Shown here: positions 1 to 64,000 of the stretch, piece after piece
How positions within the stretch are numbered: the first letter of the stretch is position 1
Layout of the letters: each line of letters opens with the position of its first letter
Assembly: GCA_034429135.1 (NCBI GenBank)
Contig: DAOUGR010000034.1
Coordinates: 12,503-76,502, forward strand
Reading direction: 5' to 3'
Source: Anaerolineaceae bacterium
GTDB lineage: Bacteria; Chloroflexota; Anaerolineae; Anaerolineales; Anaerolineaceae
Length of the DNA stretch: 64,000 nucleotides
Made by a program: the position numbers and the translations under genes
Notes under the pieces: generated by a model
What the model was told of the DNA's origin: nothing
Seen by the model: only the letters and a program-made list of their open reading frames with translations
The model's database searches: none

Positions 1-538
1 TGGGATCCACCGATGTGACATCTTCACCATCAATCGCAATGATCTCATCACCTGGAAGCAAGCCCGCTTCTTCGGCTGGTGAACCAGGCATGGGGCTGAT
101 GATGGTCAGATAATCGCCTGTGGTATCTACCCATGCGCCAATCCCGGTATACGAACCCTCAAGGGGCATGTTGGCCTGTTTGAATTCCTCAGGGTCCATG
201 TAGCCAGAATGTTCATCGCCAAGCGCGTTAATCATACCGCGTATGGCTCCCTGCATCAGTTTCAGGTCGTCTACGGGTTGGTCGACGTATTGGTTATGGA
301 TGATATCCCAGGATTCCCAGAAGGGGGCAAATAATTTTTCCAGGTCTGAAGAATCAGAAGGATCTGACGCGGTTTCTGTTTTTTCCGTTAAGACTGATGA
401 AATATCAGTAATTGAATTTATCTGCGAGGCGGAAGGGATTAACCAACCGGCGATAAGACCGCCGGAAAAAGCGCCTGCCAGAAGGAAGAGCGAGAGAAAG
501 ATGATTAAGATGGTTCTTCCGGTGTGATTTTGGTTCAT
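1..538 (-). CDS. S41-family carboxy-terminal processing peptidase, N-terminal part only (gene continues beyond window start)
   Basis: Own translation of the minus strand from the ATG at 538-536: MNQNHTGRTILIIFLSLFLLAG... (TM anchor), then GAIRGMINALGDEHSGYMDPEEF and a PDZ-like stretch ISPMPGSPAEEAGLLPGDEIIAIDGEDV. It is missing from the ORF track because no stop lies in the window. ATGA start/stop overlap with the upstream ORF at 535-538. Confidence 0.6.
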   Translation of the reverse strand, partial: MNQNHTGRTILIIFLSLFLLAGAFSGGLIAGWLIPSASQINSITDISSVLTEKTETASDPSDSSDLEKLFAPFWESWDIIHNQYVDQPVDDLKLMQGAIRGMINALGDEHSGYMDPEEFKQANMPLEGSYTGIGAWVDTTGDYLTIISPMPGSPAEEAGLLPGDEIIAIDGEDVTSVDP

Positions 539-822
539 TCGTTGTCTCCAGAATGCGTTTGAGTTTTTATGTTTTCACGCATCATTTTTTGGTTTTTTTG
601 TAATTGTTCGACTTTTTCAGAAAGTTCTTTCATTTTCTTATTTTCATTTTGGAACGGGTCTTTGAGGAGCTGCCCGGTGTCTCGTAATTTTGCGATCCAG
701 TGATCCTTTGCGTAGTTATCTTTTTTCTTCATGCTGGTGAAGAGGCTGATATTGAGGGATACGATTAATAAAATTAGAAAGATAATTAATATCCAGCCCA
801 GTGTGGAAATCGAATGATTCAT
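535..822 (-). CDS. Small membrane-anchored coiled-coil protein (hypothetical)
   Basis: 95-aa ORF with one N-terminal TM helix (GWILIIFLILLIVSLNISLF) and a Lys/Glu-rich helical tail. It is translationally coupled (ATGA) to the downstream S41 peptidase. No family recognised. Confidence 0.45.
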   Translation of the reverse strand: MNHSISTLGWILIIFLILLIVSLNISLFTSMKKKDNYAKDHWIAKLRDTGQLLKDPFQNENKKMKELSEKVEQLQKNQKMMRENIKTQTHSGDNE

Positions 823-825
823 GAA

Positions 826-1482
826 TTATTTAACCTTTAATATGTCTGAATTAGCAGGGATGACAGAAGGTAAATCCAGCAAGGATAACACTGCTGCATC
901 TGCACCATCAGACCGAAATTCGCTTCCCACCTGTATGGTATAAACCCCAAACTGCCTTGCGGCTAACAGGTTGCGGGGAGAATCATCCAGGAGCACACAG
1001 TTTGCAGGTTCAACAACGCCTGCGATCTCGAATGCCTTTGTGAATGCCTCAGGGAAGGGTTTGCACCAGGGACTGATCTGGGTAATATCGATAATTTGAT
1101 CAAAGACTCCATCAAGACCAAGAACCTTGATCACACGTTGTGCATGATCATGGCTGGCGTTGGTAAAGATCACTTTACGTTCCGAATAAAGGCTCAAGAT
1201 TTCACCCAATTCTTTATCTGGATGGAGGTATCGCTCAAGAGGAATATCGTGAACATACTTGAGAAAGTCGTTTTCGTCGATATTGTATTCTGTTTTCAAT
1301 CCTCGCAACGTGGTTCCATATTTGCGAAATAGGTTTTCTCGTAAAACCGGAACTTCAGATCGATCGAAACCGAGGACTTCGATCATGTACAAATTCATTT
1401 TTTCGGCAACTGCATTCCAAACGCCCGATGTAAATGGATAGAGTGTATCATCCAGATCGAAAAACATGGCTTCAAAATTCAT
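826..1482 (-). CDS. HAD-superfamily hydrolase, pyrimidine 5-prime-nucleotidase-like
   Basis: HAD motif I FDLDDTLY, motif III K in WCKPFP, motif IV LLDDSPRN. The overall pattern matches SDT1/pyrimidine-nucleotidase type HAD-IA proteins. Start set at the internal ATG (MNFEAMFF); the track start at 1521 is also possible. Confidence 0.7.
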   Translation of the reverse strand: MNFEAMFFDLDDTLYPFTSGVWNAVAEKMNLYMIEVLGFDRSEVPVLRENLFRKYGTTLRGLKTEYNIDENDFLKYVHDIPLERYLHPDKELGEILSLYSERKVIFTNASHDHAQRVIKVLGLDGVFDQIIDITQISPWCKPFPEAFTKAFEIAGVVEPANCVLLDDSPRNLLAARQFGVYTIQVGSEFRSDGADAAVLSLLDLPSVIPANSDILKVK

Positions 1483-1558
1483 AAGCAAAAGTATACCCTC
1501 TTTTCTGCGTACAGATGTCAAGGATTATGGAGATTATGTCTAGTATATAATTGACAGG

Positions 1559-3304
1559 ATGACGATCAAAATTCTTGCAGATGAAGTAGCCTCACAGATT
1601 GCTGCCGGTGAAGTGGTGGAACGGCCTGCATCAGTTGTTAAAGAGCTTCTGGAAAATGCTATCGATGCTGGAGCCAGCCGCATCACCATTAAAGTGGAAA
1701 ACGCTGGAAAGAAAACGATAGAAGTAGCCGATAACGGTGTGGGAATTTCGACCGATGACCTGCCACTGGCGATCGCCCGCCATGCAACCAGCAAACTTGC
1801 TACCGCAGAGGATCTGTTTCATATCCGTACCCTCGGATTCAGAGGGGAGGCGTTAGCCTCCATTGGTTCAGTCTCGCGCATGACTGTCCTTTCCAGAAAT
1901 CCAAATTGTGAAACGGGCGGCAAGATCGTTGTGGAAGGTGGAAAACTGATAGCGCATGAATCTACTGGGGGAGCAGCAGGAACCGTGGTGAGAGTTGAAG
2001 ATTTATTCTATAACACTCCGGCAAGGTTAAAATTTCTCAAACGCGATCAGACTGAAAAACAGCAAATTGATGGATTGGTAACCCGGTATGCACTGGCGTA
2101 TCCTGAAAAAGCCTTTCATCTCATGCAGGAGGATCAAGCGGTGTTGCGCACAACTGGCAACGGCAACCGCAGAGAAATCCTGGCGCAATTGTATGGTGTG
2201 GAGCTGGCCCGACAATTATTGGAAGTTGTATTCGAAGAGGAAGGTCTAAAAATTACTGGTTTCATCAGTCCCATTTCCATCAATCGTTCAAATCGAAAAG
2301 ATATCACCTTTTTTATCAATGGCCGTTGGATTCAAGATGCCGCGCTGAATACAGCTTTGATCAAAGCCTATCAGACGTATTTGATGGTAGGAAGATATCC
2401 TCTAGCAGTGCTGTTTGTGGAGTTAACACCTGAAGAAGTGGATGTTAACGTCCACCCGGCAAAGGCGGAGGTGCGTTTCAAGCAGCCCGATTTGATCTTT
2501 ACTTCTGTGCAGAGAGCCGTCAGACGGGCTCTTTTGGCATATTCGCCCGTGCCGCAACTGGCACCCGCTCCATGGAAGATTGAATTACAGGATAGCGCAC
2601 AGCAATTATCCTGGCAGGAATCCCACATCACATGGGATGAGCGAAAAGAGAGTGATGATCAACAGCCGGCGTCTGTGCAGACGGTTGATGCCGTTCAAGG
2701 GTTACCCGGTGCAATACCGATTCTGCGGTTGATCGGACAGATCGGTGCGACTTATCTTGTGGCGGAAGGACCGGATGGGCTGTATCTGATTGATCAGCAT
2801 GCTGCCCATGAACGAGTGTTGTACGAGAAAATGACCGGGTCTAGAGAAGCAATCTCATCGCAGATTCTTCTGGAACCGGTAGTGATGCAGCTTCCCCCTC
2901 AATCTGCTGAAATATTAAAAGAAAATCTGGATGTGATCAATCGGATCGGCTTTGAAGTGAGTGAATTTGGGGTCAATACTTTTCGGTTGACAGCGGTTCC
3001 CGAATTGTTCATTCGAAACGATCCGCGGCTTGCCATTCGCAGTGTTATCGAAGACTTTGAGGAAGATGAAACCCCACTGCAGGGCATGATTGAAGAGAGA
3101 ACGATCGCTAGAATTTGTAAACGGATGGCAGTTAAAGGGGGAACGGTTTTATCGGTCGATGAACAACAGACTCTGATCCGTGATCTTGAAAATTGCCTTT
3201 CACCCCGAACCTGCCCTCATGGGCGGCCGACGATGATCCATTTATCGGTTGATTTATTAGAAAGGCAATTTGGCAGGCGCGGTGCCAGATCATCCTCGTT
3301 TTAA
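1559..3304 (+). CDS. mutL: DNA mismatch repair protein MutL (endonuclease type)
   Basis: N-terminal GHKL ATPase motifs (GEVVERPASVVKELLENAIDAG, DNGVGI). C-terminal endonuclease motif DQHAAHERVLYE (DQHAxxExxxxE) and CPHGRP. Confidence 0.95.
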   Translation: MTIKILADEVASQIAAGEVVERPASVVKELLENAIDAGASRITIKVENAGKKTIEVADNGVGISTDDLPLAIARHATSKLATAEDLFHIRTLGFRGEALASIGSVSRMTVLSRNPNCETGGKIVVEGGKLIAHESTGGAAGTVVRVEDLFYNTPARLKFLKRDQTEKQQIDGLVTRYALAYPEKAFHLMQEDQAVLRTTGNGNRREILAQLYGVELARQLLEVVFEEEGLKITGFISPISINRSNRKDITFFINGRWIQDAALNTALIKAYQTYLMVGRYPLAVLFVELTPEEVDVNVHPAKAEVRFKQPDLIFTSVQRAVRRALLAYSPVPQLAPAPWKIELQDSAQQLSWQESHITWDERKESDDQQPASVQTVDAVQGLPGAIPILRLIGQIGATYLVAEGPDGLYLIDQHAAHERVLYEKMTGSREAISSQILLEPVVMQLPPQSAEILKENLDVINRIGFEVSEFGVNTFRLTAVPELFIRNDPRLAIRSVIEDFEEDETPLQGMIEERTIARICKRMAVKGGTVLSVDEQQTLIRDLENCLSPRTCPHGRPTMIHLSVDLLERQFGRRGARSSSF

Positions 3305-4077
3305 TGATTTCTGAGCGATTTGACTGCTTCTAGAATTTTTGGCAATCCCTCAGCCACATCCACAGAGAAGGCTAACACTGCCAGTTGATCAAGAAAAGTT
3401 GGGGTGAGATTGACGATGATTAATTTGCATCCACGAAGGCAAGCACCATATGGCAGTGAAGCAGCGGGGTTGACCTCGAGAGATGAACCAGCCACCAGCA
3501 TGACATCAGCCTGCTCAACTTCACGTTCAGCCTGCTCCCAGGCCTGTTCTGGAAGAAGTTCTTCAAACAAGGTGATACCTGGTTTCACGATTGATCCGCA
3601 GCGTTTGCAACGAGGAATCAATCCTGCCAAAATTTCATCAATGACCTCCGATGTGTTTTCTTTTTGTTCGTGGCATTTGAGACACACATAAGAGAACATC
3701 GATCCATGTAATTCGATCACATTTCTTGAACCCGCTCTCTGATGCAACCCATCAATGTTTTGCGTGATGATTGCGTGGGCGATACCCATATTTTCTAATT
3801 CAGTTAAAGCAAGGTGAGCAAGATTAGGTTTCGCCGCGCACGATGCCTGCAGCAAAGGTCTCAGCCAGTTAAAAAACTTATCGGGATGGTAATGGAACGC
3901 AGTTGCGGACGCAACTTCCATTGGGTTGTTGTGTTGCCATAAGCCTGTTTTAGTACTGCGGAAGTCTGGGATACCCGAAGGGGTAGAAATTCCGGCACCA
4001 GTGAAGATCACCAAGTGCCGGGAATGGTTGATGATTTCCGCTGCCCGAGTGGTGTAATCCTGGTCTGTTCCAGGCAT
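3301..4077 (-). CDS. NAD-dependent protein deacylase, Sir2 family
   Basis: GAGISTPSGIPDFRS, TQNIDGLH, catalytic His in ELHGS, and a zinc ribbon CLKC...CKRC. 258 aa is typical for bacterial sirtuins (CobB-like). Confidence 0.9.
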   Translation of the reverse strand: MPGTDQDYTTRAAEIINHSRHLVIFTGAGISTPSGIPDFRSTKTGLWQHNNPMEVASATAFHYHPDKFFNWLRPLLQASCAAKPNLAHLALTELENMGIAHAIITQNIDGLHQRAGSRNVIELHGSMFSYVCLKCHEQKENTSEVIDEILAGLIPRCKRCGSIVKPGITLFEELLPEQAWEQAEREVEQADVMLVAGSSLEVNPAASLPYGACLRGCKLIIVNLTPTFLDQLAVLAFSVDVAEGLPKILEAVKSLRNH

Positions 4078-5241
4078 TTATTCAGCTCTAGATTGAATGA
4101 GTTTGGCCAGTTCTTGGATTTGCTGGCTAAATAGATTGTCAGGCTGATACCTGCTGAGGGGGACCTGTTTTTGGATCGCCTGGTAGATTAACTCTGGTAC
4201 TGCAGGGATCATGACGCGTACCTGATTTGTGGGAATCATCTTTGAGACCTGGTCAGCGGTGAGCTGCATTTCTGAACGGGTATGGTTATACAGAACCAAA
4301 TCAATGTTCTTGCTGATCGTTGAAGTCATCGCGCCGACTTCCTCTATGACCGTTCGTGCCCGCTTAACTGTGGTTGGCAAAGCGTCAGTCAGGATTAAAA
4401 TCTCCTGGCAGCGCGTGATCACTTTCTCAAAACCCGGGAAAAAGGGAGTTCCGATATCAAGGAAAAGTACATTGGTTATTTTTGATAATGAATTAATGAT
4501 AGCGCTTGCCTTATCACCAAGCGTATCACAATCAAGACCTCCAAGTTTATTCGAGGCAAGTAAAAGCCTGACGCCAAAAGATGTTCCAGTTAAACTACTT
4601 TCACAGGCTTGTGGTGTAATGGCTGAAATATCCAACGCAAGTAAGTTTTCGAGCCAGTTTGAAGGAGAGATTCCCAGTTCACCAGCCCAGCACCCCTGAC
4701 CAGGGCGTAACTCGGCAGCGATGACATCACTTTTTGTGAGCTGCGCGTAACTGGCTGATAGATTCTTTACCAGAGTGGAGGTTCCAAGACCACCCTTTGC
4801 TCCAATGACACCGACAATGAAGCACTTTCGAATGCCTGCCGCTGGCGAGGAAGTGGTTAATGGTTTCGGCTTGGCACGTGCCAAGAGAGATCTTACATGG
4901 GCAACCAGCTCAATCGGATGAACGGGTTTGGTGAGGTAATCATCCGCGCCGGCTTCATAACCCGCAACTTTGTCGTCGACCTGGCCTTTGGCTGTGAACA
5001 TAATGATTGGCGTTTCACCAATCTCAGGGTCTTTACGAATTTCCTCGGTTACCTGATAACCGTCCATATCAGGCATCATAATATCAAGCACAATCAGGTC
5101 GGGAACTTCCTTGCGCGCCATCGTCAATGCCTGGGTACCGTTGTTCGCAGCAAGGATCGTATATCCATGACCTTGAAGCATTTTACCGATCAGTACCAGG
5201 GTCTCTAAATCATCATCAACAACAAGGATCTTTTCTGCCAT
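4078..5241 (-). CDS. Response-regulator receiver domain fused to a TadZ/CpaE-like (ParA/MinD-fold) atypical ATPase domain
   Basis: Canonical REC (ILVVDDD, LIVLDIMMPDMDG, FTAKG, LTKP). A Pro/Ser linker follows, then VIGAKGGLGTSTL (deviant Walker A lacking the GK[ST] lysine) and LFLDIG (Walker B-like). Confidence 0.7.
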   Translation of the reverse strand: MAEKILVVDDDLETLVLIGKMLQGHGYTILAANNGTQALTMARKEVPDLIVLDIMMPDMDGYQVTEEIRKDPEIGETPIIMFTAKGQVDDKVAGYEAGADDYLTKPVHPIELVAHVRSLLARAKPKPLTTSSPAAGIRKCFIVGVIGAKGGLGTSTLVKNLSASYAQLTKSDVIAAELRPGQGCWAGELGISPSNWLENLLALDISAITPQACESSLTGTSFGVRLLLASNKLGGLDCDTLGDKASAIINSLSKITNVLFLDIGTPFFPGFEKVITRCQEILILTDALPTTVKRARTVIEEVGAMTSTISKNIDLVLYNHTRSEMQLTADQVSKMIPTNQVRVMIPAVPELIYQAIQKQVPLSRYQPDNLFSQQIQELAKLIQSRAE

Positions 5242-5347
5242 ATTTCCCTCAGTTTTCTTCTAGTAAAGTCAGTCTAGCATAATCTGAAATCGATGGCAAG
5301 TAAGATTGTCATAAAAATCCCGTTTGGGCAGATGCTATAATCCTGTT

Positions 5348-6769
5348 ATGGATTGCGATCAAATCTTGAAGAATTTGCGGCAAATATGTGGAATTGACCC
5401 GCAGCGACCTGTGCTGGCAGGTATCTCAGGAGGGCCTGATTCCATTTGCCTGCTGGATCTACTGCACCGATTTGAGATCAATACCATCGCTGCACATCTT
5501 GATCATTCGTTACGGTCTGAATCTGCATCCGAAGCAGATTTTGTTGCTCGCAAATGCGATGAATATGAAATTCCATTTGTCTCTAAAAAGATTGATGTAG
5601 CAGAATTTTCCAGACAAAAATCTCTGGCTATTGAAGAAGCCGCTCGCGAATTGAGGTATGAGTTTTTGTTTGAAGAGGCACAAAAAGCCGGAGCGCAGGC
5701 TGTGATGGTAGCTCATCACGCTGATGATCAAGTGGAGACGATATTAATGCACTTAATGCGCGGCAGCGGTTTGAGTGGACTGGCGGGGATGCGGCTGCTA
5801 TTGCTTCCCAATCCCTGGAGTAAAACCATTCCGCTCATCAGACCTCTGCTGTACACCTGGCGGGATGAGATTATTGATTATTGTCATCATCGCGGCCTCG
5901 ATTTCGTGAGAGATCAATCCAATCTTGATACACGCTATTATCGCAATCGGATCCGGCACGAGTTGATTCCCATGCTGCAAACGTATAACCCTCAAATCAA
6001 GCAGAGGCTTCAAAAGGCGAGTGAAGTGATTGGTTCTGAAGAAGATTTCTTACAATCGATGGTGGAAGAAGTCTTCGATGACGTTATGGTGCAAAAGAAT
6101 GAACGGTTCATTGAATTTAAACGAGAAAGGATGAAAGTTCTGCATCCTGCATTGATCCGGCGCATTGTGCGCAAATCAATTTTTATGCTGAATCAGAGTT
6201 TAAGAGATGTTGACTTTGATACGGTTGAGAGAGGGGTTAATTTTATCAGAGAGTTAAACCGCTCAAATCAGGAGGTACTCTGTGCGGGGTTGTCGATATT
6301 TTCTGGTTTTCACGACCGACTTGTAATTGCTTTTGATGATGACCCGTTACTCGATCTTTGGCCGCAATTAATGACCAGGTCACAACTTTCCCTTCCAACA
6401 CATGGGGCAATATGCATCAATGAAAAGTGGATTGTGAGCACCCAGGAGGTGGATGAATGGAAGCCTGTCAACGACCCCTTTGTGTGCCAGATTGATATCG
6501 GCCAGTTAACAGAACAACTGGTGATTAACACGGTTCAGCCGGGCGATCGCTTCATGCCATATGGAATGAATGGAAAGGTGAAAAAACTGAGTGACTTTTG
6601 GACGAATGAAGGGTTGCCTTCGAGAGCGAGAAAATTATGGCCGCTGGTACGTTCAGGTGACCAAATTATCTGGGTTCCAGGGTTTCGAATTGCTGAAACG
6701 GTTAAAGTAACAAAGGCTACAAAGCACATTCTCCAAATCGAAGTTAAAAAAAATGATCCGGCAGTGTAG
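5348..6769 (+). CDS. tilS: tRNA(Ile)-lysidine synthase
   Basis: PP-loop motif GISGGPDS, AHLDHSLR, and HHADDQVETILMHLMRGSG. C-terminal TilS substrate-binding domain (GDRFMPYGMNGKVKKLSDFW). Start set at the first ATG (MDCDQ), 8 codons inside the track TTG. Confidence 0.88.
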   Translation: MDCDQILKNLRQICGIDPQRPVLAGISGGPDSICLLDLLHRFEINTIAAHLDHSLRSESASEADFVARKCDEYEIPFVSKKIDVAEFSRQKSLAIEEAARELRYEFLFEEAQKAGAQAVMVAHHADDQVETILMHLMRGSGLSGLAGMRLLLLPNPWSKTIPLIRPLLYTWRDEIIDYCHHRGLDFVRDQSNLDTRYYRNRIRHELIPMLQTYNPQIKQRLQKASEVIGSEEDFLQSMVEEVFDDVMVQKNERFIEFKRERMKVLHPALIRRIVRKSIFMLNQSLRDVDFDTVERGVNFIRELNRSNQEVLCAGLSIFSGFHDRLVIAFDDDPLLDLWPQLMTRSQLSLPTHGAICINEKWIVSTQEVDEWKPVNDPFVCQIDIGQLTEQLVINTVQPGDRFMPYGMNGKVKKLSDFWTNEGLPSRARKLWPLVRSGDQIIWVPGFRIAETVKVTKATKHILQIEVKKNDPAV

Positions 6770-6785
6770 AGCCGGATCTTTTATT
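6755..6785. terminator. Bidirectional rho-independent terminator between tilS and the Xer-like gene
   Basis: 8-bp GC-rich stem gatccggc / gccggatc with an 8-nt loop. An A-run lies upstream and a T-run downstream, so it works on both strands. It overlaps the tilS stop codon. Confidence 0.5.
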
Positions 6786-6788
6786 CGA

Positions 6789-7679
6789 TTATTCACCTGC
6801 AAGCTGGCGTAATTTCATACTAATCTCGCGCCACTGAATCTTGGAAATGCCCATTTTTTGCCGGATGGTTTCTTTTTCAACACCAGATCGCCAATCGTTT
6901 AATGCACAGGTCCAACGGCACATATCAAAGGAAAGGTGTTTATCCAGGCCGGCGTCTCTGCCAATGTCTTCAAGCAGATATTCCAATCTACGTGGAGACC
7001 ATGGAAACACCTGGTCGATTGGATGGTATTGTTCGAGATATTCCTGATATGCACTGACCCAATCAGCAGTGAGCGGGATATTGCGTTCTTTATAACGGCT
7101 GCTGCTGGCAGAGTAGCGAACAAACAGGCGTGGACCTTTAGCGCCTTCAAGTTCGATATGATTGAGATTGAGACCCAAACACTCGCCTTTTTTAATTCCG
7201 GTGGTGAGCAGGAGAGTCAGGAGTGTGTAGGGGCGCGCATCGGCTTTTTCAGCGGTTCGTAGTTTCATGGCGCTTTCCACGACTTTTAATTCTTCGTCGG
7301 GGGTGAGCACATGAGGCAGCGGACTGATCACAGATTTCTGCAGCACTTTTTCTGCAGGATCGGAAGACAATCTGCCCGATTGCGTCAGCCAGCGGAAGAA
7401 GGACTTAATTGATGTGATGCGGCGTGATAAACTTTTAGGGCTGCAAGGTACGCTGCGCCCAGATTGTAACCAATCGAGAAAATGATTGATGTCGTTCAGT
7501 GTAATACTGCCGATCGTGGTATCTGCTGGAAAATAGCTCGCAAAGAGATTGAGATCACCGATAAAAGCTTTTACCGTAAAATTTGATTTTCCTTGATCTT
7601 GCAGAAACAATTCCCAGGCGCGGATGGCTGGGAGGAAGGGAGTATCTGCGGTGATATGAATTTCAGGTTGAATGTTCAT
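6789..7679 (-). CDS. Tyrosine-recombinase (XerC/D) family homologue, apparently lacking the catalytic Tyr
   Basis: N-terminal SAM-like core-binding domain (FTVKAFIGDLNLFASYF, SRRITSIKSFFRWL). The catalytic domain has Arg I (DARPYTLLTLLLTTGIKKGECLGL) and KERNIPL. The HxxR box reads FDMCRW, and there is no Tyr in the last 62 residues. Confidence 0.65.
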   Translation of the reverse strand: MNIQPEIHITADTPFLPAIRAWELFLQDQGKSNFTVKAFIGDLNLFASYFPADTTIGSITLNDINHFLDWLQSGRSVPCSPKSLSRRITSIKSFFRWLTQSGRLSSDPAEKVLQKSVISPLPHVLTPDEELKVVESAMKLRTAEKADARPYTLLTLLLTTGIKKGECLGLNLNHIELEGAKGPRLFVRYSASSSRYKERNIPLTADWVSAYQEYLEQYHPIDQVFPWSPRRLEYLLEDIGRDAGLDKHLSFDMCRWTCALNDWRSGVEKETIRQKMGISKIQWREISMKLRQLAGE

Positions 7680-7773
7680 GTAATCCTGCTTTCCGTAGAA
7701 TATTTCGCATAGCCTACGATTTACAGTTTACAAAAATTTTTACAGTTTGTCAACAATTAATTTTTTATTTAGG

Positions 7774-8799
7774 TTATTTATAAAATGCCTGCTGGATGAT
7801 TTCGCCCACGAGGTTTTCATCAGGAATAAGAACCATAGCCCCTGTATAAGGAACAATATAATCGTAAGTTTGAGCAGCACCAATAGCATAGCGTTCTATG
7901 ATCGAAGGGTTACTGATCACTTTGCTTGCCAGGGGGAGCAATTTTACAATGACATCCAGTGGAAGATTGGTTTCGACACTGGATTTGAACATATCATACA
8001 GTTCAGCCGATCGATTCACTGCATCCAGGCTCATCAGTTTTTGAAACAACGCGAGCATGACTTCTTGAGCTCGGCGTGTACGGTCAAAATCATTTGTCGA
8101 ATAACGTGAGCGCACATACCATAATGCAGTTGCTCCGTTCATGGTTGTGGTGCCAACAGGGATGTAGCAATACTTGTTCACTGCTTGAGGAAGATCACAT
8201 CTATCATAAAGCTCTTGCGCAGCATAGACGTTAATACCACCCAGAGTGTCGATAATATTCTTAAACCCGGTGAAACTTGTCATCATGTAATAATCGATGG
8301 CCACGTCGAAATTGGTCTCGAAGGTTGCCTGCGAAAGCGCAAAACCACCATATCCCTGGGCAGCATTGATGCGTTCATAACCTACGCCGGGTATGTTCAC
8401 ATAAAGGTCTCGTGGGAAAGAAGTAATGGTTACCCTGCTTGTTTCAGGGTTGAGCGAGAGCACCATGATCACATCCGTTCGGTACCCCTGATTTGATCGC
8501 CAGTCAGAACCAAGAAGCAGAATATTGATCTGTCCCTTCGGCCGAGACAAATTGATATTAATAGAAGAAGGCGCGTTTTCTTCTGGAGTGGCTGTTGGTT
8601 TCGGTGTGGAGGTTGGCAAGAGGGTAGCTGTAGGCAGAATGGGTTGGAAAGGAGTAGGTGAGGGCAAGTATTTCTGCCCTGCATTGAGGAGGAGATCAGA
8701 GATTGGCACAACCGTGGAATGAACGGGTGAGTTGGTGGATACGCTGCATCCTGAAAGCAGCAAGGCTATGATGAAGAACAATGTGATCCCTTTGCGCAT
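7774..8799 (-). CDS. LytR-CpsA-Psr (LCP) family cell-envelope glycopolymer ligase
   Basis: Lipoprotein-like signal (LLLSGCS), a Thr/Pro linker, then LCP core motifs INILLLGSDWRS, RTDVIMVLSLNP and SFPRDLYVNIPG. Start set at the ATG at 8799; the track start at 8841 is TTG. Confidence 0.85.
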   Translation of the reverse strand: MRKGITLFFIIALLLSGCSVSTNSPVHSTVVPISDLLLNAGQKYLPSPTPFQPILPTATLLPTSTPKPTATPEENAPSSININLSRPKGQINILLLGSDWRSNQGYRTDVIMVLSLNPETSRVTITSFPRDLYVNIPGVGYERINAAQGYGGFALSQATFETNFDVAIDYYMMTSFTGFKNIIDTLGGINVYAAQELYDRCDLPQAVNKYCYIPVGTTTMNGATALWYVRSRYSTNDFDRTRRAQEVMLALFQKLMSLDAVNRSAELYDMFKSSVETNLPLDVIVKLLPLASKVISNPSIIERYAIGAAQTYDYIVPYTGAMVLIPDENLVGEIIQQAFYK

Positions 8800-8880
8800 A
8801 TTCAATATTCTACTCCAGTTCTTGATTCGTGATTGATGCAATATTTTGAGGCGATTTTCAAAGAAATCAAAGCCAGCAGG

Positions 8881-8908
8881 TTGACAAGCAGAAATTGTTT
8901 GATAGAAT
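8881..8908 (+). promoter_or_regulatory. Near-consensus sigma-70-type promoter for tRNA-Leu
   Basis: TTGACA (8881-8886), a 16-nt spacer, then TAGAAT (8903-8908). The -10 element ends about 13 nt upstream of the tRNA 5-prime end. Confidence 0.5.
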
Positions 8909-8921
8909 TACGTACAGTTAA

Positions 8922-9006
8922 GCCGAAGTGGCGGAATTGGCAGACGCGCTACGTTCAGGGCGTAGTGGGCATTACGCTCGTGAGGGTTCAAATCCCTCCT
9001 TCGGCA
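8922..9006 (+). tRNA. tRNA-Leu (anticodon CAG), class II with long variable arm
   Basis: Folded manually. Acceptor GCCGAAG/CTTCGGC plus discriminator A. Anticodon stem CTACG/CGTAG with loop TTCAGGG. Long variable arm; T-arm GAGGG-TTCAAAT-CCCTC. The 3-prime CCA is not encoded (the sequence continues CCT). Confidence 0.9.
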
Positions 9007-9010
9007 CCTG

Positions 9011-9041
9011 AAACCCCGCATTTTTTTTGCGGGGTTTTCTT
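9011..9041 (+). terminator. Rho-independent terminator after tRNA-Leu
   Basis: Stem aaaccccgca / tgcggggttt with a T-rich loop, followed by ttct. Confidence 0.6.
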
Positions 9042-9074
9042 GTCTGTAAATGTACTTTAGTGTAAGATTAACGC

Positions 9075-9470
9075 ATGAAGAAATTCATGAAAGATGTGAA
9101 ATTGCCTGTCGATGCGAAGAAGATTGGGTTCATTATAGCGGCGGTTATTCTGTTTTTTCTTGTAATGGATCTAAATAGCCGTCTCAATGAACTTTCTCGA
9201 TTAAGTGAACAGCAAGATAAAGCCCTAACGGTAGTAGCCGTGTTGCAGAGCACCTTACAGGTTCTTGATACTCAAGTGGCTTATGCTACCTCTGAAGGTG
9301 CAGTGGAAGATTGGGCTTACAACGAAGGACACATGGTCAGACCGGGGGAAAAACTGATCATTCCACTTGTTCCGCCCGGTGCTACGGCTGCACCAATCCT
9401 GGCACCTACGCCAACCGTAATGCCAGTAGAAAACTGGGAAGTCTGGATGGCACTCATTCTTGGTAAATAA
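9075..9470 (+). CDS. Septum-formation-initiator-like (FtsB/DivIC-type) bitopic membrane protein
   Basis: 131 aa with a short cytoplasmic N-terminus, one TM (IGFIIAAVILFFLVM) and a coiled coil (LNSRLNELSRLSEQQDKAL). The motif AVEDWAYNEGHMVRPGEKLI resembles the conserved C-terminal box of FtsB/DivIC proteins. Confidence 0.5.
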   Translation: MKKFMKDVKLPVDAKKIGFIIAAVILFFLVMDLNSRLNELSRLSEQQDKALTVVAVLQSTLQVLDTQVAYATSEGAVEDWAYNEGHMVRPGEKLIIPLVPPGATAAPILAPTPTVMPVENWEVWMALILGK

Positions 9471-9474
9471 CAAT

Positions 9475-9509
9475 AAGCTCCTTCAATCTCGAAGGAGCTT
9501 TATTTTTTT
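9475..9509. terminator. Bidirectional terminator between the FtsB-like gene and the GAF-PP2C gene
   Basis: 10-bp stem aagctccttc / gaaggagctt with a 6-nt loop, followed by tattttttt. It overlaps the stop codon of the minus-strand gene. Confidence 0.55.
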
Positions 9510-12500
9510 CGGTGAATGGCGATCATGGTCAGATCGTCTGATGGAGGTTCACCTTTACGGAAGACCTCGATTAGATCCTCAAGATACTCAAGAAGTTTTG
9601 GCGCAGAATAATGTGGAACATCCTTCATCGCGTCGATCAGTCGTGATTCTGAAAACAATTCACCGGTCGAGGAGAAAGCCTCGGTCACTCCATCGGTATA
9701 AAATAAGAGTGTGTCACCGAGACCAATATTCACTCGACAATTCTCATATTTGACATCATCAACAACTCCCAAGGCGATTTCACCCTTTGATAGTCTTTCA
9801 ATCGTCTTGGATTCTTCTCTGAATATCAGTGGAAGATTGTGCCCGGCGTTGGCATACTCTAGAATTCCGGTAACGGGATCCAATAAAGCGTAAATGCATG
9901 TCACAAACATTCCATCCTGCGTATCGCGTAACAGCAGGTTATTTACTTTATTCAGCACTTTTGCCGGCGATTTCTCAGATTGTGAGATGGAACGAATCAG
10001 GGTTCGCGTCACGGTCATGTATAGTGCTGCCGGCATCCCTTTGTCAGACACATCTGCTATCGCAAGCGCGATCTTCCCATTTTGGGTATTGAATACATCG
10101 TAAAAATCACCGCCTACTTCGCGAGCTGTGCGCCAACGGAGGTCGATATCCCATCCTTCACTCGTTGGAATGGATTGCGGCAAGAAGGTTTCTTGAATCT
10201 GGCGGGCAAGTTGAAATTCACGCTCAACTCTTTCTCTCCCTACCATTTCCTCTTTTAATCTTTCGTTTTGGATTGCCAGAGCAGTTTGCTGCGCTACTCC
10301 TTTGATTAATTCAACACGTTTTTGATGATAAGCTGGTTGAATATTTGTCGTCTTTGTCAGCATGACCCCGTATTTTTCACCCTTGATACTCAAAGGGAAG
10401 CCAAGCAGCCAGTTTTTGCTTTCCATTGAAAGCAATTCATTGTTTTCCACACATAACAGGGTTCCCCACTCTTTTACTGGAAGATCAGGATTATCCATCG
10501 AGCAGCTGACCATATCGTTGGTTTCTAGTATTTTTCCAAGTAATGGAAAATCAGCTGCAGAAAATGTGTGTTTGAGAATTTCTTCCAGTTCTTCGTGAGT
10601 CGATGCTACCGCATTGGCTGGATGGAAAAGCTGGTTATTCTTTTCCCAAATGTAAATCACACAAGTTTCCACACCCACAAGAATGGGCATCAAATGAACG
10701 ATGGTGTCAAGAATATCATCCAGTTTATTTTGACTCACCACAGCCTGCGCAACCTGTAAGAGAACTGCGGTAACGTAAGCTTCTTCCTGACGACTTTCAA
10801 CAAGACGAATATTCTCAAGCCCAACGGATGTTTGCTGGACGATGCCCTGCAGGATTGCCAGGGTTTGATCACTAAAACGACTTTGGATACCCATCCCTCC
10901 ATCACTTGTGTGCGAAACCAGGAAGGCACCCTGCAATTCACCATGGGCAACGAGGGGCAGCAAGACCAACGTGCCTGAAAGTTCAGAATGAGATAATGTA
11001 GACAAACACAATTCTTGTTTTGGATCTGTTATAAAAACTGGGGCCTGAGTTGCTTTCAGCTTTAACATGGATATCGAATCAGTATCCTTGAGGATCATTT
11101 CTTCTTCAGTAGGTTGAAAGCCGTACCATTTCTTTAATTCAAATGATTCGTTATCCTGTCTGGTAAGGTAAATGGCGCATTGATTAATGCCAACAAGAAG
11201 CGGTGTCAGCCTGACCATGGTGGAGAGGAGACCATCGATTGTGGTGATCGATTGGATGGCTTCAGCGACCTGTAGTAATACCGTCGATGACCAGGCTTCC
11301 TCTTGAGCCGAAGTGTATAACCTGGCGTTTTGGATCGCTACGGCCGCGTAATTGGCCAGGGTGGAGGCGATAATCGTTGCTTCGGAACCATAACGGTTGG
11401 CTGCGCGGTGAGCAAATGTGAGCACACCAAAGATTTCATCACCAGCCCGCAGGGGTACTGCTATTGAGGAGTAGTTCGATTTGAACTTACATGCCGCCCC
11501 TAAGGGACCGTATGGATCGTCAGGATTTCGTATTTGAACAAAATTGCTCGTAATCCCCTTATTTAAGAACTCTCTTATGCGAGAAGATTCCTTGGTTGCT
11601 TCGATCTCTTGAGCAGAAGCAATGCCCCGAACAGCTGCCAGCCGTAGCGGGCGCTCTTCGATAGGCAGCATCGAAACGTTATCCAGTAGCCAGATGGCAG
11701 ATGAATCACATGGCAGGTTGGTTTCGAGAGCAATCAGGATCCGATCGAGCAAGTCGGGCAATGCAGGGTTGGCTGAGAGCAAGCCGGCAATTTCTGTGAA
11801 GGTGTCTGCAACAGTACGCCGCCAGCGTTCAGTGTTGTAAAGCCTTGTGTTGCGGATTGACAAAGCTATGCCTGCGGCGAGACTCTCAAAAATATCGATG
11901 TCGCTGGCGTTAAAGAAACCGAGTTGATCTGATTGCAAGTCTAGAACACCAAGCGTTTCGGTTCCCATCTTAAGCGGCACAGACAACTCAGATTTAATCA
12001 ACCCAGAAAAAACTTTTGAAGGTTTGTAGAGAGGGTCTAGCGAAACATCATTGACCAATTTGGTTTTTCCGGTTCGGGCTACATAAGAGATGATTCCGCT
12101 GGGATCATCCAGTTCATAGGCAAACGAATTCGGCTTGAGTCCTTTTGAGCGAGAACCACTGCCTGCTCTAAAGATCACCTTTTTTCTTCCGGTGTGGACT
12201 GTAAAAATGTGTACAAAAGGAATTGAAAACCGCTTATGAATGACTGTTACGACTTCTTTAAACAACTTATCAAGGTCAAGGATAGAAGAAAGTGCATTGC
12301 TGATTTCAGCAACAGCAGCCATCTGGCTGGCGCGTTTCTCAATATTGTTATAAAGCCGTGCGCCTTGTACTGCCAGTGCGATATTATCCGCGAGAGAGCG
12401 TAAAACGAGCATATCATTTTCATGGAATGCACCGACTTTATCGCTCTGAATATCCAGAATCCCTAGAACCTGTTTTTCTACGATAAGGGGCAGAACGACT

Positions 12501-13309
12501 TCAGCTTTGGTTCTTGGCAGACCTTCATAATATCGATATAAAGGCTCACGGGTAACATCTTTTACAATGTATTCCTTGCCGGTTAAAGCTGCTGTGCCGA
12601 CAAGGCCCTCACCAAATTTAATCGCAAACAAAGGATTGTCGTTGGTAGGTTCACAATCGAGAGAACTGGCTCTGAATCGTAAGTCTTGTTTATCTTGATC
12701 GACCGTGAAAATGGAAACGAAGTAATAATCAAAGGAACACTGGATCAGGTTGGTAACCCGTTTACAGAGTTCATCCAGATCCATAACGTTGGCAATTTGT
12801 GAACTTACCGAACGGACGAGGGAGATCTGGTCATAACGCCAATTCTTGAGGGCTACCTGGCGGTTGACTTGCATTGCCAGCGCTGCTACAGAAGCGGTGT
12901 TCATAAGTGACTGGATTTCTTCAGTCGTAAAAGGGTTTTCTAAAGGACGTTCCACTTCCAAAACGCCCAGTAGATTCCCCTGAGTGATCACTGGAATTGC
13001 TATGGAATTGGCGTTCTCAGGTGATTCAGAAACTTTCTGATTCTTTGAAAAGAAAGGTTTTTTATATTGATGAGATTTTTGAACAATGACTGGGGCAGGG
13101 GTTGAGGGGATTGTCGTTACCGGGCGTTCACCGGGGAGCGGATAAAAAGGTTCTACCAGCCACAGGAAAGCCTGGCAATTCATCTCCTCGTGAATCAGGT
13201 TGTTCAAATACTCACAGGTACTGGCAGAATCAGGCTGCTTGAGCAGTGCTTCGCCAAGGCTGAGCAACTTTTGCCAGATAGCATAAGAGGATTTTGGATC
13301 TGGCTCCAT
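9500..13309 (-). CDS. Six-GAF-domain PP2C (SpoIIE/RsbU-type) serine phosphatase
   Basis: 1269 aa. About six tandem modules of roughly 160 aa, each ending in a [VL]PL...G..LGVL[DT]...-type strand pattern typical of GAF domains. The C-terminal approx. 240 aa carry PP2C/SpoIIE motifs (REVGGDFYDVF, IADVSDKGMPAALYM, YANAGHNLP, FYTDGVTEA). Confidence 0.85.
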   Translation of the reverse strand: MEPDPKSSYAIWQKLLSLGEALLKQPDSASTCEYLNNLIHEEMNCQAFLWLVEPFYPLPGERPVTTIPSTPAPVIVQKSHQYKKPFFSKNQKVSESPENANSIAIPVITQGNLLGVLEVERPLENPFTTEEIQSLMNTASVAALAMQVNRQVALKNWRYDQISLVRSVSSQIANVMDLDELCKRVTNLIQCSFDYYFVSIFTVDQDKQDLRFRASSLDCEPTNDNPLFAIKFGEGLVGTAALTGKEYIVKDVTREPLYRYYEGLPRTKAEVVLPLIVEKQVLGILDIQSDKVGAFHENDMLVLRSLADNIALAVQGARLYNNIEKRASQMAAVAEISNALSSILDLDKLFKEVVTVIHKRFSIPFVHIFTVHTGRKKVIFRAGSGSRSKGLKPNSFAYELDDPSGIISYVARTGKTKLVNDVSLDPLYKPSKVFSGLIKSELSVPLKMGTETLGVLDLQSDQLGFFNASDIDIFESLAAGIALSIRNTRLYNTERWRRTVADTFTEIAGLLSANPALPDLLDRILIALETNLPCDSSAIWLLDNVSMLPIEERPLRLAAVRGIASAQEIEATKESSRIREFLNKGITSNFVQIRNPDDPYGPLGAACKFKSNYSSIAVPLRAGDEIFGVLTFAHRAANRYGSEATIIASTLANYAAVAIQNARLYTSAQEEAWSSTVLLQVAEAIQSITTIDGLLSTMVRLTPLLVGINQCAIYLTRQDNESFELKKWYGFQPTEEEMILKDTDSISMLKLKATQAPVFITDPKQELCLSTLSHSELSGTLVLLPLVAHGELQGAFLVSHTSDGGMGIQSRFSDQTLAILQGIVQQTSVGLENIRLVESRQEEAYVTAVLLQVAQAVVSQNKLDDILDTIVHLMPILVGVETCVIYIWEKNNQLFHPANAVASTHEELEEILKHTFSAADFPLLGKILETNDMVSCSMDNPDLPVKEWGTLLCVENNELLSMESKNWLLGFPLSIKGEKYGVMLTKTTNIQPAYHQKRVELIKGVAQQTALAIQNERLKEEMVGRERVEREFQLARQIQETFLPQSIPTSEGWDIDLRWRTAREVGGDFYDVFNTQNGKIALAIADVSDKGMPAALYMTVTRTLIRSISQSEKSPAKVLNKVNNLLLRDTQDGMFVTCIYALLDPVTGILEYANAGHNLPLIFREESKTIERLSKGEIALGVVDDVKYENCRVNIGLGDTLLFYTDGVTEAFSSTGELFSESRLIDAMKDVPHYSAPKLLEYLEDLIEVFRKGEPPSDDLTMIAIHRKK

Positions 13310-13311
13310 GG

Positions 13312-13725
13312 TTATGATTCTTTTTTCTTTTTAAACATGGTCAGCCTGTTGTGGTCATGATAGAACTCGAATTTGATATCATCCATCAGCTGGCACATGA
13401 GAAAGAAGCCCAATCCATGGTTTTTCCGATTTTTCAATTGGGCCTTGATGTCGGGAGTTGGTACGCAAGATGGGTCGAAGGGTTGACCATAATCTTCAAG
13501 GACGATTTTGATGCCGTCGTCTTCAATAAGGCAGTGGCATTTGATCTCTCCAATACCTTCGCCACCGTATGCATGCTCAATAATGTTAGAAACAGCCTCA
13601 TCTACGGCTGTTTCTAGCTCAAAAGTTTCCTGATGATTCAGGCCGGCATTTTGGGCTTCATTTGTTACAAATTCTGCAATTTCCGCCAGACTTTCGTACC
13701 GGCCTGGAAAGATCCGGGTTTTCAT
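13312..13725 (-). CDS. Anti-sigma-factor-type serine kinase (RsbW/SpoIIAB-like, HATPase_c_2)
   Basis: 137 aa with N-box AVDEAVSNIIEHAY, G-box DYGQPFD and HGLGFFLMCQLMDD. There is a 2-nt gap to the downstream PP2C gene. Confidence 0.8.
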   Translation of the reverse strand: MKTRIFPGRYESLAEIAEFVTNEAQNAGLNHQETFELETAVDEAVSNIIEHAYGGEGIGEIKCHCLIEDDGIKIVLEDYGQPFDPSCVPTPDIKAQLKNRKNHGLGFFLMCQLMDDIKFEFYHDHNRLTMFKKKKES

Positions 13726-13739
13726 AGCGTTTTGACAGG

Positions 13740-14075
13740 TTAGAATGTTCCCACCGCTGTTAAGACGTCATCATAAATCTTAAAAATGGAGGTAAATCCT
13801 GCAAGGTCAAATACGGAGAGGATTGGAGCGGGCAAGCCAGCCAGAACAAGTTCACCGCGGTTGTAACGTTTGCAGTTTTTAAGGGTGGCAATTAGAACGC
13901 GAAGACCGGCACTGGAAATGAATTCAAGTTGTGTGAAATCCATGACGATCTTGAAGCGGCCTTGGTTGTTTATCCGGGCTAATTCTTCGGCTAATTTTGG
14001 AGATGTGGCGCTATCCAACCGTCCACTAATTTTTACGACATCACAGCGTTTGAATTGGCTTGTTGATATTTCCAT
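13740..14075 (-). CDS. STAS-domain anti-anti-sigma factor (RsbV/SpoIIAA-like)
   Basis: MEISTSQFKRCDVVKISGRLDSATSPKLAEEL..., with the phosphorylatable-Ser context FISSAGLRVL. Start set at the ATG at 14075, which has a GGAGG 7 nt upstream. The 24-codon track extension lacks an RBS. Confidence 0.8.
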   Translation of the reverse strand: MEISTSQFKRCDVVKISGRLDSATSPKLAEELARINNQGRFKIVMDFTQLEFISSAGLRVLIATLKNCKRYNRGELVLAGLPAPILSVFDLAGFTSIFKIYDDVLTAVGTF

Positions 14076-14277
14076 TGTTTTACCTCCGCAAGATATCAGT
14101 TTGGTATGAAGTATTATATCATGTACACATGTAAATAATTTTCTCAAGGTATTTGCCTTGACGATTTGTGGTATTATGAAAACGAGATTTTGGAAAATAG
14201 GGGTCTCGACCGATAGTAAAGTCTCTAGTAAAATCTAAAATTATTCGATATACAATCAGAACATACATAGGGTAATT

Positions 14278-15003
14278 ATGAATCGAAAAGATAATCCTCA
14301 AAAAGTGATCAACAGGTTCGCCAAGCGGCAAAAGATCATGCCATACATACTGGGTGGGTTGGCTGGTATTCTGGCGCTGCTTGGAATTTTCATCATTGTG
14401 GCAGTTGTGACAGGCTCTGGGAATCCCTTTCGCGCGATTTTTGCTACAAAAACACCAACTGCTACAGCAACCTTTACCCCAACGGCCACCGTCCCATCTC
14501 CAACACCATCAAATACACCAACCATCACAGGAACTCCTGAACCCACGATGACTCCCACCCCGTCAGGCCCCTGGTACTATGAAGTGAAAGAGAATGATTC
14601 CTGCTGGGCGCTCGCAGACACTTATGATGTCGATTTCCTTGTTCTGCTGGCCATTAATAACTTCACTAACGGCACATGCCCGATTGCTCCTGGAGACAGG
14701 ATTCTGATCCCTGCGCAAGGTCAGGTTTTGCCCACGGCAACCCCGCTGCCTACTGACTTCCCGCGCGGTACAATCATTGAATATACTGTTCAGCCAAACG
14801 AGACTCTGGCGAGCATTGCTTCCAAGTTCCAGACGACCAAGGAAGATATCATGACCAGGAATTCGATTAAAGATGAAAACCTGATCTATGTTGGACAGGT
14901 TCTCAAGATTCGTTATGGAATTGCCACTCCAACCAGGACGTTGCAACCAACAAGCACTCTGGCGACCATCAATATAACGCCCACTGCATCGGTTACCCCG
15001 TAA
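14278..15003 (+). CDS. Membrane-anchored protein with two LysM peptidoglycan-binding domains
   Basis: N-terminal TM (ILGGLAGILALLGIFIIVAVV) and a Thr/Pro-rich linker. Two LysM repeats (YYEVKENDSCWALADTYDVD...GDRILIP and YTVQPNETLASIASKFQTT...VGQVLKI). Confidence 0.8.
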   Translation: MNRKDNPQKVINRFAKRQKIMPYILGGLAGILALLGIFIIVAVVTGSGNPFRAIFATKTPTATATFTPTATVPSPTPSNTPTITGTPEPTMTPTPSGPWYYEVKENDSCWALADTYDVDFLVLLAINNFTNGTCPIAPGDRILIPAQGQVLPTATPLPTDFPRGTIIEYTVQPNETLASIASKFQTTKEDIMTRNSIKDENLIYVGQVLKIRYGIATPTRTLQPTSTLATINITPTASVTP

Positions 15004-15020
15004 TCGATTTCTCGCATTGA

Positions 15021-15055
15021 AAAGATCCCTTCGAACCTGAAGGGATCTTTTATTT
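15021..15055. terminator. Bidirectional terminator between the LysM gene and queG
   Basis: 12-bp stem aaagatcccttc / gaagggatcttt with a 6-nt loop and T-rich flanks. It overlaps the queG stop. Confidence 0.55.
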
Positions 15056-16096
15056 ACTGATTTGATTAATTGCCCAGTGTGCGGTGTACAACAGGGTTGG
15101 ATCTGAGGTTGATTCAATTATCTTATGTATGATTGGAATATTTCCTGGGTCCGCAAGGTTCCCAAGGCGAATGAGGAGATTGCGCAAGAGGCCGTTTCTC
15201 TTGGTTCTTGAAAGAGCGGTTTTTCCGAATTGGTGTTGAAATATCTCTTCTGACATGGAAAGCATTTCTGTCATCTGTTCTGTGGACACCACCAGGTCGT
15301 TATTGGTCTGGTCAGTTCGCGCAGAAAATTTCTTGTTCCACGGGCAAACCATCTGGCAGATATCACAGCCAAAGATCCAATTACCAAATTCTTGCATGAT
15401 TTCTGGAGGAACCTCACCGCGGTTTTCGATGGTGTGGTAGCTGATACAACGGTTGGCATCGATCGTACGGTCGGGATGGATGCACCCGGTTGGACATGCC
15501 TGAATGCATCGATCGCATTTACCGCAGCGGTCTTTCGAATCAGGATGGTCAATTTCCAATTCCGTATCAAGCAATATCTCTGCTATTAAAAAAGTTGATC
15601 CGATTCGTGGCGAAATTAAAAAAGAATTTTTACCAATCCAACCCAATCCAGCCCGGCACGCCAGTTCTCTTTCCAGAATTGGGGCGCTATCGGTGCAGAT
15701 GCGATAGGTTATCTCGTGCTTAAAATCGGATCGAAGGGTTTGCATGAACTCATCCAATAATCGGGGTAAGCGCGAGTGATAATCTTCACCAGTGGTGTAA
15801 CTGCCAATTAAACCAACCGGTGAAGCGGTAAGAAGATCGGTCGGGTGTAATGGATAAGGAAACCCCACAATGATGATTGACTTTACACTGGGAAGGAAAA
15901 GATGTGGATCGCGCCGGGTTTCGATATGGTATTTGGAGGTAAGGTAATTCATTCCGGCGTGATGTTTCTTATTGATCCACTCCATGTACCGATCGTGATG
16001 CTGCAAAGGTTCAGCGTTGGTGATACCAACTATGGAAAAGCCAAGGCTTTTTGCCCTGGCTTTTATCAGTTCGGTTTGCTGCCGTAGAGAATCCAC
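15050..16096 (-). CDS. queG: Epoxyqueuosine reductase
   Basis: Two 4Fe-4S motifs (CGKCDRCIQACP, CDICQMVCPWN), the GWIGKNS box and a HEAT-like C-terminus. Start moved to the GTG at 16096 (VDSLRQQTELIKARAKSLGF). The 55-codon track extension overlaps the upstream gene in another frame. Confidence 0.8.
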   Translation of the reverse strand: MDSLRQQTELIKARAKSLGFSIVGITNAEPLQHHDRYMEWINKKHHAGMNYLTSKYHIETRRDPHLFLPSVKSIIIVGFPYPLHPTDLLTASPVGLIGSYTTGEDYHSRLPRLLDEFMQTLRSDFKHEITYRICTDSAPILERELACRAGLGWIGKNSFLISPRIGSTFLIAEILLDTELEIDHPDSKDRCGKCDRCIQACPTGCIHPDRTIDANRCISYHTIENRGEVPPEIMQEFGNWIFGCDICQMVCPWNKKFSARTDQTNNDLVVSTEQMTEMLSMSEEIFQHQFGKTALSRTKRNGLLRNLLIRLGNLADPGNIPIIHKIIESTSDPTLLYTAHWAINQISK

Positions 16097-16103
16097 TTTA
16101 TTA

Positions 16104-16796
16104 TTATGGGGTTGTAGCCGTTGTAGGAGCGGTGGTTGCCTGGGTTGTTGCCGTAACCGTTCCTGTGGATGGGGTTCCAACTGTGATATCAATACTGCAA
16201 TATTCACCGAAGGGGTAGCCGCTGGCGCTGTATAACTTCCAGGAACTGGTATACCTGCCATTGGTGGTAGGTGCGATAAATTTAGCGCTGATCTCAGCCG
16301 TCTCTCCTGGAGCGACGTCTTTTGTCAGTTTGAAGAAGGTAGCACCATTTGCGCCAAGCAGGTTTCCTTCAAGGTATATGAGTGAATAATCTTTCGTCCA
16401 TGTGGTCGTTCCATTGTTGATGAAGGTCCAGGTTTTCGTAAAGCTTGTTCCTGCCTTCACAATTTCACCGTCAGGATAGTTGACGTCACCAACAAATCTG
16501 GAATTATCGCCCGATGAAGCAGGCGGTACGGTGGGTTTCGCGGTTGGGGTTGCAGTAGCAGGCGTGGTTTCTACCGTTGGGGTCGGGGGCGCCTGTGTTG
16601 GGGTTGGAGTAGGTTCCAGGGTTGCAGTTGCAGAAGGGGTCAGCAGGGCGATCTGGGTTAATTCAGCCTGTACGGTTGCGGCAATTTCAGTGGATTTCTG
16701 ATTCGGATCAACGGTTGGTTTAGCTGCACAAGCGGATAAAATCATTATTGCTGTCACAAGGATTAGCAATCCGCCAAGTTTCTTTTTCGTAAACAT
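16104..16796 (-). CDS. Secreted lipoprotein with an NBR1-FW-like (Ig-like) domain and Thr/Pro-rich linkers
   Basis: Lipobox ILSAC after MFTKKKLGGLLILVTAIM, then a TPTPT linker. Next comes FVGDVNYPDGEIVKAGTSFTKTWTFINNGTTTW...WKLYSASGYPFG, which resembles the four-Trp NBR1 domain. Start set at the ATG at 16796. Confidence 0.55.
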   Translation of the reverse strand: MFTKKKLGGLLILVTAIMILSACAAKPTVDPNQKSTEIAATVQAELTQIALLTPSATATLEPTPTPTQAPPTPTVETTPATATPTAKPTVPPASSGDNSRFVGDVNYPDGEIVKAGTSFTKTWTFINNGTTTWTKDYSLIYLEGNLLGANGATFFKLTKDVAPGETAEISAKFIAPTTNGRYTSSWKLYSASGYPFGEYCSIDITVGTPSTGTVTATTQATTAPTTATTP

Positions 16797-16900
16797 TGAT
16801 ACATCCTCCAAAAAGATACAAATTCTCGCAGACAATTGTCAGACACCTTGTCTGTATTGTCAAGATTATGAAAATAACGATTTATGATGATAACTTAAGA

Positions 16901-17905
16901 TTATTGCAGGAAATTAGCTGGATCGTTTATGACCGGGTAGCCAAAGACAAATCCCTGACTGCCCCGAAATGTGATGAAATTTACCGCTCCAGGGGCGATG
17001 TCAATCTCAGCTTTATAGAGGCCGTAATAGTAATAAGTTGAGATCTCATATTTACCTTCAGGCAGATCATAAAGCACAAAATTTTCCCTAAAGAAATCAT
17101 CGTTTAAATGACGATCAATGAGGTTCTGTGAATAGGTTGTAATTTTCCAAATTTTGCCTGTTTCAAGCGATTTTAAAGTGAAATTCTTTGACGGCAGGAA
17201 ATATCCGCCTTCCGTCTGGATTCTCCCGGCAAGGACTCCGTAGCCCAAAGGAGGCGCAAGCCATAGTTCCGGGTTTTGTACCACTGCGTCTTGACCGTCT
17301 TGAAGGCGCACTTCAAAATGGAGGTGTGGCCCACTGGTGTTTCCGGTAATTCCGACAGTTCCGATCGGTTCTCCTGCTTTGACCATCTGACCATCTTTTA
17401 CGAGTGACTTCTGAAGGTGACCGTAGACGGTATATAAAGTATTCCCTTCAAAGCCGAAGGAATGTTTGATCATGACCGCGATCCCGTATGGATCTTCTGG
17501 ATCGAATGACCCCTTGATTAATCCGTAACCTGAAAAGATGACTTCACCATCACCAGCCGCCAGCACAGGTTCTCCGATTTCTGAAACCAGATCAATGCCG
17601 GTGTGGAGGCTGTTGGTTTTTGTGTCAAAAAAACCATAGCGAAAGTCAGCTGTAGGCCATGAGACCTCTTCGATGATCAAAGGCCGGGTTAGTAAGAAGT
17701 GGTCGTGGGGTGCTAAAGCTAACGGGACGTTATAGAAGGCAGGATATTTACCAGGTTCTGGCGTTTCGGTGGGTTCAGGAAAATCAAGCTCAACCGGTGT
17801 AGATGAATTAGCCAGAACTGGCACCGTGTTGATTAGCAGTGCAATTAATACACTGGCGCTGATGATTGTGCGGAGGAAACCCAGAGAAGAGAGGACGTTT
17901 TTCAT
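16901..17905 (-). CDS. M23-family metallopeptidase (secreted)
   Basis: Signal peptide, then LytM-type zinc motifs HTGIDL and GPHLHFEV. An additional C-terminal beta-rich domain follows. ATGA overlap with the upstream gene at 17902-17905. Confidence 0.8.
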   Translation of the reverse strand: MKNVLSSLGFLRTIISASVLIALLINTVPVLANSSTPVELDFPEPTETPEPGKYPAFYNVPLALAPHDHFLLTRPLIIEEVSWPTADFRYGFFDTKTNSLHTGIDLVSEIGEPVLAAGDGEVIFSGYGLIKGSFDPEDPYGIAVMIKHSFGFEGNTLYTVYGHLQKSLVKDGQMVKAGEPIGTVGITGNTSGPHLHFEVRLQDGQDAVVQNPELWLAPPLGYGVLAGRIQTEGGYFLPSKNFTLKSLETGKIWKITTYSQNLIDRHLNDDFFRENFVLYDLPEGKYEISTYYYYGLYKAEIDIAPGAVNFITFRGSQGFVFGYPVINDPANFLQ

Positions 17906-19665
17906 GTGGATGACTCGACGAAAGATTGGATCTTTTCAGGTGGATAGAGTTGTAACATCGCATCCAGCCATGATAAAGATTCGCGAAGGACGAAGACGTT
18001 CAATTGGATTGAGGAGAAATATGATCGCCAGTCTGAATTCGATGGGATGCGTTCCCAACCATATCTCGAGGCGAATTCAGTAAAATCGACCCAGTAACCT
18101 TGAAGGGTACCATTTTCTTTTCCGCCATTTTCCAGAGCCGTGATATCAGCAGAATACCGGGCGCTGAAATCCCAGCTCTGTGCCCTGACGGGGGTTCCAC
18201 AGCTGCCATCTTGGGCGTAACATTTCAGCCAAACACGCCAGTAAGTCTTTCCATTATAATCTTCGCGGCTGACTGCCATCCAACCTGCTTCTAGCGGTAT
18301 CTGGTTCGTGGCAATGGCTCGGCCGGTGTAAAGCCAGTTTTCAGCAATATTGGATGGTGGTAACGAATCGAGCGAAAGAGACGCGTTCTCGAGCTTTTCG
18401 AGGTAATCCCATCCTAATTCTTCTGTCAACGCGGCGCGCAGATCGTGAAATCTATTGATAACAGCATCAGAAAGGTATGGTTCAGGAGCGGTTATTCCTG
18501 AAACCTCAACCAGCTGATTGGTTTGTACCTGAGGTCCTGCAGCGGTGGCTCGCGGCTGCCACAGACTTGCAGGTTCTGGCAGGTTCACCCTGGCCAGGTA
18601 AGCAGCGATATTTTTTGCTAATCCTGCAGATTTCCAATCAAATGCGCTTACCTGCTCTGACAAGGGAATAGGAGGAAGTAATAGACGGGCAGTAGTAGAT
18701 TCGTATGCAACAAAATCGTATTCGTTTGGAAGAACAAGCAATGAAAGCACACCACTGCCATCTGGGAGCCAGACGGGTTTGGTTCCAGTTCCAAGCGAGA
18801 TGACACTGCTGCCTTCAGCAGAGAAATGGATCACTTCAATGGTAGGCTGCTCTCCTGATTTGCTCCAGGCAAGCGAGTTGCCGTCAGGTGACCAGTTAGG
18901 TGATGAAAAATCTGCACCTGTTGATGATGCTGTGATAATAAATCTGTCTTCAGGGTTATCCAGACGAGCGATCCAAATCTCGTCACGCCCATTTCGGTCG
19001 GTAACAAATGCCACTTCGCGGCCATTTGGTGACCACGCCGGGCTGAAGTTGTTTCCTGAGTTTTCGGTAAGTTTGATCGAATCAGCAGCTTCTTTGTTCA
19101 CAGGAAGGATCAGGATATCAAACCTTCCATCTTGATAGGTTTCGACGGCCAGCCATTGGCCATCTGGTGACCAGGATGGCGCACAGGTGTAAGACTCAGA
19201 TTCTGTCAACCGTTCAGTCTGGTTGAGCACAAGATCCAAAATAAAGATATCCCATTTTCCGTACTGATCAGCACAGTAAGCGATTTTTGTACCATCCGGG
19301 CTGATTGCTGGAAAGTCAAAATTCCAGGGGTCTGCAGTTAGACGGGTGATGGGCAGGTAGGAGGGATGATATACGAAGAGGTGTTTATATTGGCCATCTC
19401 CCATGGCAAAGACAATTAAACCAGATTGATCAGTTGGATCAGGAGTGCCAACGGTTGGAATCACCGTTTTGGTTGCCGTCGGAGTTGGAAGGTCGGGTAG
19501 ATCAGTGGCAGTATTTTGCGGGAAAATCGTTCGATTGACTTCGATGGTTGTTGTTGCAGTCGATGTTGGGGCAGGTTTTGAGCAGCCTGCAGCAAAAACC
19601 GCTACCCATAAAAGGAGTGTGAAGGTACAAATGCGGGTGATGACTGGTGATGCGGGTTTCTGCAT
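17902..19665 (-). CDS. Lipoprotein with TolB-like PD40 beta-propeller repeats and an uncharacterised C-terminal domain
   Basis: Lipobox FAAGCS and a Thr/Pro linker. Repeated SPDG/SPNG...IAY/LAV/VAF...IW/IF blades (ISPDGTKIAY, WSPDGQWLAV, WSPNGREVAF, WSPDGNSLAW). The last approx. 230 aa match no family that I recognise. Confidence 0.65.
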   Translation of the reverse strand: MQKPASPVITRICTFTLLLWVAVFAAGCSKPAPTSTATTTIEVNRTIFPQNTATDLPDLPTPTATKTVIPTVGTPDPTDQSGLIVFAMGDGQYKHLFVYHPSYLPITRLTADPWNFDFPAISPDGTKIAYCADQYGKWDIFILDLVLNQTERLTESESYTCAPSWSPDGQWLAVETYQDGRFDILILPVNKEAADSIKLTENSGNNFSPAWSPNGREVAFVTDRNGRDEIWIARLDNPEDRFIITASSTGADFSSPNWSPDGNSLAWSKSGEQPTIEVIHFSAEGSSVISLGTGTKPVWLPDGSGVLSLLVLPNEYDFVAYESTTARLLLPPIPLSEQVSAFDWKSAGLAKNIAAYLARVNLPEPASLWQPRATAAGPQVQTNQLVEVSGITAPEPYLSDAVINRFHDLRAALTEELGWDYLEKLENASLSLDSLPPSNIAENWLYTGRAIATNQIPLEAGWMAVSREDYNGKTYWRVWLKCYAQDGSCGTPVRAQSWDFSARYSADITALENGGKENGTLQGYWVDFTEFASRYGWERIPSNSDWRSYFSSIQLNVFVLRESLSWLDAMLQLYPPEKIQSFVESST

Positions 19666-19700
19666 ATTCGATCCTTATGCCAAATGGTCAGGAGATGAGG

Positions 19701-20558
19701 TCAATTAAAATCCTTCCAGAATAATGCCGGGTCTGTGGCTTGAAAAATCCCTGATATTGACCAGATGCAATAATTGTACCGTTCTTCAGGTGTAGCGTCT
19801 TGCGTATAGGTGGCTATTGAACCAAATTGTGCATGAGAGGGGCCGATGCGCACCTCGATATGCAGGTGTTCCGCAACGGAGTTTCCTGTGATTCCCACTG
19901 CGCCAATCGTCTGACCACATTCCACTACGTCACCGGGTTTGAATTCCGGTTTATATTCCAGGTGTGAATAGAGGATGTAGAGCGATTTTTCATCTTCTGA
20001 CCAGGTAATGGGAGTCATTTCTTTGTCGCATGTGCTCCAGGCATCGATGCTTTGTTGAGGGATAGGCGTTGGCAGCGAGATCGAAGCCAGTAATTCGGGG
20101 GATAGCTGACTCAATGGCGTTTCAATAATCATCATATTGCCGTATGGAAAGCGGTTGTCGATTACCTGTGTTACCCTGCCGGGTAAGATGGATTGGACAG
20201 GCAGCCCATACATTGTTGTAAAACTACCATGGGTGAAGAAGGCCAGGTCTACGCCAGGGTGCCCGATATCGGTAAACGCACTGGGGTAACTGAATGTGTT
20301 CGAAGTGATGGAATGCAATTCTCCCAACCCGATGCCGCTTAATGGTGAGCAAACCCCACCATGCGGGACGAGAGTTGGGGTGAGGGTTGGCGTTGGATAA
20401 GGGGTACTTGTGATGGTAGGACTATTGGCAAGGCCAGGAGTCGTTGAGGATATCGTTGGAGAAGGGGGTACCGTTGCAGCAGCCTGCGGACCGCTGCAAC
20501 TGACCAGAAATATACCCAAAAGTAATAAACTCAATCTTCTAAGTAAATGGACTTTCAT
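19701..20558 (-). CDS. M23-family metallopeptidase lipoprotein
   Basis: Lipobox LVSCSG and a Thr/Pro linker, with zinc motifs HPGVDLAF and EHLHIEVR. Start set at the ATG at 20558; the track start at 20576 is TTG. Confidence 0.75.
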   Translation of the reverse strand: MKVHLLRRLSLLLLGIFLVSCSGPQAAATVPPSPTISSTTPGLANSPTITSTPYPTPTLTPTLVPHGGVCSPLSGIGLGELHSITSNTFSYPSAFTDIGHPGVDLAFFTHGSFTTMYGLPVQSILPGRVTQVIDNRFPYGNMMIIETPLSQLSPELLASISLPTPIPQQSIDAWSTCDKEMTPITWSEDEKSLYILYSHLEYKPEFKPGDVVECGQTIGAVGITGNSVAEHLHIEVRIGPSHAQFGSIATYTQDATPEERYNYCIWSISGIFQATDPALFWKDFN

Positions 20559-20595
20559 CGGTATCCAGATCGCCAATTCATACCCGAAACACAGA

Positions 20596-20928
20596 TTATT
20601 GTACCTGTTCTATCCTCTGATCCAAGAACGGGTTGTCATCTGTACGCAGTAAGGCTTTTACCCAGATAGATTCATCAATTGAGGACTTGTTAAGGTGTAA
20701 AGTGAAATTCATCTGACGGATACAAACGCCCAGGATAACGGCGTGCGCGAGTTCAATGTTATCTTGATCGACCAGCGATAGTTCCACGTTGGGTTTTTGG
20801 CTGACATCTGATAATTCGAACTCCACACGCACCCGCTTGCGATCTTCAAAAAATTTCCCTGAAAGGGAAACGACTTCAGGTGCCGCAGGAGAAGATTCAG
20901 GATGGTTGTTCTGAGCGTTATCCGCCAT
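20596..20928 (-). CDS. Hypothetical small cytoplasmic protein
   Basis: 110-aa ORF with no signal peptide and no recognisable motif. It lies 14 nt downstream of the DUF1015-like gene on the same strand. Confidence 0.4.
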   Translation of the reverse strand: MADNAQNNHPESSPAAPEVVSLSGKFFEDRKRVRVEFELSDVSQKPNVELSLVDQDNIELAHAVILGVCIRQMNFTLHLNKSSIDESIWVKALLRTDDNPFLDQRIEQVQ

Positions 20929-20942
20929 GAATCAATCCCTTC

Positions 20943-22265
20943 CTAATCAGTGATCTTTCGGGCTTCCATATAAAAGCGTTTTTCGTGAGCCTCTCCCATC
21001 GAAAAAGTCTTACGTGGGAGGGCACCATCTAAGATCACCGTCCGGAACAACTCGCTTTTTGCCATGGCTGGCAGGTAGAAACCAGCGTTTCCGTTTTGAC
21101 ATCCCAGTGTTGAGACGGTCTCATCACCATGTACGTAATCGATAGACGCCGCACCACCTATTTTCAGCCAATGGTCAAGGAAAGGTTGAAGCGTGCCTAC
21201 AGGCAGATTGGCAGATGGATTTTGAATGGTAATCACGAAAGTTGCATCAGGGGTAATCAGCCCAAATTTGTGTGCGGTTTTCAATTGACCGTCAACGATC
21301 TTTTTCATATGGTGAAAATCAGTCGTTTTTTCCAATTCCAGATTCGAGCCAAAATACGTTTGCATTTCTTCAATGGGGTCAGACGCCAGACGGAATAAAA
21401 CGCGATGAATCGGTTCAAACGCTAACCCTTGATCATGGATATTTTCAATTTCAACCAGTGCGTAACGAGAGGGATGGTTCATCCCCACCAGTGCTTTATT
21501 CTGCTCCCAGATGGATTTAGCGGTTGCCAGCGAGTGATTCCCGTCACCAACCGCAAAAAGCAATATTCCTTTTTCTTTTCCGACGTTGTATTTAGGGTAG
21601 AAAACATCTGGACTGGAGAGTGCCTCGATATTCTGGATTACGGCTGATTCCAAGTCAGCATCATTTACAAAACGTCCACAAAGGTGCCCGCTGTTCTGCA
21701 TCAGATCAAAATCATAAGCGATTGGTAAACTCGATTTTTTGGCTTCGATCGGGCCGATGACTTTATCTCCTGGGTCGTCGATCAGCACCAGAATGTGTGG
21801 AAGTTCGATGATGGCTTCTTTACGAATACGGATGCGCGGTGGAAGACGGTCTAAAATTGTCCCTTCTGTCGCGCGGATTAGGCTCTGAGAACCAACTGAG
21901 AAATCATATTGCTCCAGATCGAGCGCCAACATTAAACCACGCCGGGTTTTCCCATCAACGGACCTCTCAACATAGATGAGCTGGTCTTGAGGTTCGAGGG
22001 TGCCGTCGGCAAGGTACTGTTTCATTTTCGTTTTGGCATCGCTGACGCGCTGGGTTTCCACTTCTGTACCGAGGTAAACCTCTGGCAGGATCAAGTGCAG
22101 GGTGGATGGAGAATCACCAACATATTCAGAGACTTTCTGCCAGTATTCAGGCTGCGACGTGTATTGATCGCAGGCGATTACTGCCCATTTAGAGTGATCA
22201 ATCTGATGGTTAGGCAGGTAAGTGGTTGGAATTTGAACACCGATCTGAGGAAAAATCTTCATCAA
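20943..22265 (-). CDS. DUF1015-like protein
   Basis: 440 aa. The N-terminal VIACDQYTSQPEYW and central FAVGDGNHSLATAK resemble the PPYDVIS and ADGHHR boxes of DUF1015 proteins, with divergent residues. Confidence 0.5.
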   Translation of the reverse strand: MMKIFPQIGVQIPTTYLPNHQIDHSKWAVIACDQYTSQPEYWQKVSEYVGDSPSTLHLILPEVYLGTEVETQRVSDAKTKMKQYLADGTLEPQDQLIYVERSVDGKTRRGLMLALDLEQYDFSVGSQSLIRATEGTILDRLPPRIRIRKEAIIELPHILVLIDDPGDKVIGPIEAKKSSLPIAYDFDLMQNSGHLCGRFVNDADLESAVIQNIEALSSPDVFYPKYNVGKEKGILLFAVGDGNHSLATAKSIWEQNKALVGMNHPSRYALVEIENIHDQGLAFEPIHRVLFRLASDPIEEMQTYFGSNLELEKTTDFHHMKKIVDGQLKTAHKFGLITPDATFVITIQNPSANLPVGTLQPFLDHWLKIGGAASIDYVHGDETVSTLGCQNGNAGFYLPAMAKSELFRTVILDGALPRKTFSMGEAHEKRFYMEARKITD

Positions 22266-22295
22266 TTGACCTCGTTTTTATTTTTATTTTACCAG

Positions 22296-22342
22296 AATCA
22301 AAAAATTGCACTCCCCGCGGTCAATCAGAGAGTGCAATTTTC
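22296..22342 (-). terminator. Putative terminator after the DegV gene
   Basis: On the minus strand: aaaattgcactc, a 16-nt loop, gagtgcaatttt, then ttgatt. The loop is rather large. Confidence 0.35.
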
Positions 22343-22366
22343 AAATTCACAATTTGGGAGGTCAGA

Positions 22367-23227
22367 TTACATTCCAGCCATATAAACGAGCCCAAGTGCA
22401 CCCGGGCCGGTGTGTGTGCCAAGCACCGGGCTGACTGTGCTGATCACTGCGTCGCTGATGAGTGACGACGGAAACCGTTTGACTGCCTGGTTGAGCAGCT
22501 TTTCAGCATCAGCGGGCGCATTGGCGTGTACGGCGCAAAGGCGGATCGGACCTGGTTCATCTTTGATTTTGGCTTCTACAAGGTCGAGCATACGGTCAGT
22601 GGCCTTGGAAAGGGTTCGTACCCGTTCGACTGCCTCGATTCGCCCGTCGCGAACCTCGAGCAGTGGTTTGAGGTTAAGCATGTGTCCTAAAAAGGCCTGT
22701 GCCCCTCCAATACGTCCGCCGCGGTGTAAAAATTCGAGCGTATTCAACACGAAAAAGACACCGCTGTGCCTGGTTGCAGCTGTGGCAACAGCTTTGCACT
22801 CGGCAAGGCTGCCACCGGTTTCTGCCATACGGGAGGCGCTGAGAACCTGAAAACCAAGAGCCATGCTGGTGCTGTTGGAATCAATTAATTCGATCCTGGC
22901 GTTTGGAAACGCCCGTTTGGCCTGTTGGGCAGAAGCCATGGTACCTGAAAGTTTGCCAGAAATGTGGATGCTTAAAATGTCATACCCTTCACTGATCAAC
23001 CTGCTGTAAAGATTTTTGAATTCCTCGGGTGTCACCTGTGAAGTTGAAGGTAAGACCTTATCTACAGCCAGGCGTTCGTAGAATTCTTTGGGTTGGATAT
23101 CAATCCCGTCTCGATAAATTTCATTGCCCCAGATCACCTGTAATGGCAGCGATACGACTGGATTCCCGTTTAAAAGCTCAGGGGGAATATTTGCCGTACT
23201 ATCGGTCACGATCATTACCTTATTCAT
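22367..23227 (-). CDS. DegV-family fatty-acid-binding protein
   Basis: MNKVMIVTDSTANIP (DegV N-terminal signature), then SGKLSGT and GPGALGLVYM. The ATG at 23227 is preceded by GGAGG; the track start is an upstream TTG. Confidence 0.85.
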   Translation of the reverse strand: MNKVMIVTDSTANIPPELLNGNPVVSLPLQVIWGNEIYRDGIDIQPKEFYERLAVDKVLPSTSQVTPEEFKNLYSRLISEGYDILSIHISGKLSGTMASAQQAKRAFPNARIELIDSNSTSMALGFQVLSASRMAETGGSLAECKAVATAATRHSGVFFVLNTLEFLHRGGRIGGAQAFLGHMLNLKPLLEVRDGRIEAVERVRTLSKATDRMLDLVEAKIKDEPGPIRLCAVHANAPADAEKLLNQAVKRFPSSLISDAVISTVSPVLGTHTGPGALGLVYMAGM

Positions 23228-23328
23228 GGATATTTCCTCCAATAATTATCTACTTTATAACTTTCGTTATTACAACACCGTATCATCTGAAAAGATGCAT
23301 TCGTTTGAATAGAGTTTTGGCATTTACC

Positions 23329-23357
23329 TTGACCAAACGAATTTTCCAGACTAAAAT
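23329..23357 (+). promoter_or_regulatory. Candidate sigma-70-type promoter of the ffh operon
   Basis: TTGACC (23329-23334), a 17-nt spacer, then TAAAAT (23352-23357). It lies about 55 nt upstream of the ffh start. Confidence 0.45.
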
Positions 23358-23410
23358 CCAGCCTGTCACCTTTCAAGGGTGGGCGTTTCTTATTTAAAAG
23401 AGTGTGAAAA

Positions 23411-24733
23411 TTGTTCGAAAACCTTACATCACGGCTTGATCAGATCTTTCAGCAGTTACGCAGACGCGGCAAGTTAACCGCGGCTGATGTTGACGCTATG
23501 ATGCGCGAGGTGCGTCTGGCTCTGTTGGAGGCTGATGTTAACTACACTGTGGTTAAGGATTTTGTTGCCCGGGTACGCGAACGCGCGATTGGTGCAGAGG
23601 TATCAAAAGCACTCAACCCGGCGCAGCAAGTGATAAAGATTGTTAATGAAGAACTAATCAAAACGCTTGGAGAGCCTGCCCGCTTAAACTTGAGTGGTGT
23701 AAAACCATACGCCGTGATGTTGGTTGGGCTTCAGGGTTCAGGTAAAACCACCGCCGCAGCAAAACTTGCCCGAAAACTGCGGTCAGATGGAGAGCGGGTC
23801 TTGCTTGTTGCATGTGACCCTTACCGCCCGGCAGCGGTGAAGCAATTACAGACGCTGGGCGAGAAGATTGGGGTCGAGGTGGTGGCGGATGCAGCGCTGA
23901 AACCCCCTGCGCTCGCAGCACAGGCATTCGATAAAGCACAAAAAGGCGGTTACTCGGTTGTTATTCTGGATACAGCCGGCCGGTCACAGCTTGATCAACC
24001 GCTGATGGATGAATTACAGGCCATCACGAAGAAAGTTAGAATCTCTGAAACCCTGTTGGTTGTGGATGCGATGATTGGTCAAGAAGCGCTTCACATCGCT
24101 GAAGGTTTTCGGGATACAATTAATATTACTGGATTGATCTTTACCAAGATTGATGGAGATGCCCGCGGTGGTGCTGCAATTTCTGTGCGCAGTGTTACCG
24201 GTGTTCCGATTAAATACCTGAGTACCGGTGAAGGCGTAGACGCCCTGGAAGCCTACGATCCTGGAAGATTGGCTTCCCGAATTCTGGGAATGGGTGATAT
24301 GATTGGATTGATCGAAAAGGCAGAAGCCGCTTTCGATCAGAAAACGCAGAAAGAGCAGGCTGAGCGAATGCTCAAGGGGCAGTTCACCCTTGAGGATTTC
24401 GCGGAACAATTAAAACAGCTGCGAAAAATGGGACCATTATCGCAGGTTATGGATATGCTTCCGGGAGGACTGGGACAGGCTGCCCGTAATGTATCTCCGG
24501 AAGAAACCGAGAGGAATCTGAAACGCACTGAGGCGATTCTCAGTTCGATGACGAAGGAAGAACGACGGAACCCAGACGTGCTCAATGCTTCACGTCGGCG
24601 CAGGATCGCCCGGGGAGCGGGTACAGATGTAACAGAAGTCAACCGCATGATCAAACAGTTCAGAGATGCGCAGCGGTTGATGAAAACGTTAAAGAAAACA
24701 GGCGGGAAAGGGATTTCCCGTATGTTCCAGTGA
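23411..24733 (+). CDS. ffh: Signal recognition particle protein Ffh
   Basis: MFENLTSRL N-terminus (TTG start). NG domain motifs GLQGSGKTT, DTAGR and TKIDGDARGGAA. Met-rich M domain. Confidence 0.95.
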   Translation: MFENLTSRLDQIFQQLRRRGKLTAADVDAMMREVRLALLEADVNYTVVKDFVARVRERAIGAEVSKALNPAQQVIKIVNEELIKTLGEPARLNLSGVKPYAVMLVGLQGSGKTTAAAKLARKLRSDGERVLLVACDPYRPAAVKQLQTLGEKIGVEVVADAALKPPALAAQAFDKAQKGGYSVVILDTAGRSQLDQPLMDELQAITKKVRISETLLVVDAMIGQEALHIAEGFRDTINITGLIFTKIDGDARGGAAISVRSVTGVPIKYLSTGEGVDALEAYDPGRLASRILGMGDMIGLIEKAEAAFDQKTQKEQAERMLKGQFTLEDFAEQLKQLRKMGPLSQVMDMLPGGLGQAARNVSPEETERNLKRTEAILSSMTKEERRNPDVLNASRRRRIARGAGTDVTEVNRMIKQFRDAQRLMKTLKKTGGKGISRMFQ

Positions 24734-24840
24734 TCAAAAATGAAACAGCGGTAAGCGCCCCTTCAGCGCCCCTCGCCAAAGCGGAATTTTTGAATTCACA
24801 TCATATTTGATCATGTCAAGAGAAACAGGAGAATAATTAG

Positions 24841-25176
24841 ATGGTTAGAATTCGTTTACGCAGAACAGGACTCAGGCACCAGCCCAGTTTCCGTGTGGTC
24901 GTTGCAGATAGCGAAAGCCCGCGTGATGGCCGCTTCTTGGAGATTGTTGGTTCTTACAATCCAACAACCGACCCCTTTACCTTCGATGTAAAGGAAGATC
25001 GGATCTTTGAATGGATGAAGAATGGTGCCCTTCCCACTGAATCCGTGAACAAGCTTTTCAAAATCACAGGCATCCTTGACCGCTTCGAACGTTACAAGAA
25101 GGGTGAGTCACTCGAAACCCTTTTAGAAGAAGCCAAGAAAGCCGCTGAAGAACGCGCTGCTAAAATTAAAGCATAA
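24841..25176 (+). CDS. rpsP: 30S ribosomal protein S16
   Basis: MVRIRLRRTGLRHQPSFRVVVADSESPRDGRFLEIVGSYNP is a canonical S16 N-terminus, followed by a Lys/Glu/Ala-rich tail. Confidence 0.95.
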   Translation: MVRIRLRRTGLRHQPSFRVVVADSESPRDGRFLEIVGSYNPTTDPFTFDVKEDRIFEWMKNGALPTESVNKLFKITGILDRFERYKKGESLETLLEEAKKAAEERAAKIKA

Positions 25177-25244
25177 GGATCGACATGCAAACATCAATCC
25201 ATTCGGGGCACAGATACCCAAAATCACATGACGAGGGGAGTACT

Positions 25245-25481
25245 GTGAAAGAGCTGATTGAATATATTGCTTTGTCGCTGGTTGATGATCCATCTCAAGT
25301 GGTGGTGAATCAATTTCGCAGCGGTGGAAAAGAAAACCTGGAACTGCACGTTGCCCGGGAGGACATGGGGCGCGTCATTGGAAAGGGTGGTCGTGTAGCC
25401 AATGCGATGCGTGTTTTACTGCGCGTCGCTGCTGCACGCGAAGGCAAACAGGCCAACCTGGACGTTGCAGAACCCCGATGA
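25245..25481 (+). CDS. KH-domain RNA-binding protein (UPF0109/YlqC-like)
   Basis: VKELIEYIALSLVDDPSQV...MGRVIGKGGRVANAMRVLL (GxxG KH motif). The GTG at 25245 is preceded by GAGGGGAG. The conserved position is between rpsP and rimM. Confidence 0.8.
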   Translation: MKELIEYIALSLVDDPSQVVVNQFRSGGKENLELHVAREDMGRVIGKGGRVANAMRVLLRVAAAREGKQANLDVAEPR

Positions 25482-26038
25482 GCAAAGCCGGTGCCCATTT
25501 GAAGCAAGAGAAATCACTTTCAGGCTCGCCCCAATCCGGCGAGCCTGTCTACTTGACGATCGGAAAGATCCGCCGACCACATGGGGTGAAAGGCGAGGTA
25601 GTCATGGAGATGGTCACTGACTTTCCTCAAAAGATCAAGGCGGGCATCCAGATTTACATTGGTGAAAAGAAACAGGAACACAAACTGGCTTCGATTCGAC
25701 CAAACGGTGATTTGTTTTTGATCTCGATCGAGGGCTTTACCGATTGTGATGCGGTTTCTGTTTTCCGAAATCAATGGGTTTATGCGCAGTCTTCGACTGT
25801 TGGCCCGCTACCGGATGGACTTTTTTACCACCGCGAGGTCATTGGAATGAAAGTGATTGACGAGCAAGGGAATTTGCTGGGTGTGGTAAAGGAAATCCTG
25901 GTAACTGGTGCAAATGATGTATATGTAGTGGATACACAAGATAACCATGAGATCCTTTTACCTGCAATAAAATCTGTCATTCTTTCAATGAACCGCGATA
26001 CGCGTAGTATGGTTGTGCGATTACAGGAATGGGATTAG
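25478..26038 (+). CDS. rimM: 16S rRNA processing protein RimM
   Basis: YLTIGKIRRPHGVKGEV signature and a PRC-barrel C-terminus. ATGA overlap with the KH gene. Confidence 0.9.
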   Translation: MSKAGAHLKQEKSLSGSPQSGEPVYLTIGKIRRPHGVKGEVVMEMVTDFPQKIKAGIQIYIGEKKQEHKLASIRPNGDLFLISIEGFTDCDAVSVFRNQWVYAQSSTVGPLPDGLFYHREVIGMKVIDEQGNLLGVVKEILVTGANDVYVVDTQDNHEILLPAIKSVILSMNRDTRSMVVRLQEWD

Positions 26039-26048
26039 GAGTACCGTC

Positions 26049-27155
26049 GTGGATCCAAAGGCCTACTGGGTGGGATTTAACCTGGTCAAAGGGATCGGTG
26101 CCGTCAGGCTCAAGCAAATTCTCGATTTTTATGGTTCACTTGAGATCGCCTGGAATTCCCCGGCGAGCGGTTTGGTTTCTGCCGGTTTACCGCAAAAAAT
26201 CGCTGAAAAATTTATCCAAATAAGAGCACAGGTTGACCTTGAACGCATCATGGATAGAATCGCAAGCGAGAATATTCTGGTGGTAACCTGGGATGATGCC
26301 AATTACCCCCGGCGATTAAAAGAGATTAACCAGGCGCCCCCTGTACTGTATATCAAGGGATCAATTAATGTGGAAGATGATTGGGCGGTTGCAGTCGTTG
26401 GCACGCGCCGGGTCACACCATACGGAAGGCAGGTGGCAGCTGAGATTGCCCGATTCCTTGCGCAAAACGGTGTAACCGTGATCAGCGGGTTAGCAAGAGG
26501 GGTGGATGCAATCTCCCATCAGGCTGCATTACAGAATGGCGGAAGAACCATCGCCGTCCTTGGCAGCGGTGTGGATGTGATCTATCCACCAGAACATCGA
26601 AAACTGGCGTCTGAGATTGTCAGACAGGGAGCCATTGTTAGCGATTACCCGGTGGGCACACAACCTGACGGGATTAATTTTCCTCCTCGCAACCGTATTA
26701 TTTCAGGTCTTTCACTGGCAACGGTCGTGGTTGAAGCCGGTGAAAAAAGTGGTGCCCTGATCACCGCTGAGTTTGCAGTGGAACAGGGACGTGATGTTTT
26801 TGCAGTTCCCGGCAGTATTCTCACGCCGCAAAGCGATGGAACGAACCGATTGATTGAACAGGGTGCCCGTCCATTGTTGAAAATGACTGAAATCCTTGAT
26901 GTACTAAAACTGGAACAAATCCCTGAAAAACAGGCGGTGCGCAGGCAAAACCCTTTGAATCCGAATGAACGGCAGCTGCTGAACCATTTATCACAAGAGC
27001 CAGTGCATATTGATGAATTATGTGAATTGACCGGGTTGCCAATTCATGACCTTTCGGCTACACTCACGATGATGGAACTTAAAGGTCTGGTTTCACAGGT
27101 GGGCGGGATGAATTACGTTGCCATGCGCGAAACCAAGGCTGCTTATAAAGGATGA
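26049..27155 (+). CDS. dprA: DNA-processing protein DprA (Smf)
   Basis: Rossmann-like DprA core (VVGTRRVTPYG, ISGLARGVDAISH, SGALITA). C-terminal winged-helix domain. The GTG at 26049 lies 7 nt after AGGAG and just downstream of the rimM stop. Confidence 0.85.
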   Translation: MDPKAYWVGFNLVKGIGAVRLKQILDFYGSLEIAWNSPASGLVSAGLPQKIAEKFIQIRAQVDLERIMDRIASENILVVTWDDANYPRRLKEINQAPPVLYIKGSINVEDDWAVAVVGTRRVTPYGRQVAAEIARFLAQNGVTVISGLARGVDAISHQAALQNGGRTIAVLGSGVDVIYPPEHRKLASEIVRQGAIVSDYPVGTQPDGINFPPRNRIISGLSLATVVVEAGEKSGALITAEFAVEQGRDVFAVPGSILTPQSDGTNRLIEQGARPLLKMTEILDVLKLEQIPEKQAVRRQNPLNPNERQLLNHLSQEPVHIDELCELTGLPIHDLSATLTMMELKGLVSQVGGMNYVAMRETKAAYKG

Positions 27156-28252
27156 TCAAGATGCTCGAACATTTCTATGCGGTGATCATGGCGGGGGGCG
27201 GAGGGACGCGTTTGTGGCCTGTTTCAAGGCACACGACTCCGAAACAGATGCTAAAGCTTTTTGGAGAGAAATCCCTTTTTCAGATCGCGGTTGACCGTCT
27301 CGATGGGTTATTCGCTGCAGATCATATTTTCGTGGTAACCATTGCCGAACAGGCCAGAATGCTTCACGAAATCACGCCAAATATCCCATACGAAAATTAC
27401 TTGATTGAGCCAATGCCGAGAGGAACTGCAGCGGTTGTGGCAATGGCGGCTGCCGCGTTGTATCGCCAGGATAAAGATGCGGTTCTGGCGATCTTGACTG
27501 CTGACCATTTTATTGCTGATGTGCCCGAGTTTCAGAAAGTCCTCTGCGCGGCACACGATCTGGCAAACACAGGGTATTTGACCACTCTTGGAATTACACC
27601 GACCTATGCTTCAACCGGTTATGGTTATATCGAATCTGGTGCAGAATTGGGAACTTTTCGGGGAGCAAAGGGTTACAAGGTTAAACACTTTGTTGAAAAA
27701 CCAGATGAATCAACTGCGAAAATCTTTTTGAACAATCCGTTGATGGCGTGGAATTCGGGCATGTTCATTACCCGTGCAGATGTGATCATGGGAGAATTCA
27801 AACTCTATATGCCCGAATTATTCAGATCGATTGAGGAACTGACCGCATTGATTGGCAGAGACCACTCGAATGAAAAATTTATCAATACCTGGTCAGCGCT
27901 AAAACCTCAGACGATTGATTACGGGATAATGGAAAAATCGCAAAAAGCAGCGGTCATTCCTGCGGCCAATCTTGGATGGAACGATGTTGGCAGCTGGGAT
28001 TCGTTATTCGATGTGCTCACGCCAGATCGAAACGGGAATATTATTGTCAATGCCAATCCAATCACCCTTGAGACAAAGGATTCGCTGATTGTTTCTACCG
28101 ATCCATCTTCAGTGGTGGTGACAATGGGATTAAAAAACATTATTGTGGTAAAAACACCTGATGCAGTTTTAATTTGTCCGCGCGGTGAAAGCCAGCGGGT
28201 CAAAGAACTGGTCAATTACTTAAAAGAGAATCATTACACCCTTTTCTTATAG
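27152..28252 (+). CDS. Mannose-1-phosphate guanylyltransferase (nucleotidyltransferase domain only)
   Basis: VIMAGGGGTRLWPVSR pyrophosphorylase loop, then GYGYIE and EKP. There is no cupin/PMI domain. ATGA overlap with dprA. Confidence 0.8.
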   Translation: MIKMLEHFYAVIMAGGGGTRLWPVSRHTTPKQMLKLFGEKSLFQIAVDRLDGLFAADHIFVVTIAEQARMLHEITPNIPYENYLIEPMPRGTAAVVAMAAAALYRQDKDAVLAILTADHFIADVPEFQKVLCAAHDLANTGYLTTLGITPTYASTGYGYIESGAELGTFRGAKGYKVKHFVEKPDESTAKIFLNNPLMAWNSGMFITRADVIMGEFKLYMPELFRSIEELTALIGRDHSNEKFINTWSALKPQTIDYGIMEKSQKAAVIPAANLGWNDVGSWDSLFDVLTPDRNGNIIVNANPITLETKDSLIVSTDPSSVVVTMGLKNIIVVKTPDAVLICPRGESQRVKELVNYLKENHYTLFL

Positions 28253-28262
28253 GGAGGTTTCC

Positions 28263-30566
28263 ATGGAAGCGTATTGCGTCAAATGCAAAGTAAAAAGAGA
28301 GATCGAGGGAGCGAGTGCAGAGTTCAACGCGGTTGGAACTCCGGTAACACGTGGAAAGTGCCCGGTCTGCGGAACGACAATGTACCGCATTGGTGAAACC
28401 CCCGCCCATGCCCAACTTGATCGACCGCCCAGACGCCATTCCAAACCCCGCAACGGAAAACTGGTGATTGTGGAATCACCAGCAAAAGCCAAAACTGTGG
28501 GCAGGTTTCTGGGGAAAGGTTATACCGTGCGCGCATCGGTTGGTCATGTGCGTGATTTACTCCGCTCGGAACTTTCAGTGGATGTAGAAAATGGATTTAC
28601 CCCCAAATACCGAGTTCCCAATGAGAAAAGGCCGGTTGTCAAGGAATTGAAAGCCCTGGCAAAAGAAGCTGAAGAAATTTATCTGGCAACAGACCCTGAC
28701 CGCGAAGGTGAGGCTATTGCCTGGCATTTACTGGAAGCTGCTCAAATCGAGCCAAAACTTTCAAAACGTGTGGTATTTCATGAGATTACTGACCATGCCA
28801 TCAACGAGGCATTTGCCAATCCGCGAGAGATCAATATGGATCTGGTGGATGCGCAGCAGGCAAGGCGGGTGCTCGATCGTCTGGTAGGTTATTCCATCAG
28901 CCCGGTCTTATGGGAGAAGGTGCGCAGCAGGCTTTCAGCCGGCCGCGTGCAGTCAGTTGCGCTAAGGCTGATCGTTGAACGTGAGCGTGAGATCGAAGCC
29001 TTCAATCCGGTTGAATATTGGTCCATCGAAGCCGAACTTTCACCCGAAGGAAAAAAAACCCAGTATAAAACCAAACTTGCCAAGATTGATGAAAAGGACC
29101 CCGATTTAAGCAATAAAGAAATGGTTGATGGTTACCTGGTTGAAATTGAACAATCGCCATTCACGATTTCGAAAATCAAGAAAAGCGAACGCCGCCGTAA
29201 ACCATCAGCTCCGTTTATTACCAGTACTCTGCAGCAAGAAGCATCTCGCCGATTGGGATACACCGCCCGGCGAACCATGATGATCGCTCAGCAGCTTTAT
29301 GAAGGCCTGGATGTGGGCGAGGGTGGTGCCACAGGTCTGATCACATACATGCGTACCGATTCTACAAATGTAGCTGAGATCGCGCAGCAGGAAGCCAGAG
29401 GCTTCATCCAGCAAACCTATGGCGGTGATTTCTTACCAGAAACCCCACCGCAATATAAAACCCGCGCCGTGTCTGCGCAGGAAGCGCATGAAGCCATCCG
29501 CCCAACTTCGGTAATGCGGCAGCCGGAAAAAATAAAAGAATATTTATCACCCGAACAGTTCAAACTCTATCAACTCGTCTGGCAGCGTTTTGTGGCTTCA
29601 CAAATGGAAGCTGCGGTCTACGATACTCTATCTATCGAAGTGACCGCTGCAGGAAGCCAGCACTCATTCTTGTTCAGGGCTTCAGGTTCAACAATTAAAT
29701 TCCCCGGATTTCTGGTCGTCTATGAAGAAGCACAGGATGAAGACCAAAAGACTGAAGAGACGGAGAATATCAGAATTCCTGCAGGATTGGAAGAAGGACA
29801 AAAACAGGATCTGATTCGCCTGCTGCCGGAACAACATTTTACTCAGCCGCCCCCGCGTTATACCGAAGCCACGCTGGTTCAGGTCCTCGAGGAGTATGGT
29901 ATTGGCCGGCCGTCAACTTACGCGCCAATCCTTTCAACCATTCAACAGCGTGGTTATGTTGTGCGTGAAGCAAAACGTCTCTCTCCGACAGAAACTGGAA
30001 TTCTGGTAAATGATCTGGTGGTTGAGCACTTCCCTGACATTGTGGATCTTAATTTCACCGCCAAAATGGAATCGGAGCTAGATCAGGTTGCTGCCGGCGA
30101 TGAAGACTGGAAGAAAGTGGTTGGAGAATTCTGGTTAGGGTTTGAGCCTGAAGTAAAGAAAGCACAGGCGGAGATGCCGGTTACCAAGTCTGAGCCAGAA
30201 AAGATCGGCCGCGCCTGTCCTGACTGCGGTCACGACCTTGTGATTCGCTGGGGACGTTATGGCAAATTCATCAGTTGCTCCAATTTCCCTGCCTGCCGGC
30301 ATACAGAAGCGCTTCTCGAAAAGATTGGAGTTACCTGCCCTAAAGATGGTGGAGATCTGGTGTTGCGAAAGACACGCAAGGGACGCATTTTCTACGCTTG
30401 CGCCAATTACCCGACGTGTGATTTTACAAACTGGAAACGACCTGTCGCGAACCCGTGCCCTAAATGTGGTGGTCTGATGGTGATTGCCAACAAGAAGGAA
30501 GTTCAGTGTACCCAGTGCGAAGAGAGTTTTCTGATCGAAGAGATCGGGGTCGCCATTCCTGAATAG
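28263..30566 (+). CDS. topA: DNA topoisomerase I with an extra N-terminal zinc ribbon
   Basis: TOPRIM (KLVIVESPAKAKT, DPDREGE) and the active-site Tyr in GLITYMRTDST. Three C-terminal Zn-ribbon repeats. The first approx. 45 aa form an additional CxxC...CxxC ribbon. Confidence 0.95.
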   Translation: MEAYCVKCKVKREIEGASAEFNAVGTPVTRGKCPVCGTTMYRIGETPAHAQLDRPPRRHSKPRNGKLVIVESPAKAKTVGRFLGKGYTVRASVGHVRDLLRSELSVDVENGFTPKYRVPNEKRPVVKELKALAKEAEEIYLATDPDREGEAIAWHLLEAAQIEPKLSKRVVFHEITDHAINEAFANPREINMDLVDAQQARRVLDRLVGYSISPVLWEKVRSRLSAGRVQSVALRLIVEREREIEAFNPVEYWSIEAELSPEGKKTQYKTKLAKIDEKDPDLSNKEMVDGYLVEIEQSPFTISKIKKSERRRKPSAPFITSTLQQEASRRLGYTARRTMMIAQQLYEGLDVGEGGATGLITYMRTDSTNVAEIAQQEARGFIQQTYGGDFLPETPPQYKTRAVSAQEAHEAIRPTSVMRQPEKIKEYLSPEQFKLYQLVWQRFVASQMEAAVYDTLSIEVTAAGSQHSFLFRASGSTIKFPGFLVVYEEAQDEDQKTEETENIRIPAGLEEGQKQDLIRLLPEQHFTQPPPRYTEATLVQVLEEYGIGRPSTYAPILSTIQQRGYVVREAKRLSPTETGILVNDLVVEHFPDIVDLNFTAKMESELDQVAAGDEDWKKVVGEFWLGFEPEVKKAQAEMPVTKSEPEKIGRACPDCGHDLVIRWGRYGKFISCSNFPACRHTEALLEKIGVTCPKDGGDLVLRKTRKGRIFYACANYPTCDFTNWKRPVANPCPKCGGLMVIANKKEVQCTQCEESFLIEEIGVAIPE

Positions 30567-30592
30567 GCATATTTATTGCAACAGATTTCTTG

Positions 30593-30621
30593 TTGCTTTC
30601 GATATGCTTTTCATCTACAAT
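30593..30621 (+). promoter_or_regulatory. Candidate promoter for the 357-aa membrane protein gene
   Basis: TTGCTT (30593-30598), a 17-nt spacer, then TACAAT (30616-30621). A short gcaaca/tgttgc hairpin just upstream overlaps the -35 element. RBS TAGGAG lies 8 nt before the ATG. Confidence 0.3.
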
Positions 30622-30644
30622 AGCTTATTGTAGGAGTTGATAAA

Positions 30645-31718
30645 ATGGAAAAAATTAAGGAACTCATCAAACGTCCGCTTGTTACAGGGATCATCGGTCT
30701 CGTTTTAGGCTTAATCATCGGCCTTCCAGTTCTTGGCTGGGGATTGTGGCCGGTCAAATGGAAGGATGCTGACGCCAGTTACCTCCGCCAGGATCTAAAA
30801 AACCAATACCTTTGCATGATTGTTGACTCTTACAAGGTTAATAAAGATGCAAACCTGGCCAAGGCCAGGGTGGATTCACTGGGGGTTGATCTGGTATCCA
30901 ATCCATTCCTTTTTGATACTCTGCAAGCAGGTGGCTGCAATTACTCTTCCAGCGATGAAGTGGTGATGTCATTGAAATCTGCGCTGCTTGCCGCGCAGCC
31001 TTCAACGGGCATGCCGACTACCGTTGGAACCACAGTACCGCTTCCAACTCAGGTGGCGACAACACCTGCAAAAGGGAAGAATTCGGTTCTTTTACTCACC
31101 CTGCTGTGCGCTGTCTTTTTAATCATCGGCGGAGCGTTGGTTTATATCTTCTTCATTCGTAACCGCCGAACGAACAAAGATACCGTCCCGGCTCCATTAG
31201 AAGATGAGGGTGATGAATATTATGAAGAACCTGAGCTTGAAACGGTATCCAAATATCCAGTCAAGGCCCCACCTGTGACACTTCCGGAAGAAGGACCTGT
31301 GGCTCATTTCATGACCACTTATGAGATCGGGGATGACCTTTATGACGATAGTTTCAGTATTGACGCTCCCAATGGTACCTTCCTGGGTGAATGTGGGGTG
31401 GGTATCTCTGATACCATCGGGGTTGGTGATCCAAAGAAGGTAACCGCTTTTGAAGTATGGCTATTTGATAAGAATGATATTCAAACGGTTACCAAAGTAC
31501 TAATGAGTTCCCACGCGATGAACGATACTGGAATTCGCCAGCGCCTGGCGATGAAAGGTGAACCAATCCAGGTAGAACCCGGCCAGCAAATCTTACTCGA
31601 GACTGCAACCTTACAGCTCGAAGCCAGAGTGGTCGAAATGGTTTATGGGCAGGGTGCGCTACCATCCGGCAGTTTCTTTGAGCGTCTTACTTTGGAAATG
31701 TCGGTCTGGCCGAAATAA
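30645..31718 (+). CDS. Uncharacterised two-TM membrane protein with an acidic linker and a conserved-looking C-terminal domain
   Basis: TM1 VTGIIGLVLGLIIGLPVLGWGLW, an approx. 130-aa external segment, then TM2 VLLLTLLCAVFLIIGGALVYIFFI. The linker is acidic (EDEGDEYYEEPELE). The 150-aa C-terminal domain matches no family that I recognise. Confidence 0.55.
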   Translation: MEKIKELIKRPLVTGIIGLVLGLIIGLPVLGWGLWPVKWKDADASYLRQDLKNQYLCMIVDSYKVNKDANLAKARVDSLGVDLVSNPFLFDTLQAGGCNYSSSDEVVMSLKSALLAAQPSTGMPTTVGTTVPLPTQVATTPAKGKNSVLLLTLLCAVFLIIGGALVYIFFIRNRRTNKDTVPAPLEDEGDEYYEEPELETVSKYPVKAPPVTLPEEGPVAHFMTTYEIGDDLYDDSFSIDAPNGTFLGECGVGISDTIGVGDPKKVTAFEVWLFDKNDIQTVTKVLMSSHAMNDTGIRQRLAMKGEPIQVEPGQQILLETATLQLEARVVEMVYGQGALPSGSFFERLTLEMSVWPK

Positions 31719-31734
31719 TCGGATAAAAGTTGAA

Positions 31735-31768
31735 CAAAAAATCCGGGTTGTGAACCCGGATTTTTTTA
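31735..31768. terminator. Bidirectional rho-independent terminator
   Basis: aaaaaatccgggtt gtg aacccggattttttt is a perfect 9-bp GC-rich core flanked by an A-run and a T-run. It sits between convergent genes and overlaps the greA stop. Confidence 0.65.
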
Positions 31769-32233
31769 TTCGATGCGTAGTATTTTTAATGTGATTGATC
31801 CACCCGGGGTCTGAACAGAGATAGACTCGCCAGGTTTGCGTCCGATCAGCGCTTGCCCGATGGGAGAGTCATGCGAGATTTTTCCTGCGCGAGGATTGGC
31901 TTCTTGAGGGCCTACCACTTGAAAGGTTTCTTCCTCTTCGTTTTCTTCCTTGATGGTTACTCTTGCACCAATCTGTACGACATCTGAATTGCCAGAATTT
32001 TCATCAATAATGATGACATCTCTCAAGACGTTGGTTAACTCTTGAATGCGTCCTTCCATAAATGCCTGCTCTTCTTTAGCAGCGGAGTAATCGGCATTTT
32101 CAGAAAGGTCACCCATCTGGATGGCGGCTCTCAAGCGTTTAGCAAGTGCCTCACGAGCCGGCCCTTCGAGATATTTTAATTCGGCGCGAAGTTTTTCAGC
32201 ACCTTCTTTGGTGAGATAGGAAGGTCTTTTCAT
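31766..32233 (-). CDS. greA: Transcription elongation factor GreA
   Basis: 155 aa with an N-terminal coiled coil carrying the acidic tip (GDLSENADYSAAKEEQ). C-terminal FKBP-like domain (ISHDSPIGQALIGRKPGE). Confidence 0.95.
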   Translation of the reverse strand: MKRPSYLTKEGAEKLRAELKYLEGPAREALAKRLRAAIQMGDLSENADYSAAKEEQAFMEGRIQELTNVLRDVIIIDENSGNSDVVQIGARVTIKEENEEEETFQVVGPQEANPRAGKISHDSPIGQALIGRKPGESISVQTPGGSITLKILRIE

Positions 32234-32263
32234 TCATTCTCCATTGTTTCTAAGTTCGTATTT

Positions 32264-33415
32264 CTAAGGCAGCAGTGAGGGATCGAACAATTTTTGATAT
32301 TCATCCACTGCAAAGCGATCGGTCATGCCTGCCAGATAATCACATATTGTGCGTTCCTTACCTTTAACCGCGATCTGTTCCTGAAACTGGAGCGGAAGCA
32401 TCGTGGGTTCAGCAGTATACGCTTCGAAAAGTTGCGTAAGAACTCTTTCTGCTTTCTTTTGCATACGCACCACCCGATACTGGCGGTACATATTCGCAAA
32501 CAAGAAATCTCTGAGTTCCTTATTCTTTTTACTCATGGATTCATCGAATCCCACTACATTATAAGACAAGGATTGTAATTCCTGTAGAGTTTTAACACCG
32601 CTTCTTGCGATCGTTTCACTCGAATTCTGGATCATGCTGCTAACCTGCAACCCAATCAATTCGCGAATGATCGAATGGCGGGTGAGGTCATCCAGCTGGC
32701 AAGATTCAGGGTTGAATTGTTCGACAACCATGTCCCACAGGTCAATACCATCCAGCATATCCGTGGTAATCATTCCCGACCGCAACCCATCATCAAGATC
32801 ATGTGAGGTATAAGCCAATTCATCAGCAACGTTGGTGATCTGTGCCTCAAGGTGACCGCGCAGGTGAGGGTCGAATTCCAACGCATCAGTCTTGTCGTAA
32901 GCAGTCTCGTGTTTTACGATGCCTTCAAGGACTTCCCATGAAAGGTTAAGACCAGTGAATTGTGGATAACGATGTTCAAGTTCGGTAACGATGCGGAATG
33001 AATGGTGGTTGTGGTTGAACCCACCATGATCATGCATGAGTTCATTCAACGTTGATTCTCCGGAATGACCGAAAGGCGGATGCCCCAGATCATGCGCGAG
33101 ACAGATGGTCTCAACAAGGTCTTCATTTGCTCCCAGCGCTCGTGCGATCGTCCTTCCGATCTGTGCAACTTCCAGAGTGTGAGTCAGGCGTGTACGATAG
33201 TAATCTCCTTCGTAATTTATAAACACCTGGGTTTTATACTCGAGGCGCCGAAAGGCCGTCGTGTGCAAGATGCGATCGCGATCACGTTGGAAGCAGGTGC
33301 GGTAATCTGGTTCGCGTTCAGGATACTTACGACCTCTCGAGCGATTGGCATGAACCGCATAAGGGGCAAGAATGTCATCTTCGATCTTTTCCAGGTAAAT
33401 GCGATCGAATTTCAT
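32264..33415 (-). CDS. dGTP triphosphohydrolase-like HD-domain protein
   Basis: FQRDRDRILHTTAFRRLEYKTQVF and RLTHTLEVAQIGR...AHDLGHPPFGH (HD motif). The length is typical of Dgt-like type 2 proteins. The AAGGAG RBS overlaps the upstream stop. Confidence 0.85.
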   Translation of the reverse strand: MKFDRIYLEKIEDDILAPYAVHANRSRGRKYPEREPDYRTCFQRDRDRILHTTAFRRLEYKTQVFINYEGDYYRTRLTHTLEVAQIGRTIARALGANEDLVETICLAHDLGHPPFGHSGESTLNELMHDHGGFNHNHHSFRIVTELEHRYPQFTGLNLSWEVLEGIVKHETAYDKTDALEFDPHLRGHLEAQITNVADELAYTSHDLDDGLRSGMITTDMLDGIDLWDMVVEQFNPESCQLDDLTRHSIIRELIGLQVSSMIQNSSETIARSGVKTLQELQSLSYNVVGFDESMSKKNKELRDFLFANMYRQYRVVRMQKKAERVLTQLFEAYTAEPTMLPLQFQEQIAVKGKERTICDYLAGMTDRFAVDEYQKLFDPSLLP

Positions 33416-33424
33416 GGTTTCTCC

Positions 33425-34234
33425 TTATGAATTCTGGCAAAGCCTTGTACCGGCCTTTTGCCCTGATAACACTGCAGCAACAAGGCCGGGTTCCATTCCA
33501 GAAAATATGATTACCTCATGGCAAAGTCTCTTTTCGACCAGGTTGATCATGGTATGAACTTTGCTTTGCATTCCTCCGGTAATATCGGGGCTTGCAGACC
33601 CATTTAATATTTTATCCACACTGCCAATGGTTGCAGGCGTGATGGTTGGAATGATTTCTTTGCGTTCTGGATAATCCTTCCACACACCGGGTTCGATGCC
33701 TGACAACAGGATTTTCTCCGGTTCAAATTCTGCGGCGAGGAATTCAAATTGCTCTTCAGTTGAAAAGATCGTTCCACCACGTATGCTATCGAAAATGACA
33801 TCGCCATAAACAACCGGAACAAGGCCATGGATCAAGGCTGACCTGATTTGCACCGTATCCCAGCTGTTTATCTTGCCATCTACGGCAAGGATCTGGGCGC
33901 AGGGAGAAAACGAAATTGCCGGGATGCCCGCCTGATGTAGGGCTTTCATTACCAGAAAGTTCAGAGAAATGGCTTCTCGCCAAACTTCGATGAACCCCAA
34001 CCATTGCTGTGGCGTGGTTACTTGCTGGCGTGTCTGGTACTTCTGGGCTGGAATGTGGCCGAATGATCCAGAACCGTGCCCGATCAGAAGACGCAACTGT
34101 GGATTGGCGATCAAAGCAGAGGAAATTTCATGTGCAAGTCGATCCAATACATCCTGCCGAACGGTATGAGGTTTGTCTTTATCGGTTATGAGAGAACCAC
34201 CTAGTTTTAAAAAAATGAGATTGTTCATCAGCAT
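33425..34234 (-). CDS. Isopentenyl phosphate kinase (amino-acid-kinase fold)
   Basis: FLKLGGSLITDK and IGHGSGSFGH, the conserved His loop of IPKs. 269 aa. 7-nt overlap with mevalonate kinase. Confidence 0.75.
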   Translation of the reverse strand: MLMNNLIFLKLGGSLITDKDKPHTVRQDVLDRLAHEISSALIANPQLRLLIGHGSGSFGHIPAQKYQTRQQVTTPQQWLGFIEVWREAISLNFLVMKALHQAGIPAISFSPCAQILAVDGKINSWDTVQIRSALIHGLVPVVYGDVIFDSIRGGTIFSTEEQFEFLAAEFEPEKILLSGIEPGVWKDYPERKEIIPTITPATIGSVDKILNGSASPDITGGMQSKVHTMINLVEKRLCHEVIIFSGMEPGLVAAVLSGQKAGTRLCQNS

Positions 34235-35187
34235 GCTCCATCTGTTGATGGGATCAATGTAATAATAGTCCGGGTAGCTCCACTTATTAATAGCCTTTGA
34301 GCGATTTGCTGTGCCTGTTCAGGATTCGCAAGAACAATGATGTTCCCACCCAGGCCGCCTCCTGAGAGTTTTGCCCCAAGCGCACCGGCCTGCATTGCGG
34401 CATTTACCAGTTGATCCAACGCCAGGTTAGATACCCCGATGCGCTGTAATAATTCGTGGTTGCGGGTTAGCAGAGGGCCGATTTCATCAAGAAGACCTGT
34501 TTCAAGATCTCTGCGGATTTGTAGGGTAAGCTGGCCGATTTCACGAAAAATGGCTTCATATCCATCTCTGTCTATTTCCCAGCGCTGCCTGACCTGGGCA
34601 ACAGCGCTGGCTGTTGAGCCTTTGATGCCTGTATCTGCAATTATCAGGGTCAACGGGTGGAAGATTTTAATAAACTCGATGGGCTTGCCACGCTGGAAAA
34701 ACACCGGCGCGCCATAAGTGATCACCGTGTTATCAATGCCTGAAGGAGATCCGTGATGTAGTTTTTCAATCTCAAATGCAATATGGTTCACGCGATCGTT
34801 GTCAAATGGGTGCCCTAGATAAGTGGAGATTGCCCTGACAAGAGCAACCGTCACTGATGCGCTCGATCCCAGTCCGGCCGATACTGGCATGGTGGTATGG
34901 ATAGAGATCTCACAGGCTGGAATATGGTCGATTTTTAATTCTCGCATGACAAGGTTTATTGCAGCCCGTAACGGATTGTCAGGTTCAAGTGAATCCAATG
35001 ATCCATCAAGTGAGATCGACGGGGCTTTGATCGTATTGCTACTTGAAGGAGCAAGCGGTTTGGCAGTGATTTTTACTGTTGTTGAAACCTGAAAAACGGG
35101 CAGGGCGATGGCTGGCGCTCCGTAGACAACAGCATGTTCACCGCAGAGGATGACTTTGCCTGGTGCAGAACAGGATATGGCTGGCAT
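34228..35187 (-). CDS. mvk: Mevalonate kinase (GHMP kinase)
   Basis: APGKVILCGEHAVVYG, GHMP motif 2 PVSAGLGSSAS and motif 3 KLSGGGLGG. Confidence 0.85.
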   Translation of the reverse strand: MPAISCSAPGKVILCGEHAVVYGAPAIALPVFQVSTTVKITAKPLAPSSSNTIKAPSISLDGSLDSLEPDNPLRAAINLVMRELKIDHIPACEISIHTTMPVSAGLGSSASVTVALVRAISTYLGHPFDNDRVNHIAFEIEKLHHGSPSGIDNTVITYGAPVFFQRGKPIEFIKIFHPLTLIIADTGIKGSTASAVAQVRQRWEIDRDGYEAIFREIGQLTLQIRRDLETGLLDEIGPLLTRNHELLQRIGVSNLALDQLVNAAMQAGALGAKLSGGGLGGNIIVLANPEQAQQIAQRLLISGATRTIITLIPSTDGAC

Positions 35188-35194
35188 GGAAAAC

Positions 35195-36067
35195 CTAGAA
35201 GATGTAAAAAATGATCAGGATGGACAATCCCCAGAGAACAATTGCTGCTTGAAGTGGACGGTCAGTGAGCAAAAGCTCTTCTGGCTCTCCCCCGGCATTT
35301 CTCATTTTGATTAAGTATAAATAACGAAAAATTCCGTAGAGAACAAAAGGAATAGTCAACATCATCACATGATTGTCTGGCAGGTTGGGTGCCGAGAAAG
35401 TATACAGCGAATAGGCAATGATTGTTGTGGAGGAAACGATTGTGATCAGTTGATCGATAAAATCAATGGAATATCCAGAAAGGACTTTTCGGTGGGATTG
35501 AGGACTGTCGCTGACGAGCGCCGACATCTCTGCGCGACGTTTGCCGAAGCCAAGGTAAAGCGCCAAAAGGGTCATGACCACATACAACCATGGTGAAAAG
35601 CGTTGTACTTCAATCACCGAAACCCCTGCTGCAACGCGCAAAACAAAACATGCAGCAATGACCAGCACATCGATGAGTGGGTAGTGTTTTAACCACTTAG
35701 AGTAGGCCATGTTCAGGAGGAAGTAAATTGCACAGATGATCAGAAATTGAATCGAAAGGAAGTAGGCACCCAAAAGTGCAATGAAGAGCAAACCAACGCC
35801 GATGATCAACGCGGTTGATACGGGAAGTTTGCCCGCAGCAATGGGGCGGTTCTTTTTCAGAGGATGATTGCGGTCGTATTCGCGATCAAGGATGTCGTTA
35901 ATCATGTAAACGCTGCTGGCAAGAAGGCAAAAGAGCATAAATGCTATAAAAGTTTTTAAGAAAGCATTCGCATTGAGTAGTTTACGATCAAAAACCAGAG
36001 CGGCAAAGATAAACGCATTCTTTGTCCACTGTTTCAGTCGCATTTCCTTGATGACATATTTAAGCAT
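35195..36067 (-). CDS. UbiA-family prenyltransferase, decaprenyl-phosphate phosphoribosyltransferase-like
   Basis: MRLKQWTKNAFIFAALVF followed by YMINDILDREYDRNHPLKKNRPIAAG (NDxxD...DRxHPxKxxRPIAxG). About 9 TM helices. Confidence 0.75.
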   Translation of the reverse strand: MLKYVIKEMRLKQWTKNAFIFAALVFDRKLLNANAFLKTFIAFMLFCLLASSVYMINDILDREYDRNHPLKKNRPIAAGKLPVSTALIIGVGLLFIALLGAYFLSIQFLIICAIYFLLNMAYSKWLKHYPLIDVLVIAACFVLRVAAGVSVIEVQRFSPWLYVVMTLLALYLGFGKRRAEMSALVSDSPQSHRKVLSGYSIDFIDQLITIVSSTTIIAYSLYTFSAPNLPDNHVMMLTIPFVLYGIFRYLYLIKMRNAGGEPEELLLTDRPLQAAIVLWGLSILIIFYIF

Positions 36068-36113
36068 GGGTTTAATATATCATAAGTCGTCTTTTCAAAT
36101 GTAAAATTAGGAC

Positions 36114-36944
36114 ATGGAAAAAAACCGACTGGATATAGAAATGGAGGAGCGCGGACTGGTTCAGAGCCGTTCACTGGCCCAAAAATTAATTATGGCAGGC
36201 GATGTGCGGGTAAACGGCCAAATTGTTTTGAAACCCGCTGTTAAAGTAACCCATGCCGATCAAATTGATTTGTTGGAAGCGCCTAGATTTGTCTCGCGCG
36301 GCGGTGAAAAACTGGTGGCGGCGCTTGAGGCGTTTGGATTAACGGATCTGACGGGGCGTGTCTGTGTTGATGTTGGGGCAAGCACTGGCGGGTTCACGGA
36401 TTGCCTGCTGCAGCATGGAGCCAGGAAGGTTTATGCCGTCGATGTGGGCTATGGCGTGCTGGACTGGAAGATCAGGAATGATCAGCGTGTGGTGGTCATG
36501 GAACGTACCAATGCCAGATACATCACGGGATTCGATGATCGAATCGAGCTGGTCACTGTTGACGCTTCGTTTATTTCATTATCGATTCTGCTTCCGGCAA
36601 TCAGAAGCTGGTTTGGAGACCTACCGGCAGAAGTGGTGGCATTGATCAAACCCCAGTTTGAAGCCGGGCGCGCGGATTCAGCCAAGGGCGGCGGGGTGAT
36701 TCGTGACCCCAAAATTCACCGGGCTGTACTCGAGCGCACCCTGGAGTTCGCTCAGAATACGAATTTTGAAATAATGGGATTGATTCAATCACCTTTGACA
36801 GGCCCCAAAGGGAATATTGAATTCTTGGTTTATTTATCCTATCCAAAGAAAAGTGATCGAGATCTAAATGAATTCATTACCCCTTTATTTGATTCTCACA
36901 AAGATGAACCTCTAAACCAGGCTTCGGATTCAATAATGAAATAA
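36114..36944 (+). CDS. tlyA: TlyA-family rRNA (cytidine-2-prime-O)-methyltransferase
   Basis: N-terminal S4 domain ([31 protein letters not shown]), SRGGEKL, and the SAM motif [15 protein letters not shown]. Confidence 0.85.
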
Positions 36945-36963
36945 GGTATACTTTACACCGATT

Positions 36964-38763
36964 ATGCCAGCTGATACGATTCGAAATTTTTGTATTATTG
37001 CACATGTGGATCATGGAAAATCCACACTTGCTGACCGCATGCTCCAGCTTACGGGAACAGTACCTGACCGGGAAATGATGGAGCAGGTGTTGGATACGAT
37101 GGAACTTGAGCGTGAGAAGGGGGTTACGATCAAGGCCTCCGCTGTGCGCATGAAATACCCTTATAAGGGAAAAGAGTACGAGTTAAATTTAATTGATACG
37201 CCAGGGCATGTTGACTTTAATTATGAAGTCAGCCGCGCGCTGGAAGCCTGCGAAGGGGCACTGCTGGTGGTAGATGCAACGCAAGGGGTTGAAGCGCAGA
37301 CACTTGCCAACCTGTACCTGGCCCTGGAGTCAAACCTGACGATTTTACCGGTGATCAATAAAATCGACCTTGCTTCTGCTCGTCCAGACGAAGTTGCAGG
37401 CGAGATCGAAGCCCTGCTGGGAATACCTGCTGATTCAATCCTCAGAGTATCAGCCAAGGAAGGAATCAACATCGATAAGGTGTTGGATGCGATTGTTGAT
37501 CAGATTCCTCCTCCAAAAGGGGATGAAAAAGCCCCGCTGCAGGCGTTGATCTTTGACAGTCATTATGATTCTTATAAAGGTGTCGTGGCTTATATCAGAG
37601 TAGTGGAAGGAACCCTGCAAACCGCTGACACCTTGCGTTTGATGGCTACCCGGGCAGATGTAAAACCGGTGGAAATCGGTGTTTTTGCGCCGGGAATGGT
37701 GCCAGTTAATGAACTCAGAGCCGGAGATGTTGGTTATGTGGCGACGGGACTCAAAACGGTGAAAGAATGCCGTGTTGGTGACACTTTTACCCTTGCCGCT
37801 CAACCGGCTGAATTGCCACTTCCAGGTTACAGACACCCAAAACCGATGGTCTTTGCAGGTATTTACCCTGTTGAGGGGGAAGACTACGAAGAGTTGAAGG
37901 AAGCACTGGAAAGGTTGCAGCTGAATGATGCTTCTCTCGTTTTCGATCCTGAAACATCTCAGGCGTTGAATTTTGGTTTTCGCTGTGGTTTTCTTGGGCT
38001 CTTCCACATGGAAATCATTCAGGAGCGGATCGAGCGTGAGTACAATCTGAATATTGTGGTGACCGCTCCATCAGTCGAATATGAGGTTGTACTGCTCAAC
38101 GGTGAAACGGTATCCATTTCTTCGCCGGCAAAACTGCCAGATGAATCTCAAATCGCCGAGGTTCGCGAACCCTGGATGCGTCTGGAAGTGATCACGCCGA
38201 CCGAATTCTATGGAACGATCATGGACCTTGTCACCAAGCGCCGGGGAACCTATATCTCGCAGGATTACCCTGCACCTAATCGGGTTCAGTTGAATTATGA
38301 CATTCCGCTTTCGGAACTGATTGTTGATTTCTTTGATGATCTTAAATCGCGCACTCGCGGATACGCATCAATGGATTACCATTTTCTGGACATGCGCCCA
38401 GGAAACCTGGTAAAACTTGAAGTTTTGGTCGATTCTGAACCTGTGGATGCGCTGGCTGCCATTGTTCATAAAGAGGATGCCTATCATAAAGGTCAGGCGT
38501 TGGTGACAAAACTGAAAGCGTTAATTCCGAGACAGATGTTTGATGTGGCTATTCAGGCTTCTGCCGGCGGACGGGTCATCTCACGCGCCAACGTGAAAGC
38601 GCTGCGCAAAGATGTGCTGGCAAAATGTTACGGGGGTGATATTACCCGTAAAAAGAAACTGCTTGAAAAGCAGAAGAAGGGTAAACGCCGCATGAAGATG
38701 GTTGGCGATGTGGAAATTCCACAGGAAGCTTTCATGGCCGTTCTACGGTTGGAGGAAGATTGA
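36964..38763 (+). CDS. lepA: Elongation factor 4 (LepA)
   Basis: [28 protein letters not shown] and NKIDL. LepA-specific C-terminal domain ([25 protein letters not shown]). Confidence 0.95.
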
Positions 38764-39785
38764 CCGTAAACCACTCTCCAAAAATGAAGACTTTATTGCG
38801 CTGGTTACCGGGGGTGATGATCAGCGCGATTGCAATCTATGCGGTCATTCATTTTTCCAGGATGCAGGACTTCCACGCGGCTTTGAAAACCGTAACTCTT
38901 AAGTATGTGGTCATGATTACCATGCTTTCATTACTTAGCCTGCTGGTCAGGGCAATTGCCTGGCGCACGATTCTGGGTGATCAAATCAGTTTGGTCAATT
39001 CTTTTTTTGGAATTAATGAAGGATATTTCTTAAACAATCTTTTCCCACTTCGTGCGGGAGAGATCGGACGTGCGTTGTCGGTTGGGCAGTCTTCTGGGTT
39101 AGGTACGTTGCATGTTTTGTCAACCATACTGATTGAACGGGCATTTGATCTTGTTTTTGCTGCCGGAATTGCATTGATCACCCTTCCGTTTATCGTGGGC
39201 TCAGAATGGATCAAACCGATTGCGTTTTCAGCTTTTGTTATCGTCATTTTAGGTCTGATCTTGTTGTTTCTCGTTGCCAACAACCGCCAAAAAATCCAGG
39301 TATGGATTGATAAGAAGGGTTTTAAATCCAGATTCCTTGTTGAGCGTGTGCTCCCACAGATTCATAAACTCATCGATGGCATGACTGCATTGGTCAAGCC
39401 TTCCCGTTTTTTGTTGAGCTTCTTCTGGATTGGGATGACCTGGGTGGTGTGGATGTTCTTTTATTATTCAACCGTTGCTCAATTGGCGAATGGCGCACCA
39501 TTATGGTGGGGAGCATTTGTGTCTAGCCTTTTGGCGTTAGGTGTGGCAATTCCCTCAGCACCTGCGGCTGTAGGGGTATATGAGGCCGCAATTGTTGGTT
39601 CGTTGGCTCTACTTGGGATATCCAGCAGCTCGGCTCTGGCTTTTGCTATCGTCATGCATCTGGATCAAATGGTTATTACAGCGATATTTGGATTGTGGGG
39701 CTTAATTCGTGACGGACAGAGTCTGTCAGGTTTGCTTGCATCACTATCCGACAAAAAACTGGCGGAAAAGAAGCCAGTACAATGA
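38760..39785 (+). CDS. UPF0104 / lysylphosphatidylglycerol-synthase-TM-region (flippase-like) membrane protein
   Basis: About 8 TM helices. [24 protein letters not shown] matches the conserved N..P.R.GE..R box of this family. The TTG start overlaps the lepA stop; an ATG 8 codons in (38784) is an alternative. Confidence 0.65.
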
Positions 39786-39795
39786 GGAGTAAACA

Positions 39796-40821
39796 ATGAA
39801 CGGTTATTTACTAATCACCGGAGGTGCCGGTTTCATCGGGTCGAATTACGCTGCACGGTGCCTTGCGCGCGGTGAAAAAGTCGTAATTTTCGATAATCTC
39901 TCAAGACACGGCGCGGAGCTTAATATTGAATGGTTGAGTGACCGCTTTGACCGGAAATCCTTTGATTTAATCAAAGAAGACATCCGGGATGCCGACGCGA
40001 TAAAGGCTGCTGCAAAGGGAGCGGACCGCATTCTGCATCTGGCTGCCCAGGTTGCTGTGACAACGTCGGTTACCGATCCAAAAACCGATTTTGAGATCAA
40101 CGCTCACGGCACGTTTAATGCCCTGGAGGCTGCGCGTGCTTCTGGGAGAAAGCCTGCTTTTGTGTACGCTTCGACCAATAAAGTCTATGGCGGTATGGAA
40201 GATGTGGAAGTGGTTGAACTGGAATCCCGCTATGACTACAAGGATTTACCTTACGGGGCATCTGAGGCACAGCCGTTGGATTTTCATTCTCCTTATGGCT
40301 GCTCAAAAGGCTGCGGTGATCAGTATGTTAGAGATTATCACCGAATCTATGATCTGCCCACAGTGGTACTGAGGCAGTCGTGCATCTACGGCACACGCCA
40401 ATTTGGTATCGAAGACCAGGGGTGGGTTGCCTGGTTCATCATTGCTGCTGTTACTGGCAGGCCGATCACCATTTATGGCAACGGCAAGCAGGTGCGAGAT
40501 GTGTTATTCGTGGATGATCTGCTCGATGCTTATGATGCGGCTTTCCAGCGCGCTGACAAAGTTGGCGGACAGATCTTTAACATTGGCGGCGGAAGAGAAA
40601 ACACAATTTCTGTCTGGAAGGAATTTCAGCCAAAGCTCGAAAAACTGATTGGGCACCCTGTTCCAACCCAGATAAAGGGATGGCGCCCTGGTGACCAACC
40701 GGTCTACATTTCTGATATCCGTAAGGCCAAGGAAATGCTTGGCTGGGAACCGAAGATCAAGACCGATGCAGGAATCCGCCGATTATTCGATTGGGTTAAT
40801 GAAAATCGGAACCTGTTCTGA
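39796..40821 (+). CDS. SDR-family NAD-dependent sugar-nucleotide epimerase/dehydratase
   Basis: ITGGAGFIGSNY Rossmann motif, STNKVYG and the catalytic YGCSK. GAGGAG RBS. Confidence 0.85.
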   Translation: MNGYLLITGGAGFIGSNYAARCLARGEKVVIFDNLSRHGAELNIEWLSDRFDRKSFDLIKEDIRDADAIKAAAKGADRILHLAAQVAVTTSVTDPKTDFEINAHGTFNALEAARASGRKPAFVYASTNKVYGGMEDVEVVELESRYDYKDLPYGASEAQPLDFHSPYGCSKGCGDQYVRDYHRIYDLPTVVLRQSCIYGTRQFGIEDQGWVAWFIIAAVTGRPITIYGNGKQVRDVLFVDDLLDAYDAAFQRADKVGGQIFNIGGGRENTISVWKEFQPKLEKLIGHPVPTQIKGWRPGDQPVYISDIRKAKEMLGWEPKIKTDAGIRRLFDWVNENRNLF

Positions 40822-41978
40822 TGAAAATATTGATTGTTCTGACATATTACCGCCCGCATATCAGTGGTTTAACAATATATGCAGAGCGCATTGCAACAGC
40901 ACTTGCGAGGCGCGGTCATGATGTGACGGTTTTAACTTCTCAGTTTGATTCAACACTACCTCTTGAAGAAATGATGGAGGGAGTGCGAATTATCCGCGTG
41001 CCGGTTTTGATGCGGTTGAGTAAAGGCGTGATCATGCCGAAATTTGGTTATCTGGCCAGCAAGCTGGTGAAAGAAAACGATGTTGTTCAACTCCATCTGC
41101 CGCAATTCGATGCAGCGGGTGTGGCGCTGCGTGGAAGGTTGTTAAGGAAGCCAACGGTGATCACGTATCATTGTGATTTACAGCTTCCACCCGGATTGTT
41201 CAACAGAGCAGCAAACATCGCTGTTTTATTGATGAACGATCTCGCTGCTCGTTTCACTCACCGAATCGTTACTTATACCGACGATTATGCCCGGCATTCG
41301 AAGTACACCAGACGATTCATGAGAAAAGTTCAGGTAATCGCCCCGCCTGTGGTTTTACCAGAAATTTCTGAAACCCAAAAAAGCGAATTCGGCCTGAGGT
41401 ATAACCCGAAAGGACAACGCCCGGTGATTGGAATGGCGGCGCGATTTGCCACAGAGAAGGGCGTCGAAATCTTATTAAAGGCAATGCCTGCAATCATCGA
41501 GCGCCATCCCGACGCGCTTTTCCAATTTGTTGGGCCTTACCAGCATATTATTGGTGAAGAACAATATTTTGCACGACTTAAACCTGAAATCGAAAAATTT
41601 GAGCGCTCAGGCAACTGGAAATTCCTCGGATCGATGTCTCCAGAGCAGATGTCTGGTTTTTATGCCAACCTTGACTTACTGGTACTTCCCAGCCTCAATT
41701 CGACTGAAGCATTTGGCCTGGTTCAAATTGAAGCCATGATGAATGGCGTGCCCTGTGTTACCTCTAATCTGCCGGGTGTGCGGCAGCCGGTCACTGTTCA
41801 TGGAATGGGAGAAATCTTTGCCATTGGAGATTCGAAAGAATTGGCAGACAAAGTGTTAGCGGTTCTAGATAATATTGAAGCGAAACGTGTTCCAAAGGCG
41901 GATTTCTCGCGCTATTCACCTGATCTGATTGCGCAAAAATATGAAGAGTTATTCGAAAAAATTAAACTTGAGCTCTAA
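40821..41978 (+). CDS. Glycosyltransferase family 4 (GT-B fold)
   Basis: MKILIVLTYYRPHISGLTIY N-terminus. C-terminal EAFGLVQIEAMMNGVPCV (E-x7-E motif). The start overlaps the upstream stop (TGATG). Confidence 0.85.
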   Translation: MKILIVLTYYRPHISGLTIYAERIATALARRGHDVTVLTSQFDSTLPLEEMMEGVRIIRVPVLMRLSKGVIMPKFGYLASKLVKENDVVQLHLPQFDAAGVALRGRLLRKPTVITYHCDLQLPPGLFNRAANIAVLLMNDLAARFTHRIVTYTDDYARHSKYTRRFMRKVQVIAPPVVLPEISETQKSEFGLRYNPKGQRPVIGMAARFATEKGVEILLKAMPAIIERHPDALFQFVGPYQHIIGEEQYFARLKPEIEKFERSGNWKFLGSMSPEQMSGFYANLDLLVLPSLNSTEAFGLVQIEAMMNGVPCVTSNLPGVRQPVTVHGMGEIFAIGDSKELADKVLAVLDNIEAKRVPKADFSRYSPDLIAQKYEELFEKIKLEL

Positions 41979-42013
41979 TTTATAACCAGGAGCTGATTTT
42001 CTGGAGTATCGAC

Positions 42014-45000
42014 GTGTCTACCGATCATAACAATGTTCCTTCAAAGATGAAGCATCGTAAAAATTCCCCTCTAAATTTGCCTTGGGTCTGGGATGTGCTG
42101 TTGATTGGCATCCTGCTGATGGGTGCTTATTTACGTTTTACTGGAATTGAGTGGGACGGTAATCAGCACCTGCACCCCGATGAGCGATTTTTAACCATGG
42201 TAGAAACGTCTATCAAACCGGTAGACACCTTGCGCGAGTATTTTGACACTGCCAGTTCATCCTTGAACCCCAATAATTTCGGGTACACATTTTATGTGTA
42301 TGGTACGCTGCCGATTTTCATCGTCCGCTACGTGGGTGAATGGTTTGGTCAAACGGGGTATGATCAAATTAATATCGTTGGCCGGGTGCTGTCAGGTATA
42401 TTTGACCTGGGTACGCTGGTATTTGTTTATCTGATTGGCAAGCGACTTTATCGCAACTCCAGGCTTGGTTTGCTTGCCACGCTTTTTTCAGCTTTTGCGG
42501 TTCTTCAGATTCAGCTTTCACATTATTTTACGGTTGATAATTTTGCGAATTTCTTTACTTATGGCGCAATATACATTGCGGTATGCATCGCTACGCGCGC
42601 CAAACCTTTGATCGATCAACCATATTCTGAAGAAGATGGAAAAACTCCAGCATGGTTGACCAGTAACTGGTCTTCCTTCGGCCTCTTCGCCCTTTTCGGA
42701 TTGCTCTACGGGATGGCAATGGCCTCCAAAGTCAGTATCTGGGCGTTAGCTTTGTTGCTTCCTTTGGCGGCATTCCTCTATTACAGGAAGTCAGCGGTCA
42801 ACCATGACCAAACCGAAATTGCGATTATCATTCGCAATCTGGTTTTAGCCGGTATCGTTGCCTTTTTTACCTTCCGTATCTTCCAGCCATATTCTTTTAT
42901 GGGGCCAGGATTCCTGGGCATGAAGATAAATGAAAATTGGCTGGCAAGCATGCGCGAACTGGCTGCCATTCAAAGCGGTGATGTCGATGTTCCTTACGCA
43001 CTGCAATGGGCACGCCGCCCGGTGACATTCACGCTGCAGAACTACGTTCTCTGGGGTGTGGGAATTCCTTTGGGGCTGCTCAGCATTGGCGGTTTGCTCT
43101 GGATGGCGTGGCGTTCGATTAAGGGTGATTGGCCAAAGCATATTTTGCTCTGGAGCTGGGTTGCCTTTGTGTTGATCACACAATCATTGAGTCCGGTCAA
43201 AAGTATGCGCTACATCGTCTCCATCTATCCAGGCCTGGCGCTGATAGCATCCTGGACTATCTTTAAGTTAATGGAAAACAACGGAAAACAAGTTCGCAAG
43301 CTGAGAGTGATCGCTTTTAACTGGCGTAAGGCGTTGGCTGTGACGCTGCTGGTGATCACGATCACTGGCACTATGATCTATGCAATCGCTTTTACAGATA
43401 TTTATTCCAAGCCGGTTACCAGAGTGGCTGCCAGTGAATGGATTTATGAAAACATTCCGGGTGCGATCAACCTTTCTTTCACATCATCAACCACAAACGA
43501 GAAATTTACTCAACCACTGGCATACCAAAATTCGGCATTGATTGCATCTGATACGCCGTATGCTTATGGTTTCACAGCCGTAGACTCTGGCAAATTGACA
43601 ACCGTCACGATTGAGCATGTGCAAACCCAATCTTCTGATGCAGCTGTAACATCGTTAATTGCCACACTTTATGAAATCAATGGCGACGAAAGGAATTATC
43701 GAGCAGCTGGATTCTATCAATCCACTTTCGCTCAAAGCAGTGATGGGCGCGGTGAGAAGGCTGTCATCGCACTGGAAGGAGCTGCAGACCTTTACGCTGG
43801 GAAACAGTATGAGTTATTCATTGAGGTTGCAGAACCTTCTGTCTTCTTGCGCATTTCAGGATCTGTCATTCTGACTTATGGTGAGGGCAGCGGCTCATCG
43901 GTACAATATCTTGCATCTCCTGTCTATCGATTAACCAGCGCAAATGCCTTTCAAACCATTATTTATCCTCGTGAATCAGGCGAACTTTCAACAATCACGT
44001 TGAACCGGGTGGTTGACCTGCTCGGAACTCCTGGTGAAAAAACGTTAACCGTTAATCTGATTGATCCCAACAATCCCGAAGCCGGACTGGCTTCAGGCAG
44101 TGTAACGGGAACATTTCTGCCCAAAGACGATCCACGGGGTGAATCTGTAACCATCACTCTTAATAAGCCAGTAGGGCTTGAAAAATCGACCGGATATACA
44201 CTTGGCCTGACCCTTACCGGTGAAGGAGCATTGGGTATCTATAACGATACCACCGCGGTGGAGTCGTCATGGGACGATGCTTTGCCGGTAAGTATGTATG
44301 GTTATAACCAGTTCGGTTACTGGGATGGCATATACGGCAACAACCGCAATATGGAATTGTATTGGGATGACAATGAGGACAAATATTCTTCATTAACTTT
44401 AAACCTGGACCAAACGGATGCAATTTTCATTAGTTCCAGCCGCCAGTGGGGATCGATCACGCGCATACCGGAGCGGTATCCGTTAACCACAGAGTATTAC
44501 AGGGCTTTGATTGGCTGTCCAAAGGATAAAGATATCCTCTGGTGCTATTCTGTGGCCAAGCCGGGTATGTTTAAAGGTGAACTCGGATTCGACCTCGTTG
44601 CTGTATTTCAAAATGACCCGCAAATCGGGAATATTAAATTCAATGATCAATTTGCTGAAGAAGCCTTTACCGTTTATGACCATCCAAAGGTTTTGATTTT
44701 TCACAAAACGGATGACTATGACAGCCAGAAGGTACGTGAGATTCTTGGAGCCGTCGACCTTACAGCAGCAGTACATCTGACACCAAGTGAAGCAAGCAGC
44801 TTTCGTGGTAATTTAAAGTTGACTCCAGAAGGAAAAGAAATTCAACAAGCGGGGGGGACCTGGTCAGAGCTGTTCCCGGCAGCGTCAATTTTGAATCAAA
44901 AACCCTGGGCGGCAGCAGTGGTTTGGTATCTGGCCATCACGCTGCTGGGATGGCTCGTTTATCCATTAACACGTGTTTTCTTAAAGGGTTTGCCTGACCG

Positions 45001-47341
45001 CGGATATGCTTTTAGCCGTCTGACCGGTTTGATCCTACTCGCCTATTTCACATGGCTGGTAGCCTCACTTGGAGGATCTTTCAACCGCTTAACCATCGGA
45101 GTTGTGTTAACTCTGTTAACTGCAGCTAGTGTTGTGGTGTTTTGTTTGCAGCGTAAAGAAATAACAGCAGAAATCAAATCTCGTGGGAAATATTTTCTGC
45201 TGGTTGAAGGGGTTATGCTCGCTTTCTTCCTGTTAGATCTGGCCATTCGAATCGGTAACCCCGATCTGTGGCACCCCTGGAAGGGCGGGGAAAAACCGAT
45301 GGACCTTTCTTATTTCACTGCGGTTCTCAAGAGTACCACTTTTCCACCATATGACCCCTGGTATGCGGGTGGGTATATCAATTATTACTATTATGGATAT
45401 GTCATTGTTGGCGTACTGGTCAAGTTCCTGGGGATTATTCCTGATATCGCATATAACCTGATCTTGCCAACTTTGTTCGGCCTGACCGGTGTGGGTGCAT
45501 TCGGAATCGGTTGGAATCTGTTCACCCATCATGAAATTGACCCGGTGAACGGAATTCAAGCGGAATCGCTATCTGGAAATAAACGCTCACTTTTTGCTGG
45601 CGTTACCGCTGCTTTCGCTGTATTGATCATGGGAAACCTGGGAACGGTGCGAATGTTCTGGCAGGGGTTACAGAGAATTGCGGCTCCAGATGGGATTATT
45701 GATGGCGCAGGAATTTTCGAACGGATCAAGTGGGTGGTGTTGGGATTAGGCAAGTTCTTTACCGGGACGAAGATGCCTTATGGATACGGCGATTGGTACT
45801 GGAATCCATCACGCGCTATCCCTGGAGAGGTGATCACGGAGTTTCCCTTTTTCACTTTTACCTATGCAGACCTGCACGCTCACATGATCGCGCTGCCGAT
45901 CACTCTGCTTGTTCTGGGGTGGGCGGTTTCTATGTTGCTCCGAAAGGCTGATTGGGAAGCCGGTCTGGGAAATAAGAAGTGGATTCCCCTTTTGGGGTCA
46001 CTTCTTTTTGGTGGATTGATCATTGGCACCTTGAGACCGACGAACACATGGGATCTGCCAACTTATCTTGTGTTTGCTTCAGCAGTTCTTCTGTATGTTT
46101 GCTGGAAGTACGCCTCACTGCCTCGAAAATTCTTTTCCTCATTACCGGTTTGGTTAAGAAAACTCATTTTTTGCGGGCTGGTGATCGCTGTTTTCGTGGG
46201 ATCTGTACTGGTGTCCTTCCTGCCCTTTACAGAAAAATACGGTCAGGCTTATGGTTCTATGACCTCATGGAAGGGTGATTATACCCAACTGAAAGATTAC
46301 CTCGTCCACTGGGGGTGGCAGCTTTTCTTGATCACCACCTGGCTGGTGTGGGAAACCCGCGAATGGCTCGCTGCAACACCGGCTTCAGTGCTAAAACGTT
46401 TTAAGCCGTATCTTGGCTATTTGCAGGTAGTGGTGGTGTTATTCGCAGCGGTCTTGATCCTGTTAACTTTGCTGGGCGTAAAAATTGGCTGGATCGTAGG
46501 AATCCTGGGTGTATGGGCGTTGATATTAATGCTCAGATCCAACCAACCAGATTTAAAGCGGCTGGTTCTCTTCATGGTGGGCACTGGTTTAATCTTGACG
46601 CTTTTTGTGGAGTTATTTGCGCTGGCGGGTGATATCGGGCGCATGAATACAGTCTTCAAATTCTATTATCAGGCATGGACCATGTTAGGGCTCAGCGCAG
46701 CTGCTGCGCTGGTGTGGTTGACCCCTGCCGTGACCACACGTTGGAAGCCGGGTGTTTCAAATGTATGGCAAATCCTCTTTGCGCTATTGGTGTTTGGAGG
46801 GTTGCTTTACCCGGTCACAGCTGCGATAGATAAAATTCGAGATCGTATGTCTGACCAGGCTCCTGCGGGATTGGATGGAACAGTCTATATGAGAACCTCC
46901 ACATATTCAGATGAAGGAGTGGAGATGCATCTCGATGAAGATTACCAGGCAATCCAGTGGATGCGTGAGAATGTTAAGGGATCACCTGTCATCGTGGAAG
47001 CCAATACGGTGGAATATCGCTGGGGGAACCGATTTACGATCTACACCGGGCTGCCGGGTGTCCTTGGCTGGAACTGGCACCAACGTCAGCAGCGTGGGTA
47101 CATGGATTACAATGGCATTCAGAGCAGATTGACTGAAATCCCGTATTTTTACGAAACCACTTTGATTAATGATGCAGTGGAATTTCTTAAAAAGTATGAT
47201 GTGAAATACATCATCCTGGGACAGTTGGAACGTGCATACCACTCAGGTATTGGGTTGGACAAATTTGAACAGTATGATGGTGTCTATTGGAAAGAAGTCT
47301 TTCGTCTGAATGACACTGTCATTTACGAAGTCATCCCATAG
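42014..47341 (+). CDS. Giant (1775 aa) polytopic membrane protein with two Chlor_Arch_YYY/DUF2298-type modules separated by a large extracytoplasmic domain
   Basis: More than 25 hydrophobic segments. Module 1 has HPDERFLTMVETSIK...NPNNFGYTFYVYG. Module 2 has GGEKPMDLSYFTAVLK...DPWYAGGYINYYYYGY. GTG start with GGAG 8 nt upstream. Confidence 0.8.
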   Translation: MSTDHNNVPSKMKHRKNSPLNLPWVWDVLLIGILLMGAYLRFTGIEWDGNQHLHPDERFLTMVETSIKPVDTLREYFDTASSSLNPNNFGYTFYVYGTLPIFIVRYVGEWFGQTGYDQINIVGRVLSGIFDLGTLVFVYLIGKRLYRNSRLGLLATLFSAFAVLQIQLSHYFTVDNFANFFTYGAIYIAVCIATRAKPLIDQPYSEEDGKTPAWLTSNWSSFGLFALFGLLYGMAMASKVSIWALALLLPLAAFLYYRKSAVNHDQTEIAIIIRNLVLAGIVAFFTFRIFQPYSFMGPGFLGMKINENWLASMRELAAIQSGDVDVPYALQWARRPVTFTLQNYVLWGVGIPLGLLSIGGLLWMAWRSIKGDWPKHILLWSWVAFVLITQSLSPVKSMRYIVSIYPGLALIASWTIFKLMENNGKQVRKLRVIAFNWRKALAVTLLVITITGTMIYAIAFTDIYSKPVTRVAASEWIYENIPGAINLSFTSSTTNEKFTQPLAYQNSALIASDTPYAYGFTAVDSGKLTTVTIEHVQTQSSDAAVTSLIATLYEINGDERNYRAAGFYQSTFAQSSDGRGEKAVIALEGAADLYAGKQYELFIEVAEPSVFLRISGSVILTYGEGSGSSVQYLASPVYRLTSANAFQTIIYPRESGELSTITLNRVVDLLGTPGEKTLTVNLIDPNNPEAGLASGSVTGTFLPKDDPRGESVTITLNKPVGLEKSTGYTLGLTLTGEGALGIYNDTTAVESSWDDALPVSMYGYNQFGYWDGIYGNNRNMELYWDDNEDKYSSLTLNLDQTDAIFISSSRQWGSITRIPERYPLTTEYYRALIGCPKDKDILWCYSVAKPGMFKGELGFDLVAVFQNDPQIGNIKFNDQFAEEAFTVYDHPKVLIFHKTDDYDSQKVREILGAVDLTAAVHLTPSEASSFRGNLKLTPEGKEIQQAGGTWSELFPAASILNQKPWAAAVVWYLAITLLGWLVYPLTRVFLKGLPDRGYAFSRLTGLILLAYFTWLVASLGGSFNRLTIGVVLTLLTAASVVVFCLQRKEITAEIKSRGKYFLLVEGVMLAFFLLDLAIRIGNPDLWHPWKGGEKPMDLSYFTAVLKSTTFPPYDPWYAGGYINYYYYGYVIVGVLVKFLGIIPDIAYNLILPTLFGLTGVGAFGIGWNLFTHHEIDPVNGIQAESLSGNKRSLFAGVTAAFAVLIMGNLGTVRMFWQGLQRIAAPDGIIDGAGIFERIKWVVLGLGKFFTGTKMPYGYGDWYWNPSRAIPGEVITEFPFFTFTYADLHAHMIALPITLLVLGWAVSMLLRKADWEAGLGNKKWIPLLGSLLFGGLIIGTLRPTNTWDLPTYLVFASAVLLYVCWKYASLPRKFFSSLPVWLRKLIFCGLVIAVFVGSVLVSFLPFTEKYGQAYGSMTSWKGDYTQLKDYLVHWGWQLFLITTWLVWETREWLAATPASVLKRFKPYLGYLQVVVVLFAAVLILLTLLGVKIGWIVGILGVWALILMLRSNQPDLKRLVLFMVGTGLILTLFVELFALAGDIGRMNTVFKFYYQAWTMLGLSAAAALVWLTPAVTTRWKPGVSNVWQILFALLVFGGLLYPVTAAIDKIRDRMSDQAPAGLDGTVYMRTSTYSDEGVEMHLDEDYQAIQWMRENVKGSPVIVEANTVEYRWGNRFTIYTGLPGVLGWNWHQRQQRGYMDYNGIQSRLTEIPYFYETTLINDAVEFLKKYDVKYIILGQLERAYHSGIGLDKFEQYDGVYWKEVFRLNDTVIYEVIP

Positions 47342-47352
47342 ACTGGCAGGGC

Positions 47353-49935
47353 ATGATGGCAGATCTCCTTCACCTGATTAGCTGGTATCTCATTATTTCT
47401 CTGGTTGGTTTAGCAGCCTTGCCAATCGGATATCGTTTCTTTTCGCGTTTGCCGGGAAGGGGGATAACCCTGGCACGTCCTTTAGGGTTGCTGTTGTGGG
47501 GATTTCTCTTCTGGCTTTTGGCTTCTCTGGGAGTACTGCAAAACGATCTGGGTGGTGTGTTGCTGGCATTTGTTTGCCTGGCGGCCATCAGTTTGTGGGC
47601 AGGCACAGGCGGAAGGTTCCATGATTTATACCTATGGATTAAACAAAACTTACGGTTGGTGCTAACATCTGAGGGTTTGTTCCTGGTTGCATTTGTAGGT
47701 TGGGCAATCATTCGCGGTATGAATCCCGAAGCAGCCTACACAGAAAAACCGATGGAGCTGGCTTTCATCAACTCGATCCTGCGCTCTCCAAGCTTTCCTC
47801 CGCAGGATCCATGGCTTTCGGGTTACGCCATTTCATATTATTACTTTGGTTATGTATTGATTGCTATGATCACCCGGGTTTCGGGTGTGGCATCTTCTAT
47901 TGCTTTTAACTTGAGCAGTGCCTTATGGTTTGCTCTTACCGCCTCAGCCCTCTATGGCATCGTGCACGATCTCGTTCTCACATGGCTCGAAAGTAAACCG
48001 GGGAAACAGGAAAGTGCCGCGCGTAAGTATGCCGCCCGCGCATCCGGTTTTCTAGGTCCGCTCTTTGTCTTGATTGCTAGCACGTACGAAGGCGTGCTGG
48101 AATTTCTACATTCTGGGGGAGTTTTCTGGCATCAGACGGCTGATGGGGTCTGGGAATCTAAGTTCTGGAGCTGGCTGGCCATATCTGATCTGGATGAAGC
48201 GCCGATATCACCATTCAACTGGATTCCATCGCGCGGTGGTTGGTTGTGGTGGAGAGGATCCAGGGTTTTGCAGGATCTGAGCCTTTCGAACACTAAGATC
48301 GAAGTCATTGATGAGTTTCCATTTTTCTCATATTTGCTCTCCGATTTACATCCGCATGTGTTGGGTATGCCGTTCGTTTTACTCGCCCTGGGTGTTAGTC
48401 TCAATTTATTCCTTGGTTCAGATCAATTTTTTTCAAAGTTTCACAGCATTCAAAGCTGGATGCGAAACTGGTCGTTCTGGTTGACCGCATTGATTTTGGG
48501 CAGTCTGGCATTTATCAATACGTGGGATTTTCCAATTTATGTTGGTTTATTCTGTTTTATCTGGGGCTATGTTCGTTACCGGCGGAATGGTTGGAACTGG
48601 AAGATATTCTGGGAATTGATCAAGAATGGATTAATCCTCGGAGTAACCGGGATTTTCCTGTTCTTACCGTTTTACATTGGCTTTGCTTCTCAGGCTGGCG
48701 GCATTTTACCATCTCTGGAATACATGACCCGCGGGATTCATTTCTGGATCCTGTTCGGGGTGCTTTTGGTGCCAATTTTTATCTGGCTGGTTTACAAAAT
48801 CACCAAGGCCAAAGATCCAGCCAATTTGAAAAAAGGGCTGATCTTTACCAGCATTATTTTTATTGGCTTATTCTTGTTGATGACCCTGTACGGAGCGTTT
48901 GCTTTTGGATTGTCAGGTATGGGATCGTCGCTAGTTGAATCATCAAATTACTTTGTCTCCCGCCTGGGATCAAGGATGATCATGGGAGGCGAAGCCTTTA
49001 CCAGCCTGCATGGGAGTAATCAGTTTTCAGAAGTAATCCGGGCGACCATACTGCGAAGAGCGCAATCTCCGGGAACCTGGTTGACACTTGGAGTCATGTT
49101 GTTAATGACATTGGCATTGCTGATTTCACGCCAACAGAATCAGGTTGAAGAAACCACTCAGCCAGCCACTGATGAGATTGCCATAAAGAAGCCAGAAGCT
49201 GAACATTTCGTTCTAATTCTTGTCCTTTTCGGGCTTACGCTAACGATCTTTCCTGAATTCTTTTATCTGCGAGATCAATTCGGCTGGCGCATGAATACGA
49301 TCTTCAAGTTTTACTTTCAGGCCTGGATCCTGTGGGGAATAGCGGCAGCCATCGCGAGCGCGTGGCTCTTTCGGTCTCTTGCCCGGTGGAAAGGTTTTCT
49401 CTATCAAATGGCCTGGATTGTCTCACTCATTGCCGGGCTTGCATACCCGCTGTTAATGTTATGGAATAAAACGGAAAAATTTTCTTTCGTGAATTGGACG
49501 CTAGATGGTAATGCTTATTATGCTGAATACTACCCTGATGATTACGATGCCATCGTTTGGCTTCAAAATGCGCCATTGGGGATTGTAAGTGAAGCGGTTG
49601 GAGGAAGTTACACAGAATACGCGCGAGTTTCAACGCGCTCTGGGCAGCCGACTGTGCTCGGTTGGCCAGGACATGAGAGCCAATGGCGCGGGGGCGCAGC
49701 AGAAATGGGTTCCAGGTTTGAGGACATGCAGAGACTGTATGAAACGAAATCATGGGAGACAGCAGCCGCGATCATTGAAGCATACGATATTCGATATATT
49801 TATATCGGTGGGCTGGAGTGGTCTACCTATGCGGTCAATATCGAAAAATTTGATCAGATGCTTGAACCCGTTTACAATAATCAGAGTGTTGTGATCTATG
49901 AAGTGCCATCTGATCTTGGAGATCTCAACCCATGA
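47353..49935 (+). CDS. Chlor_Arch_YYY/DUF2298 family polytopic membrane protein (860 aa)
   Basis: YTEKPMELAFINSILRSPSFPPQDPWLSGYAISYYYFGY. Clear paralogy to module 2 of the upstream protein, for example LPGRGITLARPLGLLLWGFLFWLLASLG vs LPDRGYAFSRLTGLILLAYFTWLVASLG. The C-terminal VLGWPGHESQWRG box is shared. Confidence 0.8.
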   Translation: MMADLLHLISWYLIISLVGLAALPIGYRFFSRLPGRGITLARPLGLLLWGFLFWLLASLGVLQNDLGGVLLAFVCLAAISLWAGTGGRFHDLYLWIKQNLRLVLTSEGLFLVAFVGWAIIRGMNPEAAYTEKPMELAFINSILRSPSFPPQDPWLSGYAISYYYFGYVLIAMITRVSGVASSIAFNLSSALWFALTASALYGIVHDLVLTWLESKPGKQESAARKYAARASGFLGPLFVLIASTYEGVLEFLHSGGVFWHQTADGVWESKFWSWLAISDLDEAPISPFNWIPSRGGWLWWRGSRVLQDLSLSNTKIEVIDEFPFFSYLLSDLHPHVLGMPFVLLALGVSLNLFLGSDQFFSKFHSIQSWMRNWSFWLTALILGSLAFINTWDFPIYVGLFCFIWGYVRYRRNGWNWKIFWELIKNGLILGVTGIFLFLPFYIGFASQAGGILPSLEYMTRGIHFWILFGVLLVPIFIWLVYKITKAKDPANLKKGLIFTSIIFIGLFLLMTLYGAFAFGLSGMGSSLVESSNYFVSRLGSRMIMGGEAFTSLHGSNQFSEVIRATILRRAQSPGTWLTLGVMLLMTLALLISRQQNQVEETTQPATDEIAIKKPEAEHFVLILVLFGLTLTIFPEFFYLRDQFGWRMNTIFKFYFQAWILWGIAAAIASAWLFRSLARWKGFLYQMAWIVSLIAGLAYPLLMLWNKTEKFSFVNWTLDGNAYYAEYYPDDYDAIVWLQNAPLGIVSEAVGGSYTEYARVSTRSGQPTVLGWPGHESQWRGGAAEMGSRFEDMQRLYETKSWETAAAIIEAYDIRYIYIGGLEWSTYAVNIEKFDQMLEPVYNNQSVVIYEVPSDLGDLNP

Positions 49936-51632
49936 GCATCGAAACAATGCAATCACGTAAAGTTTCTTTAGAATATGCAGTTTATGCATTCATCCTGGTT
50001 GCCGCATTGGCTTTCAGGTTTCTGGCATTGGGAATGACACCCCTCAACAATGACGAGGCTCATCTGGCAATTGAGGCTCTGAATGTATCCCGGGGCAACG
50101 AAGTTTCGATTTCTGGTCAACCCGGTTATGTTTCATTGACCTCAATTCTGTTTTCCATTTTTAGCGATTCCAATTTCTTTGCCCGGTTCTGGCCGGCGTT
50201 AATCGGGTCGCTGCTGGTGCTGCTTCCTGTGCTTTTCCGCGATCAGGTTGGAAAGAACACCGCGCTTATCCTTTCTCTGTTATTGGCTTTTGATCCGTTT
50301 TTAATCACGATCTCCCGCTCAGCCAACGGGGGGATTTTTGCGCTCACTGGAGTAATGGCCGGAATCGGTTTCTGGCGGATTAAAAAGCCAGTTCTTGCCG
50401 GAATTGGCTTTGGCCTTGCTTTGCTGGGTGGTGTGGATCTCTGGGGTGGGTTGATGGCCATTGGATTGGCTTATCTTGCAACTTTTAAGATTCGAAAACA
50501 AGTTTTGAATGCAGAAAAAAATGAAAATCAGAAAAAACAAGTGAGAGTGGCCATCGTCAGCCTCTTGATTACTCTGATCGCTCTTGCAACCGTTTTTCTC
50601 ACTCGCCCGGCAATCATCAGTGCTGTTGGCTCGAGTCTTGTGGAATATATTCAGTCTTGGGGGGCAGCATTCACAATACCATTCACTTCGGCAGCATTTT
50701 TGTGGTTGCTGATTCAAATTCCTGTAATTGGGCTTGGACTCTGGGGGTTGTTGAGTGGGATTAAAAGAAATGACCCTAAAGTTGGTTTTCTGGGAATTTG
50801 GTGGGGAATTCAATTCGTGTTGTCTGTAATGAATCCTGCAAGGAACCTGGCTGAGTTGTTTTGGGTATCCCTGCCCATGCTGATTCTGGCTTCTATGGCT
50901 ATTGAAAAATTTTTCAACCAGCAAAAATCTGAAAATCGATGGGTATTCCTGGCTGAAATCGTTCTGGTGGTGGCTTTGTGCGTCTTTTCGTTGATGAACT
51001 TTACAGCGCTGGTAAATTCGAACAGTGTGGATGCTGAAACCATGCGGAATCGGATTATTGGAACGCTATTGCCACTCGTGCTGCTGGCCGTGGTCACACT
51101 GCTTTTTGCGTGGGGGTGGTCGCTGGTTTCCACCCGGCGTGGTTTCATCATAGGGCTTGGATTGATACTGTTCGCCGGTTGGTTTGGATCTTCCTGGAAG
51201 GCTGCAGACCTGGGCTCACGCCCCGAGTTTGAGTTTAAATTTGGTGGCGAGACACCAGTCGGGTCAGAAATCTTGTTATCATCCATATCTGACCTGTCAC
51301 GTTGGACAACCAGCCAGGCAAATCGCATCGATATTCAAATTGCAGGTCTAGAATTAGATTCGTTATCATGGGCTTTGAGAAATTTCGAAAATCTAAGACA
51401 TGAAACGAAATTTAATCCGAATTCGACATCGTCGATCATTTTGACTCCAGTTGAAACAGAAATTCAGGGCGTCAGTGCATATCGTGGACAAAAAATTCTC
51501 TGGTCGGCGAGGCCAGATTTTGCCGAGATGACACTTCGGGATTGGATGAAATGGGCACTCTTCAGGACGGGCCCTCAACAAGAAACTGAACTGGTCTTCT
51601 GGGCAAAGAACACCTTGTTTTTTGAGAATTAA
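49932..51632 (+). CDS. Polytopic membrane protein, PMT/ArnT-like (GT-C-type) candidate glycosyltransferase
   Basis: About 12 TM helices with a DE dipeptide in the first external loop (LNNDEAHLAIEAL). C-terminal approx. 170-aa soluble domain. ATGA overlap with the upstream YYY gene. The family assignment is tentative. Confidence 0.5.
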   Translation: MSIETMQSRKVSLEYAVYAFILVAALAFRFLALGMTPLNNDEAHLAIEALNVSRGNEVSISGQPGYVSLTSILFSIFSDSNFFARFWPALIGSLLVLLPVLFRDQVGKNTALILSLLLAFDPFLITISRSANGGIFALTGVMAGIGFWRIKKPVLAGIGFGLALLGGVDLWGGLMAIGLAYLATFKIRKQVLNAEKNENQKKQVRVAIVSLLITLIALATVFLTRPAIISAVGSSLVEYIQSWGAAFTIPFTSAAFLWLLIQIPVIGLGLWGLLSGIKRNDPKVGFLGIWWGIQFVLSVMNPARNLAELFWVSLPMLILASMAIEKFFNQQKSENRWVFLAEIVLVVALCVFSLMNFTALVNSNSVDAETMRNRIIGTLLPLVLLAVVTLLFAWGWSLVSTRRGFIIGLGLILFAGWFGSSWKAADLGSRPEFEFKFGGETPVGSEILLSSISDLSRWTTSQANRIDIQIAGLELDSLSWALRNFENLRHETKFNPNSTSSIILTPVETEIQGVSAYRGQKILWSARPDFAEMTLRDWMKWALFRTGPQQETELVFWAKNTLFFEN

Positions 51633-51658
51633 TAACTTGAACTTTAGAGGAGATACTA

Positions 51659-52363
51659 TTGACCACACCACTCTCATCCATCGTTATCGCCATTGACGGC
51701 CCTGCTGCATCTGGAAAATCAACACTGGCGGAAAAGCTGGCGAAACAATTAGGTTTTTTCTATTTTGACACAGGGGTCATGTATCGAGCAGTCACGCTGG
51801 CTGTGATCACACATGGCATTCATGTGGATGATGAGGAAGCAATCACAAGTTTGGCAAATGAAATCGACATTGATGTACAGCCTCCATCAAAGCAAGATGG
51901 ACGAATGATGGATGTGTTGGTTGATGGCAAGGATGTTACCTGGGAGATTCGCACCCCGGTTGTAGATCAAAATGTTTCGAAGGTTTCGGCCTATGCTGGG
52001 GTTCGCACGGCAATGACCAACCAGCAGCGCCGTATTGGATTGCGCGGTGATGTGGTGATGGTGGGGCGGGATATTGGAACGGTGGTTTTTCCGGATGCTG
52101 AATATAAGATTTACCTGGATGCATCGCCAGAAGAACGCGCAAATCGCCGGTATAAGGAAAAGATTGCCCGGGGAGAAAATGCTTCGTATGAAGAGATCTT
52201 AAGTTCGATCAAACGCAGAGATAAGATCGATTCCACGCGGACAATCGCACCATTAAAAGCCGCACAAGATGCGATCATCATTGACACCGACGGGAAAACC
52301 ATTGAAGAAGTACTGGAAGAAACCCTTTCACATTTACACATCAAACCCAAAAATGTTGGATAA
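51659..52363 (+). CDS. cmk: Cytidylate kinase
   Basis: IAIDGPAASGKST P-loop, FYFDTGVMYR and VMVGRDIGTVVFPDA. TTG start preceded by AGAGGAG. Confidence 0.9.
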   Translation: MTTPLSSIVIAIDGPAASGKSTLAEKLAKQLGFFYFDTGVMYRAVTLAVITHGIHVDDEEAITSLANEIDIDVQPPSKQDGRMMDVLVDGKDVTWEIRTPVVDQNVSKVSAYAGVRTAMTNQQRRIGLRGDVVMVGRDIGTVVFPDAEYKIYLDASPEERANRRYKEKIARGENASYEEILSSIKRRDKIDSTRTIAPLKAAQDAIIIDTDGKTIEEVLEETLSHLHIKPKNVG

Positions 52364-52440
52364 TTAAGCTTGTAAAAATCTGTCTGTATCAGGGGCAGAG
52401 TCACAGAGTTTTCTAGCAGGCGCGGTTTCAGGAGGAAATC

Positions 52441-53778
52441 ATGTGCGATACGGTTGTTGCACTGGCGAATTCGACATATGACGGAAGCGTGATCTTTGGG
52501 AAAAATTCTGACCGCGAACCCAATGAGGCGCATGAGGTAATCATCATCCCTGCGGCAACTCATCCTGCGGGGGCCACGGTCAAATGTACCTACCTTGAAA
52601 TTCCACAAGTTCGTGAAACATGCCGGGTCTTGCTGGCCAAACCTTTTTGGATTTGGGGCGCTGAGATGGGCTCCAACGAATTTGGTGTCACGATCGGTAA
52701 TGAAGCAGTGTTCACCAAAACGCCATATAACAAACAGGCTGGGCTGATTGGGATGGATTTTCTGCGACTGGCTCTTGAACGTTCAGATACTGCAGCCAAA
52801 GCCCTGGATGTAATCATTAAGTTACTCGAAGAATATGGCCAGGGCGGCAACTGTGGTTGTGCACATTCCTTTTATTACCACAACAGTTTCCTGATCTGCG
52901 ATAATGAAGAAGCCTGGGTGCTTGAAACCTCTGGTAAGGAATGGGCGGCAGAAAAAGTGGTTGATGTGCGCTCTATATCGAATGCGATCACGATCGGGAA
53001 TAAATGGGACAAGGCTTCTGCGAATCTCGTAACCAACGCCATCAAAAATGGATGGTGTAAATCAGAAGAGGATTTCAACTTTGCTCGTTGTTACTCAGAG
53101 CCAATTTATACCAGGTTCAGCGATGCCAAACGAAGGCAAACTTTTACCATGCAGAAGCTCACCGCAGCCAAACAGGGAATTACCCCAAAAACGATTATGG
53201 GATTACTCCGTTCACATGCCGGAGACAACGACCCGAGTTGGTCACCTGATAGGGGGATTACCGGGGCGGATGTCTGTATGCACGCCGGATGGGGTCCGAT
53301 CCGTACCAGTCAAACGGCGGGATCAATGGTATCCGTCTTGCGCAAAGGCGAACCACCGCTTCACTGGGTGACTGGAACCGCAGCTCCATGCACGTCAATA
53401 TTCAAACCAGTCTGGATAGATGCCGGATTGCCTGAAACTGGGGGACCTCTCTCTAGTCGATATGATCGTTCAACCCTGTACTGGCGACATGAATTGCTGC
53501 ATAGAGAAATTTTGCGAGATTACAGTCTGCGTATTCGTATAATCCGTGCAGATCAGGAGCGGATCGAAAATAATCTGATTAATGAAGTTGAAAATTGCCG
53601 CAAGGCATCCGTTGAAATTCGTCGAGCCATGACGAAATCAGCTTTCGAGCAGGTAGAGCAGGCAGAAGAGAAGTGGATGGAAAACATTGCTTCGCAACCT
53701 GTCAGCCGAAGAAACTCTCTCCTTTATCAAATCGCATGGAATCAATTTAATAAAAAAGCCGGAATCAGTTCGCTTTAA
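52441..53778 (+). CDS. Ntn-hydrolase, peptidase C69 / secernin-like
   Basis: MCDTVVAL, with Cys2 as the predicted N-terminal nucleophile, then GKNSDREPNEAHEV and AKPFWIWGAEMGSNEFGV. No signal peptide. Confidence 0.55.
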   Translation: MCDTVVALANSTYDGSVIFGKNSDREPNEAHEVIIIPAATHPAGATVKCTYLEIPQVRETCRVLLAKPFWIWGAEMGSNEFGVTIGNEAVFTKTPYNKQAGLIGMDFLRLALERSDTAAKALDVIIKLLEEYGQGGNCGCAHSFYYHNSFLICDNEEAWVLETSGKEWAAEKVVDVRSISNAITIGNKWDKASANLVTNAIKNGWCKSEEDFNFARCYSEPIYTRFSDAKRRQTFTMQKLTAAKQGITPKTIMGLLRSHAGDNDPSWSPDRGITGADVCMHAGWGPIRTSQTAGSMVSVLRKGEPPLHWVTGTAAPCTSIFKPVWIDAGLPETGGPLSSRYDRSTLYWRHELLHREILRDYSLRIRIIRADQERIENNLINEVENCRKASVEIRRAMTKSAFEQVEQAEEKWMENIASQPVSRRNSLLYQIAWNQFNKKAGISSL

Positions 53779-53785
53779 GAATACC

Positions 53786-56700
53786 ATGGTCATATTGCAT
53801 CTGCTGGATTCATCACCATACTTTGATACCCCATATCACCTGATTGGGTGGCTGGGTTGGTTCGTGATGGCCGCTATGATCCTGTGGGTGCTCAGGCAAA
53901 ACTGGAAGGTTGAGGTTTCGAAAAATTTTTGGACCAGGTTAGGATTCCTGGCAATTGCCACAGTGATCTGTACGCTTTTTGTGGGAATTGAAATTCCTTT
54001 TGAAGATACGCTGCCTCTGCCAAATGTGCCTGTGGATACGACGATACCGGTTGTAATGGTATTTTCCTTTTTGCCCTTGATGCTCGCCAGTGGGTTATTA
54101 GGAGTATGGCCGGCGGTCCTACTCGGGTTTCTGAGCGGAATTTTTAATGCTTTATGGAATAAGCACTCAGTTTTTACACCATTGGAATCCGCATCGATCA
54201 CCCTGTTGCTTTGCCTTGCCCTCCGGCAGGATTACCGCACTCGGTTCTTTCGTTTTCTCAGACATCCAATCGGCGCCGCGCTGATTGTATCTTTGCTAAC
54301 CGCGCCGATATTTCTCGTCAGCACCTTTTTTAGCACAAATGGCTCGTTTGCGGCCAGATTGGATTATTCTTTTACCCAGTCCTGGATTTTGATGGCGATT
54401 AACAGCATCGAAATTCTTTACGCTGGATTATTATGCGAATTATTTTCTGTAACGAAGCTCAAAAGGTGGGTAAAGTTTGGTAACCTGCGACCATCGCCGA
54501 TTGAAACTGGCTTACAGAATCGCATCTTATACACAGCGCTTCCGATGGTGATTGTGCTGCTCTTGACACTGGTGATTGCCGATTGGGTGGTGGCAGGTAG
54601 AGCTGCCCGAGAAATCATGATCAACCAACTCGAAAACTCGGCAAAAATCGCAGCCGAGAATATTCCGTCCATTCTTGAAACAGGACAAAGTCTGACAACG
54701 TCGCTGGTTGAGCTTGATTTACCGATGAACGAAAAGGAAGAACTGCGAATTTTATTAAAAAATAAGATCAGAGAGATACCGTTTTTTAATCAATTATTCA
54801 TTTTTGACCTTACTGGTTCACCAATCATAGGATATCCGCAGGCAACACTGGAGGAATTTCGTATCTCTTCTGAAGAACAGGCTGCAATTCGACTGGCACT
54901 GAATGGTGTGCTGGTGCAAAGTTATGTCATTCCTCCCAACCCTGGGGAGCAATCGGCTATGATTGCGTTCATAGCAGCAATTCCTGATGAATATGGGCTT
55001 GCCAAAGGGGTTGTGATTGCACGCACCAGTTTTTCGATCAATCTCTTTTCCCAGCCGGCTATCCTGGCTCTTGAAAATATTAAAGAATCAGGCGGAGAAG
55101 GCGCAATCCTTGATGAGTCAAATGTCGTTCTTTTCCACACAAACCCAAGTCTGGTGATGAGCACTTATGAAGGAGTGATTCCTGAAATCTCGGGGTATGT
55201 GGAGGATACAGGAACAACCGGGACACGTCAAATGCTATATGCGGCCATTGATCGTGAGAGGGGTTGGAAGGTTATCCTTTCTCTGCCTGCCAGTTACTCT
55301 CAGGAACTTGCTCTGCGCATAGCCGTTCCGTTGCTGGTAATCTCGCTGGTCATTTCATCGCTGGCTTTCGTGCTCTTGCGTTATATGATGAAGACGTTGA
55401 CCAATTCATTGGTTAACCTGGCAGCCAGAGCTGATCAAATTTCTAAAGGCGAGTTGGAGGATAAGATTGAAGCGAAGGGGGTGGATGAGATCGGGAGGCT
55501 GGGAACGGCTTTTGAGCAAATGCGTATCAGTCTTAAATCACGACTGGAAGAACTGGATACCTTGCTCCATGTGTCTCAAGGGGTTGCTTCTAGCTTAAAT
55601 CTTGAATCTGCTTCTGCATACTTGTTGAAGGCGTTGTTGTCGTTTGGTGCAGATGCCGCCAGCCTGGTCTCGATGAAGCATCCATCAAGCAGTCTCGAAG
55701 AAGACTACGCGGTTTTTCGCAGTGGAGACGGGGCAGAACTCTATGCGTATTTAGACAAAATGCTCATCGATCCGTTGAAGGAAGAAAATATTTTGATCAT
55801 TCCCTCGAAAGCACGCATCAAGCGCATGGGTTTGCCGAAAGGGGCTCCGCTGCCTTCAGCTCTGGCAGCGATTGCAATCCACAATGGCGCCGACCTGACC
55901 GGCTGTTTATGGGTGGTATACGAACAGCCCCACCGGTTTCTGGAATCTGAAGTTCGTTTTCTCAATACCCTTGCCGGTCAGGCGGTCATGGCGGTCAATA
56001 ACTCGAATTTATATCTGAAGGCTGAAGTTGGAAAACGCAGACTGGAATCAGTGCTTTCTTCTACTCCAGAACCTGTGTTGGTGGTAAACGACAATGGAAG
56101 GGTGATCATCGCCAATCAGGCAGCGAAGCAGATGGAAGATATGATCCGGGTAAACGGCACCTCGGAAGAATCAGATGGCGAAATCATATCGGATGGATTA
56201 AAACAATTTCTGGCAACAGCCGGAACTGGCGAGAATAAGGCAGACGAACTCGAACTTGAAGATGGCAGAACCTACCTGGTTTCAGTATCTCCCGTTGAGG
56301 TGGAGCACGCGCTGGTAGGTAGAGTCTGTGTTCTGCGGGATGTAACGGAATATAAAGAATTGGAAAAGATGAAGTCTGAATACGTCTCAACGGTTAGCCA
56401 TGATCTGAAGGGACCTTTAAGTCTGATCCGTGGCTATGCTTCGATGCTTCAAATGGTTGGCGAGCTGAACGATCAACAACGCGAGTATTCTGCGAAAATT
56501 CTCAACGGTATCGATGAAATCTCCAGAATGACCGATAATCTTCTGGATATGAAAAGGATTGATTCGGGAATCGAACTCCAGTTAGAGAAATTCGTTCCAT
56601 CAGAATTATTTGATCAGGCCATTGAACAATTACAACCTCAAATCAAGAATCGGAAGATTCAAGTTCTGCGCGAATTGACCCTGTCACAAGATGTAACAAT

Positions 56701-57076
56701 TGAAGCAGATAAAGCATTATTGCAAAGAGCTTTGTATAATTTGCTGGAAAATGCGGTAAAATTCTCACCAATAGGCGGACATGTGAACCTGGGTATGCAG
56801 GTGACAGATAAATCTGTCATATTCGATATTCAGGACCACGGATCTGGAATTGCGCCGATAGATTTGCCTACGATCTTTGACAGGAAAAAGGGAAGTGAGA
56901 CCACTGGCAAAGGGCAGCCACGTGAGAGTGGAATTGGTTTGTCGATCGTGAAATCCATTGCAGAAAGACACCAGGGCAAAGTGTGGGTCGAAAGTTTGTT
57001 GGGGAAAGGATGCACTTTCCATTTGGAGGTTCCGATCTGGCAAAAGGGGAAAAAGAGTAGGAAATTGGACAATTGA
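53786..57076 (+). CDS. Multi-domain sensor histidine kinase (polytopic N-terminus, extracytoplasmic domain, HAMP, GAF, PAS, HisKA, HATPase_c)
   Basis: H-box SEYVSTVSHDLKGPL, N-box LLENAVKFSP, DHGSGI and GIGLSIV...GKGCTF. Start moved to the ATG at 53786, 8 nt after the upstream stop. The track extension overlaps the peptidase gene. Confidence 0.85.
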   Translation: MVILHLLDSSPYFDTPYHLIGWLGWFVMAAMILWVLRQNWKVEVSKNFWTRLGFLAIATVICTLFVGIEIPFEDTLPLPNVPVDTTIPVVMVFSFLPLMLASGLLGVWPAVLLGFLSGIFNALWNKHSVFTPLESASITLLLCLALRQDYRTRFFRFLRHPIGAALIVSLLTAPIFLVSTFFSTNGSFAARLDYSFTQSWILMAINSIEILYAGLLCELFSVTKLKRWVKFGNLRPSPIETGLQNRILYTALPMVIVLLLTLVIADWVVAGRAAREIMINQLENSAKIAAENIPSILETGQSLTTSLVELDLPMNEKEELRILLKNKIREIPFFNQLFIFDLTGSPIIGYPQATLEEFRISSEEQAAIRLALNGVLVQSYVIPPNPGEQSAMIAFIAAIPDEYGLAKGVVIARTSFSINLFSQPAILALENIKESGGEGAILDESNVVLFHTNPSLVMSTYEGVIPEISGYVEDTGTTGTRQMLYAAIDRERGWKVILSLPASYSQELALRIAVPLLVISLVISSLAFVLLRYMMKTLTNSLVNLAARADQISKGELEDKIEAKGVDEIGRLGTAFEQMRISLKSRLEELDTLLHVSQGVASSLNLESASAYLLKALLSFGADAASLVSMKHPSSSLEEDYAVFRSGDGAELYAYLDKMLIDPLKEENILIIPSKARIKRMGLPKGAPLPSALAAIAIHNGADLTGCLWVVYEQPHRFLESEVRFLNTLAGQAVMAVNNSNLYLKAEVGKRRLESVLSSTPEPVLVVNDNGRVIIANQAAKQMEDMIRVNGTSEESDGEIISDGLKQFLATAGTGENKADELELEDGRTYLVSVSPVEVEHALVGRVCVLRDVTEYKELEKMKSEYVSTVSHDLKGPLSLIRGYASMLQMVGELNDQQREYSAKILNGIDEISRMTDNLLDMKRIDSGIELQLEKFVPSELFDQAIEQLQPQIKNRKIQVLRELTLSQDVTIEADKALLQRALYNLLENAVKFSPIGGHVNLGMQVTDKSVIFDIQDHGSGIAPIDLPTIFDRKKGSETTGKGQPRESGIGLSIVKSIAERHQGKVWVESLLGKGCTFHLEVPIWQKGKKSRKLDN

Positions 57077-57099
57077 ATTTATAAATTGTGTGGTAAAAT
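57073..57099 (+). promoter_or_regulatory. Candidate extended -10 promoter upstream of rpoC
   Basis: TTGAAT (57073-57078), a 15-nt spacer, then TGgTAAAAT (57091-57099). The spacer is short, so this is tentative. Confidence 0.3.
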
Positions 57100-57214
57100 A
57101 TTCATTTGCATGTATAAAATGGATGATTCTTTACTTTTCTAACAGCGCAAGCCCCAAATTAATTGCGCTGCTATGCGTTTAACCCGCTCCAGGTTTCTCA
57201 TTCAGGAGGCATTA

Positions 57215-60200
57215 GTGGAAACAAAAAGTTTAGTCGCACTACGAATCAATCTTGCATCACCCGAAACTATTCGCAGTTGGTCATACGGCGAAGTCCTTAA
57301 GCCAGAGACGATCAATTATCGTCGGCTGCGTCCAGAAAAGGATGGCCTTTTCTGTGAGGCGATTTTTGGACCTTCCCGAGACTATCAATGTTATTGTGGC
57401 AAGTATAAGAACCCGCGTTATAAAGGAATTGTGTGTGATAAATGTGGCGTGGAAGTGACCCGGTCGGCTGTGCGCCGTGAGCGTATGGGCCACATTGACC
57501 TGGCAACACCCGTCGCACATATCTGGTATACACGCAGGATTCCTTCATATCTGGGTCTATTGCTCGATATTTCACGGCGTAACCTCGACCGCGTTTTATA
57601 CTTTGCGCAATATATCGTCACATTCGTCGATGACGACGCACGCCAGAAAGCCTTGCGCCGCTTGGAAGACGAGATTCACGATTCTGAACGTGAGCAGGCC
57701 GCCAGGTTTAATGCTCAAATCCTGGAGGTTAAACAAAGCCGTGATAAGAAGGTCGCTGAGCTGCAGAACAGGCTAAAAGACATTGAAGCCCGCGCTGATG
57801 AAGAAATTGCCTCCAAACTCGAGCCTGTCATTCAAGAAGGTCAGTCTCTCGAGCGAACACTGACTGAAAAATCTGGCCAGACGATCAAGAAACAAATTTT
57901 ATTTGAAACGGCCAGCCTTGTAATTGCCGAGGCGGGCGATACCATCACCCCCAAACATATTGCCAATGTTCAAAAGGCAGTAAAAGAACGCCTTGAAGAA
58001 ATTGAAGGCGAATTCAAGAAACAACTCCAGCGAGACCGCGAACAGATCAAAATGTCTGTGGATCAGGTAAAGGCTGAAGCTGCCCTTGCTATGGAAGAAC
58101 TTCAAAATCAACTTGAAGATCAATCCACAGAAAATCATGACCAATCAGGTCAGCTGAGGGATGAACTGCAGGAACTGCGGCCGTTCACTTTTCTGACCGA
58201 AAGCCGTTACCGTGAACTAAAATCCCGCTGGGGGCAGGTCTTCCGCGCGGATATGGGTGCTGAAGCTTTCTATGATATTTTACGCCGTCTCGATCTTGAT
58301 AAACTCGCTGAAGATCTGTGGACTGAAGTGCGCACTTCAAAGAGTAAACAAAAGCGCAAAAAAGCAACCACTCGGTTGAAAGTCATCGAATCCTTCCGCC
58401 GTTCTGGAAATCGTCCTGAGTGGATGATTCTGACGGTTCTTCCTGTTATCCCGCCTGATTTGCGTCCGATGGTTCCATTGGATGGCGGCCGGTTTGCCAC
58501 GTCAGATATGAACGACCTTTATCGCCGTGTTATCAACCGCAACAACCGCTTGAAAAGGCTGTTGGAGCTGGGTGCACCAGATGTGATCGTTCGCAACGAG
58601 AAACGCATGCTTCAGGAAGCTGTAGATTCGCTGATTGATAATTCACAGCGTGGAAAGGCGCTTTCTCGCCGTGGCCGCCGTGAATTGAAGTCTTTGAGTG
58701 ACATGCTCAAGGGTAAGAAGGGGCGTTTCCGCCGCAACCTGCTTGGAAAGCGTGTCGATTACTCAGGCCGCTCTGTTATCGTTGTAGGCCCTAAACTCAA
58801 ACTTTATCAATGCGGTCTGCCAAAATCGATGGCGCTCGAGCTCTTCAAACCATTTGTGGTTGCCAGACTGGTTTCTCATAGCTATGCTGCAAATGTGAAA
58901 TCAGCCAAACGTTTGATTGAGCGCAATCGACCCGAGGTGTACGAAGTTCTTGAGGAGGTCATTAAAGAAAGACCCGTGCTCTTGAACCGCGCACCCACGC
59001 TTCACCGTCTTGGTATCCAGGCGTTCGAACCGATCCTGATCGAGGGTAGTGCGATTCAGCTTCATCCACTGGTAACCACCGCGTTCAACGCTGACTTTGA
59101 TGGTGACCAGATGGCTGTTCACGTGCCGCTTTCAGAAAAGGCTGTAAAAGAAGCCAGAAACCTGATGCTTTCTTCTAAGAACCTGCTCAAACCTGCAGAT
59201 GGTGAACCAATCATCAGCCCGGCAAAAGACATGGTTCTTGGTATCTATTATTTGACTGTAAAAGATGATCGACCGCATAAGGGAGATGGCAGAGTCTTTG
59301 CGGATATTGACGAGGTTGAACTTGCCTACCAGCTGGATCAGGTGGAGATCCATACCAAGATTAAGATTCGGATGAAGACCTGGTTCGATGATAATAACCG
59401 CCGTATGGCGAGCCCGGTAACCAAAATGCTCGATACAACAGTAGGGCGCGTATTGTTCAACCGCATCCTTCCGCCAGAGGTACAGTTTATTAACACCGTT
59501 CTTGAAAAGACCGGTGTCAAAGACCTGATTGCTGATGTCTATGATCTGTGTGGCGAGAAAACTACCACAGAGGTAGCTGATGCTATCAAGGATATCGGCT
59601 TTGAATATGCCATGAAATCTGGAACAACCATTGCGGTTGCTGATATTTCCATTCCTGAAGAGAAAACGGAAATTCTGGCAAAGGCGCAGGGTGAAGTTGA
59701 TAAGATCAATAAAGATTATCGCCGCGGACTGCTCAAAGAAGATGAGCGCGATAAACTGGTCATCGAAATCTGGCAAAAGACCACAGAAGAGGTCAGTAAA
59801 GCCGTTCGAAACGCGATGGATCCGACTGGTAACCTGTCAACCATGGCAAGTTCAGGTGCGACTAAAGGCGGATTTGGCCCAATTTCGCAGCTGGCTGGTA
59901 TGCGCGGTTTGATGGCTGACCCGTCAGGCCGTATCATCCGCTTACCGATTCAATCCAACTTCCGCGAAGGATTGACTGCGCTCGAATACTTCATTTCAAC
60001 GCATGGCGCAAGGAAAGGTCTCGCCGACACTGCGCTCCGTACTGCTGATGCAGGTTACCTGACCCGCCGTCTGGTTGATATTGCCCAGGATATCATTATC
60101 AACGAGGAAGATTGCGGTACTGAAGATGGCATCTGGATCCGAAAACAGGATGACGTTGCCGGTCAAAAGATGAAAGAACGTTTGTTTGGGCGTTCTGTTG

Positions 60201-61462
60201 CCGCGCGTATTGTCAACCCGAAAACCGGAGAGATCATCGCTGAGCGAAATGATATTTTAGACCATGATCTCATCCGAAAGGTCCTGGATGCAGGCGTTGA
60301 GAATGTTTTCGTCAGATCACCATTAACATGTGAACTCATTCACGGTATCTGCGCACGCTGCTATGGTATGGATCTTGGCCGTGGTGCACTCGTCACTCTG
60401 GGTTCAGCTGTGGGAACAGTGGCTGCCCAATCCATTGGTGAGCCTGGCACCCAGCTGACACTGCGTACTTTCCACTCCGGTGGTGTTGCTTCCAGTGGTG
60501 ATATTACAACCGGTTTACCGCGTGTGGAAGAATTGTTTGAAGCCCGGCGCACTCCTAAGGGTGAAGCGGTGATCACCGGAATTTCTGGTGTTGCCAAAAT
60601 CTTGCAGGCTGATCGAGTTGGAGACCAGAAACTGGTGCGTGTGGAACATAGCGAACTTGTTTCGGATGAGTATGAGATTCCTGCCGATTGGACGATTGTT
60701 GCTCAGGATGCTTCTGAGATCGAGGCTGGCGACCTGATCGCCAGTTTCGAAGCGGCTCAGATCACCGCCCAGCATTCTGGCAGAGTACGTGTGGAAGATC
60801 GGAAAGTGATTGTTTCATACGAACAGCGAGAAAGCGAAGATTATGAAATTCCGGGTACATCACGCCTGATCATCCGCGATGGAGCCCAGGTTGAAGCCGG
60901 TGAAGCACTGACCGAAGGATCCATCAATCCGCATACAATTCTTAAGATTAAAGGCCGTGAAGCCGCCCAGATGTATTTGCTCACAGAAATCCAGAAGGTG
61001 TACCGCGCACAAGGTCAGAACATCAATGATAAACACTTTGAAGTGATCATCCGCAAGATGATCGGCAAAGTTCAAGTCATCCGATCAGGTGATTCAAATT
61101 ACCTGCCGAGTGATGTGGTCGATCGACTCGAGATCAAGAAAGTAAATGAAAAGCTGCTTGCCGAAGGAAAACAGCCTGCGAAATTTGTGGAGATTCTGTT
61201 GGGTGTAACCAAAGCCTCGCTGAGCACCGAATCCTTCCTCTCAGCGGCATCCTTCCAACATACCATCAAGGTATTGGCAGGTGCGGCCATTGCTTCTGCT
61301 GAAGATCCTCTCTTTGGTTTGAAAGAAAACGTGATCATTGGTAAGTTGATTCCTGCCGGAACGGGTTTTGTTCATGGACGTTTCATACCGAAAGCTGAAC
61401 CAGAAGCAGCAGTTGAAGCTGTAGAAGAGGTTAAGACCCCTGAAGCAGGATCAGCTGAATAA
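57215..61462 (+). CDS. rpoC: DNA-directed RNA polymerase subunit beta-prime
   Basis: Zn finger CYCGKY...CDKCGVEV, catalytic NADFDGDQM, and trigger-loop/bridge-helix regions. The GTG at 57215 lies 5 nt after AGGAGG. Confidence 0.95.
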
Positions 61463-61496
61463 GTGAACGTGGTTACCATTTCTCATTGATAGACGA

Positions 61497-61527
61497 TACC
61501 CCGGAAAATCTTCCGGGGTGTCTTTTT
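61497..61527 (+). terminator. Rho-independent terminator after rpoC
   Basis: Stem taccccgga / tccggggtg with a 5-6-nt loop, followed by tcttttt. Confidence 0.6.
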
Positions 61528-61625
61528 AACCAGATAGACCTCCGAATATTGCTGAAGGAACAACTATCTTTTCAGGGGTAGTGTAAACTTAATAACGTAG
61601 ATAATTGCCAGATGGAGTAGAGCCA

Positions 61626-64000
61626 ATGGATATGGGACTTGTGCGGAAAGTTGACATAGATCATGAGATGCAGCAATCCTACCTGGATTACGCCATGAGT
61701 GTAATCGTATCGCGTGCTCTACCAGACGCGCGGGATGGGTTAAAACCGGTTCAGCGCCGCTTGCTGTATGCAATGTATGATATGGGGTTACGGCCTGATT
61801 CAGCTTATAAAAAATCAGCCAGGATCGTTGGTGAAGTATTGGGGAAATATCATCCTCATGGCGACCAGGCTGTTTATGAAGCTATGGCTCGAATGGCACA
61901 AGATTTCTCAATGCGTTATGTTCTGGTTGATGGGCAGGGAAATTTTGGCAGTGTGGATGGAGATCCGCCGGCAGCGATGCGCTACACTGAGGCGCGTACG
62001 ACTGCTTTTGCAATCGATCTGCTGAATCAAATCGATCGTGACACAGTAGATTTCGACAGTAATTTTGACGACACCCTCAAGGAACCTGTTGTTTTACCCG
62101 CCGCGATCCCCAATCTGCTGGTAAACGGTGCAGCGGGCATCGCAGTTGGCATGGCTACCAGTATTCCTCCGCATAATTTAGGAGAGGTCATCGATGCTTT
62201 AACGTTCATTCTTGAACACTGGCAAAAACTGGAAGAAATCACCGTGGGTGAATTGATGAAATTCATCCAGGGACCCGACTTTCCGACAGGCGGGATCATT
62301 CTTCAAGAGCACGAACAAAATGAAATCCTGGCTGCATATGCCACTGGCAAAGGGCGCATCACGCTGCGGGGAAGGGTAAACCTCGAGGAAATGGCACGGG
62401 GGAAGAGCCGGCTCATCATATCTGAACTTCCATACATGACCAACAAATCTGCGTTGATCGAACGCATTGCTGAACTCACACGCGGGGGGCAACTGGAGGG
62501 CATCTCTGATTTACGCGACGAATCTGATCGACATGGGATGCGCATAGTCATAGAGTTAAATAAATCGGCTGAAGCAGAGGACGTGCTGCGCGAGCTCTAC
62601 AAACGTACTCCACTGCAAGTAACCTATAGTATTAATTTGCTAGCGCTTGTTAACAATGAACCCAGACTCTTAACATTAAAACAGGCATTAAAGGTTTTCC
62701 TTGAGCATCGCATTGATGTGATAAAACGGCGCAGCGCGTATGACCTGCATAAGGCACAGGAGAGGATTCACATTCTTGAAGGTTTGCGTATTGCATTAAA
62801 GAATCTGGATGAAGTGGTGTCAATCATCCGCCGATCTGCTGATACTGACGATGCAAGGGATAAGCTGGTTAAGAAATTTAAGCTTTCAATCCTTCAGGCA
62901 AACGCAATATTGGATATGCCTTTAAAGAGGCTGGCAGCTCTCGAACGAAAGAAGATCGAACAGGAATACAAAGATCTTTTAGAATTCATCAAAGAATTAC
63001 AGGCGATCTTAAAATCACCGCTCAAGCAGCGACAAACGGTGGAGGCCGAGTTAAAAGAGGTAAAGGCGCGGTTTGCCGACAGACGAAAATCTCAGATCGT
63101 GTACCTGAAACAGGGTGAGTCGGCCGCTGAATTACTAACGGTTCGTGATGTCACACCAGTGGAATCGGTCTGGGTAGCAATGAGCGCAGATGGAAAGATT
63201 GGCAGGATGATGACGGAGAAACAGCCGCGGATGAGCGGCAGAGAAGCTCCCCATTTTCTTCTTAAAACGGATTCACACCAAACACTTTACCTGGTTAAAT
63301 CTGATGGACAGGCTGCTGCAGTTTCCATCCAAACGCTGCCATTAGTTGAAAACATAGAAGAAGGCACGCGATTTGATAAAGTATCACCACTGAGGGATGG
63401 AGGAATTCCTGTCGCCATGTTCACGGTACCACCAGGCAGCGGGACTGATCTGTGCGTGGTAACGCTCACCCGCCAGGGAATGATAAAAAAATCCCTTACG
63501 TCGGAATTAAAAGGACCCTCCTCTGACGCTTTTACACTGGTAAAAGTAAATGAAGGTGACGACCTGATCGAAGTCAATCTGATGAGAGACAATACCAATT
63601 ATCTGGTTGTCACACAGAAGGGAATGGCGATTCGATTTGAGGGTAGTGAAGTGCGCGCCATGGGGTTGATCGCAGCAGGAGTAAATGCCATAAAACTCTC
63701 ACCCGGCGACCAGGTAGTTGGGATGGTGGAAATCGCCGGCAAAGGAGAAGTGGTTCTGGTTGGATCGAATGGTATTGGCTGGCGTATTGAGCCTGAAGGA
63801 TTTCCCATCCAGGGCAGGTATGGTCAGGGGGTGATTGGCTGCCGGTTGGATGCGGGTGTTCAACTTGTTGGAGTGGTATTTGGGAAGAAAAATCAACAGT
63901 ACACGCTTCACTTTAAAAAGGGAGCGGCCAAAACGCTGCGAATTGATGAAATCGAGGTTACCCGCCGGGCTGGTAAAGGCGGGCTGCTGTGTAAATTGGC
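61626..64000 (+). CDS. gyrA: DNA gyrase subunit A (3-prime end beyond window)
   Basis: Own translation from the ATG at 61626: [50 protein letters not shown]...[26 protein letters not shown]...AAMRYTEAR (active-site Tyr). The frame stays open to the window end, so it is absent from the ORF track. Confidence 0.9.

Follow-up and report, generated by a model that had tools for sequence, protein, structure and literature searches.

Three-component systems, in which a cytoplasmic glycosyltransferase is combined with a flippase and a GT-C enzyme, are represented by GtrB/GtrA/GtrC and CsbB/GtcA/YfhO. The polyprenyl-phosphate-sugar synthases (DPM1, Ppm1, ArnC, and GtrB) are GT2 enzymes, and PimA glycosylates a membrane lipid acceptor. 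In the literature, no member of the Chlor_Arch_YYY (DUF2298) family, called YYY below, has a demonstrated activity, and nothing ties Chloroflexota to polyprenyl-phospho-pentose-based polymers of the mycobacterial arabinan/LAM type. It was documented that purified Agl23 of H. hispanica flipped M5GN2-PP-Dol in liposomes and that it suppressed the yeast rft1 deletion; this protein, the sole studied member of TIGR03663, is reported to be a flippase or flippase-associated, not a transferase (PMC11182771).

The locus described here lies in the window, which is the whole stretch of 64,000 nt of DNA that was analysed, from an uncultured bacterium of the Anaerolineae (Chloroflexota). Our results suggest, with a probability of roughly 0.6, that it encodes a constitutive extracytoplasmic glycan-assembly system of four GT-C-fold membrane modules, namely the N-terminal module of g4 with its DE motif (g4N), the YYY module of g4 (g4C), the YYY module g5, and the Agl23/TIGR03663-like g6. 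What an earlier note had observed in this DNA was partly confirmed, and its interpretation was partly supported.

Gene order and synteny

The earlier note had described an operon of six tightly packed same-strand genes, and their coordinates, lengths, and junctions were confirmed. The genes and their neighbours are as follows:
33425..35187, - strand, isopentenyl phosphate kinase (NF040647, 172.5 bits, cut-off 120) and mevalonate kinase (TIGR00549, 258.9 bits, cut-off 163), isoprenoid precursor supply
35195..36067, - strand, UbiA-family decaprenyl-phosphate phosphoribosyltransferase (DPPR synthase; NF008977, 273.5 bits, cut-off 234)
36114..38763, + strand, TlyA-like rRNA methyltransferase (Pfam FtsJ and S4) and LepA (EF4; GTP_EFTU and LepA_C)
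38760..39785, + strand, g1, 341 aa, UPF0104 MprF-type "flippase-like" polytopic membrane protein without the synthase domain
39796..40821, + strand, g2, 341 aa, NAD-dependent sugar-nucleotide epimerase, CDP-tyvelose 2-epimerase-like
40821..41978, + strand, g3, 385 aa, PimA-like GT4 (GT-B fold), cytoplasmic-face glycosyltransferase
42014..47341, + strand, g4, 1775 aa, polytopic protein with g4N, external domains, and a YYY module
47353..49935, + strand, g5, 860 aa, stand-alone second YYY (DUF2298) module, GT-C fold
49932..51632, + strand, g6, 566 aa, Agl23/TIGR03663-like and PMT/PIG-M-related, probable GT-C fold
51659..52363, + strand, cytidylate kinase, cmk (Cytidylate_kin, 3.5e-75)

The g2/g3 junction is TGATG (40819-40823) and the g5/g6 junction is ATGA (49932-49935), with gaps of 10 nt between g1 and g2, 35 nt between g3 and g4, and 11 nt between g4 and g5. 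The overlapping stops and starts in this gene order suggest co-expression. The tight packing of the proposed operon was thus seen, but the set has no clean operon borders: the lepA stop overlaps the TTG start of g1, which is preceded by GGAGGA, and cmk begins 26 nt past g6, all of these genes being on the same strand. No promoter or terminator signals were found between the genes of the cluster.

The conservation of the neighbourhood in Anaerolineae-type genomes held for the core of g4, g5, and g6 and less consistently for g1-g3. In most of 80 such genomes the three core genes are neighbours, within a housekeeping synteny block; g4C adjoins g5 in 46 of 57 loci and is fused to g4N in 43, g6 adjoins g5 in 56/69 loci, and cytidylate kinase follows the triad in 41/60. 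Upstream of the core in the testable loci, g3 was found in 32/46, g2 in 19/46, and g1 in 16/46, so these genes are less constant and are absent beside the core in many genomes. The tlyA/lepA synteny is kept in loci L003, L005, L006, L016, L029, and L087, and the wider synteny including the DPPR synthase gene is kept in relatives that are ~44% identical. As the cluster stands among housekeeping genes, some of the conserved gene order may be fortuitous.

GT-C modules of g4 and g5

The large protein g4 is composed of the following parts:
42014..43453, + strand, g4N, TM module (aa 1-480), PMT/ArnT/STT3-like GT-C with H54-P-D56-E57-R-F
43466..44263, + strand, aa 485-750, extracytoplasmic tandem beta-sandwich region, all-beta in the AlphaFold (AF2) model
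44351..44893, + strand, aa 780-960, conserved extracytoplasmic alpha/beta domain (AF2 secondary structure) leading to the YYY module
44906..47341, + strand, g4C (aa 965-1775), first YYY (DUF2298) module

The NCBIfam profile TIGR03662 (cut-off 300.25) matched g4C with 512.6 bits over aa 965-1773 and g5 with 489.8 bits, the E-values for Pfam PF10060 were 8.8e-112 and 4e-106, respectively, and BLASTP aligned the two modules at 2.6e-51. Three copies of this module had been claimed, but there are only two. The first 960 residues of g4 gave no YYY/DUF2298 match in Pfam or NCBIfam and no BLASTP similarity to g4C and g5, and hhalign compared g4N with YYY at a probability of 2%, which ruled out a third copy; there was no profile-profile link between YYY and either of the two PMT-like modules of the locus. 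The six peptide motifs quoted for the three copies are present (g4 aa 54/85, g4 aa 1091/1114, and g5 aa 129/152), but the by-eye pairing of HPDERF...FYVYG with EKPM...YYYxG is coincidental.

The motifs of g5 are E131-K-P-M-E, D152-P-W, Y162-Y-Y, E321-F-P-F, and D331-x-H-x-H335, followed by R646-M-N...K652 and G770-W..H..Q.R, and g4C keeps every YYY invariant residue. The acidic loop residues E131 and D152 are invariant in YYY sequences (45/45), and the C-terminal G-W..H..Q.R motif is kept in 44/45. By the positive-inside rule, the invariant acidic and histidine residues are in loops predicted to be external. A conserved acidic loop residue had been expected in external loop 1; it exists, but YYY is an N-out protein and the loop comes after its fourth TM helix.

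The AF2 model of g5 (pLDDT 88.9, pTM 0.92) was compared with the PDB by Foldseek, and the sole significant matches were two GT-C enzymes, the C-mannosyltransferase DPY19 (1.4e-5) and the arabinosyltransferase AftA (2.9e-3), which are its closest structural likenesses. The five top structures were all GT-C enzymes or OST domains, with modest TM-scores of 0.32-0.42 to the enzymes. The C-terminal domain resembles the globular domain of AglB (prob 1.0, TMt 0.5), and its G-W..H..Q.R occupies the place where OSTs carry WWDYG. A PDB sequence search with YYY gave no match, and the other GT-C Pfams gave no recurring weak matches. The relation of YYY to GT-C enzymes is structural only, and YYY/DUF2298 is probably a novel offshoot of an established enzyme class, one that would build a cell-envelope glycan.

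The N-terminal part of g4 is a PMT/ArnT/STT3-like GT-C module followed by beta-sandwich domains. The g4N TM module has no Pfam match of its own; among its homologues, 11/18 match Pfam PMT and 8/18 match PMT_2, and the HPDERF motif with D56-E57 is invariant (18/18). Its AF2 model (pLDDT 80.2) had 22 PDB matches at E<=1e-3, mostly GT-C, as are all of the best thirteen, including AglB (2.6e-7), STT3 (1e-5), ArnT (3e-5), Pmt4 (TMt 0.55), and PglB; ALG9, AftD, and AftA were matched as well. The GT-C architecture proposed for the large proteins is supported by the models in both kinds of module. The few non-GT-C matches fall on the beta-sandwich ectodomain (aa 485-750), which resembles the phage phi812 baseplate and SIDT1 ectodomains locally, is weakly matched by its profile to DUF4815 of 9euf, and has DUF4082 or PHR in a few homologues. 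The aa 780-960 domain has many near-invariant residues, with W753-D-D just upstream kept in 17/18, and is not similar to the C-terminal domain of YYY. The topology of g4 is coherent, since the external domain after g4N runs into the N-out YYY module, with ~480 aa of external domains between the two modules.

We infer that the catalytic modules would each draw on a polyprenyl-phosphate-linked sugar donor on the outside of the membrane and pass the sugar to a growing envelope acceptor. Candidate acceptors are glycolipids, wall glycopolymers, and secreted proteins rich in Thr/Pro. The likely active site of YYY would consist of the loop with the invariant E131/E135/D152 and the D331-x-H333-x-H335 motif, with which the next large external loop ends, much as oligosaccharyltransferases pair an EL1 acid with a DxD/DxH metal site in EL2. 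In line with a glycan-assembly system, a DUF2298 gene lies within a polysaccharide cluster on a Bacillota plasmid, and the window contains an LCP ligase and proteins with Thr/Pro linkers.

A protein glycosylation machine is rather unlikely. In it, g4N would glycosylate secreted proteins, e.g., on Thr/Pro-rich linkers, and the OST/DPY19-like YYY modules would either lengthen the glycan or act as protein glycosyltransferases in their own right. The top structural matches of g4N are indeed protein glycosyltransferases (AglB, STT3, Pmt4, and PglB), but the matches to ArnT, AftA, AftD, and ALG9, whose acceptors are lipids or glycans, are nearly as good, and no MIR domain was detected in Pfam/NCBIfam searches, unlike in eukaryotic PMTs. 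DPY19 acts on protein, and the motif at the WWDYG place is well kept, but WWDYG itself is absent from g4, g5, and g6, and the AglB-domain match is local (E 0.18-0.7). Linkers of the Thr/Pro type are carried by four wall-associated proteins of the window (4/43 ORFs), which had been called many. This machine is a special case of the glycan-assembly system, with a protein as the acceptor.

g6 and the Agl23 family

The relationship of the sixth protein to Agl23 (TIGR03663, 58.5 bits, cut-off 126.25) and to PIG-M is below threshold, and its GT-C fold is probable. TIGR03663 was matched by 28/28 members of its family, which has 6,893 representative clusters; Pfam PMT was matched by 3/28, the family profile reached the GT-C enzyme PIG-M at 4.7e-5, and a paralogue matches PMT_2 above the cut-off. 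The DE dipeptide reported for g6 is D41-E42 after TM1.

It is doubtful that g6, and possibly other modules, serves as a lipid-linked-sugar translocation factor or an inactive GT-C scaffold. The name of the TIGR03663 model, "flippase activity-associated protein Agl23", and the activity of the H. hispanica protein (PMC11182771) point to translocation, but the g6 score is below the cut-off, and two genuine kinds of transferase, PIG-M and PMT, are matched by the family as well. The acidic motif is not invariant, with E changed to Q in 3/28, and the family HGP triplet is replaced by QPG in g6, but D-x-E is kept in most members. Against an inactive scaffold, the acidic and histidine residues of YYY and g4N are fully invariant, as expected of enzymes.

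g1-g3 and the possible donor supply

The family calls of the earlier note for g1 (UPF0104), g2 (SDR epimerase/dehydratase), and g3 (GT4) were upheld by profile searches. The g1 protein matched PF03706 LPG_synthase_TM (115.9 bits, 3e-33, cut-off 33.4) and TIGR00374 (70.8 bits, cut-off 43.2), with no sequence relative in the PDB and no relationship to the GtrA or ArnE/F flippases. Over its full length, g2 (Pfam Epimerase/GDP_Man_Dehyd) is closest to 9rl0 (3.6e-97) and 1orr (1e-86), with GalE types at 1e-40, and no NCBIfam equivalog was at or above its cut-off. The best solved relatives of g3 (Glycos_transf_1, 3e-30; Glyco_transf_4, 1.5e-17) are PimA structures 4n9w/2gej (5e-11 over aa 12-361), and as a GT4 it differs from the GT2 polyprenyl-phosphate-sugar synthases. 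The ~30 kb upstream and the ~5 kb downstream contain neither a GT2 synthase of polyprenyl-phosphate sugars nor an initiating phosphoglycosyltransferase.

It is at least as likely that g1-g3 build a glycolipid or lipid-linked primer as that they form a route to a polyprenyl-sugar donor. In the glycan-assembly system, g2 (NDP-hexose 2-epimerase type) would supply a sugar nucleotide on the cytoplasmic face, g3 would transfer the derived sugar to a membrane-lipid or lipid-linked primer, and g1 would carry the product outward. The polyprenyl-phosphate-sugar donors would probably be made elsewhere, one candidate being the neighbouring DPPR synthase, which may provide a polyprenyl-P-pentose donor. 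The context genes named earlier (DPPR synthase, mevalonate kinase, IPK, and an LCP ligase in the window) all scored above curated cut-offs.

A synthase of a wall or membrane glycopolymer with polyprenyl-phospho-pentose donors, following the mycobacterial arabinan/LAM logic, is quite unlikely. The DPPR synthase would lead to polyprenyl-P-ribose or a compound derived from it. A glycolipid anchor would be made and flipped by g3 and g1, polymerisation by the GT-C modules would take place outside, and LCP would ligate the product to peptidoglycan. The UbiA protein is above the equivalog cut-off and its gene has kept its divergent placement beside the cluster in L087 and L089, but it is on the opposite strand to g1 in an operon with mevalonate-pathway genes, tlyA and lepA lie between, and L088 has the GT-C core without UbiA. 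The matches of YYY to AftA and of g4N to AftD and AftA, and the PimA-like g3, agree with this polymer, but no DprE1/DprE2-type epimerase or DPPR phosphatase was seen in the window, the LCP ligase is ~30 kb from the cluster, and the literature does not link Chloroflexota to such polymers.

The model of the earlier note, in which three YYY modules use a polyprenyl-phosphate-sugar donor made and exported by the epimerase, the GT4, and the UPF0104 protein, is very unlikely: its gene order suggests co-expression and its layout resembles the three-component systems, but one YYY module is lost to the BLASTP and profile-profile results, the donor role found no support as g3 is not a GT2 and its nearest solved relative uses a lipid acceptor, g1 has no kinship with the GtrA and ArnE/F flippases, and g1-g3 are inconstant beside the core.

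Organisation of the locus

All six genes lie on the forward strand at the positions that the earlier note had claimed, and they encode proteins of 341, 341, 385, 1775, 860 and 566 aa:

38760-39785, +, g1: MprF-type flippase-like membrane protein
39796-40821, +, g2: SDR protein resembling CDP-tyvelose 2-epimerases
40821-41978, +, g3: PimA-like GT4 glycosyltransferase
42014-47341, +, g4: GT-C module (g4N) fused to external domains and a YYY module (g4C)
47353-49935, +, g5: separate YYY module
49932-51632, +, g6: Agl23/TIGR03663-like membrane protein, below the family threshold

The junctions were also as claimed, with TGATG at 40819-40823, ATGA at 49932-49935 and gaps of 10, 35 and 11 nt, and all six peptide motifs quoted by the note were found in the sequence. 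The cluster has no sharp limits; the genes for a TlyA-like methyltransferase and LepA (EF4), g1 to g6 and the cytidylate kinase gene (cmk) all lie on one strand. The end of lepA falls within the TTG start codon of g1 (TTGA; window 38751-38763), and a GGAGGA Shine-Dalgarno sequence precedes this codon by 4 nt. The overlap suggests that a housekeeping GTPase gene may be translationally coupled to the envelope cluster. One gene caller placed the g1 start at an ATG at 38784. At the other end, cmk starts 26 nt past g6. No promoter or terminator was found between the genes in a consensus scan, whose counts were about those expected from shuffled sequence. A contig from an uncultured MAG (GCA_964544995.1) and a JGI metagenome contig are identical to the window, with the same gene order. 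Elsewhere in the window, a 357-aa ORF downstream of topoisomerase I (30645-31718, +) has no Pfam or NCBIfam match.

GT-C and GT-C-like modules of g4, g5 and g6

It had been proposed that g4 and g5 carry three copies of the Chlor_Arch_YYY (TIGR03662)/DUF2298 (PF10060) module, here called YYY. For two of them the assignment held: aa 965-1773 of g4 (g4C) and aa 5-851 of g5 scored 512.6 and 489.8 bits against TIGR03662 (cut-off 300.25) and 375 and 356 bits against PF10060 (cut-off 27.8). The two modules are clear paralogues (BLASTP 2.6e-51) and carry the YYYxG motif as Y1124-Y-Y-Y-G in g4 and Y162-Y-Y-F-G in g5. The third copy, assigned to g4 aa 1-960, was rejected, as this part gave no YYY/DUF2298 match in Pfam or NCBIfam even at E<=1. 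It also showed no significant BLASTP similarity to g4C or g5, and g4N reached an hhalign probability of 2% against a clean YYY-only profile. The YYY-only columns matter for this comparison, as full-length g4-type proteins in the alignment give a spurious 100% match. The external C-terminal domain of g4N was likewise tried as a homologue of the YYY C-terminal domain and dropped (hhalign probability <1%). There are two YYY modules at the locus, not three, and the idea of a triple YYY repeat is corrected.

The N-terminal half of g4 is instead a PMT/ArnT/STT3-like GT-C module. A search with g4N retrieved 1,594 proteins, typically of about 1,650 aa and Anaerolineae-type, in which precomputed Pfam PMT and/or PMT_2 matches typically stand N-terminal to DUF2298; some carry the public name 'phospholipid carrier-dependent glycosyltransferase'. 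Among 18 aligned homologues, PMT was matched by 11 and PMT_2 by 8, and the motif H54-P-D56-E57-R-F was invariant (18/18), which fits the loop-1 Asp-Glu motif of PMT-type enzymes. The window's own g4N and g6 did not reach the gathering thresholds of PMT or PMT_2 (PF02366/PF13231) and have no match to them. The AF2 model of g4N (pLDDT 80.2, pTM 0.78) consists of a TM domain (aa 23-480), an all-beta region (aa 485-750; window 43466-44263) and an alpha/beta domain (aa 780-960). The structure comparison that the earlier note had proposed, with ArnT and PglB among the references, gave 22 Foldseek matches in the PDB at E<=1e-3, mostly GT-C enzymes, including all of the best thirteen. They comprised AglB (2.6e-7), yeast and human STT3, ArnT (3e-5), Pmt4 (TMt 0.55) and PglB, with ALG9 and AftD just above 1e-3. 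The matches to other proteins (phage baseplate proteins and SIDT1) fell on the beta-sandwich ectodomain.

This ectodomain, aa 485-750, is made of tandem beta-sandwich domains, and the nearest structures are the baseplate/fibre proteins of phages phi812 and Douge and the ectodomains of SIDT1. A few homologues match DUF4082 or PHR. The beta-sandwich domains may be carbohydrate-binding modules. Taken together, g4 is a PMT/ArnT/STT3-like GT-C module fused to external domains and one YYY module. Compared with the PMT/PMT_2 enzymes (ArnT-like; GT39/GT83), g4N shares the D-E dipeptide after TM1 and a fold matching ArnT, Pmt4 and Pmt1/2; however, it has no MIR domain, and it shares its polypeptide with large beta-sandwich domains and with YYY as a second GT-C module.

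For the YYY module itself, we aligned 45 sequences from both paralogue groups, with 27-83% identity to g5. E131, P133, M134, D152, P153, W154, Y162-164, E321, D331, H333, H335, R646, N648 and K652 were invariant (45/45), position 135 was E or D in every sequence, and the motif G-W771..H774..Q777.R779 was conserved in 44 of the 45. The g5 model was confident (pLDDT 88.9, pTM 0.92), and at E<=1e-3 Foldseek matched it in the PDB to the C-mannosyltransferase DPY19 only (1.4e-5 to 3.3e-5), followed by the arabinosyltransferase AftA (2.9e-3, probability 0.98). The five top matches are all GT-C enzymes (E 1.4e-5 to 2e-2), with modest TM-scores of 0.2-0.42, whereas unrelated membrane proteins all had probabilities below 0.12. 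In addition, the C-terminal domain of g5 locally matched the globular domain of archaeal AglB (probability ~1.0, TMt ~0.5, E 0.18-0.7). Profile searches with YYY and g4N against PDB sequences gave nothing significant, and the GT-C relationship was revealed by structure comparison only; no recurrent weak matches of YYY members to other GT-C Pfam families were seen. We conclude that there is good support for a GT-C fold in YYY and that a catalytic function is plausible.

The positive-inside rule and the model helices predict an N-out start for YYY and four TM helices before the external loop that carries E131, D152 and the YYY motif; E321-F-P-F...D331-x-H-x-H335 stands at the end of the large external loop that follows. 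The N-out start fits the g4 fusion, in which YYY continues from the external domain of the first module. By the same two lines of evidence, the acidic residues of both module types (D56/E57 in g4N; E131 and D152 in YYY) would lie in the first large external loop; the g6 family conserves its acidic motif less well. We infer that the acidic loop and D331-x-H-x-H335 of YYY would parallel the EL1 acid and the EL2 DxD/DxH metal site of the oligosaccharyltransferases (OSTs). Among solved structures, the YYY model is closest to DPY19 (7zli/7zlg/7zlh; E 1.4e-5, probability 1.0), at an identity of only about 10% and TM-scores of 0.3-0.4, and YYY differs from both DPY19 and the OSTs in three extra N-terminal TM helices and its N-out start. 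The AglB/STT3 enzymes resemble both module types in structure: the YYY C-terminal domain is like the AglB globular domain and AglB and STT3 are the best g4N matches. On the other hand, the WWD[YWN]G motif of STT3/AglB/PglB is absent from g4, g5 and g6; g4 has S-W753-D-D and YYY has G-W..H..Q.R.

The third member of the GT-C triad, g6, has no Pfam match and scored 58.5 bits (E 5.9e-16) against TIGR03663, for which the cut-off is 126.25. Its relatives numbered 78 in a word-indexed search and 6,893 representative clusters in an exhaustive search (E<=1e-3). All of 28 sampled relatives matched TIGR03663 (best 7.6e-20) and three matched Pfam PMT, and the family profile gave a 90-residue co-linear match to the GT-C enzyme PIG-M (4.7e-5). 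By these TIGR03663, PMT and PIG-M matches g6 is GT-C-like, and it may act either as a transferase or as a translocation factor. The description of TIGR03663 names an invariant DE dipeptide, an HGP tripeptide and two Arg. D41-E42 is present in g6, and its family mostly has D-x-E (D in 22/28, E in 25/28, three with Q); R29 and R85 are invariant, and the HGP triplet is absent from g6 (Q63-P-G-Y). Homology between g6 and g4N is not claimed, as their hhalign alignment, although co-linear across the DE region, did not reach significance (E 0.014, probability 3%).

The one family member that has been studied, Agl23 of Haloarcula hispanica, is described as a putative hexose-P-dolichol flippase; in liposomes, M5GN2-PP-Dol was flipped by the purified protein (PMC11182771). 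The match of g6 to this family covers most of the TM region; however, the score is below the cut-off and HGP is missing, and the flippase or flippase-associated activity reported for dolichol-linked sugars is known only for the H. hispanica protein. A second, larger g6-like gene (1,050-1,160 aa) lies downstream of g6 in five more distant Anaerolineae loci, L072 (15763-18984), L061, L069, L075 and L080. The protein from L072 passes the Pfam cut-offs for PMT_2/PMT and carries a fused NHL beta-propeller.

Conservation and genomic context

One genome per GTDB species was scanned with two short peptide patterns, which gave at least 598 stretches that encode YYY. The 80 that scored best were all from Anaerolineae-type Chloroflexota, and the triad adjacency was kept in most of these loci.

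Gene neighbours of YYY at loci with enough flanking sequence
g4-type YYY module directly upstream of the g5 orthologue: 46/57 loci
g4-type YYY module in one ORF with the g4N module: 43 loci
g6 directly downstream: 56/69 loci, 3 more nearby
cmk downstream: 41/60 loci
g3 upstream: 32/46 loci
g2 upstream: 19/46 loci
g1 upstream: 16/46 loci

In Pfam-annotated contigs of relatives with about 44% identity, the order was IPK-MVK-UbiA, divergent from tlyA-lepA-(g1)-g2-g3-(methyltransferase)-(extra 725-aa PMT_2)-g4-g5-g6-cmk-acyltransferase, and one further locus keeps only PMT_2-g4-g5-g6-cmk. The core is the GT-C triad g4-g5-g6, in which four to five GT-C modules or more come together within a housekeeping block, and this position argues for a constitutive envelope function. 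A stand-alone PMT_2 gene of about 725 aa lies directly upstream of g4 in L087 (7102-9983), L089 (6922-9985) and L088 (7821-9998), and in two of these three loci a SAM methyltransferase gene stands between g3 and this PMT_2; both genes are absent from the window. In L061 (5423-9874), an insertion with a GH88 glycoside hydrolase and a TIR-domain protein splits g4 from g5.

The pairing of a TIGR03663 gene with TIGR03662 is already noted in TIGRFAMs, and it agrees with our locus, where g6 adjoins a YYY gene as it does in 56 of 69 loci. The modules g4C and g5 match the YYY family over the full length with YYYxG. The TIGR03662 description, which mentions an N-terminal region, two YYY copies and TPR repeats, is unlike the architecture here, in which g4 joins a PMT-like module to one YYY and g5 is a YYY on its own. 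The YYY family and the TIGR03663 pairing have long been catalogued, and what the locus adds is an uncharacterised variant among GT-C systems; it does not represent a new kind.

The UbiA protein encoded 3 kb upstream (35195-36067, -) reached 273.5 bits against the equivalog NF008977, decaprenyl-phosphate phosphoribosyltransferase (cut-off 234), and its operon also encodes mevalonate kinase and isopentenyl phosphate kinase (33425-35187, -). A DPPR synthase in Chloroflexota hints at polyprenyl-P-ribose-type donors outside the Actinobacteria. An LCP transferase lies about 30 kb off and a ManC-like guanylyltransferase about 11 kb off. No GT2 polyprenyl-P-sugar synthase, phosphoglycosyltransferase or DprE1/E2 was found within the annotated 8-57 kb of the window. 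Secreted proteins with Thr/Pro linkers, which the earlier note had called many, are present in the window, although they amount to 4 of 43 ORFs. These four are wall-associated (LCP, LysM, Ig-like and M23 peptidase) and are encoded at 7777-8907, 14239-15000, 16107-16838 and 19704-20609; their Thr/Pro-rich linkers are candidate O-glycosylation sites.

Proposed function and meaning

The best-supported reading is that the locus encodes an extracytoplasmic glycan-assembly system, in which four GT-C-fold modules would use polyprenyl-phosphate-linked donors and the acceptor would be a protein, a wall polymer or a glycolipid. Its first three genes would act on the cytoplasmic side. MprF combines a TM flippase with a C-terminal aminoacyl-PG synthase domain, and g1 (341 aa) has the PF03706 TM domain only (3e-33), with TIGR00374 above its cut-off, so that by its domain content g1 is a UPF0104/TIGR00374 member, not MprF. 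The closest full-length similarity of g2 is to CDP-tyvelose 2-epimerases (9rl0, 3.6e-97; 1orr, 1e-86), with the next class, GalE types, far behind at 1.4e-40. No other 3,6-dideoxyhexose pathway genes were seen near g2, and the protein may be a general NDP-hexose C2-epimerase. A role as polyprenyl-P-ribose 2-epimerase was considered and dropped, as nothing supporting it was found.

The earlier note had assigned g3, with the epimerase and the flippase-like protein, to the supply and export of the lipid-linked donor. This claim is corrected here, as g3 is nearly full-length PimA-like (5e-11), whereas polyprenyl-P-sugar synthases are GT2 enzymes. From this GT2 identity of the synthases and from PimA-like logic, the more likely role of g2, g3 and g1 would be to supply a glycolipid or lipid-linked primer and flip it, not to supply the donor. 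The mycobacterial PIM/LM/LAM and arabinan pathway (PimA, flipping, PimE/Mpt/Emb/Aft, Rv3806c) has a PimA-like GT4, AftA/AftD-like GT-C modules and a DPPR-synthase equivalog in common with the window. However, there are no DprE1/E2 or Emb orthologues here, the flippase candidate differs (MprF-TM-like) and the host is a Chloroflexota bacterium, and we regard the likeness as an analogy of logic, not orthology.

A more far-reaching possibility, which we consider unlikely at present, is that YYY/DUF2298 is a previously unrecognised OST/DPY19-like GT-C lineage that is paired or fused with PMT-like and Agl23-like modules to form the core machine for the principal envelope glycoconjugate of Anaerolineae and some Archaea. 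It rests on the EL acid and D-x-H-x-H metal site and on an AglB-like C-terminal domain in which G-W..H..Q.R would replace WWDYG. Such a machine might carry out protein glycosylation of a new type; alternatively, it could make a wall polymer that depends on polyprenyl-P-pentose supplied by the neighbouring DPPR synthase. A true OST/DPY19 relationship would make YYY a new branch among the enzymes that use lipid-linked donors to glycosylate proteins or walls.

A literature search found no functional or structural paper on DUF2298/YYY and no characterised member, and it found nothing relevant on Chloroflexota with DPPR or arabinan or on GT-C DUF surveys. The family is large, with more than 7,000 clusters at 90% identity for g5 alone. 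Filamentous Chloroflexota are abundant in digesters, sediments and wastewater. The placement of YYY in the GT-C superfamily, which the structural models suggest, and its position, beside two other GT-C lineages, in a core, housekeeping-linked block across Anaerolineae offer a concrete starting point for work on the envelope chemistry of these bacteria, of which little is known. E131, D152, E321, D331, H333, H335, R646 and K652 are the targets for mutagenesis in YYY.

The sole archaeal match in the annotated collections was on a Halarchaeum megaplasmid, across the record origin and without annotation. In a rumen member of the Bacillota, a single-domain DUF2298 gene lies in a polysaccharide cluster of the Pseudobutyrivibrio xylanivorans plasmid pNP95 (L085; 61332-81482), together with genes for two GT2 enzymes, a DegT aminotransferase, a glucosyltransferase-domain protein, an O-antigen ligase family member and an NDP-sugar epimerase/dehydratase. 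This species could serve as a tractable system for DUF2298.
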